From a virus: 64,000 bases of DNA. Under the pieces are notes generated by a model. It searched no databases and was not told the DNA's origin. It saw nothing but the letters and a program-made list of their open reading frames with translations. The stretch lies in IMG/VR virus record IMGVR_UViG_3300031885_000004, positions 17,510 to 81,509 of that record. One strand, written 5' to 3'. Positions 1-64,000 of this stretch are shown here, in pieces; position 1 is the first letter of the stretch; the number at the start of each line of letters is the position of its first letter. The translations under genes and the position numbers were made by a program.

Positions 1-424
1 CACCTGGGACAGAATATTCATCTGGTCGTTCAAACTGACGATCAAGCCAACCTTCTCCCTCTATCTCAGCCATTGCTAGTAATGTATCGTCATAGTGCGT
101 CAACAAATTCCGTGGCCCAGTTACATCTGCTTGAATGTCTGGGTCTTCGGTTATTAACCTGGCAATTTTATTTAAATCGCTTCTTTTAGCATAAGGTTGT
201 GCGATCCGCTTATCTATGGCGTCTCCAATCTTAACCATCCCACTACCACCGCACATACCGCACACTTCACCAATACCTAAGATTGAGCTCTGACCACTCT
301 TAAGTATTGATTCATCGGTGCCATGGATTTGAATAATTGTTTGGAATTCCGCATCCTTGGCTGGGATGGCAACTTCAATAATCACAAAAGTCAAATCATC
401 AATGGCTTCGGTAAGCAATCTCAT
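1..424 (-). CDS. Partial hypothetical protein (runs off the window) with N-terminal MRLLTE, a CxxCxGxG motif and an internal IARLITEDPD motif
   Basis: Manual translation from ATG at 424: MRLLTEAIDDLTFV...GEVCGMCGGSG...DLNKIARLITEDPDIQ..., open to position 1. Starts immediately after the stop of the upstream ORF. Confidence 0.8.
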   Translation of the reverse strand, partial: MRLLTEAIDDLTFVIIEVAIPAKDAEFQTIIQIHGTDESILKSGQSSILGIGEVCGMCGGSGMVKIGDAIDKRIAQPYAKRSDLNKIARLITEDPDIQADVTGPRNLLTHYDDTLLAMAEIEGEGWLDRQFERPDEYSVPG

Positions 425-1579
425 TTAACGGCTCCCATAGAGTCTAATGAACTCTTTATTAAATTCTTCACCCTCATTTTTAAAAGCATCATCAAGCAAC
501 TCGCATGCAGCCCCAACACTATAACCTTTTTCAAGCAAATCTTGCCTATACTTGTCTTTCCTATCCTGCATATCTTTACCCCAACCATCAAGTTTATCCA
601 CACATTCCGGCTCTGCACCCCTGGCCGCATGATATTGTTCTGATCGTTCTATATTCGTTTGATCTTCATCTTCGTCTTCGTGTGGATTATCAACAAAAAT
701 GTTCTCATCCCTTGATTGATTAAATTTTATGGTTTCTTGGCCATGTGATCTTAATAATTGATTAATTCTAATTCGAATGTTTTCTCCAACTAAATCCCAA
801 AAATCTGATGGGGTTTCAGCATTAAATTTTGCATTTAGCGCCTGCAATACTTCCTCAGCAGCTGGTTCTGATGGCAAACCAGTTTCACCTGGTTTTACCA
901 TATAAGCCAAAACTGATCCATCGTGGTGTGTTGTGCCAAATAATTTGTCTATTGCGATTATTTTCTGTTGAACGGTTCCCCTAAGCAAGTGTGGTAGAAT
1001 TTTCTTATAATTATTCCACATTGTATACCACACACCAGAAGCACTAGTAACAGTGCCCCCGTATCGCACTTTCTCGGTTGCTCTATATACCTTCCAAATA
1101 CTATCTATGTCCTCAACCGATAATTCATCTGCTATACTCTCCTGAGTACCAGCCCATTCATTGACGTCGCCATTCGGGTATCTAAAAATATAACCAGGAA
1201 GTTTGGTCCGGTCGGATTTCCCACCAGGTATGACACCTTCTCTCTTATAAGCTTTAAACAATTTGTCCCACGATGATGCAAGACCACCACTAGCAATCCA
1301 AAAATCTTTGTCTGGAAACACATCAATGTCTTCAACTTGCAGCATTACTCTAGCGCCAATTTGCCTATGAAATTGGAAGGCCAAGTCTTGTGCTAACTGA
1401 TTTATTTCTGGTTCAAAATATTCAGAAATACCCTTGTCATATGCTTCTGCTCCAGCAATTGCATAAAAATCATAGATATTGTGAGCACTAATCCATTCGA
1501 CCAGCAATGCTGGAACATCTGGGTCTTCAGTTATCAATCTGGCTATATATTTAGGATCAACCAATTCAATTCTATTCAA
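425..1579 (-). CDS. Hypothetical protein with ITEDPD leader
   Basis: 384-aa ORF; N-terminus ...DPKYIARLITEDPDVPALLVE; acidic C-terminus. Confidence 0.8.
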   Translation of the reverse strand: MNRIELVDPKYIARLITEDPDVPALLVEWISAHNIYDFYAIAGAEAYDKGISEYFEPEINQLAQDLAFQFHRQIGARVMLQVEDIDVFPDKDFWIASGGLASSWDKLFKAYKREGVIPGGKSDRTKLPGYIFRYPNGDVNEWAGTQESIADELSVEDIDSIWKVYRATEKVRYGGTVTSASGVWYTMWNNYKKILPHLLRGTVQQKIIAIDKLFGTTHHDGSVLAYMVKPGETGLPSEPAAEEVLQALNAKFNAETPSDFWDLVGENIRIRINQLLRSHGQETIKFNQSRDENIFVDNPHEDEDEDQTNIERSEQYHAARGAEPECVDKLDGWGKDMQDRKDKYRQDLLEKGYSVGAACELLDDAFKNEGEEFNKEFIRLYGSR

Positions 1580-1756
1580 TACACCTAAAATATGTTTGAA
1601 AAACCAAAAATAACACGGAGGAAATTTTTATTGTGCTTAGTTTTTTAATAATATATTGTTCATATAACCATTCCTTGGAAACCATAATTTACCACCTCAA
1701 ATAGCATCCATTATGTCTCATAGTTTTACATCTTACATTTGATGTTGGTATATAGA

Positions 1757-1782
1757 AAGAGGGAGCCAAATGGCTCCCTCTT
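1757..1782. terminator. Stem-loop, probable intrinsic terminator downstream of 1883..2275
   Basis: AAGAGGGAGCCA-AA-TGGCTCCCTCTT inverted repeat; a second hairpin lies at 1840-1869. Confidence 0.6.
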
Positions 1783-1882
1783 GTTGTGTAGGCCCAGATT
1801 GCCCATACCCATAACCATCGCAACCAAGACCGCCAGCCAGAGATGGGGGAGGTCTCCCTCCCCCATCTCAGCCGTTGGGTGG

Positions 1883-2275
1883 TTAGCGATAGTTGGTGTT
1901 CGTGAGCAGATCCTGGGTGTTCTTGAAGAGGTCGTCGTGCACGTTGGCCGTAGACTTCTCGAGCATCTTGTCCTGCCCGATGACCACTGGGAAGTTGAGC
2001 CCAGCGATATTTTCCACAGCCGTCGAGAAAGGCACCACCGGCCTGAGGTAGCGGACCACAGGCAGCCCACGCCGATTAGAAGTAAGGTTCGTCTGCACGA
2101 TGTTCGCGTCCCCATCGAAGGTACTGATGATCTGAGTCTCACGTCCAGGAATGGCCATCACGAGAGGCCGCATGCGGTTGCACATGGCCTTGACGTTCTC
2201 GTGGCGAATCATCTGCCTGAACGACCGCACCCTTTGAAAAACCTTGATGTCCACGTTTGCTGGCTGACTGGCCAT
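1883..2275 (-). CDS. Hypothetical protein, possibly an abundant late protein
   Basis: AAGGAG SD, GC-biased codons, upstream CAAATATA motif, downstream hairpins. Confidence 0.7.
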   Translation of the reverse strand: MASQPANVDIKVFQRVRSFRQMIRHENVKAMCNRMRPLVMAIPGRETQIISTFDGDANIVQTNLTSNRRGLPVVRYLRPVVPFSTAVENIAGLNFPVVIGQDKMLEKSTANVHDDLFKNTQDLLTNTNYR

Positions 2276-2333
2276 CTCTCGATCTCCTTACTTTCAGTAT
2301 TTCAAATGCGTCCAACCTTCACTTTATATTTGC

Positions 2334-2876
2334 GTGAAAATGCGCGTTTGTAATATATGCGGTACGACAGATGACAAGGTGCCGTTCTATAGGCACCTCA
2401 ATAGATGTAGACCATGTGCACTTGAAATCATATCTGCGTATAACAAAAAGAGGAACCAAGATCAATCATATAAGAAAGCGAGAAGAGTAAGGTGGAGCCA
2501 ATGGCGGTCAAGAAATAATGTCGAGCGCAAAACAAAGCCTAAATCAGCAGAAAAGAGATTTGTGGCAGAACTAGTATCATCAACAAAGAGAGTCTATATG
2601 AAAAAAGATGCCGAATTTGATGTGAGTTCGGAATTCTTTAACCAACTATTAAATGCGCAGAATGGGTTATGCGCATTAAGTGGTGTGCGGCTTGAAAAAG
2701 ATCACTCATTATTAGGAGTAAGAATTGATAAGATAGACAACACAAAAGATTTCACAAAGGATAATACTCGCCTAATATGTGAAGGAATTAAGCGGCTAAA
2801 GAAAGATATGTCAGACGATGAAGTTAAGATATTTATTGGCGAACTGAAGCAAGTTATTATGATTAATTTACGATAA
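2334..2876 (+). CDS. Putative His-Me/HNH-like endonuclease with Zn fingers, possibly degenerate
   Basis: Two CxxC motifs; CALSG...RIDKIDNTKDFTKDNTRLIC resembles the phage SxDRIDxxxGYxxxN endonuclease motif. Confidence 0.55.
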   Translation: MKMRVCNICGTTDDKVPFYRHLNRCRPCALEIISAYNKKRNQDQSYKKARRVRWSQWRSRNNVERKTKPKSAEKRFVAELVSSTKRVYMKKDAEFDVSSEFFNQLLNAQNGLCALSGVRLEKDHSLLGVRIDKIDNTKDFTKDNTRLICEGIKRLKKDMSDDEVKIFIGELKQVIMINLR

Positions 2877-3846
2877 ACTGCGCGTTTCTGTACTTATCGC
2901 TATATGGATCTTTAATTATACCGCTTTTTATGATGTGAATAATTTCTTTAATTCCATCATCGACATCAACGATGGTGTCAAACCCCGCACATTTAATCTT
3001 AGCAAACGATACTGTTATGTCTCTCATGTCTCCGCCAAACGATAAGTCCTTGTATTCAACTTCAACATTAATTATAGACTTGATCTTGGTTATAACTTGC
3101 TCTTTAGATAGATTATTTGAGTCTGATCCGACGTTATATATCTGACCATCGAATTTGTTAGATGGCCACTCGAGAACCATAGCTATGGCTCTAATAATAT
3201 CAAATATGTGGCAAAATGATCTCCTATAGTCACGTTGATATATTGTTATCTTGCCTTTGGTTATTGCGTCCAATACAAATTGATTGATTATGAGATCAAA
3301 TCTGGTCCTTGGCGATGTGCCAAACAATGTGGCAAACCTAAATATTAGTGGTTTGCATATGTCATCCTTATGGTCTAGTAAGAATCTCTCCGCTTCAATT
3401 TTGGTTTCCGCGTAGAGTGATTGCGGGTTTAATGGCGACTCCTCAGTCACTGGCGAGTTATCTAATGATAACCCATAATTGCTATATGTGGATGCGAATA
3501 TGATCCTTGGCACCATTGACTCGCAAGCAGCCCCATAAACTCTCTTTGTACCATCAACATTATATGCTCTTGCAACTTGGCTACCAACCTGTTGGCAAAT
3601 CGGGAAGCCAACTAGAGCCGCTAGATGGATAACTACATCGGCATCTGAGAAGGCTGAGGCTAAATCTGCTTCGAGAATATCTTCAGCTATCATGTTGAAT
3701 CTACTGCCGAAGCACACGTAAGGCAGCATGTGCTCGCCGCCAAACATCATTTTGTCTATAATCGTAACATCATGACCAGCACATAACAGAAACCCAGTAA
3801 GTTTAGATCCAATGTATCCAGCTCCACCAGTTATAACTATATTCAT
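2863..3846 (-). CDS. NAD-dependent nucleotide-sugar epimerase/dehydratase
   Basis: TGGAGYIG Rossmann motif, HLAA, YAETK (YxxxK). Confidence 0.92.
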   Translation of the reverse strand: MNIVITGGAGYIGSKLTGFLLCAGHDVTIIDKMMFGGEHMLPYVCFGSRFNMIAEDILEADLASAFSDADVVIHLAALVGFPICQQVGSQVARAYNVDGTKRVYGAACESMVPRIIFASTYSNYGLSLDNSPVTEESPLNPQSLYAETKIEAERFLLDHKDDICKPLIFRFATLFGTSPRTRFDLIINQFVLDAITKGKITIYQRDYRRSFCHIFDIIRAIAMVLEWPSNKFDGQIYNVGSDSNNLSKEQVITKIKSIINVEVEYKDLSFGGDMRDITVSFAKIKCAGFDTIVDVDDGIKEIIHIIKSGIIKDPYSDKYRNAQFIVN

Positions 3847-3855
3847 GATATAATC

Positions 3856-5106
3856 CTATCCGCAAACAATCATTTCATCTAATTGTGCGCCGGTCCCAAC
3901 ATATATTAGCTCGGCTTTAGTTTCACGCAAGACTGGGATTATATTTTCATCGGCCCACATCGCGAATTTGTTAGTTACAATGTTGTTTTGGTGTGGGCGC
4001 ATTAAAGATCCAGTTAGCCTGCCATGTTTACCAGTCATTTCATAGTCAACATAATTTGCAAAATTAACCGATATAAATGTCTTCCCAAGCGTCGAGTTAT
4101 ACCTAATAGCTTGTATTAGATTCTCTTTACTAAATGTAAAGACTCTCCTTGGTAACTTGGTCACTGATGTCATTTCGATTATTGGTATTGGCGATCCGCT
4201 AGATTTCGTAACATCATCCCACGATATTTCCCTTTGGTCGCCATAACCAGGTCCAGAGTCACCGTGATATATCGTGACTTTCCTACCAGTTTGATTATAT
4301 CTCTGCGTTTCTTCCCAGGTTAAATGCTTCCCAGATTCGTCAAGATACTTATTGCTATTAATTCTGATTGGGAATGTCCTGCAATTAAGAACCACATTAC
4401 CGGCATATCTGACAGGAAGCATCATATCATCAAACCCAGCAGCCACAGTAACATTCCTAGATGTACAATGCGGGTACATCGGTCCCATTAGACTTAACTG
4501 AAACCCCTGTGCTATCTCAAGAAGGCCAGACTGACCACGGTCGAGCCTGGCCATTATCTCTTCCGATGTGTCGCAAATAAATTCTTTGAGTGATTCAATA
4601 TTCTTGGCAATCAGCACGTCGTCGCGTCTTAATACTCTCCTCGCCCTACATGCTCCAACTCCGTGACAGGTCGATCCAGCCTTCATTGTTCCTTCGTGCT
4701 TGGTCGGCTTGCCATCAAAGTCGACTTCGCCTCTCTCGAATGCAGAGTCTTTATCTTGAATTATGGTGGCAAGGGGGTGCATCCCTAAGCGTTTGGGTTT
4801 AATGTTGTTCTCTTCGATCTCCCTGAAGAATGCCTTAAGTTCTATTGACGATCCTGGTCCAATATACATCTTTTCATATTGGTCTAAATACGCGCAACTG
4901 TTAAGTGTTTGGTAGAAATAAGCCTTCCCAGGAAATCTAACCCAGTGACCTGCTTGAGCCGAAAAAGCGTTACAGCAGAATTGCCAGTTGTCGGCGTATT
5001 CGCACATGAACGAAGCAACCTTGCCTTTGCCAGAGCTCCCGGCGCTTGCGTCCATACAGATCGTCAACTTGCCTGGCTCAAAAACTTTATTTGTGTCGAA
5101 GCGCAT
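3856..5106 (-). CDS. purZ: PurZ-like N6-succino-2-amino-dAMP synthetase (adenylosuccinate synthetase family)
   Basis: GSSGKGK (Ser in place of the PurA catalytic Asp of GDEGKGK), AGH, EIAQG, YPHCTSR, PIR, SGxxYxDQxExxW, TSVTKLPRRVFTFS, NFANY instead of TKLD; AAAGGAG SD before ATG 5106. Confidence 0.82.
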   Translation of the reverse strand: MRFDTNKVFEPGKLTICMDASAGSSGKGKVASFMCEYADNWQFCCNAFSAQAGHWVRFPGKAYFYQTLNSCAYLDQYEKMYIGPGSSIELKAFFREIEENNIKPKRLGMHPLATIIQDKDSAFERGEVDFDGKPTKHEGTMKAGSTCHGVGACRARRVLRRDDVLIAKNIESLKEFICDTSEEIMARLDRGQSGLLEIAQGFQLSLMGPMYPHCTSRNVTVAAGFDDMMLPVRYAGNVVLNCRTFPIRINSNKYLDESGKHLTWEETQRYNQTGRKVTIYHGDSGPGYGDQREISWDDVTKSSGSPIPIIEMTSVTKLPRRVFTFSKENLIQAIRYNSTLGKTFISVNFANYVDYEMTGKHGRLTGSLMRPHQNNIVTNKFAMWADENIIPVLRETKAELIYVGTGAQLDEMIVCG

Positions 5107-5119
5107 GATATCTCCTTTA

Positions 5120-5800
5120 TCACTTAGCGGCATTAACCGCTTTGGCTGCCAATTCACCGGTTATGTGGAGGGCTTGTTGTAGTGTTACATCAAACACTAG
5201 TCTATTGTCGATTTTTAGTAGCTCATCAATCATGGTCGCGTCTATATTACCAGACACCTTTAGTGGTCTAGCTGTCATGCTTCGAATTCTCTCGATAGCT
5301 ATTGCATGTTCTTTGGCCCCAACATTAGGGATAACAAGGTGCTGATCAATTCTAATCATGTGTGGTGGATATTTGTCGCATGATTTGGTGAAATTGTCGA
5401 TTTCTTCTTTGGTTCTTGTATAATACCCGAACACATACCTAAGTTCAATAAGAGGATTAACCCTTCTCATTAATTCACCAATAGCTTTGACCTCATTAGA
5501 TGTTTCGATTTGAGTTTTTTTACTGGTCAGTAATATATCAATGCCCTCAACCCGAAGGGTCATTGGGTTGATCGTCTTAAGCTTATCTGTTGCGAAATTC
5601 TTCCCGTCTGGAAAGTCAATGGCTGCTATTAATTTAAACTGCCCTCCTTTGGTCGATCTGTCGGTTAACATCATTGGGGTAAATTCTGGAGCAATAACAA
5701 CAGCTGGGCATCTATATTTCACGGCAAAATTGGTGACTGCATTGTGATCGACGTCTGGTTTTAACATGTTGATTTCTAGGTGTGATGTAATATTAAACAT
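5120..5800 (-). CDS. Divergent DeoC-like (deoxyribose-phosphate aldolase-like) TIM-barrel protein
   Basis: AVVIAP, AAIDFPDG (compare TVIGFPLG), GIDI, LKVSGNI (compare VKASGGI); Schiff-base Lys motif not obvious. Confidence 0.55.
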   Translation of the reverse strand: MFNITSHLEINMLKPDVDHNAVTNFAVKYRCPAVVIAPEFTPMMLTDRSTKGGQFKLIAAIDFPDGKNFATDKLKTINPMTLRVEGIDILLTSKKTQIETSNEVKAIGELMRRVNPLIELRYVFGYYTRTKEEIDNFTKSCDKYPPHMIRIDQHLVIPNVGAKEHAIAIERIRSMTARPLKVSGNIDATMIDELLKIDNRLVFDVTLQQALHITGELAAKAVNAAK

Positions 5801-6416
5801 TGTTTCCTCCGTTCATTCGCTCTAGATCTTCTCGACGCCACGTTAGGAAAATCCATTTGACTGGGTCTAGTTTAATTAACCCTTTATCTATCTTTAAAAC
5901 ATGCTTTAATAGACTATCCCAGTCTTTGAAGAAAACGTTGCTATAATCATCGGCTGTTGATGCCGCGCCCAATATCCATGTTGAAGGAATTCCGTCTGGG
6001 CAACAAAACAACACTGGTTTGCCTTCATATATGGCGTCGTATACCTCCTCACAAGTCCCAAAAGTTGGTTTGATTGGCAAATAGCATATAACCCAATCCA
6101 CAGCACTAACAATTCTCAAGCATACTTTACGCATATAAGCATTAGCCGTGAATACATCGCGCACATTGATGGTGGTGAAGTTGTCCTCACCACATATTGT
6201 CTTAGCAATTGCGGGGCCGTCCCGCAGAACCTCCCTATACACAGCAGGATTAATGCGACATGATGATGGGAACCATTTTGGCTTGATTAATGGATCATAT
6301 ACTTTTATCCCAATCGCCGATAATTTAATGGCCAGCTCGTTTCTCCAAGAGCTGGCCATTAAATCGTGTTCAACTGGCCCTGCAAGATAGCAGGTGGTGT
6401 TGTGTAGTATGCTCAT
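5793..6416 (-). CDS. Nucleoside 2-deoxyribosyltransferase / nucleotide N-hydrolase-like protein
   Basis: YLAGPVE...WR...VYDP...DWVI...TFGTCEE...GKPV pattern of the NDT superfamily. Confidence 0.75.
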   Translation of the reverse strand: MSILHNTTCYLAGPVEHDLMASSWRNELAIKLSAIGIKVYDPLIKPKWFPSSCRINPAVYREVLRDGPAIAKTICGEDNFTTINVRDVFTANAYMRKVCLRIVSAVDWVICYLPIKPTFGTCEEVYDAIYEGKPVLFCCPDGIPSTWILGAASTADDYSNVFFKDWDSLLKHVLKIDKGLIKLDPVKWIFLTWRREDLERMNGGNNV

Positions 6417-6447
6417 GTGCAGTCAAATACGACCGCGCATGCATAAA

Positions 6448-6942
6448 CTACTTACTTTTCTTTCCCTTCTTACCACCACCAAGGTTGTAGATCGCAAGCG
6501 CCTTCTGCTTTACCTTTGGCGTGGTCTTGGAACTATCAATCGTCTTCTTAAGTTCTGTCCTAGAAATTTTTTGACCCTTCTTCTTGCCCAATGCTTTCCT
6601 AAGTGACCCCTTGGTCCCGCCCTTAGATGGCGGCTTATCTGCCTTCTTCAGCGCCGTCTGGCCCCATTTCTTGGCTTCCATAAGAAATGGGTTCATCCCA
6701 AAACCACGGCCAAAAACAACACTTGGCCTTGCTATGGCTCCCTCGGAAATGCTTTTTACAAACCCGCTTTTCGGCTGTGGTAGTTTAGAAACTGACTTTC
6801 CACGATTAATGCCAGCGGGCTTCGGCTTAGTAAATCCTGGGCCAAGCGTTACCATCCCATATTTTACGCCACCACCATGGCCTCCTTTGGCGGATGTTTT
6901 GGTCTGCTGACCCATTCTTGGTGAATTGGTTTTCTTTGCCAT
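6448..6942 (-). CDS. Highly basic Lys/Gly-rich protein, possibly nucleic-acid binding
   Basis: GGAGG SD, upstream CAAAAATA motif, very K/G-rich. Confidence 0.7.
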   Translation of the reverse strand: MAKKTNSPRMGQQTKTSAKGGHGGGVKYGMVTLGPGFTKPKPAGINRGKSVSKLPQPKSGFVKSISEGAIARPSVVFGRGFGMNPFLMEAKKWGQTALKKADKPPSKGGTKGSLRKALGKKKGQKISRTELKKTIDSSKTTPKVKQKALAIYNLGGGKKGKKSK

Positions 6943-6963
6943 GACTACCTCCTGTTTTACTAA

Positions 6964-8025
6964 TTATTTTTGCGCCTCAGTTTCCTTTTTGGTCAACAGT
7001 TCATTGGCTCGATTCAAAATAACATCTACCGCTCCAATTTGATCTAAATTTTCAAAGCTCGAGACAAATTTAAACTTATTGTGTGATGAGCAGAATGTAA
7101 ATCTCGCTAACTCCTCTGGCTTAAGGGTGCTAATAGCATAATCGTAATGCTCAGCTTCTTTTTCAAATCGTTTAATTCTATTCTCATTTGATACGTCTGG
7201 ATTCTGTCCATACCTGTGCAATTTGCCATCAACTGCACTCATGTCACATCCGAATATATATGATTTTTCATACCCCATCCACAATGCGACTTGCATCGAG
7301 GCGTACGTCGTTGATCGCCCAATATGGAATCCTCTAGTTAGGTCGCGTGAGAACCCCTTACCAGCCATCGTCTTAACCATAATTTGATTTGGATGTGTGG
7401 CCCTAACCGAAGATGCGTTAATAATTGTTCCTTGGTAGCTAGACCAAAATTCTTGATTTCTATTGTATTGTGATTGATCACAGAATATCCAATATTTGCT
7501 TGGCCAGACTCTTAACTCTGGTTTATTGATGCACATAATGTCTATTTTAACGTGCCCAAGCAACTTATCAAGAGGAGCTTGATTGATAGATGGCCCACAT
7601 GCTAAGATAACCAAAATTCTGCTATGCCCAATCCCTCGTAGGTTTCTTATCTTATCTAAGTGCTTCCCGAGAAGCGCGTCCTGTGCTTTACGAAGATGAC
7701 TTGGGCGCACCTGAGTTAGGGTTCTCTCTTTTGTCTTAGGTCTTATTATTGAAACTTGATTTGGTATCACAGACGATCTTGGTTTGGTGATGGTTGGCGC
7801 CAATGATGACTTTGGCGGCGTTCTTATAATGACGTGCTGCTGCGGTTTTACTGCTGGCACCCTATTATAAACTGTAGGTATTTTGACAGCTCCCTTTGGA
7901 TGTAGTGAAATTGATTGTGATATGGACGATACTTTTATAATTCTGACTGGTTTGAATATTGGATTAACTTTTAAATTCATATCATATATATTTTTGAATA
8001 TGTTATGTGATGACAGTCTTGTCAA
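6964..8025 (-). CDS. MAF_flag10/DUF115-like (sialyltransferase-like) domain with a basic N-terminal extension
   Basis: ILACGPS, MCINK, WIFCD, STTYASMQVALWMGYEKSYIFGCDM. Confidence 0.7.
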   Translation of the reverse strand: MTRLSSHNIFKNIYDMNLKVNPIFKPVRIIKVSSISQSISLHPKGAVKIPTVYNRVPAVKPQQHVIIRTPPKSSLAPTITKPRSSVIPNQVSIIRPKTKERTLTQVRPSHLRKAQDALLGKHLDKIRNLRGIGHSRILVILACGPSINQAPLDKLLGHVKIDIMCINKPELRVWPSKYWIFCDQSQYNRNQEFWSSYQGTIINASSVRATHPNQIMVKTMAGKGFSRDLTRGFHIGRSTTYASMQVALWMGYEKSYIFGCDMSAVDGKLHRYGQNPDVSNENRIKRFEKEAEHYDYAISTLKPEELARFTFCSSHNKFKFVSSFENLDQIGAVDVILNRANELLTKKETEAQK

Positions 8026-8440
8026 TAGTTGACAGAGAGCCCCAGATATGATTTAATTGCGTCGATGACAGCTGATCTTTGATGTCCACGTTGGATAAAG
8101 CTCTTTTTGCGTATTTAATTATGGCTGTCTTTCTGCGGGCGTCTCTGTTCTTTAAGCTGTATAAATGTCTGAAGATAGTCGTGGTTAGTAAATTGAATAC
8201 TGGTGCTCTATCATCAAACGTGAGTCTACCGTCTTTAATCTTATCCATGGTCAAAATAAATGCTTCGTGTGCTAGATCGGCGTGCTCTTCTTCATCTTTT
8301 GGTCTGAATTTAGTTGATATTCCGATACAGATCTTATAAACCTGTTGCTGGAGCCCTTCCCACGCGCTATCACATTTTTCTATTTTCCATTTAGACCAAT
8401 TTCGTTCGATTTCTTCTGAAGATACATAATTCATAATCAT
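8003..8440 (-). CDS. Small sigma-factor-like protein (region 2 only, similar to T4 gp55)
   Basis: EHADLAHEAFILTMDKI...FD....VFNLLTTTIFRHLYS resembles sigma regions 2.2-2.4. Confidence 0.6.
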   Translation of the reverse strand: MIMNYVSSEEIERNWSKWKIEKCDSAWEGLQQQVYKICIGISTKFRPKDEEEHADLAHEAFILTMDKIKDGRLTFDDRAPVFNLLTTTIFRHLYSLKNRDARRKTAIIKYAKRALSNVDIKDQLSSTQLNHIWGSLSTIDKTVIT

Positions 8441-8511
8441 CTCCTAAATATTGTTAAAATACATGGCAATATTAAAAATGCATTATATCATCTAAGAGGG
8501 AGGGAAACAAG

Positions 8512-10104
8512 ATGCAAGTTGCACGGTTATGTCTCAGAGGTAGTTTGGTCAATTATACGTCAAAGAACCTTAACCGCGATCAGAGCCTTGATGTAGACCA
8601 AATCACCGTTAAAATGATTAACGACCCTGAGATTGCATCAAGTAAAGGTAAATTCAAAAGACAACTGGCCAGAACCATTAAGGGTGAGTATCTAGATTCG
8701 CAGGATGTTGCTGAAACTGAATTCTGGATATCAACGTGGCGTGCCGTATTGTCTCTCACATATCATGTACCACTGGAATGCAGAATGTTCGGCAAGGCCA
8801 CGATCAACGGCCATATTGCAAGAAAAAAGACAATGCTATATAATGGAGATGTAATTGAGATAGGTGATAATATCGCTATATCTGCCGAAGAAATACTGCC
8901 CATCCCACCGCAACATATCTTACACATCTGCACGCCCGAAGAAACTATCGATATCACAACCAACGTACGAGCATTGCTTACTAATCCTGATGAATCAACA
9001 AGATTCGTCATCATTAAAGATAATAACGTTATCTTTGGACCAGCATCACCTAAGGCCAAAAGCCATAGAACCAAAATCAATGGCGACTTTAGCCAAACAA
9101 ATGCCAAAATTGGCGACATCTGCCGCATCGTCGAAGGCCGGGACAAAGGGCTAGAAGTTGTAATCGGTAAAGTGACGCCTGAGTCAATTCACATGGGTGA
9201 CCCGCAACCATTGGTGATAGGGTCGGACCCAGAAGTGATGAGGATGGCATATAATGAGTTGAAAGACGAGTATTCGCCTTCTCAACTCGATCCGCAGATG
9301 GTTGTGCTGCCTGCGGTTAAGCCGATTCATCTAATAATCAGGTCCCGGAGAACCAACCCGGAAGTAATCTTCGACGATTCACAGATGAGAAAACTCGTCA
9401 AGAATTATGGATGGGAACTCTTCGGACAGATCATCAAGGAGAATAAAAGACCCATGTCCAAAACTCCCAAAATAATTAAGGGTAGCGCTGACGCCGTCGC
9501 GCTACAAATCATAACATCGTTGTTTTCGTCTGGTAAGGAATCAATCAAGTACGAGGTTGTAAACAACGCTTCGATGATCAAGACTTCAACCGGTTTATTG
9601 CCGATGTGGATCGTGACCAAAATTGGAGAGTTGAAACGCGAATTCATTGCACTCAATGTTGATATCAAAGTGGTGGAGGGAGAGGGAATCTACATCAAAC
9701 CAATCGGTATGACCCCAACCATATCGAGACGTATTGTAGACGCTCAATACATACAGACTAAGTCATTTGACGACCAATATAATCAAGACAGCGATCAAAC
9801 CGTCAGAGATGTCCTTGAATCTCAAATCGCTGACAAAACCAAGACGGCTACCAACTTAAACTCACTATTCAGTAGTGATGCAATGAGGGAGCTTATTAGT
9901 AGATTACCACCAAAGATCGTAGAATATGTGCAATTAAGGGCGTGTCCACCACTGGATTTCGACGAAAAGTTTGGCAATCATCCGAAGAGATCAGATGTGG
10001 CAAGCTACCTTGGCATACACCCAAACGAAATAAAGAAATTCGATTCTATCATCAGGATGCAAATGCTGGCACTTGGAATGGGACCGGACTCTCCTCAAAC
10101 ATAA
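8512..10104 (+). CDS. Large sigma-like/HTH protein with possible FHA-like insertions
   Basis: C-terminal KRSDVASYLGIHPNEIKKF HTH; AETEFWISTWRAV region-2-like helix; TINGH..LYNGDVIEIG FHA-like strand. Confidence 0.45.
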   Translation: MQVARLCLRGSLVNYTSKNLNRDQSLDVDQITVKMINDPEIASSKGKFKRQLARTIKGEYLDSQDVAETEFWISTWRAVLSLTYHVPLECRMFGKATINGHIARKKTMLYNGDVIEIGDNIAISAEEILPIPPQHILHICTPEETIDITTNVRALLTNPDESTRFVIIKDNNVIFGPASPKAKSHRTKINGDFSQTNAKIGDICRIVEGRDKGLEVVIGKVTPESIHMGDPQPLVIGSDPEVMRMAYNELKDEYSPSQLDPQMVVLPAVKPIHLIIRSRRTNPEVIFDDSQMRKLVKNYGWELFGQIIKENKRPMSKTPKIIKGSADAVALQIITSLFSSGKESIKYEVVNNASMIKTSTGLLPMWIVTKIGELKREFIALNVDIKVVEGEGIYIKPIGMTPTISRRIVDAQYIQTKSFDDQYNQDSDQTVRDVLESQIADKTKTATNLNSLFSSDAMRELISRLPPKIVEYVQLRACPPLDFDEKFGNHPKRSDVASYLGIHPNEIKKFDSIIRMQMLALGMGPDSPQT

Positions 10105-10123
10105 ATTAGCGTTTGAGGTGAAC

Positions 10124-10465
10124 ATGGCAATAGTAATAGAAGTACCACCATCGTATGAAGATGGTGTCGAATCTGGAAGTAAAACTATTACATATCAATT
10201 GCAAGATGAATTGAAGGTAGGCGATACCACTACTATAATTGCTGGTTCTGCCAAAAGACGCATACGCATAACCAAGAAGGCATGGATACCAGAAATACAA
10301 ATGGGTAATAGACTAAGGTCAGAAATTATTCAAAATATCCCAAAGGGTAAGGCATTTAGTGGTGCTTTTCAGATTTCATATGAATATATTGATAAACACA
10401 CAGTTAAGCCACGAAAATATGGCGAGGATGTTGATAAAATAGCTGGCTTAATTGATATTGACTAA
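10124..10465 (+). CDS. Hypothetical protein
   Basis: GAGGTG SD; CAAACATA motif at 10096. Confidence 0.65.
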   Translation: MAIVIEVPPSYEDGVESGSKTITYQLQDELKVGDTTTIIAGSAKRRIRITKKAWIPEIQMGNRLRSEIIQNIPKGKAFSGAFQISYEYIDKHTVKPRKYGEDVDKIAGLIDID

Positions 10466-11007
10466 TATACTGGCCTATTCTTCTCATACCAACTACCAGA
10501 CATCGTTGGGCCGATCATTGGTTTATTAAGCCCCAACGGCGGCAAGAAGTGAGCCATAGCTGGAATACGCACGCCCGGAGGCATTTCTAATATCGACCCT
10601 TTATTCCTGCTTACTATTGACATAATAAAGTCTATTATATCTCTTGGTGTCTTCTTCATCTCGCTTGGAAGATTTGGGTTGTGGAATCCCATTAAACTTC
10701 TTCTGAATTCCATTAAATTAGGGTGTGTTGATGTGCCAAGGTCCATTCTGTTGGTGCCAAGAACAAATAAATTCCACCCTATAGTTACAACATTGGTTAT
10801 TGGATCCATTCTATCGACATATGGCACAATCTCAACGCTGGTTATTAATTCTGGGATCCTAAATGGTACATCGAACATTATTGGTGGGTATACTGGATTA
10901 TCGAATGGCTCAGAAAATCCTTTATCTTTAAAGAATCTTATCAACAGACGCTTGACTAGTTCTTCAAGCATCGCTGCACGGATTATATTATGAGTCCTTT
11001 GATCCAT
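10462..11007 (-). CDS. Hypothetical protein
   Basis: 181-aa ORF; CAAATATA motif 4 nt upstream. Confidence 0.7.
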   Translation of the reverse strand: MDQRTHNIIRAAMLEELVKRLLIRFFKDKGFSEPFDNPVYPPIMFDVPFRIPELITSVEIVPYVDRMDPITNVVTIGWNLFVLGTNRMDLGTSTHPNLMEFRRSLMGFHNPNLPSEMKKTPRDIIDFIMSIVSRNKGSILEMPPGVRIPAMAHFLPPLGLNKPMIGPTMSGSWYEKNRPVY

Positions 11008-11008
11008 A

Positions 11009-13165
11009 TTATATATTTGATTCTATGTAAGAAAAGGTTCCTCTCTTCCTAACTGATATCTTAGATGGGAACGCGTCAAGAAGATCGGTCTTATGGCTTA
11101 TTATCATAATCGTACTTGGTTTAGGACGCGAGTCTAAATTACCACAGAAATCGTTCATAATAACTTCTGTGAATGATTCGACACCTCTACTATCCAACGC
11201 CCCATCAACTTCATCTAAGACCATTATATTGCATTGCTGCCCATACATATTTATAAATAAATCGTGCAACGCAAACATCATTGCCATATCAATCCGTTTT
11301 CTCTCACCACCAGAGCATAGATCATAATCCCACTTTGACGGTAACACCGATAATGTTGGTGTAAACTCTATCCCAAAATCGCAACTAAATGCTTCCAAAT
11401 AATACTGAATCCTTCTATTTAGAATTGGCATCATGTTCATTAGCACAAACTGCTTTATCTTGTTCCTATCTCCATATGCCGACTTGATATAAGATAGATG
11501 CTCAAACAACATATTAAATTTCAGTCTAGTAGCATCAGACTCACCAATTTTCTTGGAAATACCAGCAATCTGTGATTTTATTAGATCAATCGTTCCACAA
11601 TGTGGGTTAGCCTCAATAGATAACGAATCAACTTGTGTCTTAAGATTTAATATTGATTGATCCAACAAATCAGCCAGAGACTTTAATCTCATTGCGCTAT
11701 CTATCGTAATTGTCGGCGTTGATTGCCTAGCCTGCTCGGCAACTTTGCGTAGCATATCATCTATAGCAATGAGGTCAGCCTCATATTTGATGATGTCAGA
11801 TGATAGCCTATTATTTTCGCTAGTCGTATGCTCAATATCATCTAGCATCATTTGAATTGACGAATTAATTTTAATTGCATCTTCAATCGACGCTATTTTG
11901 GGTATTGGAGGGAGCTTTAATATTAAATCTTCATGGAATTTAATATCTGATGCGATAGATTCTATTTCAATTTTAAGCTTACTTACATTATCAATCATCG
12001 GCCCGCACATGTCTATTGCGTGTTCTTTACCTATCTTCTGCTTGCACTTTGGGCAAATTGTACCAGATGCGGCGTCCCAATCTCGAATTGACGATTCAAT
12101 ATTTTGTGATGCAACTTCCTTCTCCATCATCTTTCTGCGAAGAACGTTTATTGCGCTGGTGGTGTCAATAATCTTCTTTGACAACTCTGCGCTAATCACA
12201 TGTTCCTTTTTCAATTGATCAATATCGTATTTCTTTCCACCATTAACTTTAGAGACGCATTTGGCTATTCTGTCGTTATTTGAATTTATCTTCTCTCTAT
12301 TTTGTATTATTGAGGTCTTTATAGCTGATTCTTTACGCTGATATTCCTTAACCTTATCGTCTATCTTACATATTGCGTCCCACCTTATCTTTAGACGCTC
12401 TATATCCGGCACGTCTATCGAATTACGCTCTTTTTTCTTGTTAACTATCTGTTTTTCAAACTCTTCTATTTTAATAGATCTAGTCTTATCATATTCATCC
12501 TTCAAAGCCACTGTTCTCAACAATTGATCATTTAATCTAGTTAGTTCTGCCTCATAAGCAGATAGACTAATTGAACATTTGGTAGCGGCCTGCTCAGTTT
12601 TTTCAGTTTTAGACTTGGCAACAGAAGCCCACAGATTAAGTCTATCAAGATTAAGCAATCTCTCCAAAGCAGCTCTACGTTTGGCATCTGCCATTTCTAG
12701 AAATGGCTTAGAAAACTGACCAAAAAATGTACTAGACACGAATATGTCAAAATCAAGACCAAATAAGTCATCAATAAATTGCTGAGTATTGGTTGTTGTC
12801 GATAGCGTTCTATCTTCACCGTTTAGCGATATCGACAGCTCATTCCTTCCTTCCGTTTTCCTGGTCCTGCTAATTTCCCATCCGTCAGTAGTCTTGATTG
12901 TGACGACACAATTTTCACCAGTATCCCAATTTACAATCTTATCGCCAGGCTTATCTTTAGAAAATGTTCTGCCAAATAGGCACCATATTATAGCTGTGGT
13001 AAGTGCTGATTTTCCACTACCATTACTATCTTGAAATCCATCGCTATCATCTTTATTACCAACGATAAGAATTGGTCCTAAGCCATCGATATGCAAATTA
13101 GTATCGTAATCACCATACGATAAAAAATTCCTAATTTCCAGATCGCTTATAGTTAGCTTGCCCAT
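11009..13165 (-). CDS. SbcC/Rad50-like (gp46) SMC ATPase
   Basis: NGSGKS Walker A, CPKC zinc hook, coiled coil, SGGE signature, LDE Walker B, ISH. Confidence 0.95.
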   Translation of the reverse strand: MGKLTISDLEIRNFLSYGDYDTNLHIDGLGPILIVGNKDDSDGFQDSNGSGKSALTTAIIWCLFGRTFSKDKPGDKIVNWDTGENCVVTIKTTDGWEISRTRKTEGRNELSISLNGEDRTLSTTTNTQQFIDDLFGLDFDIFVSSTFFGQFSKPFLEMADAKRRAALERLLNLDRLNLWASVAKSKTEKTEQAATKCSISLSAYEAELTRLNDQLLRTVALKDEYDKTRSIKIEEFEKQIVNKKKERNSIDVPDIERLKIRWDAICKIDDKVKEYQRKESAIKTSIIQNREKINSNNDRIAKCVSKVNGGKKYDIDQLKKEHVISAELSKKIIDTTSAINVLRRKMMEKEVASQNIESSIRDWDAASGTICPKCKQKIGKEHAIDMCGPMIDNVSKLKIEIESIASDIKFHEDLILKLPPIPKIASIEDAIKINSSIQMMLDDIEHTTSENNRLSSDIIKYEADLIAIDDMLRKVAEQARQSTPTITIDSAMRLKSLADLLDQSILNLKTQVDSLSIEANPHCGTIDLIKSQIAGISKKIGESDATRLKFNMLFEHLSYIKSAYGDRNKIKQFVLMNMMPILNRRIQYYLEAFSCDFGIEFTPTLSVLPSKWDYDLCSGGERKRIDMAMMFALHDLFINMYGQQCNIMVLDEVDGALDSRGVESFTEVIMNDFCGNLDSRPKPSTIMIISHKTDLLDAFPSKISVRKRGTFSYIESNI

Positions 13166-14229
13166 TATTGATGGTCTTCCTCTAATTCTGGTTTTAAACT
13201 AAATGATTCGTCTAATATCTGCTTATTTAGACCAATCAATAATTGTTCATTGAGTCCTTTGGGCTTGTCATATATTAGATATTTTTCAAATAGCGACGTC
13301 GGCTCTACCGGCGCTTCAGCATTGCTTGACAATTCTTTCTCTTTGGCTTTTATCCAGGATATTTTAATGGCGCCTTTAGATTCCAATTTGGCTCTTATAT
13401 CGTTTAGTTCGTCACGGGACTTAGTTGTATCTAGCATAATTCTAACGTTACAATTAGATAGGTCAAGTCCTGCAGCATCTGGCTCGAGTATAGTTATAAA
13501 ATCTGGTGGAGGAGTGCCACCAATTAAGCGATTGCCGATCTTAATATCGATAAATTTAGCTTCTCCCGATTCTATATCATACTCGTAAAATCCATGGCTA
13601 ACCATTCCCTCATCAAACCTAAACGGTAATGGGCTGCCAGGAATCAATACTTTGCCTATCTGTTGGTTACAATGAAAATGGCCAGCAAACACCTTCTCAA
13701 ATTTGGTTTGGTCAAATCTAACGGCCCCCCAATGCTGCATCAGGAAACAAACATTAGATGTTGCACCAGATACTCCAACGTGCGTTAAAAGCACCTCACC
13801 ATCTTCAGCCTTATCATCATAATAATCAAGCACCGACATGTATACATCTTCATTCTGGATGAACGGTATAATCCTAAATCTACGTCCGCCAATTTTAATC
13901 AATGCAACATCGTTAATTAATGTCATCAGCCTCTTCATTGGACGTAACGAATTAATGTCCCACGTGTGTCGAAGAAACATATCGTGATTACCTGGGAACA
14001 TTACCCATTCTTGCCCATAAGTATACTTTGTCTCATCTAGAAAGTCAGCAACATCAGAAATGACTTTAATATTTAGATTGACTCTATCGTGGAAAAGATC
14101 ACCAGCCACCATAACTACATCTATCCCATTTTCTCTCGCATATTGTCTTATGGTCCGCATTGACCATAAGCAGTCATCAAGCTTATTGTGAACGCCGCAG
14201 TGAATGTCCGCACATACGATGATCTTCAT
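13165..14229 (-). CDS. SbcD/Mre11-like (gp47) nuclease
   Basis: ADIH, GDLFH, GNHD and GHFH metallophosphoesterase motifs; adjacent to the SbcC-like gene. Confidence 0.93.
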   Translation of the reverse strand: MKIIVCADIHCGVHNKLDDCLWSMRTIRQYARENGIDVVMVAGDLFHDRVNLNIKVISDVADFLDETKYTYGQEWVMFPGNHDMFLRHTWDINSLRPMKRLMTLINDVALIKIGGRRFRIIPFIQNEDVYMSVLDYYDDKAEDGEVLLTHVGVSGATSNVCFLMQHWGAVRFDQTKFEKVFAGHFHCNQQIGKVLIPGSPLPFRFDEGMVSHGFYEYDIESGEAKFIDIKIGNRLIGGTPPPDFITILEPDAAGLDLSNCNVRIMLDTTKSRDELNDIRAKLESKGAIKISWIKAKEKELSSNAEAPVEPTSLFEKYLIYDKPKGLNEQLLIGLNKQILDESFSLKPELEEDHQ

Positions 14230-14248
14230 AATGCGGATTAAATACTGG

Positions 14249-16408
14249 TTATCTACCCCAGCCGATATCTACCACCTGGACATTCGCTTGTTGCGTTAAA
14301 GTCTCTATGGTTCCTTTATATTGAGAAGTAACTCTTATAGAATAACCTCGGCAACATTGCGATCTTGTATCATTAATCATCACATTTATAACTATATCAA
14401 CATCTACACCAGACAATGGCTTAACCATAAACGTAACATTACCTGGTATAGACGATAGCTCAGATGCACCGCCGCCGCTTATTTCGGCGTTTTTGTTATT
14501 GTCCTCAAATATTATAGTGCTATGGACAGAACAATTATCTTGATACTGACAATTATCACGCTCTTTTGAACCACCGCACAATTCTGGCTTCCAATCGAGC
14601 TGCACTGTAATATCAACTGGGCCGTTAGATTTTATGTTGGCTTTGTATGTGTCTGTTCTTCCATCTACAACACTATATTGCGTAGATGATTGGAGTCGAT
14701 TTGATTCGTCAACCACCATCTGATCTAATTGCATCCCACCATTTTGTAGCTCAAATGTGATTGGGCTATCGCAATCACAATCACATTCTGGTGGGTGTGG
14801 TTTTGGGGCCTTCAGAATTGGCTCTTTAGCTTCACCATCGCATGCGAGTCCTTGCGCATTGGCGGCGCCAGATGGCAGTTTTTCAAGCTCGCCACATCTC
14901 CAATGGTTGACCCCGCATGGATTGTCCCCAACATTTGGACACCAGAAGAACGGCTCCTGGCAACATTGCTCATTTGGCCGTGGTGGAGTCACTATTCTAA
15001 ATGGATATTTAGGATCCGTTAAGTCCCACCATTCAAATTTATACGCATTGTAGCGTGCGGCTGATAGACAATCTGGCGTCGGCTCCCACGATGGCAGTTC
15101 TAATTCCGGCGGTGTATATTCAGGTGGTGCATATTGATAATATCCAATGTCTTTGCATCTCCTGGTTGTGACTTTAGCAGCCGCGAATTTCGCTTGCATA
15201 ATATCACCAACCGGTAGTGAACTGGCGCTTAAGGCTAAATTGCTAACACATACATCTGTTGGTAACGAATAAGATAAAGAGAACATACTATTTGTAAGGT
15301 CAGATTTTCGCAAACTAGATATGACTGACCCAGATTGTATCGATGTATCTGCAAGTATTTGGTTTGATACAAACAAAAATGGCGAGCCATCCCTTCCAGC
15401 TTGACCTTTTGGCCCTCTCTGCCTTACTTTATATCTCCAACTTGAAATATCACTAGCACCTTTAGTAAACGATAGTGTACCCCATATCTTATTAGTGCTA
15501 TGATCAAAATTGATTTCAGTATTTGTGATACTAATATCTATTCTATTATCATATATTATAATAGTGAGAGGCTTCGATTCTTCTGGCCACACACTAGCAG
15601 TTAATAGACTATCAATTATTCCTTGGATTCTAACGACATCAATCCCAAGTGAGACTATACTTTCTAGTTTAATAATGGCCGCATCTATATTGTTATTTTG
15701 TACATCTCCATGCGCCTCATATTCTAATTCAGACGCTTGTTTTTGTTGATCAGTCAGGTTCTGACTTTCGCTTCCACCAACTACGATTGGCGACGTCCCC
15801 CCAGATATCCTAATTAAATATTCAACTAGGATCGTATTGGCGCGATATAATCTAAGTGATATGTCCGCATCTATTGGTGTGTCGACTGTAGTTTCAAATT
15901 CAAACTGGTTGTCAGAAGCATGCGTTGGTAGGAAATATCGCTCGCGCTCTGCTGGTATACCATCTCTACCAGTTATGCCTTTTAACCCAACTTGTCCTTT
16001 CGGACCGGCACAACAACTACGTAGGAGCTTCTGGTATAACCTATTCCTATCAAGTTCAATTTGCAACTTACCATTTGGCCTTGGATAAAATCTTATTAGA
16101 TCATCAGACGAATAGAAGAAATAATAATAAGGAATGTCACCTGGAGTATCGAGTTTGAATAAACCAAAATCCATTCCTTTGTCTATTAATTCTTGAATTA
16201 ATAACATTCTCTTATAAAGCGACGGGTATACCAAACCATCGTTATATCTAGTAACAAGATCTGGAGATTCAATCCTGCCCTTGTATACCCACGTATCATG
16301 CTCAGTATTATACTCGAATATATTACCATTACCATCGATGATTTGGTCGCCATCTTTCATCCCCCTGGATGGCAGTTTGGGCGGAGACGGTGTTAATTCT
16401 TCTGTCAT
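14249..16408 (-). CDS. Putative virion structural/fibre protein with short collagen-like and Cys-rich segments
   Basis: GPKGQVGLKGITGRDG and GPKGQAGRDG G-X-Y runs; clustered Cys. Confidence 0.5.
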   Translation of the reverse strand: MTEELTPSPPKLPSRGMKDGDQIIDGNGNIFEYNTEHDTWVYKGRIESPDLVTRYNDGLVYPSLYKRMLLIQELIDKGMDFGLFKLDTPGDIPYYYFFYSSDDLIRFYPRPNGKLQIELDRNRLYQKLLRSCCAGPKGQVGLKGITGRDGIPAERERYFLPTHASDNQFEFETTVDTPIDADISLRLYRANTILVEYLIRISGGTSPIVVGGSESQNLTDQQKQASELEYEAHGDVQNNNIDAAIIKLESIVSLGIDVVRIQGIIDSLLTASVWPEESKPLTIIIYDNRIDISITNTEINFDHSTNKIWGTLSFTKGASDISSWRYKVRQRGPKGQAGRDGSPFLFVSNQILADTSIQSGSVISSLRKSDLTNSMFSLSYSLPTDVCVSNLALSASSLPVGDIMQAKFAAAKVTTRRCKDIGYYQYAPPEYTPPELELPSWEPTPDCLSAARYNAYKFEWWDLTDPKYPFRIVTPPRPNEQCCQEPFFWCPNVGDNPCGVNHWRCGELEKLPSGAANAQGLACDGEAKEPILKAPKPHPPECDCDCDSPITFELQNGGMQLDQMVVDESNRLQSSTQYSVVDGRTDTYKANIKSNGPVDITVQLDWKPELCGGSKERDNCQYQDNCSVHSTIIFEDNNKNAEISGGGASELSSIPGNVTFMVKPLSGVDVDIVINVMINDTRSQCCRGYSIRVTSQYKGTIETLTQQANVQVVDIGWGR

Positions 16409-16995
16409 GGTTTTGGCCTAAATAGGTTTTGCCTACCACGTTCCAAGTTATGTTTGATTATTTTCTTCTTTTGCTTAACAGATATAGGCATATTGTCTGG
16501 AATGTGCTCTATAACCGTAATTATTGGTTTAGCATTAATTATGGTGTTATCGACTGAGATTAAGTCAATCGATTGGATCCACGATACAGTTATAACTTTG
16601 GAAAATCCTTCGAGCAATTTCGGCATATCTATATCATGACTTTCTTCTATTTCTTCTTTTGTATAATCATCACTGGAACATTGATCAATTGGGCGAGTTA
16701 CAACATAGGCGCATATTGCCGCCCCAAGTTTTCTTGCTATGTCGATTATCGATTTCCTATGTGAAAGTTTATTATATATCGTTGTATCTATTATGATATC
16801 TCCTCTAACTATAAAAAATGCAATGAGCTGCTGGAGGATCTCATAGTCGTTGTCTCCGAATCCTATGCTAAAAGCAAGTTCTTCAATAGATATTCTATAA
16901 ATATTCTTCTTCCCAATTTGCATATATCTAGCAAACGTCGTCTTCCCAGAATTGTGTCCACCACACAATAGGTGAATTATCCTTGGGTTAACCAT
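16405..16995 (-). CDS. P-loop kinase (AAA_33/PNK-like)
   Basis: CGGHNSGKTT, IIIDTT, R motif. Confidence 0.7.
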   Translation of the reverse strand: MVNPRIIHLLCGGHNSGKTTFARYMQIGKKNIYRISIEELAFSIGFGDNDYEILQQLIAFFIVRGDIIIDTTIYNKLSHRKSIIDIARKLGAAICAYVVTRPIDQCSSDDYTKEEIEESHDIDMPKLLEGFSKVITVSWIQSIDLISVDNTIINAKPIITVIEHIPDNMPISVKQKKKIIKHNLERGRQNLFRPKP

Positions 16996-16999
16996 AAAA

Positions 17000-17200
17000 T
17001 TATATATCGTCGACTTGATCTATAAATATTGAATTCTTCACCCATTCATCGCACGTTATTTTAATTAATTTAATAATCTTCTCAGAATCAACATACTCTA
17101 TTTCCCATAAGTCTCCGCATATCCTACTTGATGTTACCACAACATTTCTCCCTCTGTATACCCATAGCGAGAATGGTAGAATAGGTGTTATTGCATCCAT
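17000..17200 (-). CDS. Hypothetical protein
   Basis: Tightly packed within the minus-strand gene run. Confidence 0.5.
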   Translation of the reverse strand: MDAITPILPFSLWVYRGRNVVVTSSRICGDLWEIEYVDSEKIIKLIKITCDEWVKNSIFIDQVDDI

Positions 17201-17202
17201 AA

Positions 17203-17412
17203 TTAGACACTATATGATTTCTTTTTAATTAAACCACGCATTGAACCAAACATTGTTCGTCTATTATAACATCGTTCGTTATCGTTGATTTTGGTGCATC
17301 CTGAACATAACCTCCTACCAGCCCAGGTCAAGAATGGTTTTTGGCATTTTAGGCATAACATAGTCTTAATGATGCTTCCGTCTGGACCTGATGTTTGTGA
17401 TGTAAGTTTCAT
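17203..17412 (-). CDS. Small Zn-finger protein
   Basis: CLKC...CSGC. Confidence 0.6.
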   Translation of the reverse strand: MKLTSQTSGPDGSIIKTMLCLKCQKPFLTWAGRRLCSGCTKINDNERCYNRRTMFGSMRGLIKKKSYSV

Positions 17413-17423
17413 TTATCTCAAGC

Positions 17424-18029
17424 CTAAAAATATAAATTATCTATCATATATCTTACGCCAAAATTATGATCAATATCAGTAATATACCCTAGGTTTTTGG
17501 CTTTATGGAGCCAATCACCCATCATTATTCTATCACGTGGCGACCCAATTTGTTTTTCGACGTGGTTACATAATTTTGTGAAATTGAATGTATCAGAAAC
17601 AAATTGGCGAACAGCCAGATCGCTAAAGTGCCAAAGTGGTGCTGAGATCTTAGAAGTAGTTGCAAGCGCTTGTTTTATTATGATTTGCTCTTTATCTTTT
17701 AGTATATTAAACCACTCTTTCCCTTCTATTGAAATATCTGACTCACGCACTGGTTGCTTTTCATCAATTGGTTCTAATGTACCATCAGGTTGTTGGACAA
17801 ATTTCTTCTCTCGCAGAGCGCGAATATATTCTATGGCTTCTGCTCCGGAAAATCCAGCGCGTTCTAGTAACCTGCGCGCATCGTTCAAGCCCATTTCATT
17901 TCCTTCGATCACGAAGCGATATCTTACGATGTCCCCAGTGCTCGTAATGATCACCGATATATAATCTGAATCGTGCACATCAGGATCTTCAGTGATTAAT
18001 CTCGCCATATCTTCTGGAATAGTGTTCAT
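17424..18029 (-). CDS. Hypothetical protein with ITEDPD leader
   Basis: MNTIPEDMARLITEDPDV. Confidence 0.8.
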   Translation of the reverse strand: MNTIPEDMARLITEDPDVHDSDYISVIITSTGDIVRYRFVIEGNEMGLNDARRLLERAGFSGAEAIEYIRALREKKFVQQPDGTLEPIDEKQPVRESDISIEGKEWFNILKDKEQIIIKQALATTSKISAPLWHFSDLAVRQFVSDTFNFTKLCNHVEKQIGSPRDRIMMGDWLHKAKNLGYITDIDHNFGVRYMIDNLYF

Positions 18030-18067
18030 CTTCTAATACACTCCAGATGGCCCATCAAAACAAACAT

Positions 18068-18406
18068 TCATCTTCCAAACCAATGTTCATACATTTTATC
18101 TAGAAATTCTTGATTTATTGGGTATCCTGACGCATCTCCTATCACAGTATCTTTGTTACAATATGGGCATGGGGCAGTCGGTTCGCGTGGCTTACCGGTT
18201 TTAGGATGTGGATTTTCATTCATCCAATCGGTGACCTCAGATGGTGGGAATATCATACCACAGTAGAAGCACCCACACTGTTTGCTTCTTAATATTTCAC
18301 TTTGATTCGAAATCGAATGGTCATGAGCTTCGATAACATCATATATCCCAGGATCTTGTATGCCCATCTCATCCCAGCCTTCGCCAATTAATTGTATTAG
18401 TTTCAT
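18068..18406 (-). CDS. Zn-binding hypothetical protein with MKL..E leader
   Basis: MKLIQLIGEGWDEMGIQDP leader; CGCFYC...CPYC...VIGDASG. Confidence 0.8.
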   Translation of the reverse strand: MKLIQLIGEGWDEMGIQDPGIYDVIEAHDHSISNQSEILRSKQCGCFYCGMIFPPSEVTDWMNENPHPKTGKPREPTAPCPYCNKDTVIGDASGYPINQEFLDKMYEHWFGR

Positions 18407-18451
18407 ATTTAGTCCTATGACTTACGAGTGAGCCTGTCGTCAGTAAGATAT

Positions 18452-18976
18452 TTATGATGCCTGCATGGTGTAATCAAATTCTTCTTCCTCTGGTGGTATC
18501 AGAGCATTAAATTGCCCACGCACGGCATCCTCCGGCACTCTCTTGTCTCCACGCGTTAGTTGTCTAGCTACCAGAGTTTCGACGTCCGCGCCTGGGAATG
18601 TTATTGCAATAGCTACGTATCCAAATTTCTTAGCGTTCTCAATATAAAAAGACCTACGCCTAGGTGTCAGATTGGTATTATCAACATATATGTCTTTCCC
18701 AGTTTGAATCAATCTTATAAATTCATCATTAGCTTTATTTGAAAATTGCAAGTCTTCAGACGATTTCTTCCAAGCTACAGCATAATCTTTTGGGTCGTAC
18801 CAGCGGTGGCGAAGAATATCAAGCGAAAAGACTTCAATATCTGGATTGTGTCTTTTAAGCTTGTTTAGAAATGTACTTTTACCAATACCAGAAGGTCCAA
18901 TTGGCATATATAGCATTGGCCTATTTGGTATATCTGGGTCTTCTGTAATAAACCTAGCTATATCTGCTGGTTCCAT
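18452..18976 (-). CDS. AAA_33/polynucleotide-kinase-like protein with ITEDPD leader
   Basis: IARFITEDPD followed by GPSGIGKST, SLD, VDNTNL...RR, VPEDAV. Confidence 0.85.
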   Translation of the reverse strand: MEPADIARFITEDPDIPNRPMLYMPIGPSGIGKSTFLNKLKRHNPDIEVFSLDILRHRWYDPKDYAVAWKKSSEDLQFSNKANDEFIRLIQTGKDIYVDNTNLTPRRRSFYIENAKKFGYVAIAITFPGADVETLVARQLTRGDKRVPEDAVRGQFNALIPPEEEEFDYTMQAS

Positions 18977-19494
18977 TAGCTTTTGGTATCCATTTTATAA
19001 GCATCAGCCATCATTTCGGTCATTCTCTTACAAACATGATCAATAGCTACCATATTTTTACTAGCAGCATATATCTCAGCTCGTTCTATATCTGGTATAC
19101 CAACCATTATTCCTGGTTTATTCATAGCAACAGGATCATCGATGTAGTCGTATAACGTAAGTTTAACGTCGTCGTTTTCATCAACAGACATTGCTAAAGT
19201 ATATTTAGTTAGATATTTATTAAGGGCATCTACCCATGGTTCAACATACCATCCACTCTTATTTTGGTGAAGTGCATTTATTACTTGATCGCGTATTGAT
19301 AATGCTATTTCTTTGGTGTCATCAACCAAAGCGGCGATTGGTGTACCAGCACCACCTTTAGGACAACCATATTTATGTCCAGTACCACCCTGTTTCTTGT
19401 CCCACCCACCACACGAATTACAATATTCCTCAGACAGAATGTCTGGGTCTTCAGTTATTAACTTAGCTATGTCTTTAGGATCCTTTGGATTCAT
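18976..19494 (-). CDS. Hypothetical protein with ITEDPD leader and CxxC...HxxxC motif
   Basis: MNPKDPKDIAKLITEDPDILSEE. Confidence 0.8.
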   Translation of the reverse strand: MNPKDPKDIAKLITEDPDILSEEYCNSCGGWDKKQGGTGHKYGCPKGGAGTPIAALVDDTKEIALSIRDQVINALHQNKSGWYVEPWVDALNKYLTKYTLAMSVDENDDVKLTLYDYIDDPVAMNKPGIMVGIPDIERAEIYAASKNMVAIDHVCKRMTEMMADAYKMDTKS

Positions 19495-19514
19495 TAGTTT
19501 AGTCCGCCACCAAC

Positions 19515-20360
19515 TTATGCTGGTCCCGCTAATTTATGATTAGCTATTATATTTTTTCGCACATTGGCATTCATGATTAAATATGCGATTCTCGAGATGA
19601 TTCGGTCTTCAACAGATGATGTTTTAGATTTAACACTTAGTACGTCCCAAGCATCTCTATTAGTTTGGACATTGATTCCGAATCCGCTTAATATGTTAGA
19701 CATCTGCCCTGCGATAGAGGACGGCATTTTGTCTCTCTCGGTTGGTTCTGGGTCAGTCATTATACTTCTAATTTTGCGATGCTTTGAGCTACTATGATTT
19801 TTAGACCTCCAATATGGGTCATCGTCATCAGATTCAGGTCTGTCAATTAGGCAGGTAGAGTCTACCTGGCAAGATGATGGGAAAAACTCAATTGAGTTCA
19901 TACTCTTGTTTGAATATATCTCTATGGTGTCTCGAGCGCGAAATTCAGACGTCGCAGCCGCATAACATCTAAGAGCCAATAATATCTGCGAGTCTGAGGT
20001 CATTGCTTGTTTAAGCATATTGGAATATTGGTCGATCCCAACTGAATTTATTGAGTCTTGCACGAATTTAAATAACTTATCATCGGCTATCAATTCGGCT
20101 TGACTTAACGACACACAAATTCTCTCCCTAATTTCGTCAGCTTCCTTTTGCGATAATTTCCTATAAGCGAGTTTATCTAAGTCATCATGCATCTGCCATA
20201 ATTCTGATGGATATAACTTATCGTTCCATATAGCTCCTGGGCATGAGTGTTTTACTTGTTTTTGGGATTCTGGAAGCTGCTGGTGTGAAACAACTACTTC
20301 AGTGTTTTTGGAAGGTTGGATTACTGGCTGGGCTACATTTCTTTTTGGAAAGTTAATCAT
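19515..20360 (-). CDS. Hypothetical protein
   Basis: 281-aa ORF within the gene run. Confidence 0.7.
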   Translation of the reverse strand: MINFPKRNVAQPVIQPSKNTEVVVSHQQLPESQKQVKHSCPGAIWNDKLYPSELWQMHDDLDKLAYRKLSQKEADEIRERICVSLSQAELIADDKLFKFVQDSINSVGIDQYSNMLKQAMTSDSQILLALRCYAAATSEFRARDTIEIYSNKSMNSIEFFPSSCQVDSTCLIDRPESDDDDPYWRSKNHSSSKHRKIRSIMTDPEPTERDKMPSSIAGQMSNILSGFGINVQTNRDAWDVLSVKSKTSSVEDRIISRIAYLIMNANVRKNIIANHKLAGPA

Positions 20361-20363
20361 ACG

Positions 20364-20681
20364 CTATTTATTTATAAATATGTCGATCATCTTTTTGACA
20401 TCTTCTATTCTGCTGCGGTGCGCGACAATAGTATATTTCCCAAATCTGATGATTATCAAATTTGATATACCAACCATACCTATAGTTTCATCTAAATCTT
20501 GACAGTACACCATATTGTCGTTGCAATCCGCAGTATGCAGATTATTGCATCTCACTGGGTTACATGGGTCTATAAAGTTAGCATCTTGTGGATTCATCAT
20601 GCACCATTTATACCAAACTATGCCACTTTCCATCCTCGCAATATATATCAATAAGGTGTGGCCAGATTGTGTCTGTGGCAT
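20364..20681 (-). CDS. Hypothetical protein
   Basis: ORF within the gene run; start uncertain. Confidence 0.45.
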   Translation of the reverse strand: MPQTQSGHTLLIYIARMESGIVWYKWCMMNPQDANFIDPCNPVRCNNLHTADCNDNMVYCQDLDETIGMVGISNLIIIRFGKYTIVAHRSRIEDVKKMIDIFINK

Positions 20682-21321
20682 AATAGTCGTTTGTTGTGTG
20701 TTCTATTTCAAAATTATGGTCTAGCCGTGCTCTTAAGAGCACTGCCTGACCTTCATCTGGCGCGAACTGCCATATGTGTTCAGCACTGTTCATCCAATAA
20801 CTTCTTCTTCCTGATGTGCCGTCTGGCCACGTTTCCTGGTCAGTTCCATATGATGGACTATGTGTTAATAAGCCTTGCTTTGCAATCTGCAGGGCATTTT
20901 CTAGATTAGTTATGTGATATACGTGGCGGTTGTCTGATGGAACAGGGCCATCAACTTTCATTGGTTTTGGCACATCTTGATTATCTAATCGATCACAAAC
21001 GGTCTTTATTAAATCTTCAGTATTTCCTTGCTTATATGGATCCCATGGGACCGCAAAACTATCAATTATTTTGTCATCTTTTGATATGTTAATTATTATT
21101 TCTTTGACGTTTGAGAAATACAGTACGTGCGTTCCAATGTTTGCTATAATGTGTGGGTTGTCTTTCTTACTAACCCATAACACCCTAAAATCATGATCGG
21201 CAGTCAATCCTATTTCATGTTTAGCGTCGACTTTATATCCAAGATCTTCAAATTCGGACATTAAGAGATCTACGAAGTTAGGTGTGTATCGTTCATCTTC
21301 AAGTAATACAGCTAATTTCAT
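20608..21321 (-). CDS. MKL..E-leader protein with a C-terminal ART-fold-like domain
   Basis: MKLAVLLE; VYHITNLENALQIAKQGL...SYW. Confidence 0.65.
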   Translation of the reverse strand: MKLAVLLEDERYTPNFVDLLMSEFEDLGYKVDAKHEIGLTADHDFRVLWVSKKDNPHIIANIGTHVLYFSNVKEIIINISKDDKIIDSFAVPWDPYKQGNTEDLIKTVCDRLDNQDVPKPMKVDGPVPSDNRHVYHITNLENALQIAKQGLLTHSPSYGTDQETWPDGTSGRRSYWMNSAEHIWQFAPDEGQAVLLRARLDHNFEIEHTTNDYYATDTIWPHLIDIYCEDGKWHSLV

Positions 21322-21355
21322 CGGTCTGCCCAAGAACTAACACTTCGATCAATTG

Positions 21356-21961
21356 CTAACTATTGTTTTGTGCCGCTTGTAACGCGTTTTTATACCACTC
21401 GTTCAACTTTGGTAGGTAGGCTTTTTGTTGTTCTCCAGTCATCTGCCCACTTTCCCTCTGCTTTTTAAGTTTTTCTATAGCAGCATGAAATTGTTCTTCT
21501 ACCCAAGCGACATATTGTTTCTTGGCTTGAGATTGAGCTGGTTGTTGAGCTGGTTGTTGAGCTGGTTGTTGAGCTGGTTGTTGAGCTGGTTGTTGAGCTG
21601 GTTGTTGAGCTGGTTGTTGAGCTGGTTGTGTTTTTGCGGCATTCATCGCATCTGCACGGCTTGCATATTTTAATGGACGTTTACAACTATTACACGCTAA
21701 AGACAATGGTTTATATAATGATCCAATTGGTTTGTGGCAATTACCACAGAATTTTTCTCCAGTGCTTTTGTCTGTGTCGATATATCCCAAGGATTTTGCT
21801 GCCTTTTCTATCCTGTCTTCTTCTCTCATGCCACTCGGATCTTTGGGATCGTGGCCCTTCCCGAAGGTGCGGTCGTCGAGCGTTGCAGTCTGCTCGTCCT
21901 GCTCTTGTGGCACGTCCGGGTCTTCGGTAATCAATTTAGCTATGTCTTTGGGATCGATCAT
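21356..21961 (-). CDS. ITEDPD-leader protein with Zn ribbon and QPAQ repeat
   Basis: GGAG SD; MIDPKDIAKLITEDPDV; CGNC...CNSC. Confidence 0.8.
   Translation of the reverse strand: MIDPKDIAKLITEDPDVPQEQDEQTATLDDRTFGKGHDPKDPSGMREEDRIEKAAKSLGYIDTDKSTGEKFCGNCHKPIGSLYKPLSLACNSCKRPLKYASRADAMNAAKTQPAQQPAQQPAQQPAQQPAQQPAQQPAQQPAQSQAKKQYVAWVEEQFHAAIEKLKKQRESGQMTGEQQKAYLPKLNEWYKNALQAAQNNS
21533..21628. repeat. Eight copies of the 12-bp repeat TTGAGCTGGTTG (encodes QPAQ on the minus strand)
   Basis: Visible directly in the sequence. Confidence 0.95.
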
Positions 21962-21992
21962 TGTATACTCCAAGAGTAAAACGCACCGAGTT

Positions 21993-22487
21993 TTATTCAC
22001 CAGAAGGATATGCAACCCAAGCGGCTTGTTCATATCCTTCTGGCCACGCCAACAAAGACTGTATTGTTCTATGCCATCCTTCAATCAGTTCATAGCCATC
22101 GTTGCGCTTTATCATTATTATCGGTTCTTTTGATGGTCCTGCTTTTATTATTTCTTTTTGCTTTTGATGCCTTTCTGCGTCTCGTGGAACCAAATCTGGG
22201 TTTTCACCTTCAATTCTTCTTTTGAGTTTTTGACGTATTCTAGGAATAAAAATGTCTAAAGTAACGGTTATTGTTTCTAATTTCCATGTCGAATCAGATA
22301 ACCATGTTGATTTCCATTCTTTAGCCCATTTTGGATCATCTTTTATTATAGGATATATAAAATCTTTGATGACATAATCCGGAACCTTTGGGAAGGTGTC
22401 TTTTAAATATCCAACCATCGGTTGTCTTAATTCACAAAAGACATCTGGATCTTCAGTGATCAGTTTAGCTATGTCTTTGGGATCCAC
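21993..22487 (-). CDS. ParB/Srx-like domain protein with ITEDPD leader
   Basis: MDPKDIAKLITEDPDV; EPIIM...YELIEGWHR. Confidence 0.75.
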   Translation of the reverse strand: MDPKDIAKLITEDPDVFCELRQPMVGYLKDTFPKVPDYVIKDFIYPIIKDDPKWAKEWKSTWLSDSTWKLETITVTLDIFIPRIRQKLKRRIEGENPDLVPRDAERHQKQKEIIKAGPSKEPIIMIKRNDGYELIEGWHRTIQSLLAWPEGYEQAAWVAYPSGE

Positions 22488-22864
22488 GTTGACGCTTCCT
22501 TTATTTGATCGATAGTCGCGATAGTTGCTTTGATTGTCTTTGCACCAATAGTTAATGCCTTTCTTATCCTATGCGTCCCATCTATTAAATCTCCAGTTTC
22601 ATCTAATATTATCGGGTAATTAAGATCTGCTCTCGCTTCCCATTCGCTATCTTCTCCAAATTGCCATCCTCTCTTTATAAGATTTTTATATAATGATTTG
22701 GTGCTGACGAACTTTATAGGATTGTTTTTGGTTATTATCCAAAGTTTTCTGATGTTTATTTCATATAAGCCAGTTTCATCTTCATATGTCTGCGACCCCT
22801 CATCTGATGCCGTTGGCACATCTGGGTCTTCAGTTATTAATTTGGCTATGTCTTTAGGATCCAT
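22469..22864 (-). CDS. ParB/Srx-like domain protein with ITEDPD leader
   Basis: MDPKDIAKLITEDPDV; ADLNYPIIL...IDGTHRIRKA. Confidence 0.8.
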   Translation of the reverse strand: MDPKDIAKLITEDPDVPTASDEGSQTYEDETGLYEINIRKLWIITKNNPIKFVSTKSLYKNLIKRGWQFGEDSEWEARADLNYPIILDETGDLIDGTHRIRKALTIGAKTIKATIATIDQIKEASTWIPKT

Positions 22865-22897
22865 GCAATATCTTTGCGTTATGATCAAAATTAATGT

Positions 22898-23572
22898 GTG
22901 AAACTTAGTGTTTTATTTGAAGAAGATAAGGTCACTGTCGGATCGCGTTTTATATTAAATATTATAAAGCGTGCTCTAGAGCAGAAACCAAGCACTCCGA
23001 CAGAATTGCGCAAGATATTATATACGATTGCTGGTCAGAATGGCATATTACATGGAAATAAAATTCAATTGCCTAAAGATATTGATCCAGACGGAAAATT
23101 TTATCTAGTAGTATACCCAGAATCTGCTGATGGTAAGACTAATGCTGAAGCGCATGGGAGCGCAATAAGATTATACGCCGATGTGATATTAAAAGACCCA
23201 AAGCGTGCAATTCCTAATATCAATGGAATCATCACCCACGAATTGGCTCATATTTTCGAGAAAGAGGGAACTTCTCCCGATGAAGATGTGATCGACGCTG
23301 GGGAAAGAACCGTTAAGTACCTATCTGATAGTGGAGAGATAAATTCAAACGCTAGACAAATAGCGACTCTATATAATCATGTGTTCCCTGGCCAACCGCT
23401 TGATGATGCCAAATTAAATGAACTCGCGCAGCAATACAAAGATAACGAGACGATGCAGTGTTATCTGATTAAATTTAGATCTAAAGATATACAAAGCAAA
23501 TATGCACATATTGCGGATTTGGAGCAGGTATATCAAGATATTATTGACAAAATACAAAAGCATCTAACTTAG
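22898..23572 (+). CDS. Zincin-like (HExxH) metallopeptidase with MKL..E leader
   Basis: MKLSVLFEE; ITHELAH; Y....E. Confidence 0.7.
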   Translation: MKLSVLFEEDKVTVGSRFILNIIKRALEQKPSTPTELRKILYTIAGQNGILHGNKIQLPKDIDPDGKFYLVVYPESADGKTNAEAHGSAIRLYADVILKDPKRAIPNINGIITHELAHIFEKEGTSPDEDVIDAGERTVKYLSDSGEINSNARQIATLYNHVFPGQPLDDAKLNELAQQYKDNETMQCYLIKFRSKDIQSKYAHIADLEQVYQDIIDKIQKHLT

Positions 23573-23574
23573 CT

Positions 23575-24150
23575 GTTTCATATAATGCCTTTGCACGTCT
23601 CTGATGTATATAAAGCCAAAGTGAAAACGATACCGAAATTCATGGCAAAAATTGAACCAGTAGTTAAAAGAATTACTAAGCGAAGCGAAAACAAAAGTAA
23701 AAATGCGCCGTTCAAAACGTTCTCCTTTAGCCCGCGCCCGTTGATAAGGGCTAAAGGCGCCGGAGGTCTTCGGCGGGTTAGGCGTAAAACAACCAGTTCA
23801 TGAGCGGGCCTTCGCCAAAGGCGTCGTAAAATCCTGGCAGGAGCGAGTGCTCCCCGGCGAATTCGAACTGCTTATAGCCGGGACCATGTGCATCCTGAGG
23901 TGGCTCTCGAAAGGGAGTTTCGAGCGTGAGAGGCGCTCGGCGGTTGAGCCTCTGCCGGGTCGGGGAAGCGAATTAAGAATCGCCGAACCGTTTAGAACCA
24001 CCGTGAAGAAGATATCTAAAGATCATTTCGATTTCGATCCTCTTTAACGATTTCGAAACCTTTTTGATATCTCTTCTAACCGGCTCTGCCACATACGCTG
24101 GGCAAGGCTGGGATGCGGTTGGAAGGAAGCAGAGTATCAAAGCAGACAAG
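23575..24150. ncRNA. Putative large structured non-coding RNA
   Basis: GC-richer gap with no convincing ORF and many hairpins (23724-23757, 23758-23775, CTCTC-GAAA-GGGAG at 23904, 23921-23939, 24005-24076). Confidence 0.45.
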
Positions 24151-24152
24151 AG

Positions 24153-24344
24153 TTATTTTACGAACATAGACAGGATCTTGAGAACTGTGAAACCAGCTGC
24201 TGTTAATGTCTGGATGGTTTCTTTGGTTGCTTTAGAATTGCGAAGCTTAGCGGCAGCCTCCTCGAAGACCTTAGCTGCGTCATCGGCAGAAAAGGAATTG
24301 AGGTCGACCTTCTTATCTAGTCCAAGCTGATCATAAATACCCAT
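24153..24344 (-). CDS. Small hypothetical protein
   Basis: Follows the lipoprotein gene; GAGG SD. Confidence 0.65.
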   Translation of the reverse strand: MGIYDQLGLDKKVDLNSFSADDAAKVFEEAAAKLRNSKATKETIQTLTAAGFTVLKILSMFVK

Positions 24345-24345
24345 A

Positions 24346-24732
24346 TTACTTACCTCTCTTCGATTCGATTAGATCGTAAATCTGCTTGCCTTGGGCTACC
24401 CACGCCGGTAGCTCCTGAATTACGCTACTGAAGAACGCAGGGTCTAATGTATCAGACTCTGCAGCTCCCTTAATGACCAGAAGCCAACAATAGTTGATAG
24501 TCAATTGCTCGATAATAGCCTTCTTCTGGGCATCAAAGATCACTTGATCCTCAGGCTTCCACTCCGGATTAGCTTTAGCTAGTTTTTCAAAGTTGTTCAG
24601 CTGGCGGACAACATTTTTCTCGAGATTGACCTGGTTTTCTGTGGCCATAATATTACCGGGGCCAAAGTCATCAAAACTAGTGCATCCGACGAACAGCATG
24701 CAGACAGCGATAATAGCGAGAATAGAACGCAT
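24346..24732 (-). CDS. Putative lipoprotein
   Basis: MRSILAIIAVCMLFVG-C lipobox; GGAGG SD; CAAAAATA upstream. Confidence 0.75.
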   Translation of the reverse strand: MRSILAIIAVCMLFVGCTSFDDFGPGNIMATENQVNLEKNVVRQLNNFEKLAKANPEWKPEDQVIFDAQKKAIIEQLTINYCWLLVIKGAAESDTLDPAFFSSVIQELPAWVAQGKQIYDLIESKRGK

Positions 24733-24870
24733 GGTGCCTCCTATAACTTCAACCTACCAGTATTTTTGTCGCGAGCAAGCAGCGTAAATATTTAGGAGCA
24801 CAAAAATAAAGCAAAGAAGATTTAGACTACGCAACGTATTTTATTATTAGCAATTTAATGGTGGTGAATC

Positions 24871-25131
24871 ATGAGGGGAGCAACAGAAAAACTAATGGTA
24901 TTAACGCCAAACCAAGCACGAGCCGCGCAATGTTGGTATCAGTTCATCGGTGATATAGTTGCGGCAGATAGGGCAATGGAAAGGAAAATTACCCAGGTTA
25001 GCAAACCAATCGTGCTAAATGACCGAGAATGTTCAATACTCGCAAGATGGTGGAACTATCTTCCGAGCAACTTAGTTGATCCTGGCGATAGAGATTTATA
25101 CGATACAATCAGAAATTTTTTATTTAATTAA
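24871..25131 (+). CDS. Hypothetical protein with an internal duplication (xxWYQFI / xxWWNYL)
   Basis: ORF with SD, followed by a hairpin. Confidence 0.6.
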   Translation: MRGATEKLMVLTPNQARAAQCWYQFIGDIVAADRAMERKITQVSKPIVLNDRECSILARWWNYLPSNLVDPGDRDLYDTIRNFLFN

Positions 25132-25152
25132 GCAGCGTCCCGTCTGAGGCCA

Positions 25153-25188
25153 GTTTTGGGCCGCCTCGTAACAGGGGCGGCCCAAAAC
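25153..25188. terminator. Stem-loop
   Basis: GTTTTGGGCCGCC...GGCGGCCCAAAAC inverted repeat. Confidence 0.6.
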
Positions 25189-25213
25189 ATATACAGAGAG
25201 TATTTGAGCCACT

Positions 25214-26626
25214 ATGGAAGATGTCAGAACACCAGACGCAATAGATGATATAGAGATTAAATATCCAGGACCAAAAGATTTGGTGCATCTGCACTCACAT
25301 ACTATATTTTCAGCTCTTGATGGTATTGCATCACCAGAAGATTATATGAAAAGGTGCGGAGAACTTGGTATGTCAGCTATTGCCATAACCGATCATGGGT
25401 GTCTTGCATCTTTCCCAGACGCTTATTTTGCGGCCAAAACATATAAGATAAAATTCATACCAGGATGTGAGATATATTATAATGATCACCACAATGAACT
25501 ACAGGAATTCCAAAAAAGTGGTAATAAATGGTCATCTTTGAAATTGTTGGACCTAGAAAAATATGAATTATTACGCAGGCATAGACACGTAACTGTTTTG
25601 TCTAAAAACCAAGTTGGGTATAAAAATTTAATCCATATGACTACCAATGCATGGGAAATTGGCCATTATTATAAACCAAGAATCTGGATGGATATACTTG
25701 ATAGCCATAAAGACGGGCTAATTATTCTTAGTGGGTGTATGAATGGTCCGGTATGTCACGAGATAAGGGCAGCACACGAATTAACCATTAAAGGCCAAAA
25801 TTCGGAAGCAAGTAGGCATTTAGAGATGGCCAGACAGTGGTTAAATGATATGCGCGAAATATTTGGGAAGGACCTATATATTGAAATGCAAATGCCGGGT
25901 AAAGACCTTGACGGGTCAATCCAAGCTTTCGCGACATGCGCGAGATGGTCTGATGAATTTGGCATAAAAGCCGTCATAACTAATGATTGCCATTATATTC
26001 ACAGACAAGACTTTGATGTTCAAAAATGCATGATGGCGGTTGACCAAAAAAAGACATTAGATGATCCTGAGCTATTCACCACCAATTCAAGCGAGCAATA
26101 TTTTAAGAGCAGATCGCATCTTAGGGCTATATTCCACGAGCATGGCTATAATGCAGATGTTAGTCAGGCTAAATTTGAAGAAATTTGCGATAACACTGTT
26201 GAAGCTGCAGAAAAATGCGATGGGTTTAAACCAGACCTATCACCAAAATTACCAGCCATTAAAAACGCTAGTGATAAACTAACAGTTTTAGTATTAAATG
26301 CTCTCAAGGATAAGGAGTTATATAATAGCCAGAAGAAATATGAAGTTGATGGAAAGATGGTCACCCATAAAGAGCAAGCCCTGATAGAATTAAGTCGGAT
26401 CATCTCGAAAGGCTTCGCGCCATACTTTTTAGTGATTCGAGATTTAATACAATATTCTATTAATAGTGGATGGGATGTTGGTCCTGCCAGAGGTAGCGCT
26501 GGCGGATCATTGGTTTGTTTTCTAATCGGGATCCACGAGCTTGATCCATTAAAGTGGCACCTATCATTTAATAGGTTCATGTCGCCGTCTCGAGGCGGCA
26601 ACATGCTGAAAGTATCAATGGAATAA
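25214..26626 (+). CDS. dnaE: DNA polymerase III alpha, N-terminal part (PHP domain plus start of palm)
   Basis: HLHSH..FS.LDG, AITDHG, GCEIY, SGC, TNDCHY, GPARGSAGGSLV, F.RF; ends before the PDID motif. Confidence 0.92.
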   Translation: MEDVRTPDAIDDIEIKYPGPKDLVHLHSHTIFSALDGIASPEDYMKRCGELGMSAIAITDHGCLASFPDAYFAAKTYKIKFIPGCEIYYNDHHNELQEFQKSGNKWSSLKLLDLEKYELLRRHRHVTVLSKNQVGYKNLIHMTTNAWEIGHYYKPRIWMDILDSHKDGLIILSGCMNGPVCHEIRAAHELTIKGQNSEASRHLEMARQWLNDMREIFGKDLYIEMQMPGKDLDGSIQAFATCARWSDEFGIKAVITNDCHYIHRQDFDVQKCMMAVDQKKTLDDPELFTTNSSEQYFKSRSHLRAIFHEHGYNADVSQAKFEEICDNTVEAAEKCDGFKPDLSPKLPAIKNASDKLTVLVLNALKDKELYNSQKKYEVDGKMVTHKEQALIELSRIISKGFAPYFLVIRDLIQYSINSGWDVGPARGSAGGSLVCFLIGIHELDPLKWHLSFNRFMSPSRGGNMLKVSME

Positions 26627-27051
26627 TGTATAAAGAAATTGACCAGCTGCTTAGAAGAGGATTTTGCGCCATTAGTATAATGGCTGATCCAGATGGATCA
26701 TATAAAGATTCAAATGAAGTATGGGGCGAATCATATGTTTATATCAGCATTACACATAAGCAATATACGTCAGAACTAAGGTTTTTGTTTAGGTCGATTG
26801 GTTTCACACAAACCTGTGATACATTACGAAAATTAGTCAAAATGTATGATGATCGAAAAGGTGATGTGTGGGAGTTATCAAACCAGAAGAGAATACCATT
26901 GAATTTGTTGCCAACCGATAAAATATTAATACAAGGAACCATTAATGGGCTTAAAATAGCTAGAGAAATTTTAGGATTAACTATCCATGACCAAAGAGAA
27001 GTTAAGCCTACTCCGAGACCTGGTGGCCAAAGCCCTACATGCACAAGCTAA
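26626..27051 (+). CDS. Hypothetical protein
   Basis: Translationally coupled to the upstream gene (TAATG). Confidence 0.6.
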   Translation: MYKEIDQLLRRGFCAISIMADPDGSYKDSNEVWGESYVYISITHKQYTSELRFLFRSIGFTQTCDTLRKLVKMYDDRKGDVWELSNQKRIPLNLLPTDKILIQGTINGLKIAREILGLTIHDQREVKPTPRPGGQSPTCTS

Positions 27052-27388
27052 CTACATACGCATAGTTGGAGACGACTTGCCAATTCGCGCTTATATTACA
27101 CTATTTAAGTGGCCAGATGTAACAAGTAGCTTGGTGCTGGCATTGAACGACAATGAATCAGCAATTGATGTCGCGATTGACGATTTATCGGCCATAATTA
27201 TTTGCACGCTAAGGCCATTAGCATTAACGTATGTTGATATTGCCAAAAATGCAATGGATAAAGATGCCGTCAGGGAGGAGATAAACTTATTATCAAAATC
27301 GGGAAACATACATAGCTCAAGAGACCAATTAATTAAGATAATTAATGGCATCAGTGATGCCAACCATGGATTCCCACGAATAATTTAG
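26987..27388 (+). CDS. Hypothetical protein
   Basis: ORF within the operon. Confidence 0.55.
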   Translation: MTKEKLSLLRDLVAKALHAQANYIRIVGDDLPIRAYITLFKWPDVTSSLVLALNDNESAIDVAIDDLSAIIICTLRPLALTYVDIAKNAMDKDAVREEINLLSKSGNIHSSRDQLIKIINGISDANHGFPRII

Positions 27389-27398
27389 GAATGTAAAC

Positions 27399-27758
27399 AT
27401 GAAAATTGAGACTGGTGGGATAGTCAGTAAAAAGACTGGGTCGAAGTTCGCTGTTATAATTAAGATAGGTAGTGAAATTAGATCGTATGTGCATGAAGTC
27501 AAATCAGATTCGACACTTAATTATGTTGAATTATTGGCGGTTAAATTTGCTTTACTTGGTTCGAATGTTACACCAATAATAATTTCAACACCAAACGTCT
27601 ATGTATGTGATATCTTAAGGCATGAGGGCGATAATTGGCTAAAACTGCCAAAATCAAATAAAGAACTAGTAGATGAAATCAGAAAGCTTATAATAGAAAA
27701 GAATGCATCAATAACGTTCGAAAGAAACGAAGAAATTAGGAAACTGTGTAGCTCATGA
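27399..27758 (+). CDS. RNase HI-like protein, degenerate
   Basis: STLNYVELLAVKFAL, NVYV, W...KSNKELVDEI; first catalytic Asp not evident. Confidence 0.55.
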   Translation: MKIETGGIVSKKTGSKFAVIIKIGSEIRSYVHEVKSDSTLNYVELLAVKFALLGSNVTPIIISTPNVYVCDILRHEGDNWLKLPKSNKELVDEIRKLIIEKNASITFERNEEIRKLCSS

Positions 27759-30700
27759 CGTGGAAGGAACTGAAAAGATTGGCGGCCAACACCCTCGCCA
27801 CGAGGTTTAAGGGTAGAACTACAGAATATACCGGAAGGTTAAGATATGAATTAGACCAAATAGAGTTACAGGGTGCTGAGGATTATTGGATTGACCTATA
27901 TGATAGTAAAAGAACGTTCGACACCAACCATAATGGGTTGGTATTTCCACTGCTTCTTGGGATAACCAGCATCAACCCAATAGAACGCAGCATACCACAT
28001 AATATTGTATATCAACCAGATTATCCAGACATTGATACTGACTTCCTACCGATAGCACGCGATCATATTAAAAAATATGCATCAAAACAATATGGTGAGG
28101 ATCGCGTATGTAGTGTTGGGTTGTGGCAGACATATAAACCAAAGTTGGCGATAACAGACGTGTGTAGGGTAATGAAGATTGACCCAACAGAAGCGCAGAG
28201 GCTTACTAAAGAACTACCAGATGAATTCGACGATATGGATTTTGAAGCGGCATGTAATGCCTACCCGAATTTTAAGACATTTGCGGACAATAACGACAGC
28301 GTAATCAAAATGTCGTATAGGCTAGTGAAATTAATTAGGTCCCAAGGAAGACATGCAGGTGGGTTAATAATATCAAGCGTACCAGTACGTGATTATATTC
28401 CTCTTACTAAAAGCCCATCTGGACCAAAAGGGCAATGGACATCGGCGTGGACGGAAGGCAAAAGCACTCAACTGTCAAAATTTGGATTTATAAAATTTGA
28501 CATACTTGGCTTAACCAACCTTTTGCATATATGGATATGCAAACAGTTTATAAAGAAAAATCGCGGAGTTATAATCGATTGGGGCGATATGGACCCCGAG
28601 GTTGATAGGGCCGGGTGGGAAATATTGCCGGATGGCACCAAGAGCGCCATAAGTTTTAAGGACGACCTAGCGTTAGATATGGCCGATAAGAGAAGAGTAG
28701 AGACCATATTCCAATTTGAAACAGATCTCGCTAAAAGCATAATCCAAAAGGGGCATGGTGTAAAAAGTTTCTATGACATGGTTATTTATACGTCTCTTGG
28801 TAGACCAGGACCTTTACCGCTGGTCAACGATTATGTTGCAAGAAGAGACGCCAAAAATGATGATTGGAAAACCAAAGAGGACCCTAAAATAGTAGAAATT
28901 TTATCAGACACTTACGGGATTATAGTTTTTCAGGAGCAACTAAGCAAGTTCTTCATCAAAATATGTGGATTCACAGTACCAGAAGCCGAAGCCGCGAGAA
29001 AGGCTGTAGCTAAGAAGTGGGCCGATCAACTAAAAAAGATCAAAGACAAGATGATTGCTGGGGCTACCAAAACAATCGGGCACGATAAGGCGGTTGAGTG
29101 GTGGGGTAAAATAGAGTCATTTGCTAGATATTGCTTCAATGCCTGCCTAGACGGCGACACGACCATTGTCAATCCAATAACATTAGAAAGGACGACGATA
29201 GAACAATTATATCTAAATCCAAAGCCGTTCAAGCTGTTGTCATTTAATAATGGTGAACTAGTAGCCGACGATGTGGTCAATATACACTACAATGGCATGC
29301 TGCCAATATATCAAGTTATGTTTAGTAATGGGCTTACGCAGAACGTGACTATTGGCCATAAATTTATGAATGTTTATGGCAACATGGAAACTGTTAAGTC
29401 TCTCTTGAAGACCGGTCATGCAATCAAATATATAAGTGATAGCATGACTGGAGGAGAATATGTTTCACAAGCTAAATCTGCAAATAGAGAAAGAAGTGGT
29501 AAGGATGTACCAGGAGGGTGCATCATACAAAGAAATAAAAAACGACATAAGAGCATTTTCATCGGACGGAACGATAAGGAGAATAATAAAAAAGCATGGC
29601 GTACAGAGATCATTTATAACTCAAGCATCCAACAGTGTGAACCATTATTACTTTTCGAAGATAGATTCGCCAGAAAAGGCATATTGGATCGGGATGTTGA
29701 TAGCAGATGGGTACGTTCACAACGGGAGGGGATATGTAAGTTTGCAGCTCAATTCGAAAGATCAATTGCTGGTGGAGCAATTTGGCCAAGATATAAAAAC
29801 ACCAAGGAAGATGGTAATCTGCAAGAAACAGCGTGCTGGTCCGCAATCGAGGATATCAGCCAGCAGCAGGATGTTATTAGCGGACCTAAGCAAATATGGT
29901 GTGATTCAGGGAAAAGAAGGACGGGAGATAATGCCACGCATGCGGTTTATTTCCCATCTTCTGAGAGGGCTTATGGATGGAGACGGAACGATTATCGTAA
30001 ATGGCAAGGGATATCCTATGGTAAAATTTTGCGGATCTCCGAAAGTAGTAAAAGGATTCAGGGACGCGATAATCAAGCACTGCAGGGTAAGAGTGAGCAA
30101 GATAACAGAATATTCAGAGAGGATGAACGCTGTGGCGTGGTCTGGCCTAAAACAGTGCAAACCGATCCTGAGATATCTCTACAGGGGGGCAACGAGATTC
30201 TTGGTAAGGAAGCAAATCGTAGCGGATGCTATATTAAGAGCATCAGATATATCGGAGTTAAGAGGACATATTCGCCAGAGATGAGATCTATTCAGCACAA
30301 TTACATAACCTCACCACAGGATGGTCAACCAATACAAGCAAATTCACATGCAATGGCTTATATAGTTATTACATTTAGGTGTTTGTGGTTGAAAGCCCAC
30401 TATCCAACAGAATGGTGGGCATCGGTCATGACGAATTGCAAACGCGAAAAGTTGGTTAAGTATATGGGAATCGCTAGATCTGAGGGAGTGAAATTCGGCT
30501 CCCTTGACTACAACCAGCTTAGCCAGACTTTCTCGGTCAGCGGGGATACAATTACTTTGGGGTTAGAAAGCATTAAAGGCATTGGCGATAAAGCTGCATT
30601 AAAAGCGCAAGGCGACCGCGATTGCACCAGTTTTGATGAATTTGTGTCACAAGCATCGAAGAACAAAATAATATTTGAGCGGTTAATTAAACTCGGCGCA

Positions 30701-31342
30701 TTTGATAAATTACACCCAAATAGGAAAGCATTATGGAACTGGTATCTTTATAAATATGGATCTGGGAATGACACCAAGATCGTTAAAGAAGAAGTGGCGG
30801 CCAAATTAGCGTGGAGCGATGAGAATATTGCTAAAGAGAGGCTGAGACAGACTAAAGAATTTCTAGCCAATTATCCTAGGAAAAAGAAGATACCAGCTCA
30901 TATAGAAAAATGGAAACCGAAAAACAATCCGACAATCCAACAATTCGAAGAAATGTTCGGAGATTTTTCATATGAGGAAAGGCTAAAATTTGAAAAGGAA
31001 TATCTTGGATATTATTGGAGCTCGCCTCTTGGTATATATAATTGCGCCAACCAAACTATAGATGATGCTAGATCTACTGGGATTCTTGAGGCGGTGATTG
31101 ATAGCATTGATACTAGGAGAGGCAAAAACGGAGCATTTAAACAATTAAATGTCACAGATGGTATTGAAATTGCCAAAGTAATGGTGTGGCCCGATGAACT
31201 TGCTATCAATGACGAGAATATATTCAAGGAAGGCATGGGAGTTAGAATGAGAGTATCTTGGAAAGAAGAATATTTGAGCTTTAACGTTAGATCAGGCTCA
31301 ATTGTATTGCCACTGGAGAAGAAGAATGCTGCTCCAATCTAA
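27755..31342 (+). CDS. dnaE: DNA polymerase III alpha catalytic part, intein-containing
   Basis: YPDIDTDF, GRHAGG, KFDILGL, FQFE, RPGP, FQEQ, YCFNA-[intein]-SHAMAY, LKAHYP, GLESIKGIG, EKEYLGYY. Confidence 0.95.
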   Translation: MTWKELKRLAANTLATRFKGRTTEYTGRLRYELDQIELQGAEDYWIDLYDSKRTFDTNHNGLVFPLLLGITSINPIERSIPHNIVYQPDYPDIDTDFLPIARDHIKKYASKQYGEDRVCSVGLWQTYKPKLAITDVCRVMKIDPTEAQRLTKELPDEFDDMDFEAACNAYPNFKTFADNNDSVIKMSYRLVKLIRSQGRHAGGLIISSVPVRDYIPLTKSPSGPKGQWTSAWTEGKSTQLSKFGFIKFDILGLTNLLHIWICKQFIKKNRGVIIDWGDMDPEVDRAGWEILPDGTKSAISFKDDLALDMADKRRVETIFQFETDLAKSIIQKGHGVKSFYDMVIYTSLGRPGPLPLVNDYVARRDAKNDDWKTKEDPKIVEILSDTYGIIVFQEQLSKFFIKICGFTVPEAEAARKAVAKKWADQLKKIKDKMIAGATKTIGHDKAVEWWGKIESFARYCFNACLDGDTTIVNPITLERTTIEQLYLNPKPFKLLSFNNGELVADDVVNIHYNGMLPIYQVMFSNGLTQNVTIGHKFMNVYGNMETVKSLLKTGHAIKYISDSMTGGEYVSQAKSANRERSGKDVPGGCIIQRNKKRHKSIFIGRNDKENNKKAWRTEIIYNSSIQQCEPLLLFEDRFARKGILDRDVDSRWVRSQREGICKFAAQFERSIAGGAIWPRYKNTKEDGNLQETACWSAIEDISQQQDVISGPKQIWCDSGKRRTGDNATHAVYFPSSERAYGWRRNDYRKWQGISYGKILRISESSKRIQGRDNQALQGKSEQDNRIFREDERCGVVWPKTVQTDPEISLQGGNEILGKEANRSGCYIKSIRYIGVKRTYSPEMRSIQHNYITSPQDGQPIQANSHAMAYIVITFRCLWLKAHYPTEWWASVMTNCKREKLVKYMGIARSEGVKFGSLDYNQLSQTFSVSGDTITLGLESIKGIGDKAALKAQGDRDCTSFDEFVSQASKNKIIFERLIKLGAFDKLHPNRKALWNWYLYKYGSGNDTKIVKEEVAAKLAWSDENIAKERLRQTKEFLANYPRKKKIPAHIEKWKPKNNPTIQQFEEMFGDFSYEERLKFEKEYLGYYWSSPLGIYNCANQTIDDARSTGILEAVIDSIDTRRGKNGAFKQLNVTDGIEIAKVMVWPDELAINDENIFKEGMGVRMRVSWKEEYLSFNVRSGSIVLPLEKKNAAPI
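29144..30343 (+). mobile_element. Intein (400 aa) in DnaE
   Basis: Starts CLDGDT; block B TIGHKF; block F YSPEMRSIQHNYI; ends QAN|S. Removal restores YCFNASHA. Confidence 0.9.
29460..30284 (+). CDS. LAGLIDADG homing endonuclease nested in the +1 frame inside the intein
   Basis: N-terminal HTH; KAYWIGMLIADG and LLRGLMDGDG motifs; GGAGGAG SD at 29450; CAAATATA at 29425. Confidence 0.9.
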   Translation: MFHKLNLQIEKEVVRMYQEGASYKEIKNDIRAFSSDGTIRRIIKKHGVQRSFITQASNSVNHYYFSKIDSPEKAYWIGMLIADGYVHNGRGYVSLQLNSKDQLLVEQFGQDIKTPRKMVICKKQRAGPQSRISASSRMLLADLSKYGVIQGKEGREIMPRMRFISHLLRGLMDGDGTIIVNGKGYPMVKFCGSPKVVKGFRDAIIKHCRVRVSKITEYSERMNAVAWSGLKQCKPILRYLYRGATRFLVRKQIVADAILRASDISELRGHIRQR

Positions 31343-31754
31343 AGACGGCATCAGATGCGATATTTGCGGTATGGTTCTGAAAAATGAGTTTATATATTAT
31401 TCAGAAGAGTGGAGAGCAATCGAAGTAAATAATGTTGGACAATCAGTAAGGCCAGGAGGCTTGATTGGATCATTCGACATTTGTCCATCGTGCTATAGCA
31501 GCAGATTGGAAAGTTGTAAAAAGAACATCAATAAATTCAAAGCTGGTAGTATTAAATGTGATTTATGCCCGCTATATATAAGCGGCAGCAAGTTTGTATA
31601 TTTTAGGGTTATGGTTGATAAAGCCGATGTTAGTTCGGATGGACATGCGGGTGTTGAAAGAAAATTCATGGATTTTAATGTGTGTTTATCTTGCAAAAAC
31701 CAGGTTTTTGCTAAGATGGAGCAAACTAAGAGTAAAGGAGGAGATTGGTCATGA
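31326..31754 (+). CDS. Cys-rich (two Zn-finger) hypothetical protein
   Basis: CDIC, CPSC, CDLC, CLSC. Confidence 0.7.
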   Translation: MLLQSKDGIRCDICGMVLKNEFIYYSEEWRAIEVNNVGQSVRPGGLIGSFDICPSCYSSRLESCKKNINKFKAGSIKCDLCPLYISGSKFVYFRVMVDKADVSSDGHAGVERKFMDFNVCLSCKNQVFAKMEQTKSKGGDWS

Positions 31755-32284
31755 GCGAGAAGAAGAAAGTTAATATGTCTGATAAAACTGTTCTAGCGTA
31801 TAGTTTACGCCACGTATTTGTTAATGGCGCTGAAGTTGAATCTAGACCAGTACAGTGGGATGGGAAAGATTACGATGGCCAAGGACATGACGAGTCAGGT
31901 AGAGGCGTATTGCCAATTGCATATATAACAACATGCCCAGAATGTGGTAATTTGATCCAATTTGGCGCGTCAGACATTGTGATTAAAGATGGTAAAGATA
32001 TAGTAGTATGTCAGCGGTGCCTATCGCCTGGTAATAGTGGCAGACCAAAGCTTGGACCGCCGAATACCAAACTTCAGAATACGATGCCAAAATCGTCTGA
32101 AGCCAAGTCAATTGAAACATCGAAGATCATTGAGGCACCAAAGGCAGTTGAGGCACCAAAGGCAGTTGAGGCGCCAAAGGCAGTTGAGGCACCAAAGGCA
32201 GTTGAGGCACCAAAGGCAGAACCAAAGCCTGACTTATCTGAATTTAGTGACCCGATCAAATCTGGGGCGATGAAACTTGACTGA
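31745..32284 (+). CDS. Zn-ribbon protein with EAPKAV repeats
   Basis: CPEC, CQRC; about five 18-bp repeats at 32131-32219. Confidence 0.7.
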   Translation: MVMSEKKKVNMSDKTVLAYSLRHVFVNGAEVESRPVQWDGKDYDGQGHDESGRGVLPIAYITTCPECGNLIQFGASDIVIKDGKDIVVCQRCLSPGNSGRPKLGPPNTKLQNTMPKSSEAKSIETSKIIEAPKAVEAPKAVEAPKAVEAPKAVEAPKAEPKPDLSEFSDPIKSGAMKLD

Positions 32285-33173
32285 TATTATCTTAGGGAGT
32301 GGGTTGAATGGACTTCTCGCTCACTTAATATTGGGCGAGCAGAGTAAATTTATTGCATATAAAAAATCTCGTTTTTTCTCACATCAGATCCCGATATCTG
32401 ACAACCACATCGAAGCAAGCGAAGACGGCCCAAGATTGGCCACACTTATTGGCCTCCCATTACGCAAGAAATATTTCCCAGTAGCAGTGTCATATCGCGG
32501 CGAGCTAATATTCAATAAAAGAACGTGGGCGTCGACCATTGTCGATAAAGTTTTTCAAAGCCATCCAGCTGCCTATAATATGCTATGTAGAGACTTTAAC
32601 GTCTATGAATTGACTGCTAAATCATTGTACGATTTATTGATCTCAAAATATCAAGATGAAATATTAAAGTCTCCACCACAAATCATCAGAATATTAGATA
32701 AACGCGTTATTACATCGGATGGCACAGAAATATCATACGATAGAATAATTAGTACAATTCCATTAAACGCGTTACTCGAATTGGTTGGTGACGACTCAGT
32801 TCTAAAATCACTTGACTATCATGTCTTTTTGATGGCGACTGACGTTTTCAACTTAGAGGGCGCACAAAGATGTTATATAGGTGACGTAGCCATTCCTTTT
32901 TGGAAGGTTAATGTTTTAAATAATAATTTATATCAATTTTTTGCCAATAGCGAAGTATCTAATGCCGAAAAGGTCTTTTCTTTATTAGCTAAAGATAGGT
33001 TTAGAATAATATCGAACACAATTATAAAAGAGGCATTTCCAGACGGCGCACCCCCAATTGAAATAATTAAGAAATTAGAATCAAAATCAATATTCTGTAT
33101 TGGCAGCAATGCTAGGTGGGACTACTTTTTTGATATAGCATCTAGTATAAGTAAACTATTTTCACTAAAATGA
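32277..33173 (+). CDS. FAD-dependent oxidoreductase-like protein (UGM/PPO-like fold)
   Basis: ILGSGLNG, YDRIISTIPL, IGSNARWDY. Confidence 0.6.
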   Translation: MTDIILGSGLNGLLAHLILGEQSKFIAYKKSRFFSHQIPISDNHIEASEDGPRLATLIGLPLRKKYFPVAVSYRGELIFNKRTWASTIVDKVFQSHPAAYNMLCRDFNVYELTAKSLYDLLISKYQDEILKSPPQIIRILDKRVITSDGTEISYDRIISTIPLNALLELVGDDSVLKSLDYHVFLMATDVFNLEGAQRCYIGDVAIPFWKVNVLNNNLYQFFANSEVSNAEKVFSLLAKDRFRIISNTIIKEAFPDGAPPIEIIKKLESKSIFCIGSNARWDYFFDIASSISKLFSLK

Positions 33174-33853
33174 TGTATGATTATGAAGAAGATAGGATGG
33201 AAAGGGAAAGAGCTCATTTTGATTGGATTCCCATGAATGATGCTAGAATGACGATGCTCAGGTCGCTACGTGACACATGCAAGGATTGCGTCTTATGTCA
33301 ACTTGGGCGCGGGCATCAGGTGGCGCATAAAGAAAGTATAGATCCGCACGTTTTTAGCACCATGGTGCCAAGTAAGTTCATGGTGATCGGGCAGAACCCC
33401 GGCTTTGAAGAATGCAAGCAGGATCAACCGTTCGTTGGCGATGCTGGTAAAAAGTTTAACCAAGAAATTGAAAAATATGGCCTAACGAGAAATGATTTTT
33501 ATATCACCAATATAGTAAAATGTTATACGCCAGACAATCGTAAGCCAGAACCGGGCGAAGTAGATAAATGTAAGTTATTCTTGCTCATGGAGCTAGAAAT
33601 TATAAGCCCTCAATTTGTGATTACGCTTGGTGCAGTTCCTTTTGAAATATTGTGCCCAGACGCTTTATACGCTAAGGCACTTGGTAAATTCACATACTCA
33701 GAATTGATCAAAAAGAAGGTATATGCAATATATCATCCGTCGCCTAGAAATATGATAGTAGAAGAAAGAAAAGAAAGATTTGATAGATGCGTCGAATTGC
33801 TGTGTTTAATGATGAAAAATCTTAAGCAAACGGGGCAAGTGAGTAACACGTAA
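33170..33853 (+). CDS. Uracil-DNA glycosylase family 4
   Basis: CxxCxL, GQNPG..E, PFVG.AG, NIVKC, HPSP. Confidence 0.93.
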   Translation: MMYDYEEDRMERERAHFDWIPMNDARMTMLRSLRDTCKDCVLCQLGRGHQVAHKESIDPHVFSTMVPSKFMVIGQNPGFEECKQDQPFVGDAGKKFNQEIEKYGLTRNDFYITNIVKCYTPDNRKPEPGEVDKCKLFLLMELEIISPQFVITLGAVPFEILCPDALYAKALGKFTYSELIKKKVYAIYHPSPRNMIVEERKERFDRCVELLCLMMKNLKQTGQVSNT

Positions 33854-34235
33854 CGTTCTTAATGTGGCGTTTAGTTAACGTCCATTTGTCTTCTTTAGTT
33901 GTTCTAAGATATTGTTTGAATTTTTGCATCAACGGCGATAATTCTTTATCGTCACAAGATATGGCAGACGTCAGATCATTTTTGGGTACGTACCTCGGTG
34001 GAGTCTCGCCACGTGCGCTATCGAGTATCTTGAAAATGATGTCGAGCTTGCCCTCCCATTTGCGCTGTGCAGTTTCTTTCTTGTTAATCGGCTGCGGTCT
34101 TAGACCATCCAATTGGCCTTTTAGTTTAATTTGGATATCATTTGATAACATTGATTGCCTTTCTATTTCTAATTTTAGGGTTTCATCTAAACCTATTTCA
34201 ATTATTTCAACCTTTGATGGTCGATTGTCATCCAT
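33822..34235 (-). CDS. Hypothetical protein
   Basis: GGAG SD within a palindrome shared with the divergent gene. Confidence 0.6.
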   Translation of the reverse strand: MDDNRPSKVEIIEIGLDETLKLEIERQSMLSNDIQIKLKGQLDGLRPQPINKKETAQRKWEGKLDIIFKILDSARGETPPRYVPKNDLTSAISCDDKELSPLMQKFKQYLRTTKEDKWTLTKRHIKNVTCYSLAPFA

Positions 34236-34246
34236 TGGAGAACTCC

Positions 34247-34993
34247 ATGAACCTATTAAATAGATGCGCCATCTGTGATTCGGCAACTAATTTAAATACC
34301 AAGATGACTGTTACCATCGATAGTATTGAATATAATGTAGCAATATGCTCAGACCATGAGGATTCATCTCCCAAGAAAATAAAAGCAGCTATTTCAAAGC
34401 AGATCGATGAGATCAGCAAAGCCAGAGAAGTGGCCCAAAAGTATGGTCTAATACTAATCGAGCCAACCAAAGTAGCCGCAATAACTCCAGCTGCTCCGGC
34501 TCCAGCTGCTCCGGCTCCAGCTGCTCAAATACAACCACATAAATTGCCATCTGGACTTAGAGCTCAAAAAGTGGGTTCTAGAAATCAAATTACCGCAAAA
34601 ACTGCGGTTGCCGAACCAGAGCCAATCATTCTTCCGTCATCTGACGCTCCCAGTGACGCTGAAAAACACGACAATTATAACTTACCAAAAGCCACATTAA
34701 GAGAGACAGTAAAAGACCAACAGAAATTGACTACTCCGTCGCGTGGGTCTATTATCTTACCCAAAAAAATTATAGATAATGAAGGTGGGCAGACAGATAT
34801 CAAGATAGTTAACTCGGGCGGTGATCTTGCACTACAGACAAGGTTTAAACAACTAGCAGAAACTAGCAAAAGCAAACCACCAGACTTAATAAGAGGTGGT
34901 TATCTGGTGCACAATTGTAACTCTTGTGGTGGCACTGGCAAATTAAAGGGCAGTGCGTGTATAGCGTGCGGTGGCGAGGGTATTGTTCCTTAG
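34247..34993 (+). CDS. Hypothetical protein with N-terminal Zn finger and C-terminal DnaJ-type CxxCxGxG
   Basis: CAIC..CSDH; CNSCGGTG..CIACGGEG. Confidence 0.75.
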   Translation: MNLLNRCAICDSATNLNTKMTVTIDSIEYNVAICSDHEDSSPKKIKAAISKQIDEISKAREVAQKYGLILIEPTKVAAITPAAPAPAAPAPAAQIQPHKLPSGLRAQKVGSRNQITAKTAVAEPEPIILPSSDAPSDAEKHDNYNLPKATLRETVKDQQKLTTPSRGSIILPKKIIDNEGGQTDIKIVNSGGDLALQTRFKQLAETSKSKPPDLIRGGYLVHNCNSCGGTGKLKGSACIACGGEGIVP

Positions 34994-35271
34994 TGGTGTG
35001 AATATAAATTATATGGTCTGACTATTGCCCCGCTTGGTGTGAATGACTTAATATTACTCCACGATTGGTCGGGATACCCTATCTTTCCAGCAGTGCCAGG
35101 AGATGGCGCATTAAAGAATTTTCTGTGTTCTGGCTTTAGCGGCGTGTCTTGATTGCCGCTCCTTGACGACAATGGTTGCCCAGTTAGTTCTGGTCTATTC
35201 GGGTCTTGTTGTTTTAGAAATTGCCCCTTATAGGCGATTAACCCCATATTATACAAATAATCAAGCTTCAT
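34990..35271 (-). CDS. Hypothetical protein (MKL start)
   Basis: ORF within the minus-strand run. Confidence 0.6.
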   Translation of the reverse strand: MKLDYLYNMGLIAYKGQFLKQQDPNRPELTGQPLSSRSGNQDTPLKPEHRKFFNAPSPGTAGKIGYPDQSWSNIKSFTPSGAIVRPYNLYSHH

Positions 35272-35584
35272 TTAGTGATACCGCAGCCAAAAACCCGGTA
35301 TTCCATTTGTGAAATGATAAGTCCGACACATTTAATTTATTTTGCTTAATAATATCACCAATTAATGTTTTCAGTTCTTCTGATTTTTGCGCATCGTCAG
35401 CGATATCTGGCTTGTCGGGGCCGAGTGGACGCATTAATATTACTAATGTATTTCCGTTGCCCATTCCGTAAGCATTTGAAAATATTGGATCCCATTCAGA
35501 AATACCACCAATGTTGATGCGTTCGAGCTGATATCGTAGGCGGTTTGATAATGAACCCAACAATTTCTCATTGAGGATAGGCAT
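35261..35584 (-). CDS. Hypothetical protein
   Basis: Coupled to the upstream gene. Confidence 0.65.
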   Translation of the reverse strand: MPILNEKLLGSLSNRLRYQLERINIGGISEWDPIFSNAYGMGNGNTLVILMRPLGPDKPDIADDAQKSEELKTLIGDIIKQNKLNVSDLSFHKWNTGFLAAVSLNEA

Positions 35585-36289
35585 TTATTCGCGGATTTCC
35601 TTATCTATTGCCGACCATAAATCATCGTCGTTTATCCCAAGTTTCTCATATACATTATTTATCGATTCACTAGTCTCTTCGTTAATAGCACGCACCGCCG
35701 ATATCTTTTGATCTTGATCTGCCGTCACTTTATATGTAACCTTCCAGATTCCACTTGTGGTGTTTACGTTAACTGAATCTTCAAATGCTTCCATATAGAT
35801 CCCACCCTTACCGCCCCTATCGCCTTCGGGTGCTGGCCCACCACCAGTGAATGGCTTAGAAGTTTGCGGCTTTCTATTATCCGCATGGCTTGTCATGTCG
35901 GCAATCTCATCCATATTTGGATTCCATCCAGCGTCTTGCTCTGACGGCTTTGATGGAGATAGTTCATTGACCATTGCGTCGAGGTATTTCAAAGCCTGAA
36001 GTCGTTCCTCCATTGGAACGGCTCTAGCTGACATCTCTTTCTCGAAAGATAATTTGAAAGTTGGGTTGTCAATGTACTTATGACTGTGTACTGCAAAGAA
36101 CGCGGACGTTAGGGAGTCGGCAAACGGCGATTCAGCTGCTTTTAGCGCGAATGCGTCGTCTATACCCTCCCACCTAAATTGCGACGTATGTGAGGTTTCA
36201 TTATGAATAGGAACTCCGAGGCGAGCATCTTGCTGCAGCATGGACGATATCGCCTCGAGCAGCATTTTTTCATTGGGATTAAGAGCCAT
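35585..36289 (-). CDS. Hypothetical protein
   Basis: GAGGAG SD; upstream TAAATATA. Confidence 0.75.
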   Translation of the reverse strand: MALNPNEKMLLEAISSMLQQDARLGVPIHNETSHTSQFRWEGIDDAFALKAAESPFADSLTSAFFAVHSHKYIDNPTFKLSFEKEMSARAVPMEERLQALKYLDAMVNELSPSKPSEQDAGWNPNMDEIADMTSHADNRKPQTSKPFTGGGPAPEGDRGGKGGIYMEAFEDSVNVNTTSGIWKVTYKVTADQDQKISAVRAINEETSESINNVYEKLGINDDDLWSAIDKEIRE

Positions 36290-36337
36290 AATAGTCTCCT
36301 CATTCTTTCTATATTTACATTTGATTAGGATCGAACA

Positions 36338-36598
36338 TTGCTTAAACAATTTGATATAGTACAAATTAAGTCAGCTAAGAATATTAAATTCTTATCTGGC
36401 CCACCAGGCAGACCAGCATCACCACAAGGCAACTGGTCTGTAATTGGTTTTATCGGCTCCGACGTATTAATATCCAAAGATGAGACAGTAGTTAGAACGC
36501 CACTTTCGGAGATAAGACTAATAGCGTCATACAACCCGAATGACTATATAAACCGTAAATTAACAAAGGAGGCTAAAAATGGCGAAGAAAAGAAATAA
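36338..36598 (+). CDS. Hypothetical protein
   Basis: ORF preceding recA. Confidence 0.55.
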   Translation: MLKQFDIVQIKSAKNIKFLSGPPGRPASPQGNWSVIGFIGSDVLISKDETVVRTPLSEIRLIASYNPNDYINRKLTKEAKNGEEKK

Positions 36599-37682
36599 AA
36601 ATAAGGGCGAAGGAGATTCTGAGTTTCCAGAGAACGAAGAGAATGAAGTAAACGAAGATTTGCAAGGTGCAGAAAATGCCATGGCTGCAATCAAAAAGAG
36701 ATTTGGTGACGGCGCGATTATTCGAGGTGATGGTACAATTATCAAAGACATAGAGTCTATATCTAGCGGGTCGTTGGCAGTAGACATAGCTCTTGGGATA
36801 GGTGGATTCCCAAAGGGTAGAATATGTGAAATATTCGGTGCGGAAGGTAGCGGGAAGACAACGCTTGCACTTTCGACGGTAGCTTGTGCACAAAGAGCCG
36901 GTGGAACAGCTGCATATATTGATGCCGAGCATGCCCTTGATCTTGGGTATTCTAAAGATATAGGCGTCAATATGAGCAAATTGTTAGTGTCTCAGCCAGA
37001 CTCTGGTGAAGAAGTATTGACGATCGCTGAAATCTTATGCAAATCGAAATCAGTCGATGTTATTATCATTGACTCAGTCGCCGCAATAGTACCAAAGGCA
37101 GAGTTAGATGGTGAAATTGGTGATTCGCATATCGCAGCGCAAGCAAGATTGATGTCACAATCTCTCAGAAAGATTAAGGGCGTTGTAAATCAGAGTAAAA
37201 CTGCTCTGATTTTTATCAACCAAATAAGAGAAAAAGCAGGAATGTCATTTGGAAACCCAGAGACTACGCCTGGTGGTCGAGCCCTAAAGTTTTATGCTTC
37301 AGTTAGAGTTGATCTAAGAAAGGTTGAGGGTATTAGGTTGTCATCAAAGGGCGAAGAGGCCCCGATTGGCCACATAGTTAGAGCGCACATAATCAAGAAC
37401 AAGGTTGCGTCACCATTCAAAAAAGCTGAATTTGAAATTTATTATGGCAAGGGTATCAGCGAAGAAGCTGACATCTTGAATCTTGGTGAGCAGTGCAAGA
37501 TCATCCAAAGGACAGGTAGCTGGCTTAGCTATGCATCGCAGAAGCTTGGACAGGGGAAGCAGCCCGCCATTAAGTATCTTAAGGACAATCCAAATATAGC
37601 TAAGGAGCTCAAAGAGATGATCTTGGATTTGATGATACCCAACAGGAAAAGGAGAGAAGAAGATGGCAGCGTCAAAGCCTAA
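36579..37682 (+). CDS. recA: RecA recombinase
   Basis: GAEGSGKTT, IDAEHALD, DSVAA, QARLMSQ, GGRALKFYASVR, KNKVA. Confidence 0.98.
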   Translation: MAKKRNKNKGEGDSEFPENEENEVNEDLQGAENAMAAIKKRFGDGAIIRGDGTIIKDIESISSGSLAVDIALGIGGFPKGRICEIFGAEGSGKTTLALSTVACAQRAGGTAAYIDAEHALDLGYSKDIGVNMSKLLVSQPDSGEEVLTIAEILCKSKSVDVIIIDSVAAIVPKAELDGEIGDSHIAAQARLMSQSLRKIKGVVNQSKTALIFINQIREKAGMSFGNPETTPGGRALKFYASVRVDLRKVEGIRLSSKGEEAPIGHIVRAHIIKNKVASPFKKAEFEIYYGKGISEEADILNLGEQCKIIQRTGSWLSYASQKLGQGKQPAIKYLKDNPNIAKELKEMILDLMIPNRKRREEDGSVKA

Positions 37683-37995
37683 CTGGGATATCGGAGATCT
37701 AGTTTATGTTGAAGCGTCTGCAAAAGTGGGGTTCTTGGAAGCCTATAAGGTTTCCAATATAGTCCGTGCAAGAGGCAGGTGGCTTTATACAATCGACGTC
37801 AATCAAAAACCACCATCGGAACCAACCGTGATGTCAATGGTAGACATCAAGAACACTGATCAGATATTCTTTGATGAAAGTGAACTCATTAATTACAAAG
37901 ACGCGCTTCTGCTCATGAAACGCTCGCTTGATATCAAAACCAAGCGCGTAAATCAACTAATTAAGAAGTATTTCCCAGAAGGAACTGAGACATGA
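37663..37995 (+). CDS. Hypothetical protein
   Basis: ORF within the operon. Confidence 0.65.
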   Translation: MAASKPNWDIGDLVYVEASAKVGFLEAYKVSNIVRARGRWLYTIDVNQKPPSEPTVMSMVDIKNTDQIFFDESELINYKDALLLMKRSLDIKTKRVNQLIKKYFPEGTET

Positions 37996-39341
37996 ACGAG
38001 GTATTGGGGAAAAGTGAAGAGAGGCCATTTGGGCCAAATGAAGAGAAGGCCATTATATCTTTGGCCTTTACTGCGCCGGAGTTCTTTAGTTCTGTTGGAC
38101 AGCATATAGATACAAAATATTTCCATCTACCAGAAGTTAAGTTCGTGCACGCAATTATCAGCTCGTTATACGAAAAACATGAAGTGATGCCAACACGAGA
38201 GATGGTGCGCGACATTGCAATGAAGCAATTGTCGGTGGATGATGACTATCAAAGAATATTAGACGTAGTAGATCGACCATCGGATCCAAGAGAAATACCA
38301 ACGATTAAAGATACTGTCATTGATTGGGCAAGAAGTAAGGCATATGGATTGCTATATGATGAAGAGGCTATAGACGCGTATGAGAGTGGCGATTATGATA
38401 AAATTTCAGAAATATTCGAAAACGCACAGAGAATTGTTGATGTATCACAAGCTGGAGATGAATTCTTCAAAACCTACAAGGATATTTTCAATCTAGATTT
38501 TGAGGAAAAATTAACGACTGGCTTCAGAGATCTAGATAGGCTTATTAACGAAGGTGGTCCAACTCGTGGGGAAGTATTTGTTTGGATGGCACCAACAGGG
38601 GTTGGCAAATCACTGACATTGGTCAATTCTGGTGCGATGTGTTTCAGATCTAATCTTAAAGTTCTGCATGTTACACTTGAACTTTCGAAAACCAAGACCA
38701 AGATAAGGTATGCAGGAGTTTTTAGTAGAATACCGACAACTCTAAGAATTCAGAATAAAGAAAAGGTTGAAGCGGCGATTGAAAAGGAAAGATCAAGCCA
38801 TACTGGCGACATAATAATATATGAATTTCCACCAGATGAAATTAGTGTCGATACTATATACCAGATAATAAAGTGGCTCAAAAAAAGTAAAAATTGGGTA
38901 GCTGATGTTGTAATTATTGACTATCTAGAACTAATGATGTCCAAAAGGTCTTATTACAACAAAGATGACTACGTTAGACAAAAAAGGGTTGCAACCGAGA
39001 TTAGAGGTCTTGCACAGAGCGAGCACGTTCTGGTTTTTACTGCCACGCAAACCAATAGAGAATTAGGCGCTAGGAAGGAAAAGAGTGAGGGAGGTGGCCA
39101 GGGTGGCGGAGGGGGCGGAGGCGGCGTGATCGATATAAATAGAGCAGCTGAATCGTATGGTAAGATGATGCCATCTGATTATGTGGTTAGCATTAATCAG
39201 AATTCAGAAGAGTATGCTGCTGGTAGATTTAGGTTTTATGTGGCCAAAAACAGAAATGGATTTAAATTTAAGACGATCAGTGCCAAAGTTGACTATAGCA
39301 CAATGATTGTCGAAGTAGATAAGATGCAGTCAATAACATAG
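37992..39341 (+). CDS. Replicative DnaB/gp41-like helicase
   Basis: APTGVGKS, TLE, IDYLELM, TATQTNR, AES, KNRNG. Confidence 0.93.
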   Translation: MNEVLGKSEERPFGPNEEKAIISLAFTAPEFFSSVGQHIDTKYFHLPEVKFVHAIISSLYEKHEVMPTREMVRDIAMKQLSVDDDYQRILDVVDRPSDPREIPTIKDTVIDWARSKAYGLLYDEEAIDAYESGDYDKISEIFENAQRIVDVSQAGDEFFKTYKDIFNLDFEEKLTTGFRDLDRLINEGGPTRGEVFVWMAPTGVGKSLTLVNSGAMCFRSNLKVLHVTLELSKTKTKIRYAGVFSRIPTTLRIQNKEKVEAAIEKERSSHTGDIIIYEFPPDEISVDTIYQIIKWLKKSKNWVADVVIIDYLELMMSKRSYYNKDDYVRQKRVATEIRGLAQSEHVLVFTATQTNRELGARKEKSEGGGQGGGGGGGGVIDINRAAESYGKMMPSDYVVSINQNSEEYAAGRFRFYVAKNRNGFKFKTISAKVDYSTMIVEVDKMQSIT

Positions 39342-39350
39342 GACATAAAT

Positions 39351-39728
39351 ATGCCAAGATATAATTACGCATGCCAGAGTGGTTGCAAATTGTCAGATGT
39401 CAAGAGTGAGCTAAAAGACGTTGTGATAATTGTGGCCAAATCTGGTAGGCTGATCTGGGAAGAAGCACACAGTATTAAAATCACACCTTCTATTAAATGC
39501 CCTCTATGCAGAGGCGCGGCATCAATAACACTTGAGGGGGTGCTTGCGCCTGTATCTTATATAAGAGGTTACGGCTATCTCGACAAAGCTGGGTGCAGAC
39601 GGAACATGAACTTGCACAAGTTGACAACAGATGATCCGTATGCACACATGCGAGAACGAGGAGAGGCAGACGACCTCAAGTGTCGGCTTAAAAAGGGTAA
39701 AACACCAGTCAAGAAGTATTTCGCATAA
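39351..39728 (+). CDS. FmdB-like Zn-ribbon protein
   Basis: MPRYNYAC...CPLC. Confidence 0.65.
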   Translation: MPRYNYACQSGCKLSDVKSELKDVVIIVAKSGRLIWEEAHSIKITPSIKCPLCRGAASITLEGVLAPVSYIRGYGYLDKAGCRRNMNLHKLTTDDPYAHMRERGEADDLKCRLKKGKTPVKKYFA

Positions 39729-40837
39729 TGTTATTATTAACAGCCTTCGACTACACAAAATATCCATATAAACCGTTATTGTCGTTACTTAAAATTGGCG
39801 ACAGGACGGAAATTTTTTATTTATATGCCAAAGGGTCCAACCGGAAGATATACGATGTAACCTCTGACATATTTGCTATTGGGAATATCGTGGACTCATC
39901 GCAGGAACCAGTGTACCTTAATGACGCTAAATCGCATATAATTGCATTTAATTTACGAAATAATCATAATCTATACCAACTAACAGCCGCCATACCCACA
40001 CTAAGCAACAATAGATATATAGAGCTATTTAATTCAATTGCTTTAGTTGACCTTAAACCAGATAGATGGAGGAACCTACTCGGCGCCAGTTCCTCCACAT
40101 ACATATCAATGGAAAGGAAGCCGATATTTCTCGATGAAATAAAAGTACAACCGATCTACGCACTTGATACTTATACTGGTAGATCTAGGTGTCATAACTA
40201 TAACATCCAAGGTGCTCCGGAAGACACTCCAATCAGAACGGAAGATGCAGATAACTTATTCATATGCTGCGATTGGATGGCTGCAGAAATTAGGGCTGCA
40301 GCCTTACTGTCTCATGATGAATTGTTAAATGAAAGTTTTATAAAATCAGATCCACATACGATGTTATCGGAGGAGCTTGGTATTCCAAGAGATGAATGCA
40401 AACGCCTATATATGCGCACGATTTATTCTATTGATCTTGATTCCCCAATCTTGGAAATATATCCAAAGTTAAAAGAGTGGATGCAGAATCAGCTAAACGC
40501 GCTGGAAAGGGATGGCTCTTTATGCTCGCCTCTTGGTCGAAAATTTAAATTGGGTAGTCGTGACACCAAAAGCGTATTTAATGCGGTATTGCAAGGGACG
40601 GTTGCCCACGCGATGCAATCATCATTAATAAAATTGTCTGATAAATTAAAAGCATATATGCTCACTGAAACACATGACTCAATCATATTCTCTTGTAGAT
40701 CAGGGCTTGTGCCGCACGTAATAAAAGAAGCAACACAGGTGATGTTAAGACCATTGACTGAAATGGATACGTTCCCTCTTAGAGTTTATGTTGGGCGTCA
40801 ATGGAAGAAGTGGAAACTATATAGGGAATATAGATGA
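39728..40837 (+). CDS. Short family A DNA polymerase (polymerase domain only)
   Basis: TGR, NIQ, motif A DWMAAEIR, motif B RxxxKxxxxxxxY, NxxxQG, motif C THDS. Confidence 0.85.
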   Translation: MLLLTAFDYTKYPYKPLLSLLKIGDRTEIFYLYAKGSNRKIYDVTSDIFAIGNIVDSSQEPVYLNDAKSHIIAFNLRNNHNLYQLTAAIPTLSNNRYIELFNSIALVDLKPDRWRNLLGASSSTYISMERKPIFLDEIKVQPIYALDTYTGRSRCHNYNIQGAPEDTPIRTEDADNLFICCDWMAAEIRAAALLSHDELLNESFIKSDPHTMLSEELGIPRDECKRLYMRTIYSIDLDSPILEIYPKLKEWMQNQLNALERDGSLCSPLGRKFKLGSRDTKSVFNAVLQGTVAHAMQSSLIKLSDKLKAYMLTETHDSIIFSCRSGLVPHVIKEATQVMLRPLTEMDTFPLRVYVGRQWKKWKLYREYR

Positions 40838-41313
40838 AGGATTGGTTTTCAGAAAACGTGCCAGAGGATATCGCCAAACGTATAGTGCGTATCAGGGCTG
40901 AGATTGGTGAGGATCAGGTAGTAGATAGAGATTTTAGGCCAGACTTAGCGATCGACTATGAAACGCTTGAAGAATCATTGATGACGGCTCCGCAAACTTT
41001 TGCGTTCTGGGCGATGGTCTATAGCGAACAAAAAGCATATGTGGCAAAACTTGATAGAATATCAAAGCGTAGAAGAGCACAAATATACGATCTAATAATT
41101 GAAGAATCGCAGAAAAAGTCTGTTAAAGTACCAGAGAAAATACTTCGAGAGCTAGTCGAAAAAGACGATAAGCTATTGGAAATTGAGAGCAAATTAATAT
41201 TGGCTAATCGTACTCTTGGCAAACTTTTCAACATTGTCGATGCGATGAAACTCAAAGTTGAGGCATTGCGATCGTTGGCTGGATTCAAAAGGCAAGAGCA
41301 ATCAGCACCGTAA
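40834..41313 (+). CDS. UvsY-like recombination mediator
   Basis: Helical protein of about 160 aa between the polymerase and SSB genes. Confidence 0.5.
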   Translation: MKDWFSENVPEDIAKRIVRIRAEIGEDQVVDRDFRPDLAIDYETLEESLMTAPQTFAFWAMVYSEQKAYVAKLDRISKRRRAQIYDLIIEESQKKSVKVPEKILRELVEKDDKLLEIESKLILANRTLGKLFNIVDAMKLKVEALRSLAGFKRQEQSAP

Positions 41314-41324
41314 GGAGATTTCAA

Positions 41325-42521
41325 ATGCAAGAGTCTGAAAAGAAGAAAATGCTCGAGAAGATGCGCCAGCGCATGAAGGACGAAAAGGGCAGCTCTAGGG
41401 ACCCAGCGATGTTTAGGGTTCCGAACACTAAACCGAACGAAACATTTAAGTATCGATTTGTAGTGCTTCCCGGTATTGCCAAAGGCCAGAAATGCATCAC
41501 TGGTGAAGCGTCTGCAACTATGGATGAGCGCCAATGGCCCGGTGAAGATGGAACAATTAAGAAGATGCCATGGTTCTGCGTTAGCGGCGGTCTTCACTGG
41601 ATTGATCGCAGGCCATATGGTTGTCCAAGGTTATTCGATAAAGCTAAATGCCCTTGGTGCGAACTCGGATTTGAACTTCGCAGAGAGTGCGATGTTGAAG
41701 ACAAAAAGCGAGCACTCGCCAAGCTATATCTCCCCAGGACAATGTCTGCAGTGAATATTTATTTCCCTCCATCGAACGTCAATCCCGCTGATCTTCATGG
41801 GAAGGTCATGTGGTATCAAATGCCAAAGACCGTTTTCGATAAGATGGAAGAGTGTTGGATGCGTGACGGTCCTGGCGATGATCCAGAAAATGACCCAAAA
41901 CCCTACGGCATGTTCTGGGATCCAGAGGATTGTTTAATATTCCAGGTTGAAGTCACACACAAGAGTGGTTATAACAACTATGAAAGCTCAAAATTCCTGG
42001 TCAAGCGCCACAGGCTTGCCGAAACACCAGAGGAAATTCAGGCAATCCTCGATCAGCGCCACGATATCGTAGCCAAGTTCCCGCCTAGAAATGCCAAGGA
42101 ACTCGCAGACTTACTCGAGAAGGTTGGTCAAGGCGAAATCCCGAAGACTAGTGGCGCTGATGGCGACGAAGACGAAGAACTTCCAGAGCAGAAGAGCGCA
42201 CCAAAGGCAGCACCATCCAAATCTGCTCAGCAGAAAGCGGCCCCTGCTCCTGCGGCACCGGCACCGGCGGCACCAGCACCGGCACCTGCTCCTGCGGCAC
42301 CGGCACCTGCTCCTGCGGCACCGGCACCTGCCCCAGCACCAAAGGCATCAAAGCCAAAACCCACCATCGATGAAGACGATGGTATGCCGTCAAGCAGCAA
42401 AAAGCCTGCTCCTCCGACCACAGCACCGGCAGCCGCTAAGGCTAAGGCCACGAGCTCAGTAGATGAAGTGGATGATCCTGAGCTAAAGAAGCTGCTAAAC
42501 GAGGTCAGGGAAGAGATATAG
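41325..42521 (+). CDS. gp32-like single-stranded DNA-binding protein
   Basis: RFVVLP, H/C..CPWCE Zn site, NNYESSKF, Pro/Ala linker, acidic tail. Confidence 0.8.
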   Translation: MQESEKKKMLEKMRQRMKDEKGSSRDPAMFRVPNTKPNETFKYRFVVLPGIAKGQKCITGEASATMDERQWPGEDGTIKKMPWFCVSGGLHWIDRRPYGCPRLFDKAKCPWCELGFELRRECDVEDKKRALAKLYLPRTMSAVNIYFPPSNVNPADLHGKVMWYQMPKTVFDKMEECWMRDGPGDDPENDPKPYGMFWDPEDCLIFQVEVTHKSGYNNYESSKFLVKRHRLAETPEEIQAILDQRHDIVAKFPPRNAKELADLLEKVGQGEIPKTSGADGDEDEELPEQKSAPKAAPSKSAQQKAAPAPAAPAPAAPAPAPAPAAPAPAPAAPAPAPAPKASKPKPTIDEDDGMPSSSKKPAPPTTAPAAAKAKATSSVDEVDDPELKKLLNEVREEI

Positions 42522-42527
42522 GCTTTC

Positions 42528-43451
42528 ATGCGAAGCTGTGAGCACCTATTAATTGATGGCAAGAATGCCATATATCGTGCTATATTTGCTGGATATGGGG
42601 ATCCAGCATTTAAAGCGACCGGATATGACTATTTCGTAATAATGGTTAGATTTATTGGTAGTTATATTTCATTATTTAATCCTCATAATGTACATATATT
42701 TTGGGATGGACCTAGAGATAAAATATGGAGGAAAGCGATAATTCAAGAGTATAAGGAGCACAGAGCAGAAAAATACAAAGATCTTGAAATCGATATTCAT
42801 AGCGAGTTAAAAAGACAAGTTGGTTTATCAATCGTAGCCTTCAAATATTTGAATTGTAGACAATATTATAGAGAAGGTATGGAGGCTGACGATCTTATAT
42901 ATTCATTCTGCACGCTAAATCGCGAATCAACTGTGATAATATCAAGCGACCAAGATTTCAGGCAGATAAGTTACAAAATGGATCATGTTCATATATATAA
43001 TCCATTATCAAAAGAACCGCAGGTAGAGCCAAAGCCGGATGTCGATGTGGTAATTGTTAAGTCGCTTATGGGAGATAAGTCAGATAATATTATCGGGTAT
43101 TACAATATTGGGCCAGTCAAGTCAACAGAAATGGCTAAAGATAAGCCTAAGATGCAGGAGTTCCTTAGGTCAAATAAAGCAATTGTTATGGTTGATGGCG
43201 AGCCTAAGGTAGTAGGTGATTCGCTGTTTATGAGAAATAGACGAATTATTGATTTATCGTGGTGCCCGCACATTGCGGATAATTGTGAGTATGTGGAATA
43301 TAAACAGCAAACTATGATAATCTTAGATCAAAAAAAGGTTGAAAATATGGCAAATCAGAATAGAGTGCGCGGCTTACCTTCCGATTTACCAAGATATATA
43401 CCACAATTTATGGCTTTAGCGTCACCACGACATACTGGTCAATGTGATTAG
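42528..43451 (+). CDS. 5'-3' exonuclease / FEN (T4 RNase H-like)
   Basis: LLIDG.N, WDG, YK..R, EADD, SSDQDF, GDKSDNI.G...IG. Confidence 0.93.
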   Translation: MRSCEHLLIDGKNAIYRAIFAGYGDPAFKATGYDYFVIMVRFIGSYISLFNPHNVHIFWDGPRDKIWRKAIIQEYKEHRAEKYKDLEIDIHSELKRQVGLSIVAFKYLNCRQYYREGMEADDLIYSFCTLNRESTVIISSDQDFRQISYKMDHVHIYNPLSKEPQVEPKPDVDVVIVKSLMGDKSDNIIGYYNIGPVKSTEMAKDKPKMQEFLRSNKAIVMVDGEPKVVGDSLFMRNRRIIDLSWCPHIADNCEYVEYKQQTMIILDQKKVENMANQNRVRGLPSDLPRYIPQFMALASPRHTGQCD

Positions 43452-43653
43452 GTATGAATCCGTCAGCCACTTCTAGTTCAAGATAATCTTTAAGTGTTGG
43501 ATTATTGGCTGTATTTGGGATTGTGTTATCTTCTATGACTCTATGCTGAGTCTCGAACGATAGATTCTCCTGAATTGTGGACTGCTTTTTAATCACACCG
43601 CCGCCAGGCTTCACTCTTACCATTCCAACGTAGGCAACGTGTACTTGCGCCAT
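43408..43653 (-). CDS. Hypothetical protein
   Basis: AAGGAGG SD. Confidence 0.7.
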   Translation of the reverse strand: MAQVHVAYVGMVRVKPGGGVIKKQSTIQENLSFETQHRVIEDNTIPNTANNPTLKDYLELEVADGFIPNHIDQYVVVTLKP

Positions 43654-43654
43654 G

Positions 43655-44098
43655 TTAGCCTCCTTCGTCCATACTTACTTTTGATTGTTTAGTTTCTATG
43701 AGCGCATATTCTTTCGACATAATTTCGAAAGTTTCCTTAAATGTGATCTGGTTCTTCCTACTTGGTTCTTGTGCCAATAACCATTCCCATCTATTTGGTA
43801 AATTATTACAAAGCCATTTATAAAACGCCACCGGTGCCTTATGCGGCGATAGCTCAAACGAATATTTATGATGCGATGCGCAAATCGCCAAGCCATTCAT
43901 TACCGCGTGGCGATGCGAATACATTTCTCTTGGGATCATATGGTGTGCTTGGACATATATTTCTGAGCCGCACACCGCGCATTTTCCATTGCCGACAATA
44001 AATACAAGCTTCCTCCAAATATTGTCAGCCTTATTTCTCCACAACCTTGAGTTGTGGTCATCCCTCTTCTTTTGTAATTTACTCTTCTTAAGCTTCAT
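43655..44098 (-). CDS. HNH/NinG-like nuclease
   Basis: CAVCG...AHH...NGLAICASHH. Confidence 0.75.
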   Translation of the reverse strand: MKLKKSKLQKKRDDHNSRLWRNKADNIWRKLVFIVGNGKCAVCGSEIYVQAHHMIPREMYSHRHAVMNGLAICASHHKYSFELSPHKAPVAFYKWLCNNLPNRWEWLLAQEPSRKNQITFKETFEIMSKEYALIETKQSKVSMDEGG

Positions 44099-44183
44099 AT
44101 AATATATACTTATGCACTTGTATGCGTATATATTAGTGCGCTCCCATGTGCCAAAAATAACTTAGTCATTTGGGAGAGTCGCC

Positions 44184-44372
44184 ATGGCATGCTGTGGAAG
44201 AGCTCGCGGAATTAAGATTCAACTCAACAATGGAATTAGGAGTGGTAGAGATAAATGCCCAGTATGTGGAACGCAACTAAGAACAATATATGCCTTTGAT
44301 CCTATAACCAAAAAACAAAACGTCCAAAAGAAATGCTCAAATCCAAAATGTAACTACCGGAGAAAGATTTAA
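44184..44372 (+). CDS. Small Cys-rich protein
   Basis: MACCG, CPVC, CSNPKC; SD and CAAAAATA upstream. Confidence 0.65.
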   Translation: MACCGRARGIKIQLNNGIRSGRDKCPVCGTQLRTIYAFDPITKKQNVQKKCSNPKCNYRRKI

Positions 44373-44938
44373 TGGCCAAATATATGGCAATATGGGTAGC
44401 TGCCATAATATTTATAGAGGCGGTAGTCGAAATAGAAGTAGAATCGGAGCTATTCAAAGCAATCCGCGCCAGGCTTATGCCATCAGAGCACTCACGATTC
44501 ATCACTATTAGATGGTACATAAACGGGTTATTCAGCTGTGGATATTGTTTGTCTGTTTGGGTTAGCGCAATAGTTGCGTTATTTGTGCCAACTAAGTTTA
44601 TCAACGATGGGATGGGGTCATTGCTATCTGAAATTGTTGATTGCCCGATCATTTTTATGGTATCTAGTTATATAATAAGTGTATTTGTGCTCCATAGGTT
44701 TTCGAATTGTTTGCACGAATTAATTCATAGATGGATCAATCGAATGCCATACATCATGGCATTTAGACCAGTATCTGATTTCAGTATAACGAATGACATC
44801 GTTGGAGGCATCAATGGAAAACCCACCACAGATAACGGACGTGGTGCTGAAGAACGAATCGGAATTGAACCAACTATTAGTAAACTTCCAACCATCGAGC
44901 AAGAGCCACGTCCGGAAGACTCTAATGGACGGGTTTGA
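44372..44938 (+). CDS. DUF1360-like membrane protein
   Basis: Transmembrane segments; LFSCGYCLSVW. Confidence 0.65.
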   Translation: MAKYMAIWVAAIIFIEAVVEIEVESELFKAIRARLMPSEHSRFITIRWYINGLFSCGYCLSVWVSAIVALFVPTKFINDGMGSLLSEIVDCPIIFMVSSYIISVFVLHRFSNCLHELIHRWINRMPYIMAFRPVSDFSITNDIVGGINGKPTTDNGRGAEERIGIEPTISKLPTIEQEPRPEDSNGRV

Positions 44939-45170
44939 ATCGTTGCGTAAGAGAGTAGAAATTAGTGGTAAGTTGGATGACATTGACTATACAAGATTTG
45001 GGGAATTCCAGCCAGCTCCAATGCACCTAAACCTATCAATTAGATCTCTAGATAACTTCATTAAAAGAAGGATGGGTGGCGAGAGGGTTGATCTTAAGAT
45101 TCAATGGACAATTGGCCAGACTAAATTCACATTTGATCCCTGGAGTGGTTGCCTTGAAAGAAGTTCTTGA
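44793..45170 (+). CDS. Hypothetical protein
   Basis: ORF; the real start is probably the internal ATG after GGAGG. Confidence 0.55.
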   Translation: MTSLEASMENPPQITDVVLKNESELNQLLVNFQPSSKSHVRKTLMDGFESLRKRVEISGKLDDIDYTRFGEFQPAPMHLNLSIRSLDNFIKRRMGGERVDLKIQWTIGQTKFTFDPWSGCLERSS

Positions 45171-45326
45171 AGTTGCGATTGTTGGTGTCGGTATAGCATC
45201 GGTGTGGTTCTATATCAGAAGTCTCGTGACGGGTGATCTTACGCCCAGATCATTTATGAGATGGGGCGCAATCATAATACCAATTAGTATTTTAATGTCT
45301 GGTGGATTAAAGGCACTACATATTAT

Positions 45327-45632
45327 ATGATAAAATCATTTCAAGTCGGGTTGGCGCAGTACATGCCGATTCAAGAGTGGGAGCCAGAGGTTGGCGATAT
45401 TATAATATACCACGGGTGGATTGTGCATTGGTTTGGTTTGATAAACCAAATCGAACCTAATGGTATCGTTAGCGTTGTCAGAGCAGGGATACCGATTCTG
45501 TTACTAACGATGGGCCAATCTAAGATGAGCAAATCAATCTCTAAAATTGACTCAGATGAAATAAAATTGTCAACTGGTGGTAAATATGCAGTTGTAAAGA
45601 ATGTTAGAAATGCAACAGTCTGGTACGTCTAA
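45327..45632 (+). CDS. Hypothetical protein
   Basis: ORF within the operon. Confidence 0.6.
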   Translation: MIKSFQVGLAQYMPIQEWEPEVGDIIIYHGWIVHWFGLINQIEPNGIVSVVRAGIPILLLTMGQSKMSKSISKIDSDEIKLSTGGKYAVVKNVRNATVWYV

Positions 45633-46143
45633 AATCCCTTCCATAATAGCATATCCAGAAATATTACATATCGATAGAGTTCCAGAGCTGAAAGATAGGC
45701 TAGTTTATATCATAAGATCATATAAGCTAGATGGAACTTCTATATTAATCTTTAGGAATAGTGGTAAAATCGGAATAAGGTTTGGTGATTTTGCTGGAAA
45801 TATAATTGAACCAGAAAAGTTAGATAAGAAATTCGCCGCTAATTATGTTGGTCCACTAGTCGATTTAATGAATCGAGCAAGAATACCGCAAGCGCAATTT
45901 TATTTTTCTGGTGATATATTGGTTGACATTAGAACACATTTAGATAAGATGTCTGGACCCGGCATGGTTAAAGAACTATGCTCTAAAATAATCCCAACAC
46001 AGGAGATAATTGCTATTAAAAAATTAGACGATGGCTTGCTGAAAGAACTTCCATCAATGGGCCAAGTTATATTAAAACATAGTTCATTCAAAATTATTGT
46101 AAGAGGAGATAAATTCTTACCACTTTATGCGAGGTCGGGATGA
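45601..46143 (+). CDS. Hypothetical protein
   Basis: ORF within the operon. Confidence 0.65.
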   Translation: MLEMQQSGTSKIPSIIAYPEILHIDRVPELKDRLVYIIRSYKLDGTSILIFRNSGKIGIRFGDFAGNIIEPEKLDKKFAANYVGPLVDLMNRARIPQAQFYFSGDILVDIRTHLDKMSGPGMVKELCSKIIPTQEIIAIKKLDDGLLKELPSMGQVILKHSSFKIIVRGDKFLPLYARSG

Positions 46144-46574
46144 GAAGGCTATCATCTGCGCAGCGAAGGATTATTTCCGAGCAAGAGACGCTTGGGGTAG
46201 ATAAGTTAAAACCCACAATAAAACCCACAATAAAACCCACAATAAAACCCACACCAAAGCCAGAGCCAGCTGGTGATGAACTTGCAACACTCGAGCTGCC
46301 TGAGCTAACAGAACCACCAGCTGATCAGCCTGAAATTGGTGATGTAGAACTATTACAAAAATGCAGAGAATATTTAGAAGAATCAATCTCCAATCTCAAT
46401 AAAATCGGAATCATACTTGGCGCGAGGTTAAAAGATTTCTCAACAAGAGAAAGTTTACTAGCCGTTAATAGTCAACTAGATAAAGTGATCGACGCAGTAA
46501 ATGAAAGAATTCTTAGGCAGGCTTCTAAAGATGGATATGATGTCAGCGCGATGCTTCCAGGAGAGCAGAAATGA
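46140..46574 (+). CDS. Hypothetical protein with KPTI repeats
   Basis: ATGA coupling; 12-bp repeats at about 46207-46255. Confidence 0.65.
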   Translation: MRRLSSAQRRIISEQETLGVDKLKPTIKPTIKPTIKPTPKPEPAGDELATLELPELTEPPADQPEIGDVELLQKCREYLEESISNLNKIGIILGARLKDFSTRESLLAVNSQLDKVIDAVNERILRQASKDGYDVSAMLPGEQK

Positions 46575-46957
46575 AGCTAGATCTATTATATGAGACGACC
46601 GTAGTTGGTGCCATAGCAATTAAGCCAGCAGCCTTTGATGGCGATGGTAAGATTGACATTGTAAGACCAAGAGGGAGACAAAGGTGGTATTTGGCGTATG
46701 CAAACGACAGTTACACCGATGGTTTGATGGAAAAGAAGGATTCAACAACTCAAAAGGAAACTATACAAGTTGGTGATCAACCAAAGAATGTCAAAACATT
46801 AGTCTGGCAACCGCAAAAGACAGGTGGAATGACCAACAAATCATTATATATACCAAAGGGTACGATAGAATCCAAACCATATGGTGGTAGTGAAATGTGG
46901 CACACAAATAACCCAGCCAAACATCATGATGAACATATCCTAAAGCCATCCCGGTGA
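46571..46957 (+). CDS. Hypothetical protein with MKL..E leader
   Basis: MKLDLLYE. Confidence 0.7.
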   Translation: MKLDLLYETTVVGAIAIKPAAFDGDGKIDIVRPRGRQRWYLAYANDSYTDGLMEKKDSTTQKETIQVGDQPKNVKTLVWQPQKTGGMTNKSLYIPKGTIESKPYGGSEMWHTNNPAKHHDEHILKPSR

Positions 46958-46990
46958 TATATAAAATGGTTAAGATGCACACGAGGGCGT

Positions 46991-48931
46991 ATGTCAAGGT
47001 TAGTAGAATACGTCAATCCTCATCCACATACAGTTCAGATAACTGGCCCCAATAAAGAAATTCATCGCATCCCAAAATATGCAAAAGTTGTCCTGTCTGA
47101 TTGGTATATTGATCGCTATACTCCAAAGTTCTTACGAGTTGCTAGGATACTTAGCGACCAAGGGCTGCCAAACCGATCAAATGGCGTTTCAGTACAAACA
47201 ACAAGACCGTACGTTCTTGGTGCGCAAGTTGCCGTGAGAGCACAAAAAATTAAGAATAGTGAGCATAGGATTATTAAAGCCACAGAAGGTATAAGAAACA
47301 TCGTAGATGGTGTCAGAAGTACCAGAAGTCAGAGGAAGGAGCTGATATCTAGGGGCCGCATAGTAGGTAGGACTATCCCAAATGCCTCGAAGATTTATAA
47401 CCAAGTAGTTCAAGACGTTTTTATTGCTATCAGCAATAATATTGGCGTCGGCATCATGAGTTATAACAGACTTGGGCCTCTCCAACGATTGGTGGACTCT
47501 ATCAGAAAATATACCGATCTTTCTAGAACAACTATATTCATAAGTGATGATGGATCAACCGATCCTAGCCTAAGACAATGGCTCTCTACGCAAGATGATA
47601 TGGTAGTGTTAAATAATCACGACAATCTTGGAGTAGCTGGCAATTCGAATAGATTACTAAATTGCCTCAAAAGATTTAAGCATAAAATAATATTAAATGA
47701 TGATGTAGAAATATTGTCGAATGGGTGGGAAAAATTTTATGCCGATGTTATGGCCAAAACCGGTCTCCACCATTTATGCTTTAGACAAGATGGGTTATGT
47801 GGCGCATCTAGGGGTGAAGGTCGCAAATCTGTGATCAACAATGTTTTGGTGCAGACCATAGGAGAGAAACCACATGGTGCTGTGATGGCATTTGATGACG
47901 TAGCGTTTGATAAAGTTGGGTATTTTGATAGTCAATTGGGCCATTATGGCATGGAACACGTTGATTGGTCAAACAGAGTTGGATTGTCTGGCATTCAACC
48001 AAGTGGATTTCACGACGCATCTGGTTCAGATAAGTTCTTTATAATACATAAAGAGCAGTCGGCTGCGACCAATCGAGGCGCTCACTTAAAAGAAAATCGA
48101 GCACTTTACAACCAGTTACAAAACGATAGGTCAAGAATATTAGTCCAATGTGCACCGCAATCTAATGTTCAATCGATTTCTGTTATTATTCCTATTAGAG
48201 ATGTTGGAAGGACTGGATCGGCCAATACTGTGATAAGTTGCTTGAAGGCACAAAAATTCCCAGATATTGAAATTATTGTAGTCGAACAGGATAGCGATAG
48301 ACGATTTGACTTTAAGCCGTCTAATCCGATAAAATATGTGTTTGTTGGTAATTCTAAGCCAAACCAGGAATTTAACAAATCAAAAGCTTTTAATAAAGGA
48401 GTGTTAATTTCTAATCATAATAAAATTATAATGCACGACGCCGACATAATAATACAAGCTAATTATATTAGAACGATATTTGGATTATTAGATGCATATG
48501 AAAGTTGCCATATAGGCGCTAGGGTATTATATATAGACACTACATCTACAACTAAATTGGCGCAAACTGGCAAAATAGGTAAGGACTATACATGCGAAAG
48601 AGCAGTTGGGTATTTTGAGGGTGGATCAATTGCGTGCAGAAAGGACACATTTTTCAAAGTTGGTGGATTTAACGAAGCATTCGAAGGCTATGGTTGCGAG
48701 GACTGCGATTTCTTCACTAGATTGAAAGATCACAGTCGTTTTTATAGTCAGCGTTCGATTGACATGCTGCATATGTGGCATTCTAGAGTCTCTGGGTGGG
48801 ATCGCAGGCATAAAATAAATAAAGATCTCATAGCGTCCATCGGTAAAACTATGAAGGGAAAGGTCTATATAAATCATCTGGTTGCCCAGATGCAAAACAA
48901 ATATCCAGAATCAAAGGCATTCTATGGCTAA
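46991..48931 (+). CDS. Two-domain GT-A glycosyltransferase (GT2 plus GT2/GT7-like)
   Basis: SYNR, DDGS, LNDD, YGMEHVDW; IPIR, VVEQD, HDAD, GGFNEAFEGYGCED. Confidence 0.9.
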   Translation: MSRLVEYVNPHPHTVQITGPNKEIHRIPKYAKVVLSDWYIDRYTPKFLRVARILSDQGLPNRSNGVSVQTTRPYVLGAQVAVRAQKIKNSEHRIIKATEGIRNIVDGVRSTRSQRKELISRGRIVGRTIPNASKIYNQVVQDVFIAISNNIGVGIMSYNRLGPLQRLVDSIRKYTDLSRTTIFISDDGSTDPSLRQWLSTQDDMVVLNNHDNLGVAGNSNRLLNCLKRFKHKIILNDDVEILSNGWEKFYADVMAKTGLHHLCFRQDGLCGASRGEGRKSVINNVLVQTIGEKPHGAVMAFDDVAFDKVGYFDSQLGHYGMEHVDWSNRVGLSGIQPSGFHDASGSDKFFIIHKEQSAATNRGAHLKENRALYNQLQNDRSRILVQCAPQSNVQSISVIIPIRDVGRTGSANTVISCLKAQKFPDIEIIVVEQDSDRRFDFKPSNPIKYVFVGNSKPNQEFNKSKAFNKGVLISNHNKIIMHDADIIIQANYIRTIFGLLDAYESCHIGARVLYIDTTSTTKLAQTGKIGKDYTCERAVGYFEGGSIACRKDTFFKVGGFNEAFEGYGCEDCDFFTRLKDHSRFYSQRSIDMLHMWHSRVSGWDRRHKINKDLIASIGKTMKGKVYINHLVAQMQNKYPESKAFYG

Positions 48932-49925
48932 GCTAACCATCTTTATCACCAATTCAAAATCTGGCGCATTTTATGAGATAGCCACCGGATGGTATAATTC
49001 ATTTAAATTGGGTGGTCATAATGTGACTATGTGGGATGGTGATCCACAGACATGGCACAGATTAATTCCTGATATTTTCATTGGATGTTCTGGATGGAGG
49101 CAAACGCCGCCGTCTGATCACAAAGCTAGGATAGCAATCCACGTCAATCCATATTGCAATTCGATAGTCCAAGTTCCTGGCGGTCCAGTCATAAACGAAG
49201 CAAAGGTGGCTATAGATTGGACGCTGCAACAAAAACCACTATTTGTATTTGGATATGGTACTCAAGAAGATGTCGAGAGATTATGGTTTAAATGGCATCA
49301 AAATCATGGAATAAATATTATTGGAATGCCAAATGCGGCTGATATAACCAAATATAAACCCATACCAAAAAATCATGATTATATATGCGATATTGGTTGG
49401 GTTGGCGGTTATTGGGGATATAAAGCAATCAACTTAGATAAATATTTAATTCCAATAGCTAAAAGACATCACACAATCTGGCTTGGATGGAGTGGCCCGT
49501 CAGGTCTGTGGAAAGGAAAAGCCACACAAGACCAAGTATTGTCGCTATTTAATTCGGCCAAAGTATGTCCTTGCGTTGTTGAGCCACACACAACTAAGTT
49601 TGGTATTGATATACCAGAAAGAATTTTTAAAGTCGCTGCGTGTGGGGCTTTGACGATATCAGATCCAATATATGGGATTGATAGGTTATTTAGCAAAGAC
49701 GTACTACCAACGGCCTCTGATCCATCAAGTTATCATCAACTCGTCGAAATGTATATTAATATAGACGAAGCTTCTAGAAAGAAACAAGCTAATATTATGA
49801 GATCTAAAGTATTACATGACCACACATACTTAAATAGAGCTCAAACATTTCTGCGGGCTTTTGGGTATAATAACGAAGCCAATGAATATGACATTCTTAT
49901 TTCCAAGGCTTGTGAAAACTTATAA
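48924..49925 (+). CDS. CgeB/YkvP-like GT-B glycosyltransferase
   Basis: DIGWVGG, ERIFKVAACGALTISD, HTYLNRA. Confidence 0.8.
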   Translation: MAKLTIFITNSKSGAFYEIATGWYNSFKLGGHNVTMWDGDPQTWHRLIPDIFIGCSGWRQTPPSDHKARIAIHVNPYCNSIVQVPGGPVINEAKVAIDWTLQQKPLFVFGYGTQEDVERLWFKWHQNHGINIIGMPNAADITKYKPIPKNHDYICDIGWVGGYWGYKAINLDKYLIPIAKRHHTIWLGWSGPSGLWKGKATQDQVLSLFNSAKVCPCVVEPHTTKFGIDIPERIFKVAACGALTISDPIYGIDRLFSKDVLPTASDPSSYHQLVEMYINIDEASRKKQANIMRSKVLHDHTYLNRAQTFLRAFGYNNEANEYDILISKACENL

Positions 49926-50241
49926 TCTTATCATAATTGTTACCATCAGCCTTAGATGCAGCTTTTAAGCATAAATCTTTGAAACTATCAACCTGCATTA
50001 GTTTATCAACCAAATATCCATATTTGGCATTTACGTCTTCTTCGTTAAAACTTGACGATCTCCACATATTAATCTTTTTAGAATACCACATTACGTTAGC
50101 TGTATCTACACCTCTTGCTATATTTATATAAATGGTTATTGTTATAGCTGTTCCGCATGATTCAATATTGCCTTCTATAAATATGTGTATATCTTCTGGT
50201 TGGTCGCTAAATTTCAATTCTTCGTATCGCCATCTACTCAT
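49897..50241 (-). CDS. Hypothetical protein
   Basis: 114-aa ORF. Confidence 0.5.
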   Translation of the reverse strand: MSRWRYEELKFSDQPEDIHIFIEGNIESCGTAITITIYINIARGVDTANVMWYSKKINMWRSSSFNEEDVNAKYGYLVDKLMQVDSFKDLCLKAASKADGNNYDKIISFHKPWK

Positions 50242-50268
50242 GCGTATTTAATCGATCAAGATTAACGT

Positions 50269-52312
50269 ATGTTTGAATATCAAATACAAGGTCTCAATCA
50301 GATGCGACGACATTCTGATGAATCTAAGCGGCTACGAGAATTCGCTGAATCCATAGAACACGACAAAAGAATGTTGGCGGAGTATTTAAGAGCCAGGGCC
50401 AAGGCTCTAATGACAGAGGATAGAAACGATTGGGACATAGCATGGAGAGCCCAAGCTAGAGCAGAAGAGGCCGAGTTAGTCAATGTAATTGATGAAATTG
50501 ATTATCTTGATTTTCCGATTATCTGGAATGGCAAAAAAGACATACCAACGGATCTATACATAACAATAAATGGGCACAATGTCCAACTATTAAGATCAGA
50601 GAACATAAAATTCGCATCAAGACAAATGATAGAAAACGCAATATCAGACGCACAAACTGTGCTAAATTGTTCTAATGCGAGTTCTTTAGTAGATAATTTG
50701 CATCACAAATTTAATGGTAAAACATGGAAAGTAATAGAAACGTGCGGCAAACAAATAGAGAAATTAATTGGCAACCGAGATAAGTAAAGGCGATAAGATT
50801 AGAGTAAGAAGCCACCAAATTAGCATTGGTGGAGTTAAGGTTTTAGTTGAGGGATTTACTGGTACATTTATAAATGAATACACTGGCACCGATGGTAAGG
50901 CATACGCTAATGTTAGTGGTAATAGTGTACATGCTGGTTATAGGACAGTTTTGTTAGAACATATTAGCCATCTAAACGAAAATGAAGAAACACCTAACTT
51001 TGACGGCGCGTCATACACCATCAGATGTGTTGAGTGCTACGAAGCAAGGAAGATTTCACCACAGAATTTGGGTAAAGTGAGGAGATGTATAGCATGTCAG
51101 AAGAAACACGATCGACTAACAGCGAGAGAGAGATCAAAACAGAGAAAGAAGTCAAAGTAAGAAAGGCTCAATTTAAAGATGAGCGCGGTAAATGGATAGA
51201 TATGCCAATGGTCGATTATAGGATCACGCCAGAAGTTACAGCATTTGAAGCAGCTCGACAGCAGAAAATGGTGACTAGGGTAATTGAACCAGACGGTAAA
51301 GGTGGCATAGTAGTGATAAAGATGTTTAGGAACCAAAAGCGGAGAAGTTAAATGAATGTTAAGCTTAGCCTAGAGCTTCAAAAGAAAATTAGAGATCTTA
51401 TCGGTGGTGATAAGTATTCTGCGTTGATGAAGTTAATCCAAGAGTATGGTATTATCATTGTCGACGGCGCGTCTGAAATCTTAATCAGCCTGCCGAAGAT
51501 TGAAATCTCAGCACCATTTCAAAAGCAGCTTGGGCCAGTTAGGCGATTTCAATTCCATTGTAAGATTAATGGCCAGGAATTAAACGACTTAACCAAAATT
51601 GAACTTGACCCGTTTGACTATTCAGACGGCAATCCATTAGAAGTCAGGCTTACTGTAAAGCCCGGAGGGTTGAAGCCACTTGATAATCAAGCTGAGGAGA
51701 TTGCGAGATGATAGAATCAGGATTAGTTAATATATTGTGCGACAATGAGGTCATTATCGCACAAGTTGTCGATAAAAATCAAAATTTATACAAGTCTCTG
51801 AATATCACAATGGGTGCAGTAAATGTTCTTGATGTGATAGAAGCCAAACCAAACGACAAGGGAGTCCTAGAATTGATTGGTGTGATAGAAGAAGGAATCC
51901 CACATAAAGAATTATTCTTCTTCAAGGATGCACAAGATTGGTCTGAAATATGTATTAAAGCGGGGTCTATGAGTGATAAGTGCATCATCCAAGGCTTGGC
52001 CATGCCGCATGGCCCACAACCAGGAGTCGTGGCCATAGCTTATATTGAAGGGTTTGATGTTCGAATCACATTTGGTAGTTTAATTCAAGCGATGCCAGAA
52101 GAATGACCTGCTGCTATCTTTGCGGTTCACCAGTAGAAACTAGGGATCCATCGCCGCTTATGGTCTTAATCACATGCGGCAGTAAGGAAAACCATATATT
52201 ATGTAGTCTATGTTCTGTGGCTTTAGATGAGGCAAGAAATAATCTACGAAGATCAGGAAAGACAACATTGCAAAAAGACTCAAATGGCATTATTTCAACT
52301 ATCATCGGTTAA
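50269..52312 (+). CDS. Run of small hypothetical genes (50269-50787, 50768-51160, ~51160-51351, 51352-51711, 51708-52106, 52103-52312)
   Basis: Abutting or overlapping plus-strand ORFs, several with CxxC motifs. Confidence 0.6.
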
Positions 52313-52333
52313 CTGTATTTTAACGAGGCAGTC

Positions 52334-52648
52334 ATGCGAGAGCCATTCGTATTCTACTGCGAAGGTGGGTGTCACATTTTTGTATTAGCCAATCTTGACA
52401 CTTCTCTAAACGGGGAACATGTGATCGTATGCCCGAAATGTCACCATAGACATTATAGAAAAGTTGAAAATGGTCAAATCACAGATTTCAGACACAGTAG
52501 GGGCGATGCTGTTGACACAATAGAACCGATGCCCTCCGCTGCCTTTCCCTCGCGTGAAGAGGCCATGAAGGCTATTCAGATAGATAGGGACCCATTTATG
52601 ATGGATCTTTGGGTCAGGAAGGCCCAAGACGAAGGCTGGAAACAATGA
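52334..52648 (+). CDS. Zn-ribbon hypothetical protein
   Basis: C..C, CPKCHHRH; GAGG SD. Confidence 0.7.
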   Translation: MREPFVFYCEGGCHIFVLANLDTSLNGEHVIVCPKCHHRHYRKVENGQITDFRHSRGDAVDTIEPMPSAAFPSREEAMKAIQIDRDPFMMDLWVRKAQDEGWKQ

Positions 52649-53013
52649 CTAGGCGTATTAAATCTAAAAGTGATGGGAATATAGCGTTATATGTTAATGG
52701 TGGATTTGCCAATAGCGAGACGCTGCTTTCAGATGTTATTGAAGCAATAAATAGCTTAAAAATAGATATAGCAAAACTTAAAAATAATACGCACCCACGT
52801 GGGCCGCACGATATAGTTTTTAGACCACAAGAAAAGCCAGTTAAAATCTTGAGATGCCGCATGCCATCTAACGGTGAAATAACCCCATCGCGCAAAGCCA
52901 AAAGAGATGACTTAGCCGAAATGCTTGGCCAAAAGAAATGTGTAGCGTGTAATCCGCTCGACCCCAAATGCAAGAAATGCAGTGGAACGGGATATGCAAA
53001 GGAGAAAAAATGA
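52645..53013 (+). CDS. Hypothetical protein with C-terminal CxxC/CxxCxGxG
   Basis: ATGA coupling to the upstream gene. Confidence 0.6.
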   Translation: MTRRIKSKSDGNIALYVNGGFANSETLLSDVIEAINSLKIDIAKLKNNTHPRGPHDIVFRPQEKPVKILRCRMPSNGEITPSRKAKRDDLAEMLGQKKCVACNPLDPKCKKCSGTGYAKEKK

Positions 53014-53261
53014 ATACTTCAACGCAAGAACCAGAAATTGGAATCATGCGGATTCTTGATATGAACGGTGATCGCCGGATAGTATGGCGCAAGAAGTCAA
53101 TTCCTGAAATCGAAGAAGCAAAGAAGGAATTTAGGAAGGCAATTATTGATGGTCATATTGCCTTCAAAGTAGATAATGGCGGCAGTAAAGGCGAGAAACT
53201 CACAGAGTTCGACCCCACCGCCGAAGAGATCATCTTAGTTCCCCCAATGGTAGGTGGATAA
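53010..53261 (+). CDS. Small protein ending in PPMVGG (C-terminal di-Gly)
   Basis: AAGGAG SD; ...FDPTAEEIILVPPMVGG-stop. Confidence 0.75.
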   Translation: MNTSTQEPEIGIMRILDMNGDRRIVWRKKSIPEIEEAKKEFRKAIIDGHIAFKVDNGGSKGEKLTEFDPTAEEIILVPPMVGG

Positions 53262-54001
53262 TGGTATACGGATATCCAACCAACGTAACTAATGCAATTG
53301 GCCCAAACCCACAAGCTGGTCCATCGGGATATTACTGGGCTGATTGTACAGCCAGCACCAACCAAGAATATACTGTTGGTAGTTATATCACTGTTGGGGC
53401 CACCACAGCCTCATGGATTACCAACATTGTTTATAATAATAGTACCACCAATGGCTATGTCTATACAACGCCATGGGAACAAGACGCAACTACTGCGTAT
53501 GCGGCAGCGAATATTACATGGTTGCCGCCGACAGCTAGAATGTTAAAACTAGAGAAACTTAAGAACCAGATTAGTGATCATACAATTTACAAGAGAATTG
53601 GTGTCGGAAAAGCTGGCAATGTAGCTGAGGAAAGATCAAGAGAATCACTTAAGGCGATAATTGGTCTAGATAGATATAAGAAATATCTAAAAGATGGTTT
53701 TGTAATGATTCATAGTCCACTTGGAAAGTTCTATCAAGTGTTCCCAGGCCACAAGATGACTGAATTTAAGGAAGATGGTAAGGTTACTAAGGAGAGATTG
53801 TGTATAGTCTTCAAGGATAAAGATTTGCCGCCTACAGACGTGTTGATCATGCGCATGATGATGATACTCGGCGATGAAGAGGGACTTAGGAAGATTGCAA
53901 ATATTCACGCGGTGGCACCGGCATACGAAAACGCTGGGATCTGGAATCAAATTGCTCCACCAATTCCGATGGTGCAACAACAAATGGTTGAAGCTGCATA
54001 G
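53261..54001 (+). CDS. Hypothetical protein coupled to the di-Gly protein
   Basis: TAATG coupling; LCIV...LPPTD...DE..LRKIAN. Confidence 0.7.
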   Translation: MVYGYPTNVTNAIGPNPQAGPSGYYWADCTASTNQEYTVGSYITVGATTASWITNIVYNNSTTNGYVYTTPWEQDATTAYAAANITWLPPTARMLKLEKLKNQISDHTIYKRIGVGKAGNVAEERSRESLKAIIGLDRYKKYLKDGFVMIHSPLGKFYQVFPGHKMTEFKEDGKVTKERLCIVFKDKDLPPTDVLIMRMMMILGDEEGLRKIANIHAVAPAYENAGIWNQIAPPIPMVQQQMVEAA

Positions 54002-54010
54002 GAGGAAATC

Positions 54011-54223
54011 ATGGGCGAGGTAAAATCGTCTATTCCGCAAACTCAAGAGAGCATCGATAGCGTCATCGATGATGTCGTGCGCAAGATTGCAATCAAAGAA
54101 AATGATCTCGAAGAAGAAAAGGGAAATGAAAAGAAGAACGAGAAAAGTATAGTTATCCTTAAAAGCGCTCTAAAGCTTCTCAACAGCGCGAAGAAGAAGC
54201 TAGACGAATATAAGAAAACATAA
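54011..54223 (+). CDS. Small coiled-coil protein
   Basis: AGGAGG SD. Confidence 0.65.
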   Translation: MGEVKSSIPQTQESIDSVIDDVVRKIAIKENDLEEEKGNEKKNEKSIVILKSALKLLNSAKKKLDEYKKT

Positions 54224-54225
54224 GT

Positions 54226-54564
54226 ATGCGTAAATCAGCCATTGCTACCCTCAAGAAGATGCTTGAAGATCAGAAGAAGCGTCTTCTTGAAAATGTTAAT
54301 TCTATGTCTAATTATCAGCAAGATGTTAATCGCGCTGATCGTAGTTCAGACGAAATAGATATGGAATATGCACACGCATTATCGTCTGAAGTGATTGAGC
54401 AGTATAACGCAAAATTGCAAGAAATAGAGTCTGCGCTTAATAAAATAAATCACGGAAAGTTTGGAATATGCAATGAGTGTGGCAAGATCATTGCAGATAA
54501 GCGTCTAAAGGTCATGCCAAGTGCTAGATTATGTTATAAATGCGCATCAGAAGCTGAGAGCTAA
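54226..54564 (+). CDS. DksA/TraR family C4 zinc-finger protein
   Basis: Coiled coil with DEID; FGICNECG..I...RL...P.A.LCYKC. Confidence 0.92.
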   Translation: MRKSAIATLKKMLEDQKKRLLENVNSMSNYQQDVNRADRSSDEIDMEYAHALSSEVIEQYNAKLQEIESALNKINHGKFGICNECGKIIADKRLKVMPSARLCYKCASEAES

Positions 54565-55520
54565 GTTTCCCACGGTATAGTATCAATTGGCGATTTGGCC
54601 GTACCAATAATTGATTCTTTAACATACCCAATGCCATTAGGTCCAACTATCTTACCTAAAATTGATCCTTTTATATCTGCGCTTTCTACCCACTCTTGCT
54701 CTAATTCAAGATCAACAGAATCACCATATAATGATTCGGCCTTAACAATCTTATAAACAACATTCACACATTCCCAGCTACGTCCTCCTAATGAAGATCG
54801 GCTGAATTCAGCCTTCGGGCTTGCAATTTCATCGTCGTAATCGTCTTCATATCGGCGGCGGTTACGTCTTCTTGGCCTACTATAACCAGATGGAGCATCC
54901 CATTTTACTCTAAGTGTCGCCACCAACCTAATTTGATCCCATGGAAAAGAATTAGCTAATTCCTTATCTGTGATGCCGAATTTATGCTGCGCTTGACCCT
55001 CGAATGTTATGCTAGCCGCACCTTGCGGATCAGTCCACTCAAGCTCATCACTACTATATTCCGGGAATTCTTCTGGCCCAGACATGGATGCTGGATAATA
55101 ACTACCAGACCAATGACCTTTAATTATAGCACTACCAGCATCGTCTATATCTGTGGTCGATGCTATGTGCGCTAATAACTGCTTGTTCGAAAGAGCCGCC
55201 AACAATGGTTGTGTTGAGGTGGTGGGTTGGAATGCCGCCGGGTTCTGCAGGAACGTCTGGAATGGCTTCCACCCACCCTTGAATACGTCGTAGTTAATTG
55301 GATAATTTTTTGCGATGATATCTATTGCTTGATCGATATCATGTCGGGACCACATCTGAGCTTTTAGTTTATCCTCTAATTGCTTTCTGGCTGTAGCAAC
55401 ATCCATAGCCGAAAGATTGATTTCGTCAACTATCTTCCTGACGTCAGAGGTGAGATCCTCATTTATGACGTCAGGATCTTCTGTAATCACATTGGCGATA
55501 TATTTAATATCATTTTTCAT
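54561..55520 (-). CDS. Hypothetical protein with ITEDPD leader
   Basis: MKNDIKYIANVITEDPDVINE; CAAAGATA 8 nt upstream. Confidence 0.8.
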   Translation of the reverse strand: MKNDIKYIANVITEDPDVINEDLTSDVRKIVDEINLSAMDVATARKQLEDKLKAQMWSRHDIDQAIDIIAKNYPINYDVFKGGWKPFQTFLQNPAAFQPTTSTQPLLAALSNKQLLAHIASTTDIDDAGSAIIKGHWSGSYYPASMSGPEEFPEYSSDELEWTDPQGAASITFEGQAQHKFGITDKELANSFPWDQIRLVATLRVKWDAPSGYSRPRRRNRRRYEDDYDDEIASPKAEFSRSSLGGRSWECVNVVYKIVKAESLYGDSVDLELEQEWVESADIKGSILGKIVGPNGIGYVKESIIGTAKSPIDTIPWET

Positions 55521-55805
55521 TATTAATATATCTTTGACATTATATTGTCCGTCTGACCGCCTTTTTGGTGGCTGGTCTTAGTCCGTATTGCCTCGCTTTA
55601 ACAACACGGACTGCACTTGAAGGCTGGATCGTAACTTGTGGTAGCTTATAATCACCGGAATGCTCGTGCGCAGCACCAACCTTATCCATCATATCGCATA
55701 TTTTTTGAATTGTGCATGGTGGCGTTGATGGATCTGTATCTGGGATCTTAGATCCAGACACAGAGTGAATAGACGCTTTGGCCGTTGGCCAAGCTTGCTT
55801 TTCAA

Positions 55806-56729
55806 CTAAGTTCCTTGGCCCGGAGGGCCGTCCACTCCCTTGTCTCCGCATGGGTCTGGCAAAAGCCCCATAAGAATTTTCTGCGGCTTAATCTTCGGAA
55901 AATAATCAAATGGCTTAACTTCTTGCAATATGCTGAATGGAACGACAATCCTAACGATGCCACTTATTGATAGGCTGACACTATCGTCAACAACAAATAT
56001 GGCAACCGTGGGTTTATTTCCAACTTCACTAGAATGAAGACTGAAGTATCCGCCTTTCAATGCTGCCCCATCCATCTTAACCCACACCTTTAAGGTGTCG
56101 TCGGCTGGGTCCCACATCGATTCTACGCGGACATTGTCAGATATGATCCTTGCGAACATTATTTTTCTCCGGTTTATTCATAGAATTGATGACAACTAGC
56201 GCTCGTAATCTTTCAACCATCTTTGGTAGGAATTCCGGATCAAATAGATCGTAAGTATGCTCGATGTAATTGTAATTTGCAGGATAGATTCCAACCATTG
56301 TGCTAGATCCATCTGGTCTATACATATACTCTATGTATCTCAATTTGTTCTTGGTGACTTTGAAGCTTCCCAAGTTAAAGCCGTTCTTGATAATATGACC
56401 ATTCTTATATTCGAATCCGTTGCATGTTAAATACTTAATTACTAATTCCTCAGCTTCTTGTTCGTGTTCACGCTCGTTGTTCATGAATCTGAAATACTAT
56501 CCCCACTTTCCCTGACCCAAGTACACAATTTCCGTCTCTTAATTCCAACCCATTTACCACATATCGTGCACAATACGAATTGCGCATTGTTTCTGACGCT
56601 TACCTTTTTGCATCTGTCTCCTTCGGACTTCCCTCTCGTGCACGTAACTTTAATCCATCCATCTTTAGTTACGAAAATCCAATGACCACCCCTTATAGAT
56701 GACAGCCATTTAGACAGCCATCCAAGCAT
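55806..56729 (-). CDS. Three coupled hypothetical genes (56481-56729, 56137-56484, 55806-56159)
   Basis: Overlapping starts and stops; CAAAAATA upstream of 56729. Confidence 0.6.
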
Positions 56730-56839
56730 ATCTTATTTTTGGTATGGCATTCAGCATTTTTCGATATCCCGAATGTCAATATTGCCGCGTTTTCGGTTTT
56801 CGACTCTGAGAAGCCAGATGGCATCATCAAAGATACTTC

Positions 56840-57361
56840 ATGAGGCTTTCTGAGCTAGTTGAAGACGTAAGCGGAATAATTAGCAAACCATACTTATATC
56901 ACGTAACGAGCAAGTCAAACCTTCCAGCGATACTTTCTAACGGCCTGATCCCATGCCGTAAGGGGGTGGTGTTCCTTAGCTACTCAATAGAGGCCGCCAA
57001 GAATTGGGCATCAGCCCTCGAAAGTTCACACCCAGTAATTATCAAGCTCAAGCTACAAGATTGCCTCCCGATCTATATGAGAGACTTCGTCTACACTTCT
57101 CCAGCTAAGATGTGGGGCCGCGATGCTGCAAATCCCGACGACGATAAGCCGCTACTTTATGCTAGATGGAGTAGCAAGCATGGAGGAGCAGGTGACCTAG
57201 TCAAGATAGAATCGATAGAGGAGTTTAAGGACTGGCTTGAAACGATCGAAGCATATAATGTCGACATCCATAGGGAACAAGTTAGCAACTATGATATGTT
57301 AGAGGTGATGGTTGACAGGCCAATACCACCATCGGCGATAACTGGCGTCATATCAGTTTGA
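56840..57361 (+). CDS. ART-fold-like protein with MRL..E leader
   Basis: MRLSELVE; LYHVT...NL..IL..GL.P...VFLS...A; late EV. Confidence 0.65.
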   Translation: MRLSELVEDVSGIISKPYLYHVTSKSNLPAILSNGLIPCRKGVVFLSYSIEAAKNWASALESSHPVIIKLKLQDCLPIYMRDFVYTSPAKMWGRDAANPDDDKPLLYARWSSKHGGAGDLVKIESIEEFKDWLETIEAYNVDIHREQVSNYDMLEVMVDRPIPPSAITGVISV

Positions 57362-57375
57362 GAATCTAGATCGTC

Positions 57376-57705
57376 TCAACCATTTAGTTCGTGGCTCTTG
57401 ATCATATCTATTATTTTGTCAAGTGACCCAGGATCATATAAATCAACCTCACCTATGACATCTGCAGTGCCTGGGGTGAACAGGCTCATGCCATTGTCCG
57501 ATACCCATATCTGAGATGGCTCGCCGCCAACACTGATTGAGAAGCGCCCACCCGTAACGTAACTGGTCCGCGACTGAATTTGAATCTCATCGAACGGCTC
57601 TTTGAATTCGCAATCGATTCCTTTCGACTTCAAGTATTCATATATTAATTCTAACGGCTCAGCATCTGGACTCTTATACTCGGCAAGTAATTCTTTAAGT
57701 TTCAC
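57376..57705 (-). CDS. Hypothetical protein with MKL..E leader
   Basis: GTG start giving MKLKELLAE; CAAAAATA 4 nt upstream. Confidence 0.7.
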   Translation of the reverse strand: MKLKELLAEYKSPDAEPLELIYEYLKSKGIDCEFKEPFDEIQIQSRTSYVTGGRFSISVGGEPSQIWVSDNGMSLFTPGTADVIGEVDLYDPGSLDKIIDMIKSHELNG

Positions 57706-57818
57706 GCAATATTTTTGACCTTCCCACGCGGAAAATATTCGTCCGGAAAATGAGGATTCTCGAATCAGGGGACCCATCAAAAGTATTTCGTGGAGATCGA
57801 AAGTTTGGAGGAAGAATA

Positions 57819-58121
57819 ATGCGTATCGGAGTGGCACTACTTGCGTTGATGGTTGCGTTCTGCCTAAGCACTGGACCGAAGATGGTCCTAGCCGGAGACG
57901 ACACGAAGCAAGAAGTGAAGAAGGACGGTGACAAGGAAGTGAAGGATGGCGCCGACCTGGTTAAGAAAGGCGCCGAGCAGATCGTTGAAGGTGGGACCGC
58001 GACCGCCACGAGCTTCCTGAACAGCATTCCATGGTACGCCACCCCCATCGGGTTCGTCGTCGGATTCCTGATCGGGCTCGTGATCGGTAAGAAGAAGCCG
58101 TCCAATCACGGCAAGAAATAG
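57819..58121 (+). CDS. Small membrane protein (signal peptide plus C-terminal TM)
   Basis: GGAGG SD; hydrophobic termini; GC-rich third positions. Confidence 0.75.
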   Translation: MRIGVALLALMVAFCLSTGPKMVLAGDDTKQEVKKDGDKEVKDGADLVKKGAEQIVEGGTATATSFLNSIPWYATPIGFVVGFLIGLVIGKKKPSNHGKK

Positions 58122-58697
58122 TTACGACACCAGTTTGAAATGGATTTCCGTAACCTTAGCTTCGCTTATTAGGTTCTCTGGCTGGTCCATCATAAACGCC
58201 GACCCGGCTTGCACCAATATCTTCCCATCGCCGTCAAATATCACCCAATCCTTCGTAATGTCCCCAAAGTGCACGAACGCCGGGACGTACTCCGGATCGT
58301 AAATGTCCGCCTTCGTGCATGTCTCCCATATCTTATTTCTATTTCTGACCAGCGCAGTCTCCCGCGCCTTAATCTCCGCTATCATCGTTACATTCAGGAT
58401 GATATATTCGACCGCCTTCATAGGCTTTACTAATATCTGAGCGCTTATATAATTGTCGTTGCACTGTCCTACATTTACCCTGAACTGCATCTCTGGTATA
58501 CCAATGCCATCTATCGTCTCCTTTATCGTGTTTCTTAGCCCCATTCCGTCCGAGAATATTGTATCTCTCAGCGTCTTAGAGATTTCACTCTTCACCTTTT
58601 CTATAGTCGCCCAGTGCCTTAGGGAAATCAACCCAGACACCTGTTCCTTCTTTTTTGACGTTAACTCGTGCTCTGAGATTAGTCCTATTGATTTCAT
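58122..58697 (-). CDS. Hypothetical protein
   Basis: ATGA-coupled to the NADAR gene. Confidence 0.65.
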   Translation of the reverse strand: MKSIGLISEHELTSKKKEQVSGLISLRHWATIEKVKSEISKTLRDTIFSDGMGLRNTIKETIDGIGIPEMQFRVNVGQCNDNYISAQILVKPMKAVEYIILNVTMIAEIKARETALVRNRNKIWETCTKADIYDPEYVPAFVHFGDITKDWVIFDGDGKILVQAGSAFMMDQPENLISEAKVTEIHFKLVS

Positions 58698-59113
58698 TGT
58701 TCTTCCCTTATCTTCATCAATATCTTTCCCAGGTTATTGCTTCCCGTTCCCGTCCTTAGGTCAACTCCCCAGAACTTATCTCCCCACCTGTTGCCTTCCT
58801 CTAGTTCCGCATCACCCGTCTCGAGGAGCATCTTCCTTAATCCAGGGTCCTGGAACTTTCGCCTAACCAATTCTTCCATTATTTTGACCTTCACCTGTTC
58901 CCAATCTGGCCTCAGGGTGATCTTCCTACCCCTCTTCTTGGCCACTCCAGGCGTGTCTGAAACCCTTATCCATTCTCTTTCTGCATCGACTGTCGTCTTG
59001 GCAGCCTGGTAGGCGTGCTCTACCGAAGGGTATTGCACTCCCTCCAGCTCGACCTTTGCCTCCCAGAAGTTACTTAAGAATCTATATTCTCCCTGGAATT
59101 CAGCGATCTTCAC
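58694..59113 (-). CDS. NADAR (YbiA-like) family protein
   Basis: FLSNF, SVEHAYQAAK, AKKRG, W...K..IM....KF, LLETG..L.E, D.FWG, G.N.LG..LM..R; GTG start after GGAGG. Confidence 0.93.
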   Translation of the reverse strand: MKIAEFQGEYRFLSNFWEAKVELEGVQYPSVEHAYQAAKTTVDAEREWIRVSDTPGVAKKRGRKITLRPDWEQVKVKIMEELVRRKFQDPGLRKMLLETGDAELEEGNRWGDKFWGVDLRTGTGSNNLGKILMKIREEQ

Positions 59114-59577
59114 GGGTCCCTCCTTCGGGTCCTTTTTGGGTCCTTTATGGAGACGTGCTTCATCGTCAGGTCGCCGAACCCGAAGCACACCGGGCACATA
59201 ATTCCTCTATTGGTCATCGATCCGCAGGGCAGGAGATGCTGCCCGTCATCTGGGTATCCTATTTCTCCACGCCCTTCGCAGTTGGGGCAAGGTCTGTTCA
59301 TATTGCTGATCCGTAGGTATCTGTTTGCTTTAGGATTATAGAGGATATTTTCTAGAGTGATTTTTTGTAAGAACACTATCCTGCCTATGCCTATTGGCTC
59401 GTAGCTCTTCCACTCCCACCCAGATGGCTGCTCCTTGAACAACACCCCGAAGACATAGGGTCCTCCCACGTATATTGCTGCCTCGAAACGACTTGTAAAA
59501 TACATTCCGACACTAAATCCCTCTTTAATAATTATATCGGCTTTCTCCTGTGTCGTTCCGTGATAGGCAATAATCAT
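59110..59577 (-). CDS. ART-like (YHGT) protein with C-terminal CxxCxGxG zinc finger
   Basis: AYHGT...I..EGF..G.YFT...A..Y; CPNCEGRG, CPVCFGFG. Confidence 0.65.
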   Translation of the reverse strand: MIIAYHGTTQEKADIIIKEGFSVGMYFTSRFEAAIYVGGPYVFGVLFKEQPSGWEWKSYEPIGIGRIVFLQKITLENILYNPKANRYLRISNMNRPCPNCEGRGEIGYPDDGQHLLPCGSMTNRGIMCPVCFGFGDLTMKHVSIKDPKRTRRRDP

Positions 59578-59655
59578 ATCATAATTTTGGGTCGAGGCAT
59601 TGCTGCAGCCATACTTGTTAGATACTTAAGGAGCAAATGTAGTTCGGAGATGAAT

Positions 59656-60267
59656 ATGAAGCTCATAATATTATATGAAGGATGGGAAGAGCTTGGTATC
59701 GAAGACCCATTCATAAATGCGTTCAATGTATCATATACGATATACGATGCTATATTAAATAATCCTATTGGAACGCACCACAAAATTATGAAAGAATACT
59801 CTAATACGTATAAAGCATGGCGTCTGCACGCAGCTAGTTCTGTTGATGATTTTCGTGCCGCAGAAAGAAAGTTAGAAGGTGTTACTCCACCAGATGTATC
59901 ATTTCACAAATCCGGCGATGAGATTACAGTGTTCATACCAATACTAGAAACCTATACTGACATACATCAGCAGTTTGGCAATAGGGCTTATTTAAATCTT
60001 CGTATAAGATGCAATTGTGGTCTAAGATCCGTTAGTTGTCATCTTGAATCTGATTTAATAGCTAACAGCCGAGGAACCAATACAAAATTACATACAGTAA
60101 CAGACGATGCGGTTGGATCAGAAGAGGTAATATATCGCTCAGTGAAGCAGTTTGTTAGTGAAGTCCGGGATACTGCCGCGAGAGTATTGGTTGGCGAAAC
60201 TAAAGGAACACCAGAACATCTAATAGAACCAGGGACTATGATAGAATTTGACCCCGATGTACATTAA
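59656..60267 (+). CDS. Hypothetical protein with MKL..E leader
   Basis: MKLIILYEGWEELGIEDP. Confidence 0.75.
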   Translation: MKLIILYEGWEELGIEDPFINAFNVSYTIYDAILNNPIGTHHKIMKEYSNTYKAWRLHAASSVDDFRAAERKLEGVTPPDVSFHKSGDEITVFIPILETYTDIHQQFGNRAYLNLRIRCNCGLRSVSCHLESDLIANSRGTNTKLHTVTDDAVGSEEVIYRSVKQFVSEVRDTAARVLVGETKGTPEHLIEPGTMIEFDPDVH

Positions 60268-60307
60268 TATATATATCTCTCCACGCGGAAAATATCTTTC
60301 GTCTGCC

Positions 60308-60485
60308 GCATCTCAGACCATAATGCATCTCAGACCATAACACATCTCAGACCACGCATCTCAGACCACGCATCTCAGACCATAACGCATCTCAGACCAC
60401 CATCTCAGACCACGCATCTCAACCACGCATCTCAGACCACCATCTCAGACCATAATGCATCTCAGACCATAATGCATCTCAGACC
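60308..60485. repeat. Tandem array of 12 CATCTCAGACC units with 13-17 bp period
   Basis: 11 exact copies plus one variant; flanked by direct repeats at 60258-60296 and 60488-60527. Confidence 0.95.
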
Positions 60486-60659
60486 TTTGTACATTAGTAT
60501 ATATGCCGCTTCCACGCGGAAAATATCGCTCGCTTGAAAGAAAATAGAGGACCTGGGTGGGGATCCCCCATCCCCCTCCCCATGGTCCCCATCCCCTCCC
60601 CCCCTCTCCGGGAAGTACCAGAATATTCTGTGTGTGGTACTTGGCGCGGGGCGGCTCGA

Positions 60660-60817
60660 CCGGCGGCGGGGCGGCGGCGCGGGGGGGCGCGGGCGCGGGG
60701 GCGCGGGGCGGCGCGGGGCGGCGCGGGCGCGGGGCGCGGGGCGGCGCGGGGGCGCGGCCCGGCCCGGCGGCCCGGCGGCCCGGCGCGGCCCGGCCCGGCG
60801 CGGCCCGGCCCGGCCCG
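60660..60817. repeat. Tract of about 158 nt containing only G and C
   Basis: Visible directly in the sequence. Confidence 0.9.
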
Positions 60818-60883
60818 AGCCCGGACAACGGGAAACCGACCGCCCCGGCGATTGACCGGGGAGGCGGCAGATAGAGGTGGAGC

Positions 60884-61273
60884 ATGTTCACCATTCCCGA
60901 CGTCCGTCCCGACAGCGCTCAGGTTCAGCACCCGGCGGTCTCGGAGTACACCCTGAAGGTGTACGCCGCCCGCTACCCGGCGATCAAGTTCGTCGGAACC
61001 GACACGTGGACGCTCCCCGAAGAGCACGGGAAGAAGGGAGTCCTCGTCCAGTGCCAGTGCGGGAAGGTGGTCTTCCGCAGGACCTCGGACCTGCACACCT
61101 TCGTCGGGTGCCTGATCTGCAAGCCTGCGATCCGCGCCACCTCCGGTGCGGAGCGCAAGCTCGAGCGGACCCTGGGCATGCTGAAGGCCCTCGAGGAGGC
61201 CAAGGCCATCGAGGCGGCGCGGATCGCCGCCGCCAAGGCCCTCGTCGAGGGGGGCGGCACGACCGCCACCTAG
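60884..61273 (+). CDS. Hypothetical (putative early) protein with CxC/CxxC motifs
   Basis: GAGGTGGAG SD; strong GC3 bias. Confidence 0.75.
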   Translation: MFTIPDVRPDSAQVQHPAVSEYTLKVYAARYPAIKFVGTDTWTLPEEHGKKGVLVQCQCGKVVFRRTSDLHTFVGCLICKPAIRATSGAERKLERTLGMLKALEEAKAIEAARIAAAKALVEGGGTTAT

Positions 61274-62196
61274 GGACGGACTCCACCCTGCGGACTGGGC
61301 CGGGGGACCTCTCCCCCGGCCCTTTCTGCATGGGCGGCGGACATGTGGGGACACCCTATATAGGGTACCACACACGTCCGCGAGGACAGGCCGACGTGTT
61401 AACTCACAAACATTATATTGGTTAACACACGTCTTGCCCGGCCCGGCCACGGGATTTTTATTGTTAAATTAACACACAAATAATATATTGTTAACACACG
61501 TTATATCCTCTTTGCTTTCACTGCTGACGACCATCTTGAATTGGTTGTGGGACCGCGATGAAAGACCCCTTCTCGGGGGGCGGCGGGGCCGGTGGTCCGG
61601 GGGCGGCGCGGCGGCCCCCGAGAAGGGGCCGCCTGGTGATTTGGGTGAGGCTTCAGAGGGTTCTGCATGATTCTCGTGACCGTGCGTGGCCGAGCGAGTG
61701 CCAAAGTGGTGCCGAGATCCGGCTCTCTGAAGGTCTCCCTACTTTTTGAGGCAAGTGCCGAGGAGGGATTATGCGTTAATCATTTCAAAGGGCTCCAAAT
61801 CAGAAGTGCAGCGTCTACGACGATCGATCTATTCATCAGCAGCGGGTAGGGCCTAACGGACCTGCCCGCTTTTAGACCCTCCACTCTATCGAAGCATTCG
61901 AGGCGGGGCTCGGCGCTCCGCCCGAATGCGTAGACTGGCTGCTCTTGGGTAGCCGGTCTACGCATTCGTATTCGTACATCACAGGGCTGATAACATACCA
62001 CGTGGCGGCGCAGGCCGCTCAGTACATCACACCCTCGGTGGGCGGAATCGGCGATCCGCGTTTTAATGACTGCAATTCTTCCCCCTACTTGTATGTGGGG
62101 GAAGCGCGGTCCGACGTTGCGCTCACCTATTTTGTACACCACACCGGTTCCACGTGGAACGCGGTGTTAGGAAGGTTTGTTTGTGGAGGGGTCAAC

Positions 62197-62400
62197 ATGA
62201 AGAGCGACTGGATCTGCGACTGCGGGCGGCGGAAGAAGGCCGGGACGGCGGTGTGCTCGGGGTGCAAGAGCGAGTCGAAGGCCCTCGAGAAGGGCAAGAT
62301 GGATCGCGTTCTCAAGTTCGCGGCGGGCCGCTTCTTCTACGAGTTCAGCGACCCGGCGAACATCCAGACCGGCCTGGTGGTCGCGTACAAGGCCAAGTAA
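62197..62400 (+). CDS. Small Zn-finger protein
   Basis: GGAGG SD; CDCG...CSGC. Confidence 0.75.
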   Translation: MKSDWICDCGRRKKAGTAVCSGCKSESKALEKGKMDRVLKFAAGRFFYEFSDPANIQTGLVVAYKAK

Positions 62401-62421
62401 CATCACACGGGGCGTTCGATT

Positions 62422-62448
62422 GGGGCGGCCATTGGCCGCCCCTTTTTT
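62422..62448 (+). terminator. Intrinsic terminator
   Basis: GGGGCGGCCA-T-TGGCCGCCCC followed by T6. Confidence 0.85.
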
Positions 62449-62451
62449 GTG

Positions 62452-62498
62452 TATAAGAATCAACGCCCACGAAGAGCCCCTCCTCGCGGCGCGGCGGG
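62452..62498 (+). repeat. 47-bp direct repeat, copy 1 (copy 2 at about 63156-63202)
   Basis: TATAAGAATCAACGCCCACGAAGAGCCCCTCCTCGCGGCGCGGCGGG occurs twice. Confidence 0.9.
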
Positions 62499-62596
62499 CG
62501 CGGCGGCGGGGGGGCGGCGGGCCGAGCCGCCCGGCGCGGGGGCGCGGGGCGGGGGTTGCCCTTTGTGTTCGGTGTCGATTTTGCGGAGGGTTACAC

Positions 62597-62971
62597 ATGG
62601 TCAAGTTCAAGTCGGGAATGCAGGCCAAGATCGTCGGGAACAGCGGCAACCATTCGCTCCCTGACGGTGAGATCGTCACGCTCACCCAGCGCATGGCGAA
62701 CGGAATGTGGATGACCGACCGGGGGGTCTACGTCAACCTCCGGGACATCAAGGCCATCGAGCTCACGGAGAGGGAAATCCAGGAGGAGATCGCGAAGCTC
62801 AAGGCCGAGGTCGACGTCCTCGAGGCTCGCGTCCGGTGGATGAAGGAGACGAACACGGCGCAATACGACGAGACGGAGTTCAAGGTCTGGATGACCTTGA
62901 AGGCGATGGACAAGAAGATGAGCCCGATCGAGCGCGCCCGCATGATCGCCCGCATCATCAAGGGCGAGTAA
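62597..62971 (+). CDS. Hypothetical protein (SH3-like N-terminus plus coiled coil)
   Basis: GGAGG SD; GC3 bias. Confidence 0.8.
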   Translation: MVKFKSGMQAKIVGNSGNHSLPDGEIVTLTQRMANGMWMTDRGVYVNLRDIKAIELTEREIQEEIAKLKAEVDVLEARVRWMKETNTAQYDETEFKVWMTLKAMDKKMSPIERARMIARIIKGE

Positions 62972-63023
62972 GCCCAGCGGGCACCACACGCCGGGGCGGG
63001 GGCAACCCCGCCCCGGTTTCGTC

Positions 63024-63095
63024 GGCCTTGCCCCACCGGATAATAGCCCGGTTGAGGGAAGGTGAAAGGGGGTTCGATTCCCCTCAAGGCCGCCA
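63024..63095 (+). ncRNA. tRNA-like RNA lacking a canonical D-arm
   Basis: Acceptor stem GGCCTTG/CAAGGCC, G-CCA end, T-arm GGGGG-TTCGATT-CCCCT, atypical middle section. Confidence 0.6.
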
Positions 63096-63109
63096 GACCC
63101 ACCTTCGCT

Positions 63110-63152
63110 AGGCGGAGGCAAGGATTTTGATCGCCTTGCCTCCGCCTTTTTT
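63110..63152 (+). terminator. Intrinsic terminator
   Basis: AGGCGGAGGCAAGG...CCTTGCCTCCGCCT followed by a T-run. Confidence 0.85.
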
Positions 63153-63271
63153 GTTTATAAGAATCAACGCCCACGAAGAGCCCCTCCTCGCGGCGCGGCG
63201 GGGGCGGCGGCGCGGCGGCGGGCGGGGCGCTGTTGCCCGCGCCGGGGGCCAACAGTTTTGCGGAGGGTCAC

Positions 63272-63538
63272 ATGACTAAGACCAAGAAATGCGGAAAATG
63301 CAAGTTCATCAACAAGGAAACCCACAAGAAATGCAAGAAGAGCGCGTCGTCGCCCACGTCGAGGTTCTGCACGGCTCATCGGGGTGTCATCCTTCGGGAC
63401 ATGCGTGAGTCAGGTTACCTTGACGGATGGGATCCGAAGTTGGCGCACACGAACAGCAAGGTGAACGTGATCGACGACAAGATCCGCGAGGCGTTCACCA
63501 CCAAGGTGAAGCTTGAGGAGGTGGGCCTGGTCGACTAA
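63272..63538 (+). CDS. Hypothetical protein with Cys/His motif
   Basis: GGAGG SD. Confidence 0.7.
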   Translation: MTKTKKCGKCKFINKETHKKCKKSASSPTSRFCTAHRGVILRDMRESGYLDGWDPKLAHTNSKVNVIDDKIREAFTTKVKLEEVGLVD

Positions 63539-63567
63539 CCCAGCCCGGCCTGACTTCGTCCTCGGTT

Positions 63568-63639
63568 TCGGGGGTCGTCCAACCGGCAGGACATGGGACT
63601 TTGGATCCCAGAATTGAGGTTCGATTCCTCACCCCCGAG
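63568..63639 (+). tRNA. tRNA-Gln(TTG)
   Basis: TCGGGGG/CCCCCGA acceptor, GTCC/GGAC D-stem, TGGGA-CTTTGGA-TCCCA anticodon arm, TGAGG-TTCGATT-CCTCA T-arm; CCA not encoded. Confidence 0.93.
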
Positions 63640-63664
63640 TTAGGTCCAATTGGAGGGAATACAC

Positions 63665-63946
63665 ATGAGTCTGAAATTCTCCAAGCTGATCCAGGAAGCT
63701 CTTGCGGAACTGGAAGAAGCGGGCGGAGACCCATCAGAGCTGTCGGCCAGTTCCTGCACGTCTGGGTACAACAACGACGGATCGACGGGGTTCGACATCT
63801 TCGAGAACGGATATCAGCTCGGCCAGGAAGCCGGTGACCAGTCGGTTTGGCACGCCGACAGCAATGACGGGGAGGTCGTTTACTTCTTCATCGGTGACGA
63901 AAAGGACATCGTCGTCAAGATCAAGGCCGCGCACACGGGTGTGTAA
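63665..63946 (+). CDS. Acidic hypothetical protein
   Basis: GGAGG SD; GC3 bias. Confidence 0.75.
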   Translation: MSLKFSKLIQEALAELEEAGGDPSELSASSCTSGYNNDGSTGFDIFENGYQLGQEAGDQSVWHADSNDGEVVYFFIGDEKDIVVKIKAAHTGV

Positions 63947-64000
63947 AGGACTGGAGGATCACATGAAAACGCCACCAGGCGTCACGGTCGATGACAGGGG

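Follow-up and report, generated by a model that had tools for sequence, protein, structure and literature searches.

A PurZ-type synthetase gene adjoins NDT-like and DERA-fold genes in a large DnaE-encoding phage: a possible nucleotide-pool module for 2-aminoadenine DNA

The source record is an 81.5 kb fragment of a large uncultured phage (CheckV completeness only ~22%), and the window analysed here is a 64,000 nt stretch of that fragment; a nucleotide search against phage records returned no match. On its minus strand three co-directional genes encode PurZ-like, DERA-like and NDT-like proteins, the first two genes separated by a 13-nt gap and the latter two sharing an 8-nt overlap, with a conserved neighbour upstream of this trio:

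3856..5106, minus strand: homologue of PurZ-type (2-amino)adenylosuccinate synthetase, 416 aa from Met18 (PF00709, PHROG 1211, PDB match, residues, ML tree)
5120..5800, minus strand: DERA/DeoC-fold TIM barrel of an undescribed family, 226 aa (AF2 model and Foldseek)
5793..6416, minus strand: NDT-superfamily protein resembling DmtZ, a putative dNMP N-glycosidase or deoxyribose-5-phosphate transferase, 207 aa (AF2, family Pfam matches, hhalign)
6964..8025, minus strand: MptE-like (PF01973) protein with a Pro/Lys-rich N-terminus (family Pfam matches, synteny)

The longest reading frame of the PurZ-like gene spans 3856-5157 from a GTG start (433 aa), and the database copy begins at Met18 (3856-5106). 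An earlier note on this DNA had placed NDT-like and DeoC-like genes ahead of a PurZ gene on the same strand in a DnaE-encoding phage; the reading frames are indeed co-directional, both folds are backed by AF2 and Foldseek, and DnaE is encoded by a split gene (25214-26626 and 27755-31342). A PolA-like gene shares only ~24% identity with generic phage PolA. The window further encodes an epimerase as well as several glycosyltransferases. The MptE-like family matches PF01973 in 10/10 members (best E 4.6e-5), and its gene is syntenic in 9 related loci. Three conserved upstream genes were weighed as missing pathway enzymes and set aside: g353, which is this MptE-like gene, without a clear nucleotide role; g145, sigma-factor-like by inspection; and g164, which had no matches.

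The synthetase belongs to the PurA family (PF00709, E 9e-17), matches PHROG 1211 ('2-aminooxy adenylosuccinate synthetase', E 1.8e-33), and has phiVC8 PurZ as its best match among solved structures (6FKO, E 3e-23). The PurZ signatures that the earlier note had read in it are all present (GSSGKG, PIR, SGPGYGDQ, NFANY), as are TSR and TKLPRR. Serine occupies the position of EcPurA Asp13 in 18/18 aligned clade members, a site at which Ser is reported for 100% of phage PurZ and Asp for 99% of PurA enzymes (PMC12884076). The ATP-type pocket motif (NFxNY, phiVC8 F295/Y298) reads VNFANY in the window, where Ghobes PurZ0 has LSFADQ and EcPurA has LTKLD, NFANY thus replacing the GTP-specific TKLD; the roles of these diagnostic residues have been described previously (PMC12884076; bioRxiv 10.1101/2025.10.22.683976). 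Equivalents of phiVC8 S14 and T262 are retained, at F12 the window protein has Ala, where some clade members have Phe, and Gln is found at EcPurA Asn38. In a maximum-likelihood tree in which a single, non-archaeal PurA serves as outgroup, the window family (18 rows) is monophyletic (support 100/99) and groups with the PurZ of phiVC8, S-2L, SH-Ab 15497, PMBT28 and OH (99/96), with Ghobes PurZ0 falling outside. Residues and tree together support assignment of the synthetase as PurZ-type rather than PurZ0, in the kind of comparison with PurA, PurZ and PurZ0 that the earlier note had suggested. The stem of the window clade is very long, at 2.45 substitutions per site, and because of this branch, the Gln at Asn38 and the Ala at F12, the substrate could have shifted.

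The closest functional model for the NDT-like protein is DmtZ, an NDT-family dAMP N-glycosidase/deoxyribose-5-phosphate (dR5P) transferase of Z phages published in NAR in 2026, which hydrolyses dAMP specifically and transfers dR5P to Z, and whose gene adjoins or is fused with DutZ (PMC12884076). Its triad is Tyr6, Asn77 (Asp in most NDTs) and Glu103, with Asp12 proposed to contact the adenine 6-NH2 and Trp124 serving as a lid (PMC12884076). Searched alone, the window protein matches only PF15891 (E 0.0026); across its family PF15891 is matched by 33/37 members and PF05014 by 29/37. The AF2 model (pLDDT 84) finds NDT, DNPH1 and MilB structures in Foldseek, with CtNDT at E 2.6e-6. Alignment to Ghobes DmtZ by hhalign is marginal (E 7e-4, probability 26%) and covers residues 98-154 only; it equates T118 with T97, E124 with the E103 nucleophile and W147 with the W124 lid. 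Y10 was equated with DmtZ Y6, and E16 approximately with D12 from a side-by-side reading of both N-terminal motifs, outside the hhalign range. These matched residues, T118 included, are kept in 35-37 of the 37 family members (Y10 36/37, E124 37/37, W147 37/37), and position 16 is always acidic (35 Glu, 2 Asp). The triad position of DmtZ Asn77 is Cys99 in the window and varies within the family (25 C, 9 D, 2 G, 1 N). From what is established on Rcl versus NDT, Thr instead of Asp at position 118 fits a 5'-phosphate pocket. The pocket of the window protein looks hydrolase/phosphate-type, and by analogy with DmtZ we regard the protein as a putative dNMP N-glycosidase or dR5P transferase.

Assignment of the middle gene depends on structure. 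The DERA-like protein has no Pfam match, the DeoC model PF01791 included; sequence and profile searches of the PDB return nothing, the family profile failing to pick up DERA at E values up to 10. Its AF2 model (pLDDT 93.6) nevertheless has DERA as all of its top ~50 Foldseek matches (TM 0.72-0.80, E about 1e-11), and an Atlas model of the protein concurs (TM 0.81). Alignment to E. coli DeoC by hhalign is insignificant and was used solely as a register hint. Mapped by strand register and this weak alignment rather than by residue-level superposition, the Schiff-base lysine position on strand 6 (E. coli K167) is Arg150 in the window and, across 151 cluster representatives, Arg in 137, Lys in 9 and another residue in 5. 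The Lys201 equivalent, K181, is kept in 140/151 and the Asp102 equivalent is D/E88 in 151/151, while K73 is present in 150/150 aligned members and Glu103 is likewise family-invariant. A rule requiring lysine at one or other DERA lysine position in every member held in 33 sequences, but 3 full-length proteins of the 151-sequence set broke it, and it was dropped. Since Arg replaces the Schiff-base lysine, the protein does not appear to be a canonical deoxyribose-phosphate aldolase; plain dR5P cleavage is not supported by its sequence, and the clearing of sugar phosphate that the earlier note had proposed loses its support.

Linkage was assessed in 17 related records with a PurZ-like gene (16 IMG/VR loci and phage MaF61), found by an alignment-based scan, a single-protein scan of viral contigs having given nothing. 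In 9/17 the NDT-like and DERA-like genes are immediate neighbours located next to the PurZ-like gene; wherever both occur (9/9) they are adjacent, on one strand, and next to or within ~3 kb of the PurZ-like gene. A tenth record, L011, has the DERA-like gene with another ORF in the NDT slot. By eye, this ORF carries a GTNFEYG-type motif, and it has no Pfam match. The pair is absent from 7 more distant PurZ-like records, among them the complete Flavobacterium phage MaF61. MaF61 is a cultured phage. The association survives local rearrangement: the pair is still beside the PurZ-like gene in L008, where the latter is inverted, and still near it in L009, L010 and L016, which have insertions of 1-2.3 kb. 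The earlier note had held that lack of linkage in related genomes would count against its proposal; since the three genes stay linked in such genomes, the objection does not arise. The relatives also share a conserved block in which SbcCD, sigma-like and MptE-like genes lead up to the PurZ-like gene, and part of the trio's linkage may thus be plain genome collinearity.

PurZ is usually, though not obligatorily, accompanied by DatZ and MazZ/DUF550. Helper genes of known Z pathways were sought across the whole 81.5-kb record (~22% complete), which holds no HD, YfbR, MazG, DUF550/PF04447, DUF5664/PF18909 or dUTPase match; the earlier note's report that the window lacks a recognisable HD-domain dATPase or MazG-like gene therefore extends to the full fragment. 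DpoZ was found neither next to the PurZ-like gene nor anywhere else in the record, and no dATP pyrophosphatase (dATP to dAMP) was found in it either. The relative G005 (91% complete) has no above-cut-off HD, MazG or YfbR match, but does carry an HD_4 protein, a weak PF04447 match and a dUTPase-domain protein. Above the Pfam cut-off, HD or MazG matches occur only in records that lack the pair (G011, G012, G014, MaF61).

The window can be compared with several known systems. It resembles the classical PurZ-MazZ-DatZ(-DpoZ) phages S-2L (cyanophage), phiVC8 (Vibrio) and SH-Ab 15497 (Acinetobacter) in the diagnostic residues and tree grouping of its synthetase, but the record has no MazZ, DatZ or DpoZ, and the PurZ-like protein is ~60 residues longer than theirs, in a clade on a long stem. 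With the Ghobes DmtZ/PurZ0 system it shares a PurZ-family gene close to an NDT-superfamily gene, the absence of DatZ, and an NDT-like protein that aligns with Tyr6, Glu103 and Trp124 and, from the N-terminal motifs read side by side, appears acidic at the Asp12 position. It differs from that system, found in a 45-kb actinophage, in having a PurZ-type rather than PurZ0 synthetase (NFxNY, grouping with PurZ), a large DnaE-type phage as its carrier, Cys in place of Asn77, and no adjacent or fused Dut-like gene, nor any in the record; its DERA-fold partner, moreover, has no counterpart reported in the DmtZ paper (PMC12884076). That partner is like class I aldolase DeoC/DERA in its TIM-barrel fold and its Asp102 and Lys201 equivalents, and unlike it in having Arg at Lys167, an invariant Lys73 and Glu103 of its own, and no detectable sequence similarity. 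In aquatic metagenomes, NDT has also been linked to contigs with predicted dZ (Yang et al., 2025 preprint, bioRxiv 10.1101/2025.10.22.683976), and the NDT-like protein of the window is comparable to the NDT-domain proteins of those aquatic phage contigs. One tested member of that set prefers a dA donor, in assays on nucleosides (bioRxiv 10.1101/2025.10.22.683976), whereas the pocket of the window protein looks phosphate-type; those genes co-occur with DatZ and PolA rather than directly with a synthetase, whereas the window gene shares a co-directional cluster with the PurZ-like gene. That NDT-family enzymes remove dAMP in Z phages has thus been described before (DmtZ, PMC12884076; NDT in dZ contigs, bioRxiv 10.1101/2025.10.22.683976).

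We give about even weight to the reading in which the trio forms a module acting on the nucleotide pool of a large DnaE-type phage, most likely feeding 2-aminoadenine (Z) into DNA. From its residues and phylogeny, the PurZ-type enzyme would convert dGMP, aspartate and ATP to N6-succino-2-amino-dAMP, which host PurB and host kinases could then carry to dZTP. By likeness to DmtZ, Glu124 of the NDT-like protein would attack dAMP as the nucleophile and release adenine, the dR5P intermediate being either hydrolysed or handed to another base; such an activity would lower the adenine deoxynucleotide pool and so stand in for DatZ. The step we propose with least confidence is the third, in which the DERA-fold protein, encoded directly after the NDT-like gene, may act on dR5P or a related phosphorylated sugar through an altered active site of strongly basic character (K73, R121, R150, K181) rather than the canonical DERA lysine. 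Of the variant Z pathway put forward in the earlier note, the PurZ-type synthetase, an NDT-like protein with a hydrolase-type pocket and the linkage of the three genes are supported, and the sugar-phosphate clearing step is not. Put in its boldest form, the proposal is that a large group of uncultured DnaE-type jumbo phages uses a third layout of the pathway to make Z-DNA, combining a long-branch PurZ, a DmtZ-like N-glycosidase and a new DERA-fold family (K73/E103/R121/R150/K181), with dR5P processed by non-class-I-aldol chemistry and the pair replacing DatZ; this fuller version is tentative, and we think it rather less than probable.

Other readings must be set against the Z-DNA module. The NDT/DERA pair could be independent of the PurZ-like gene, the latter perhaps making Z and the pair serving another nucleotide or DNA-modification route, possibly with the MptE-like protein, so that they are neighbours only through a collinear replication-region block. 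Conservation of the block from SbcCD to the PurZ-like gene through the sigma-like and MptE-like genes would fit such a history, as would the 7/17 records with a PurZ-like gene and no pair (complete MaF61 included), the 595-kb phage LR756511.1, which has an NDT-like gene but neither a PurZ-like nor a DERA-like one, and the epimerase and glycosyltransferases of the window. We consider it unlikely nonetheless, given that the pair keeps its place by the PurZ-like gene through inversion and insertion, and that, with DmtZ as a precedent in Z phages, a shared function is simpler (PMC12884076). The scheme of the earlier note, if the DeoC-like protein is a working aldolase downstream of dAMP hydrolysis that converts dR5P to glyceraldehyde-3-phosphate and acetaldehyde by means of a relocated lysine (K181 or K73), would account for the DERA fold, the retained D102 and K201 equivalents, the K73 found in every aligned member, and the strict adjacency of its gene to that of a putatively dR5P-forming enzyme. 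It is hard to reconcile with Arg at the Schiff-base position in 137/151 representatives, the 3 full-length members without lysine at either DERA position, and the failure of Pfam, PDB profile and hhalign comparisons to detect DeoC or DERA, and we judge it quite improbable.

Equally slight, in our estimation, is the chance that the synthetase is a diverged PurA-type or other 6-oxopurine nucleotide enzyme, in a module for remodelling purine pools (salvage, supply of AMP, degradation of host dNMPs) with no Z in the DNA. The long stem, the Gln at Asn38 and the Ala at F12 would suit it, as would a record in which no DatZ-like gene or Z-specific polymerase is recognised, the replicase being DnaE-type and the PolA-like protein so distant from generic phage PolA; against it stand the loss of the PurA catalytic Asp13 to Ser in every clade member, as in phage PurZ (PMC12884076), and an ATP-type NFxNY in place of the GTP-specificity motif. 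Returning to the Z-DNA module, if these phages truly carry Z, then Z-genomes reach jumbo phages with DnaE-type replicases, and DmtZ-type adenine removal would have arisen or spread beyond PurZ0 actinophages. The DERA-fold partner represents an unannotated family with a conserved non-canonical active site, whose reaction could add a step to non-canonical nucleotide metabolism and possibly provide a tool for the enzymatic making of Z-DNA.

In metagenomes, the synthetase family has more than 120 clusters at 90% identity, on contigs of up to 370 kb. For the DERA-like family, clustering at 50% identity gives about 231 clusters. Two relatives carry Dcd-like genes close to their PurZ-like gene.

The arrangement reported in the earlier note, PurZ-type, DeoC-like and NDT-like genes on one strand, is borne out by open reading frames, PurZ-specific residues and NDT and DERA folds. 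The trio is co-directional, with a 13-nt gap between the synthetase (Met18 start) and the middle gene and an 8-nt overlap between the middle and third genes, and is set in a phage replication/recombination region. The window covers bases 17510-81509 of its 81.5 kb IMG/VR source record, estimated by CheckV to be ~22% complete.

The trio and its surroundings (window positions)
3856-5157, minus: PurZ-like synthetase, longest ORF
3856-5106, minus: PurZ-like synthetase, database copy from Met18 (416 aa)
5120-5800, minus: DERA/DeoC-like ORF, middle gene of the trio
5793-6416, minus: NDT-like ORF, third gene of the trio
6964-8025, minus: MptE-like protein (PF01973) whose N-terminal half is rich in Pro/Lys, immediate upstream neighbour of the trio
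8003-8440, minus: small protein resembling sigma-70 region 2, directly upstream of the trio
25214-26626 and 27755-31342, plus: split DnaE gene, a PHP/N-terminal gene and then the 1195-aa remainder
33170-33853, plus: UDG-superfamily protein (PF03167, E 1.3e-27)
39728-40837, plus: short PolA-like protein (369 aa), very divergent, C-terminal part of PF00476 only
Region around the trio: SbcCD-like genes
Replication/recombination region around the trio: RecA, DnaB-like helicase, and UvsY-, gp32- and FEN-like genes

The synthetase matches PF00709 and PHROG 1211 ('2-aminooxy adenylosuccinate synthetase'). Among solved structures it scores best against phiVC8 PurZ (6FKO, E 3e-23), but Pyrococcus PurA (E 2e-20) and S-2L PurZ (E 4e-19) follow so closely that scores alone do not assign the family. 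Alignment with E. coli PurA, six PurZ and Ghobes PurZ0 reveals PurZ-specific states: Ser in place of Asp13 (for phage PurZ, PMC12884076 reports 100% Ser at this site, against 99% Asp for PurA), TSR replacing TSS, TKLPRR, Thr at the equivalent of phiVC8 T262, and NFANY in place of the GTP-specific TKLD of PurA, at the positions of phiVC8 F295 and Y298, two residues that stack against the ATP (PMC12884076; bioRxiv 10.1101/2025.10.22.683976). Two positions depart from the PurZ pattern, Gln at Asn38 and Ala at phiVC8 F12. The phylogeny proposed earlier agrees with these residues: in a maximum-likelihood tree the synthetase and its relatives (16 from IMG/VR, plus Flavobacterium phage MaF61) form one clade (support 100/99) that groups with classical PurZ (99/96) and leaves Ghobes PurZ0 outside; the clade's stem is long, and the tree has long branches and a single, non-archaeal PurA outgroup. 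In metagenomes the family comprises >120 clusters at 53-71% identity, on contigs of up to 370 kb. A PurA-family gene on a contig from a Candidatus Saccharibacteria MAG (L024, 1764-2879) has Ser replacing Asp13 (GSEGKG), carries a TFADY motif and joins Ghobes PurZ0 in the tree (96/80). It may be PurZ0-like and lie on a contig that is from a phage and was binned into that MAG.

The window's NDT-like protein alone gives a marginal PF15891 match (E 0.0026); its relatives match PF15891 in 33 of 37 cases and PF05014 in 29. The AF2 model (pLDDT 84) structurally matches Chroococcidiopsis NDT, DNPH1/Rcl and MilB. Against DmtZ of the actinophage Ghobes, taken as gp53 via the residue numbers in PMC12884076, hhalign aligns the family at E 7e-4, pairing C99 with Asn77, T118 with Thr97, E124 with the nucleophile Glu103 and W147 with the lid Trp124; an N-terminal YLAGPVE, matched by eye to DmtZ YFARPVD, would place Y10 at Tyr6 and E16 at Asp12. 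Most of these are strongly conserved among the 37 proteins (Y10 in 36, E16 in 35 with Asp in the other 2, T118 in 35, E124 and W147 in all). Thr or Ser, not Asp, six residues ahead of the nucleophile characterises phosphate-binding hydrolases (Rcl, as opposed to NDT). Position 99 is Cys in 25, Asp in 9, Gly in 2 and Asn in 1, which marks this column as the canonical triad position, with Cys substituted in the window's subgroup.

The DeoC-like protein has no match in Pfam, PDB sequences or PHROG. AF2 predicts its structure with very high confidence (pLDDT 93.6), deoxyribose-phosphate aldolases make up the entire top ~50 in Foldseek (TM 0.72-0.80), and an ESM Atlas model agrees with the DERA fold. 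Mapping by strand register, a length near that of the 224-aa B. halodurans DERA and a weak hhalign alignment equates E. coli D102 with D88, K201 with K181 and the Schiff-base K167 with Arg150. An exhaustive profile search recovered 231 clusters at 50% identity; of 151 aligned representatives, 137 carry Arg and 9 Lys at position 150, K181 is kept in 140 and D/E88 in all, alongside a family-specific constellation of K73 (150/150), E103 (149) and R121 (143). Judged by these residues, the putative enzyme belongs to a re-tooled DERA-fold family and not to the canonical class I aldolases.

Linkage was followed by tblastn and profile searches in the 17 related records. The NDT-like gene occurs in 9 and the DERA-like gene in 10; wherever both are present they are neighbours in the order NDT then DERA (9/9), beside the PurZ-like gene even where the latter is inverted (L008) or 1-2.3 kb of small genes has been inserted (related loci L009, L010, L016). 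Both genes are absent from the seven more distant PurZ-like records, including the complete 168 kb MaF61 genome, and a 595 kb uncultured phage carries an NDT-like relative without PurZ-like or DERA-like partner. The conserved block also takes in the sigma-like gene, the MptE-like gene (both border the trio on its upstream side in 8-9 related loci; PF01973 matched in 10/10 MptE-like members) and SbcCD, so collinearity may account for part of the trio's linkage. In one further locus (L011) the DERA-like gene is present and the NDT slot is filled by a different ORF (7468-8097, 209 aa) with an N-terminal Cys4 zinc-ribbon motif, a GTNFEYG motif and no Pfam match, perhaps a second NDT-type solution unrelated to the first.

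The absence of datZ and mazZ extends from the window to the whole 81.5 kb record, ~22% complete, in which searches for HD, YfbR-like, MazG, PF04447, PF18909 and dUTPase found none. A related record that is 91% complete (G005) yields only an HD_4 protein, a sub-threshold PF04447 match and a dUTPase-domain ORF. Above-cut-off HD or MazG matches are confined to records that lack the NDT/DERA pair. This hints at alternative helper sets, though the records are fragmentary and many large phages encode such domains. Two related loci carry a dCTP-deaminase-like gene (dUTPase superfamily) 0.7-1.1 kb downstream of the PurZ-like gene (L006, 11939-12487, PF22769 E 4e-29, the only copy scanned; L007, 12410-13039), with no counterpart found in the window's record; it could be a dNTP pyrophosphatase partner or an ordinary Dcd. 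The PolA-like protein is ~24% identical to generic phage PolA, and specific similarity to DpoZ was not seen.

In PurZ0 actinophages the NDT-family enzyme DmtZ releases adenine from dAMP by hydrolysis, also passes deoxyribose-5-phosphate to Z, and works with DutZ (Poubanne et al., NAR 2026, PMC12884076); NDT and UDG domains, the latter also present in the 33170-33853 protein, have been tied to dZ contigs (Yang et al., bioRxiv 10.1101/2025.10.22.683976). The earlier note's central inference, an NDT-like enzyme removing dAMP, was because of these two studies already established in principle. The literature searched describes no PurZ-type clade among large phages with DnaE, no NDT partner whose triad position holds Cys, and no DERA-fold partner. 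The PurZ-type synthetase and NDT-like enzyme favour the proposed variant Z pathway; its DeoC-like step, clearance of the sugar phosphate, is not supported in its plain aldolase form, with Arg150 at the Schiff-base Lys position. We consider a variant Z-precursor system the likeliest reading of the module, with about an even chance of being correct.

Elsewhere in the window, the DnaE halves are separated by ~1.1 kb with two small ORFs, and a gap of ~470 residues separates the finger from the HHH domain, which would fit an intein. Two AAA_33 P-loop kinase-like proteins (16405-16995 and 18452-18976, minus) are candidate nucleotide or polynucleotide kinases. GC rises from ~0.40-0.50 to 0.57-0.75 across the record's last 3.5 kb (60500-64000), which has no Pfam match and a single Rfam match, tRNA-Gln (63567-63640), and could be a chimeric join, host flank or foreign element. 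The protein at 56840-57361 (plus), weakly matching Tpt1/KptA RNA 2'-phosphotransferase (E 7e-5) and DarT (E 2e-3), may have an ADP-ribosyltransferase fold.

Follow-up and report, generated by a model that had tools for sequence, protein, structure and literature searches.

The dnaE gene in the 64,000-nucleotide stretch of viral DNA analyzed here (the window) carries an intein whose central part is read in two frames. Frame 0 continues the polymerase precursor without a break, and the +1 frame of the same strand encodes a complete LAGLIDADG endonuclease. We consider this element very probably to be a functional mobile intein of a non-canonical type, with a nested homing endonuclease gene that is translated separately. 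The IMG/VR record from which the window is taken spans 81.5 kb and is estimated to be 22% complete; because its relatives lie on contigs of 310-395 kb, the virus is probably a jumbo phage. The features on which the analysis rests are as follows.

27755-31342, + strand: core gene of DnaE (Pol III alpha), encoding a 1195-aa precursor that includes the intein (open reading frame list and translation; Pfam).
29144-30343, + strand: intein in frame 0, 400 codons, precursor residues 464-863 (empty sites in relatives; intein-profile matches).
29144-29440, + strand: N-terminal splicing (Hint) subdomain, with block B TIGHKF at 29348-29365 (retained throughout the relatives, mini and split forms among them; model pLDDT 52-90).
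29412-29451, + strand: RNA hairpin just 5' of the endonuclease start (MFE fold; covariation in five lineages).
29450-29456, + strand: Shine-Dalgarno sequence GGAGGAG of the endonuclease gene, five bases 5' of its ATG (sequence).
29460-30284, + strand: homing endonuclease gene in the +1 frame, 274 aa, constituting the 275-codon dual-coding stretch (Pfam, PHROG, AlphaFold2, Foldseek).
30227-30343, + strand: C-terminal splicing subdomain (CYIKSIRYIGVKRTYSPEM..HNY..QAN), with block F YSPEM..HNY (alignments).

In the host gene, Pfam recognizes DNA_pol3_alpha, the finger domain, and HHH_6. The insert lies between FNA and SHA of the polymerase, and many relatives have an empty, contiguous RY(C/A/S)FNK-SHA site from which it is absent. 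Its Cys1 is Cys464 of the precursor (CLDGDT) and its last residue is an Asn (..QAN) followed by Ser at 30344-30346. Asn and Ser at this ..QAN-SHA junction (30341-30346) are kept in all relatives, and Cys464 and TIGHKF are invariant among six aligned relatives. The initial annotation had placed an intein with N- and C-terminal splicing blocks at 29144-30343; these coordinates proved exact, with CLDGDT, TIGHKF, YSPEM..HNY, and ..QAN all present. Profile A6, built from the insert together with its relatives, matched solved inteins of DnaE (E 1.8e-5), RecA (a mini-intein, 6e-4), and DnaB (0.03), and a mini form of the intein (L071) matched Pfam Intein_splicing at E 5.7e-5, under the gathering score. 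The penultimate His of block G is missing, its place being taken by Ala in the window and by Ala, Arg, or Lys in relatives; some inteins are known to splice without this residue. Judged by its motifs and profile matches, the insert belongs to the inteins, the absent penultimate His being its sole oddity. We also looked for a duplication of the dnaE core-gene start in the C-terminus of the upstream PHP gene and found none.

The +1 frame of dnaE meets a stop every few dozen bases and is open only at 29448-30281, directly after a TGA at 29445-29447 that lies four codons 5' of the endonuclease ATG. The 274-aa product begins with a helix-turn-helix (HTH; residues 7-46), followed by a first LAGLIDADG motif, WIGMLIADG (29685-29711), and a second, LRGLMDGDG (29958-29987); among 69 aligned relatives, Asp83 of the first is invariant and Asp175 of the second is at least 90% conserved. 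The open reading frame (ORF) scores 31.7 bits against Pfam LAGLIDADG_3 (gathering cut-off 22.5) and matches phrog_4645, "endonuclease," at E 1.2e-44; its profile matches I-Tsp061I at E 1e-10, and free-standing DOD endonucleases of Staphylococcus and Bacillus phages match over 91% of its length. The complete HTH and two-motif LAGLIDADG gene with its own GGAGGAG, as proposed at 29460-30284, is thus confirmed.

At E <=0.001, 16,223 cluster representatives match the endonuclease, and the best 150 of these are mostly 250-330 aa long. Its nearest relatives outside this intein are phage endonuclease genes of free-standing size. Because similarity to free-standing endonucleases ends at about residue 251-262, the final 15-20 codons look like an extension overprinted on the C-terminal strand of the intein. 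The first 19 codons of the C-terminal splicing subdomain (30227-30284) double as this endonuclease tail, and the TGA that ends the endonuclease sits within the YSPEM codons of block F. A megablast search of the gene against phage records returned zero matches, and a viral-contig scan with the single endonuclease sequence found nothing. Scanning bacterial and archaeal genomes with the endonuclease alignment yielded only distant relatives in Clostridia and haloarchaea, at 24-28% identity, along with one 27-residue match at 56% identity; no cyanobacterial dnaX was among the matches in the genomes scanned.

Structure prediction treats the two frames very differently. The AlphaFold2 model of the endonuclease, built on a 69-sequence alignment, has a pLDDT of 94.2 and a pTM of 0.84, and shows a three-helix HTH followed by two alpha-beta-beta-alpha-beta-beta-alpha domains; its best PDB matches in Foldseek are the LAGLIDADG enzymes I-Tsp061I, I-GpeMI, bI3 maturase, I-AniI, and I-OnuI, with probability 1.00. 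In the frame-0 intein model, residues 90-362 have a pLDDT of 22-42 and the flanking Hint parts 52-90, and Pfam returned no credible domain for the 400-aa in-frame intein. The earlier observation that the central in-frame residues hold no endonuclease motifs is consistent with both results. Given the missing domain, the low pLDDT, and a conservation half that of the +1 frame, the in-frame middle looks like unstructured filler, as had been suggested at the outset. In the precursor read through in frame 0, the two Hint subdomains would fold together, with about 270 filler residues looping out at the usual endonuclease insertion point, and protein splicing would join FNA to SHA to yield the polymerase. 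Read in the +1 frame, the same DNA would encode a homing endonuclease of the monomeric LAGLIDADG type, with two domains and an HTH at its N-terminus.

That both frames lack stops, one of the starting observations, is far from what chance would produce. Frame 0 contains no stop over the 275 shared codons, against a mean of 11.2 expected from synonymous shuffles of the endonuclease ORF, and 0 of 20,000 shuffles reached zero. In each of five lineages with this layout, frame 0 likewise has 0 stops against 11-18 expected (0 of 5000 shuffles each). A frame-0 stop needs an endonuclease codon ending in T and a next codon starting with AA, AG, or GA; across the five lineages, T occupies the third position of the endonuclease codon in 0 of 423 such stop-prone contexts, versus 30% elsewhere (Fisher 8e-54). 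Free-standing endonuclease relatives have 5-41 stops in their alternative frames. These comparisons argue that both frames are kept open through selection.

The selection on the two frames is of unequal kind. Mean nucleotide identity at the three endonuclease codon positions is 0.63/0.75/0.44, a measure we used in place of codon-model dN/dS because the five lineages share only ~50% identity and their synonymous sites are saturated. This pattern indicates purifying selection on the endonuclease protein, since the reverse would be expected if frame 0 were selected. Amino acid identity is 54% in the endonuclease frame versus 29% in frame 0, and endonuclease conservation equals that of the polymerase exteins. 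Selection on the polymerase frame would accordingly be directed only against stop codons, except at the ends, which the splicing subdomains overlap.

Relatives were collected by scans of IMG/VR and JGI metagenomes. The initial annotation had called for a search for other inteins with off-frame endonuclease genes, and L002, L077, L064, and L058 share the layout; a two-sequence intein alignment (A3) used as query recovered only the contig of L002 again.

L002, 370-kb viral contig: complete example.
L079, TARA: same as L002 wherever endonuclease residues were compared.
L077, metagenome: complete example.
L064, 310-kb contig: complete example.
L058/L080, metagenome: one nonsense codon in the endonuclease.

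All of these have the endonuclease at the same +1 offset, with 46-55% identity to that of the window, and beside the window they represent four further lineages (L002, L077, L064, and L058) from different metagenomes, each with an uninterrupted intein frame. The endonuclease stop TGA falls inside the YSPEM codons of block F in all these lineages. The nonsense codon in L058/L080 is a CAA-to-TAA change within the endonuclease ORF that leaves frame 0 open. The same long insert, again with a middle resembling filler, occurs in two further proteins, P0003 and P0004, whose off-frame genes are suggested by protein alignment only.

The same dnaE site occurs in several other states. In the tree of C-exteins, LAGLIDADG-bearing alleles are interleaved with empty ones, and the sister of the window, L003, is an empty allele (support 100/99). 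In the other half of this tree lie forms in which a related intein at the same site is truly split (L009, L053, L062, L081, L083, and others), with a Vsr-like ORF of ~520 aa between the intein halves. In the mini-intein L071, the +1 frame still reads LVRKEIVAHATLKASNLSDLEKFIPRR, which is clearly recognizable as the endonuclease tail, including its family-invariant RK, and P0005, a mini-intein protein, shares 76% identity with L077, an endonuclease-bearing form, and lacks the overlap region alone. Because L071 keeps the endonuclease 3' tail and P0005 is so close to an endonuclease-bearing form, the mini-inteins examined more likely represent deletion derivatives than the ancestor that was invaded. 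The original proposal that a free-standing homing endonuclease gene invaded a mini-intein therefore holds in part: the nearest outside relatives are of free-standing size, and invasion of some mini-intein by such a gene is the likeliest ultimate origin, but the mini-inteins inspected are more probably products of loss.

If the endonuclease is active, it would most likely cleave dnaE alleles lacking the intein, or lacking the endonuclease gene, in co-infecting phages, and repair would copy the whole element into the cleaved allele. Divergence of the endonuclease roughly parallels that of the exteins, and since the two diverge roughly in step, there is no direct sign of recent horizontal transfer. 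This similarity, together with the TAA inside the L058/L080 ORF and the occurrence of mini-intein derivatives, would also be expected if the endonuclease no longer homed and were inherited vertically, decaying or domesticated, in an intein that persists as a harmless splicer. We regard such a loss of homing as unlikely, however, given the strong purifying selection on the endonuclease frame, the retention of both catalytic Asp residues, and the confident and complete endonuclease model; moreover, the gene occurs sporadically among closely related empty alleles, as the empty sister L003 illustrates.

How the nested gene might be expressed is a separate question, for which the initial annotation had pointed to a late-promoter motif, CAAATATA, at 29425. 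This motif is present 8 times in the window where chance would give 5.0, and 13 of 100 shuffles attain 8; its other copies lie mostly within ORFs, at no fixed distance from gene starts. The copy at 29425-29432 spells the conserved intein residues I-K-Y-I. Being unenriched, unpositioned, and explained by these codons, CAAATATA was rejected as a late promoter. A scan for sigma-70-like promoters over 27000-32000 gave 11 sites versus 16.7 in shuffles, with none on the + strand at 28744-30643. None of the sequencing runs listed for this region is an RNA run. The proposal that endonuclease timing is decoupled from that of the polymerase at the level of transcription thus finds no support in the promoter motif, and the signal that does stand out near the start points to translation.

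This signal is the RNA hairpin at 29412-29451, within whose inner stem and loop the CAAATATA copy lies. Its MFE is -24.9 kcal/mol (z -2.9), and its 3' arm, together with an extension, pairs with the Shine-Dalgarno sequence in the MFE fold. The 5' arm of the hairpin also codes for conserved intein residues, and the covariation set comprises five sequences. Over the five lineages, 83% of cells are paired and 6 of 14 pairs show changes in both partners; none of 500 shuffles equals this, and slid controls give 0-1. We hypothesize that the hairpin serves translational control, with endonuclease synthesis either throttled by it or coupled to ribosomes reading dnaE. The endonuclease would then be translated by internal initiation at its own Shine-Dalgarno sequence and ATG. 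With this start site held in a conserved hairpin, its level would probably be low or tied to dnaE ribosomes that unwind the structure.

The signals around the start also bear on whether separate initiation is needed at all. Programmed ribosomal frameshifting, +1 near 29450 and -1 near 30280, could in principle produce a canonical intein-endonuclease fusion and make a separate start irrelevant, and it would account for both frames being open and for the position of the endonuclease exactly at the canonical insertion point. In all five lineages, however, the endonuclease ATG is conserved and is preceded by a +1-frame stop one to five codons upstream (TGA except in L064). An SD-like purine run precedes the ATG in four of the five, GGAG- or GAGG-type in L002, L058, and L077, and weak or absent in L064. 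An open frame 0 would, moreover, be needless under frameshifting, and no slippery sequence was noticed at either junction when the sequence was read by eye. We therefore consider frameshifting very improbable and favor separate translation of the nested gene. That two compensating assembly frameshifts mask an ordinary in-frame endonuclease, a check called for by the initial annotation and favored only by the prior that intein endonucleases usually sit in frame, is already refuted and has a negligible probability: Logan contigs from four sediment-metagenome runs, three of them other than the likely source run, are identical over the region, without a single substitution, deletion, or insertion, also across both junctions; the same +1 offset recurs in four other lineages at ~50% protein identity from different metagenomes, and an error would neither leave 275 alternative-frame codons stop-free nor place a +1-frame stop four codons ahead of the ATG.

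The alleles described above allow a broader but decidedly tentative proposal, namely, that one intein family occupies a single jumbo-phage dnaE site and can pass between four states: empty; contiguous with an overprinted +1 LAGLIDADG gene; mini with an endonuclease 3' remnant; and split around a Vsr-like gene. The hairpin of the contiguous state would couple endonuclease translation to dnaE ribosomes. If true, this would mean that an intein-borne selfish gene inside the frame of another gene is expressed by translational rather than promoter-based means. For annotation, the window offers a well-supported and deeply conserved case of same-strand dual coding over 275 codons, in which one frame encodes a real protein and the other is merely stop-free. 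Gene callers overlook such nested genes, with the result that these inteins are mislabelled as decayed. The mini and split siblings at one site form a natural series on endonuclease gain and loss, relevant to the "splicing first" model (Dassa 2009; Gosselin 2025), and the element allows testing of how genes inside another, actively translated frame are expressed.

A literature search found no paper on this DnaE intein family. The architecture itself is already published, although rare, so that the novelty implied by the initial annotation was too high: out-of-frame and antisense intein endonucleases have been described (bioRxiv 10.64898/2026.09.14.751524; 10.1101/2025.01.02.630785), and the window represents a further, DnaE example and no new category. 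The closest likeness is to the out-of-frame LAGLIDADG gene in a cyanobacterial dnaX intein (Phillips, DeSimone, Gogarten, bioRxiv 10.64898/2026.09.14.751524), a report that credits Gorbalenya 1998 for such an architecture. As in the window, an uninterrupted intein in a replication gene contains a same-strand overlapping LAGLIDADG gene between its splicing subdomains, with a putative Shine-Dalgarno sequence, an in-frame middle predicted to be disordered, purifying selection on the endonuclease frame only, and coexisting mini-intein and empty alleles. The two are alike in architecture and differ in host gene, phage dnaE (Pol III alpha) here and bacterial dnaX there, and in offset, +1 here versus a +2 ORF in that paper. 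The endonuclease of the window further differs in its N-terminal HTH and in belonging to the free-standing phage family phrog_4645, and the window adds a covarying hairpin over the ribosome-binding site and a tail overprinted on block F.

A second parallel comes from inteins of actinobacteriophages (Gosselin, Arsenault et al., bioRxiv 10.1101/2025.01.02.630785), in which the endonuclease genes are LAGLIDADG or Vsr-like in antisense, or endonuclease VII-like in frame 3. Its authors suggest that a free-standing endonuclease gene invaded an intein, and they count Pol III alpha among the intein hosts. Like the intein of the window, these phage inteins come with an endonuclease ORF of its own, placed in a different frame or on the complementary strand; what sets the window apart is that a jumbo-phage DnaE intein contains a LAGLIDADG gene on the same strand in the +1 frame. 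The ShiLan insertion, with its hidden out-of-frame HNH endonuclease (Arsenault et al. 2025, PMC11855218), likewise sits in a phage gene, adds no stop to the host frame, and codes for its endonuclease in a different frame. This insert lacks a splicing domain and remains part of the protein, whereas the overlap in the window is flanked by clear intein blocks.

In fractured genes, finally, split inteins flank a free-standing endonuclease gene, and hairpins precede its start (Dassa et al. 2009, PMC2677866). The window resembles these in involving a phage replication gene, DnaE being among those fractured, in having an endonuclease gene of free-standing type within the intein-coding region, in the hairpin 5' of its start, and in the overlap of its 3' end with the downstream intein part. 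The host frame is never broken in the window, where a single 1195-codon ORF (27755-31342) stands in place of the two ORFs, each with an intein half, that define a fractured gene, and its contiguous intein would splice in cis and not in trans. The split sister loci of the window themselves have the fractured-gene arrangement, with the Vsr-like ORF as the intervening gene.

DnaE of the window phage is encoded by two genes (one for the PHP-domain/N-terminal part, in the stretch at window 25214-27758, and the core gene that carries the intein), with no duplication between the PHP-domain/N-terminal part and the core part. In the gap between them lie three small ORFs (141, 133, and 119 aa), of which the first two matched no family and the third gave a weak match to an RNase H phrog (E 5.6e-4). 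A uracil-DNA glycosylase family gene sits downstream of the polymerase cluster.

25214-26626, PHP domain and N-terminal part of DnaE, 470 aa
27755-31342, plus strand, DnaE core gene
33170-33853, uracil-DNA glycosylase family gene (Pfam UDG, E 1.3e-27)

Relatives of this DnaE, recovered as loci (L-numbers) from IMG/VR and JGI metagenome scans, display additional insertions of 0.25-2 kb at three other sites, most of them frame-changing, which may represent introns, further split inteins, or inserted endonucleases.

Near residue 77-81: L008, L010, L018
Near residue 330-357: L021-L023
Near residue 391: L016

At the intein site itself, L080 and L058 (minus strand, at about 9696 in its original coordinates) have an endonuclease ORF interrupted by one TAA codon, which is CAA in relatives (YVSL*L). 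Both the remainder of this ORF and the intein frame are open, and the nonsense codon may reflect recent inactivation or a polymorphism.

The same dnaE site also holds intein halves with other ORFs between them. Those in L069 and L072 match neither the LAGLIDADG gene nor the Vsr-like gene described below; L072 has a +1 open frame of 284 codons that begins exactly at the intein start. A related, truly split intein is present in L009 (4344-5909), L053, L060, L062, L066, L081, and L083, accompanied by a Vsr-like ORF of ~480-575 aa (stop-to-stop) that lies in another frame and overlaps both intein halves; L066 features two ORFs of this type together with internal repeats. These loci, combining a split intein with a Vsr-like ORF, are of the fractured-gene type, in which the two halves of a split intein flank a free-standing endonuclease gene (Dassa et al. 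2009).
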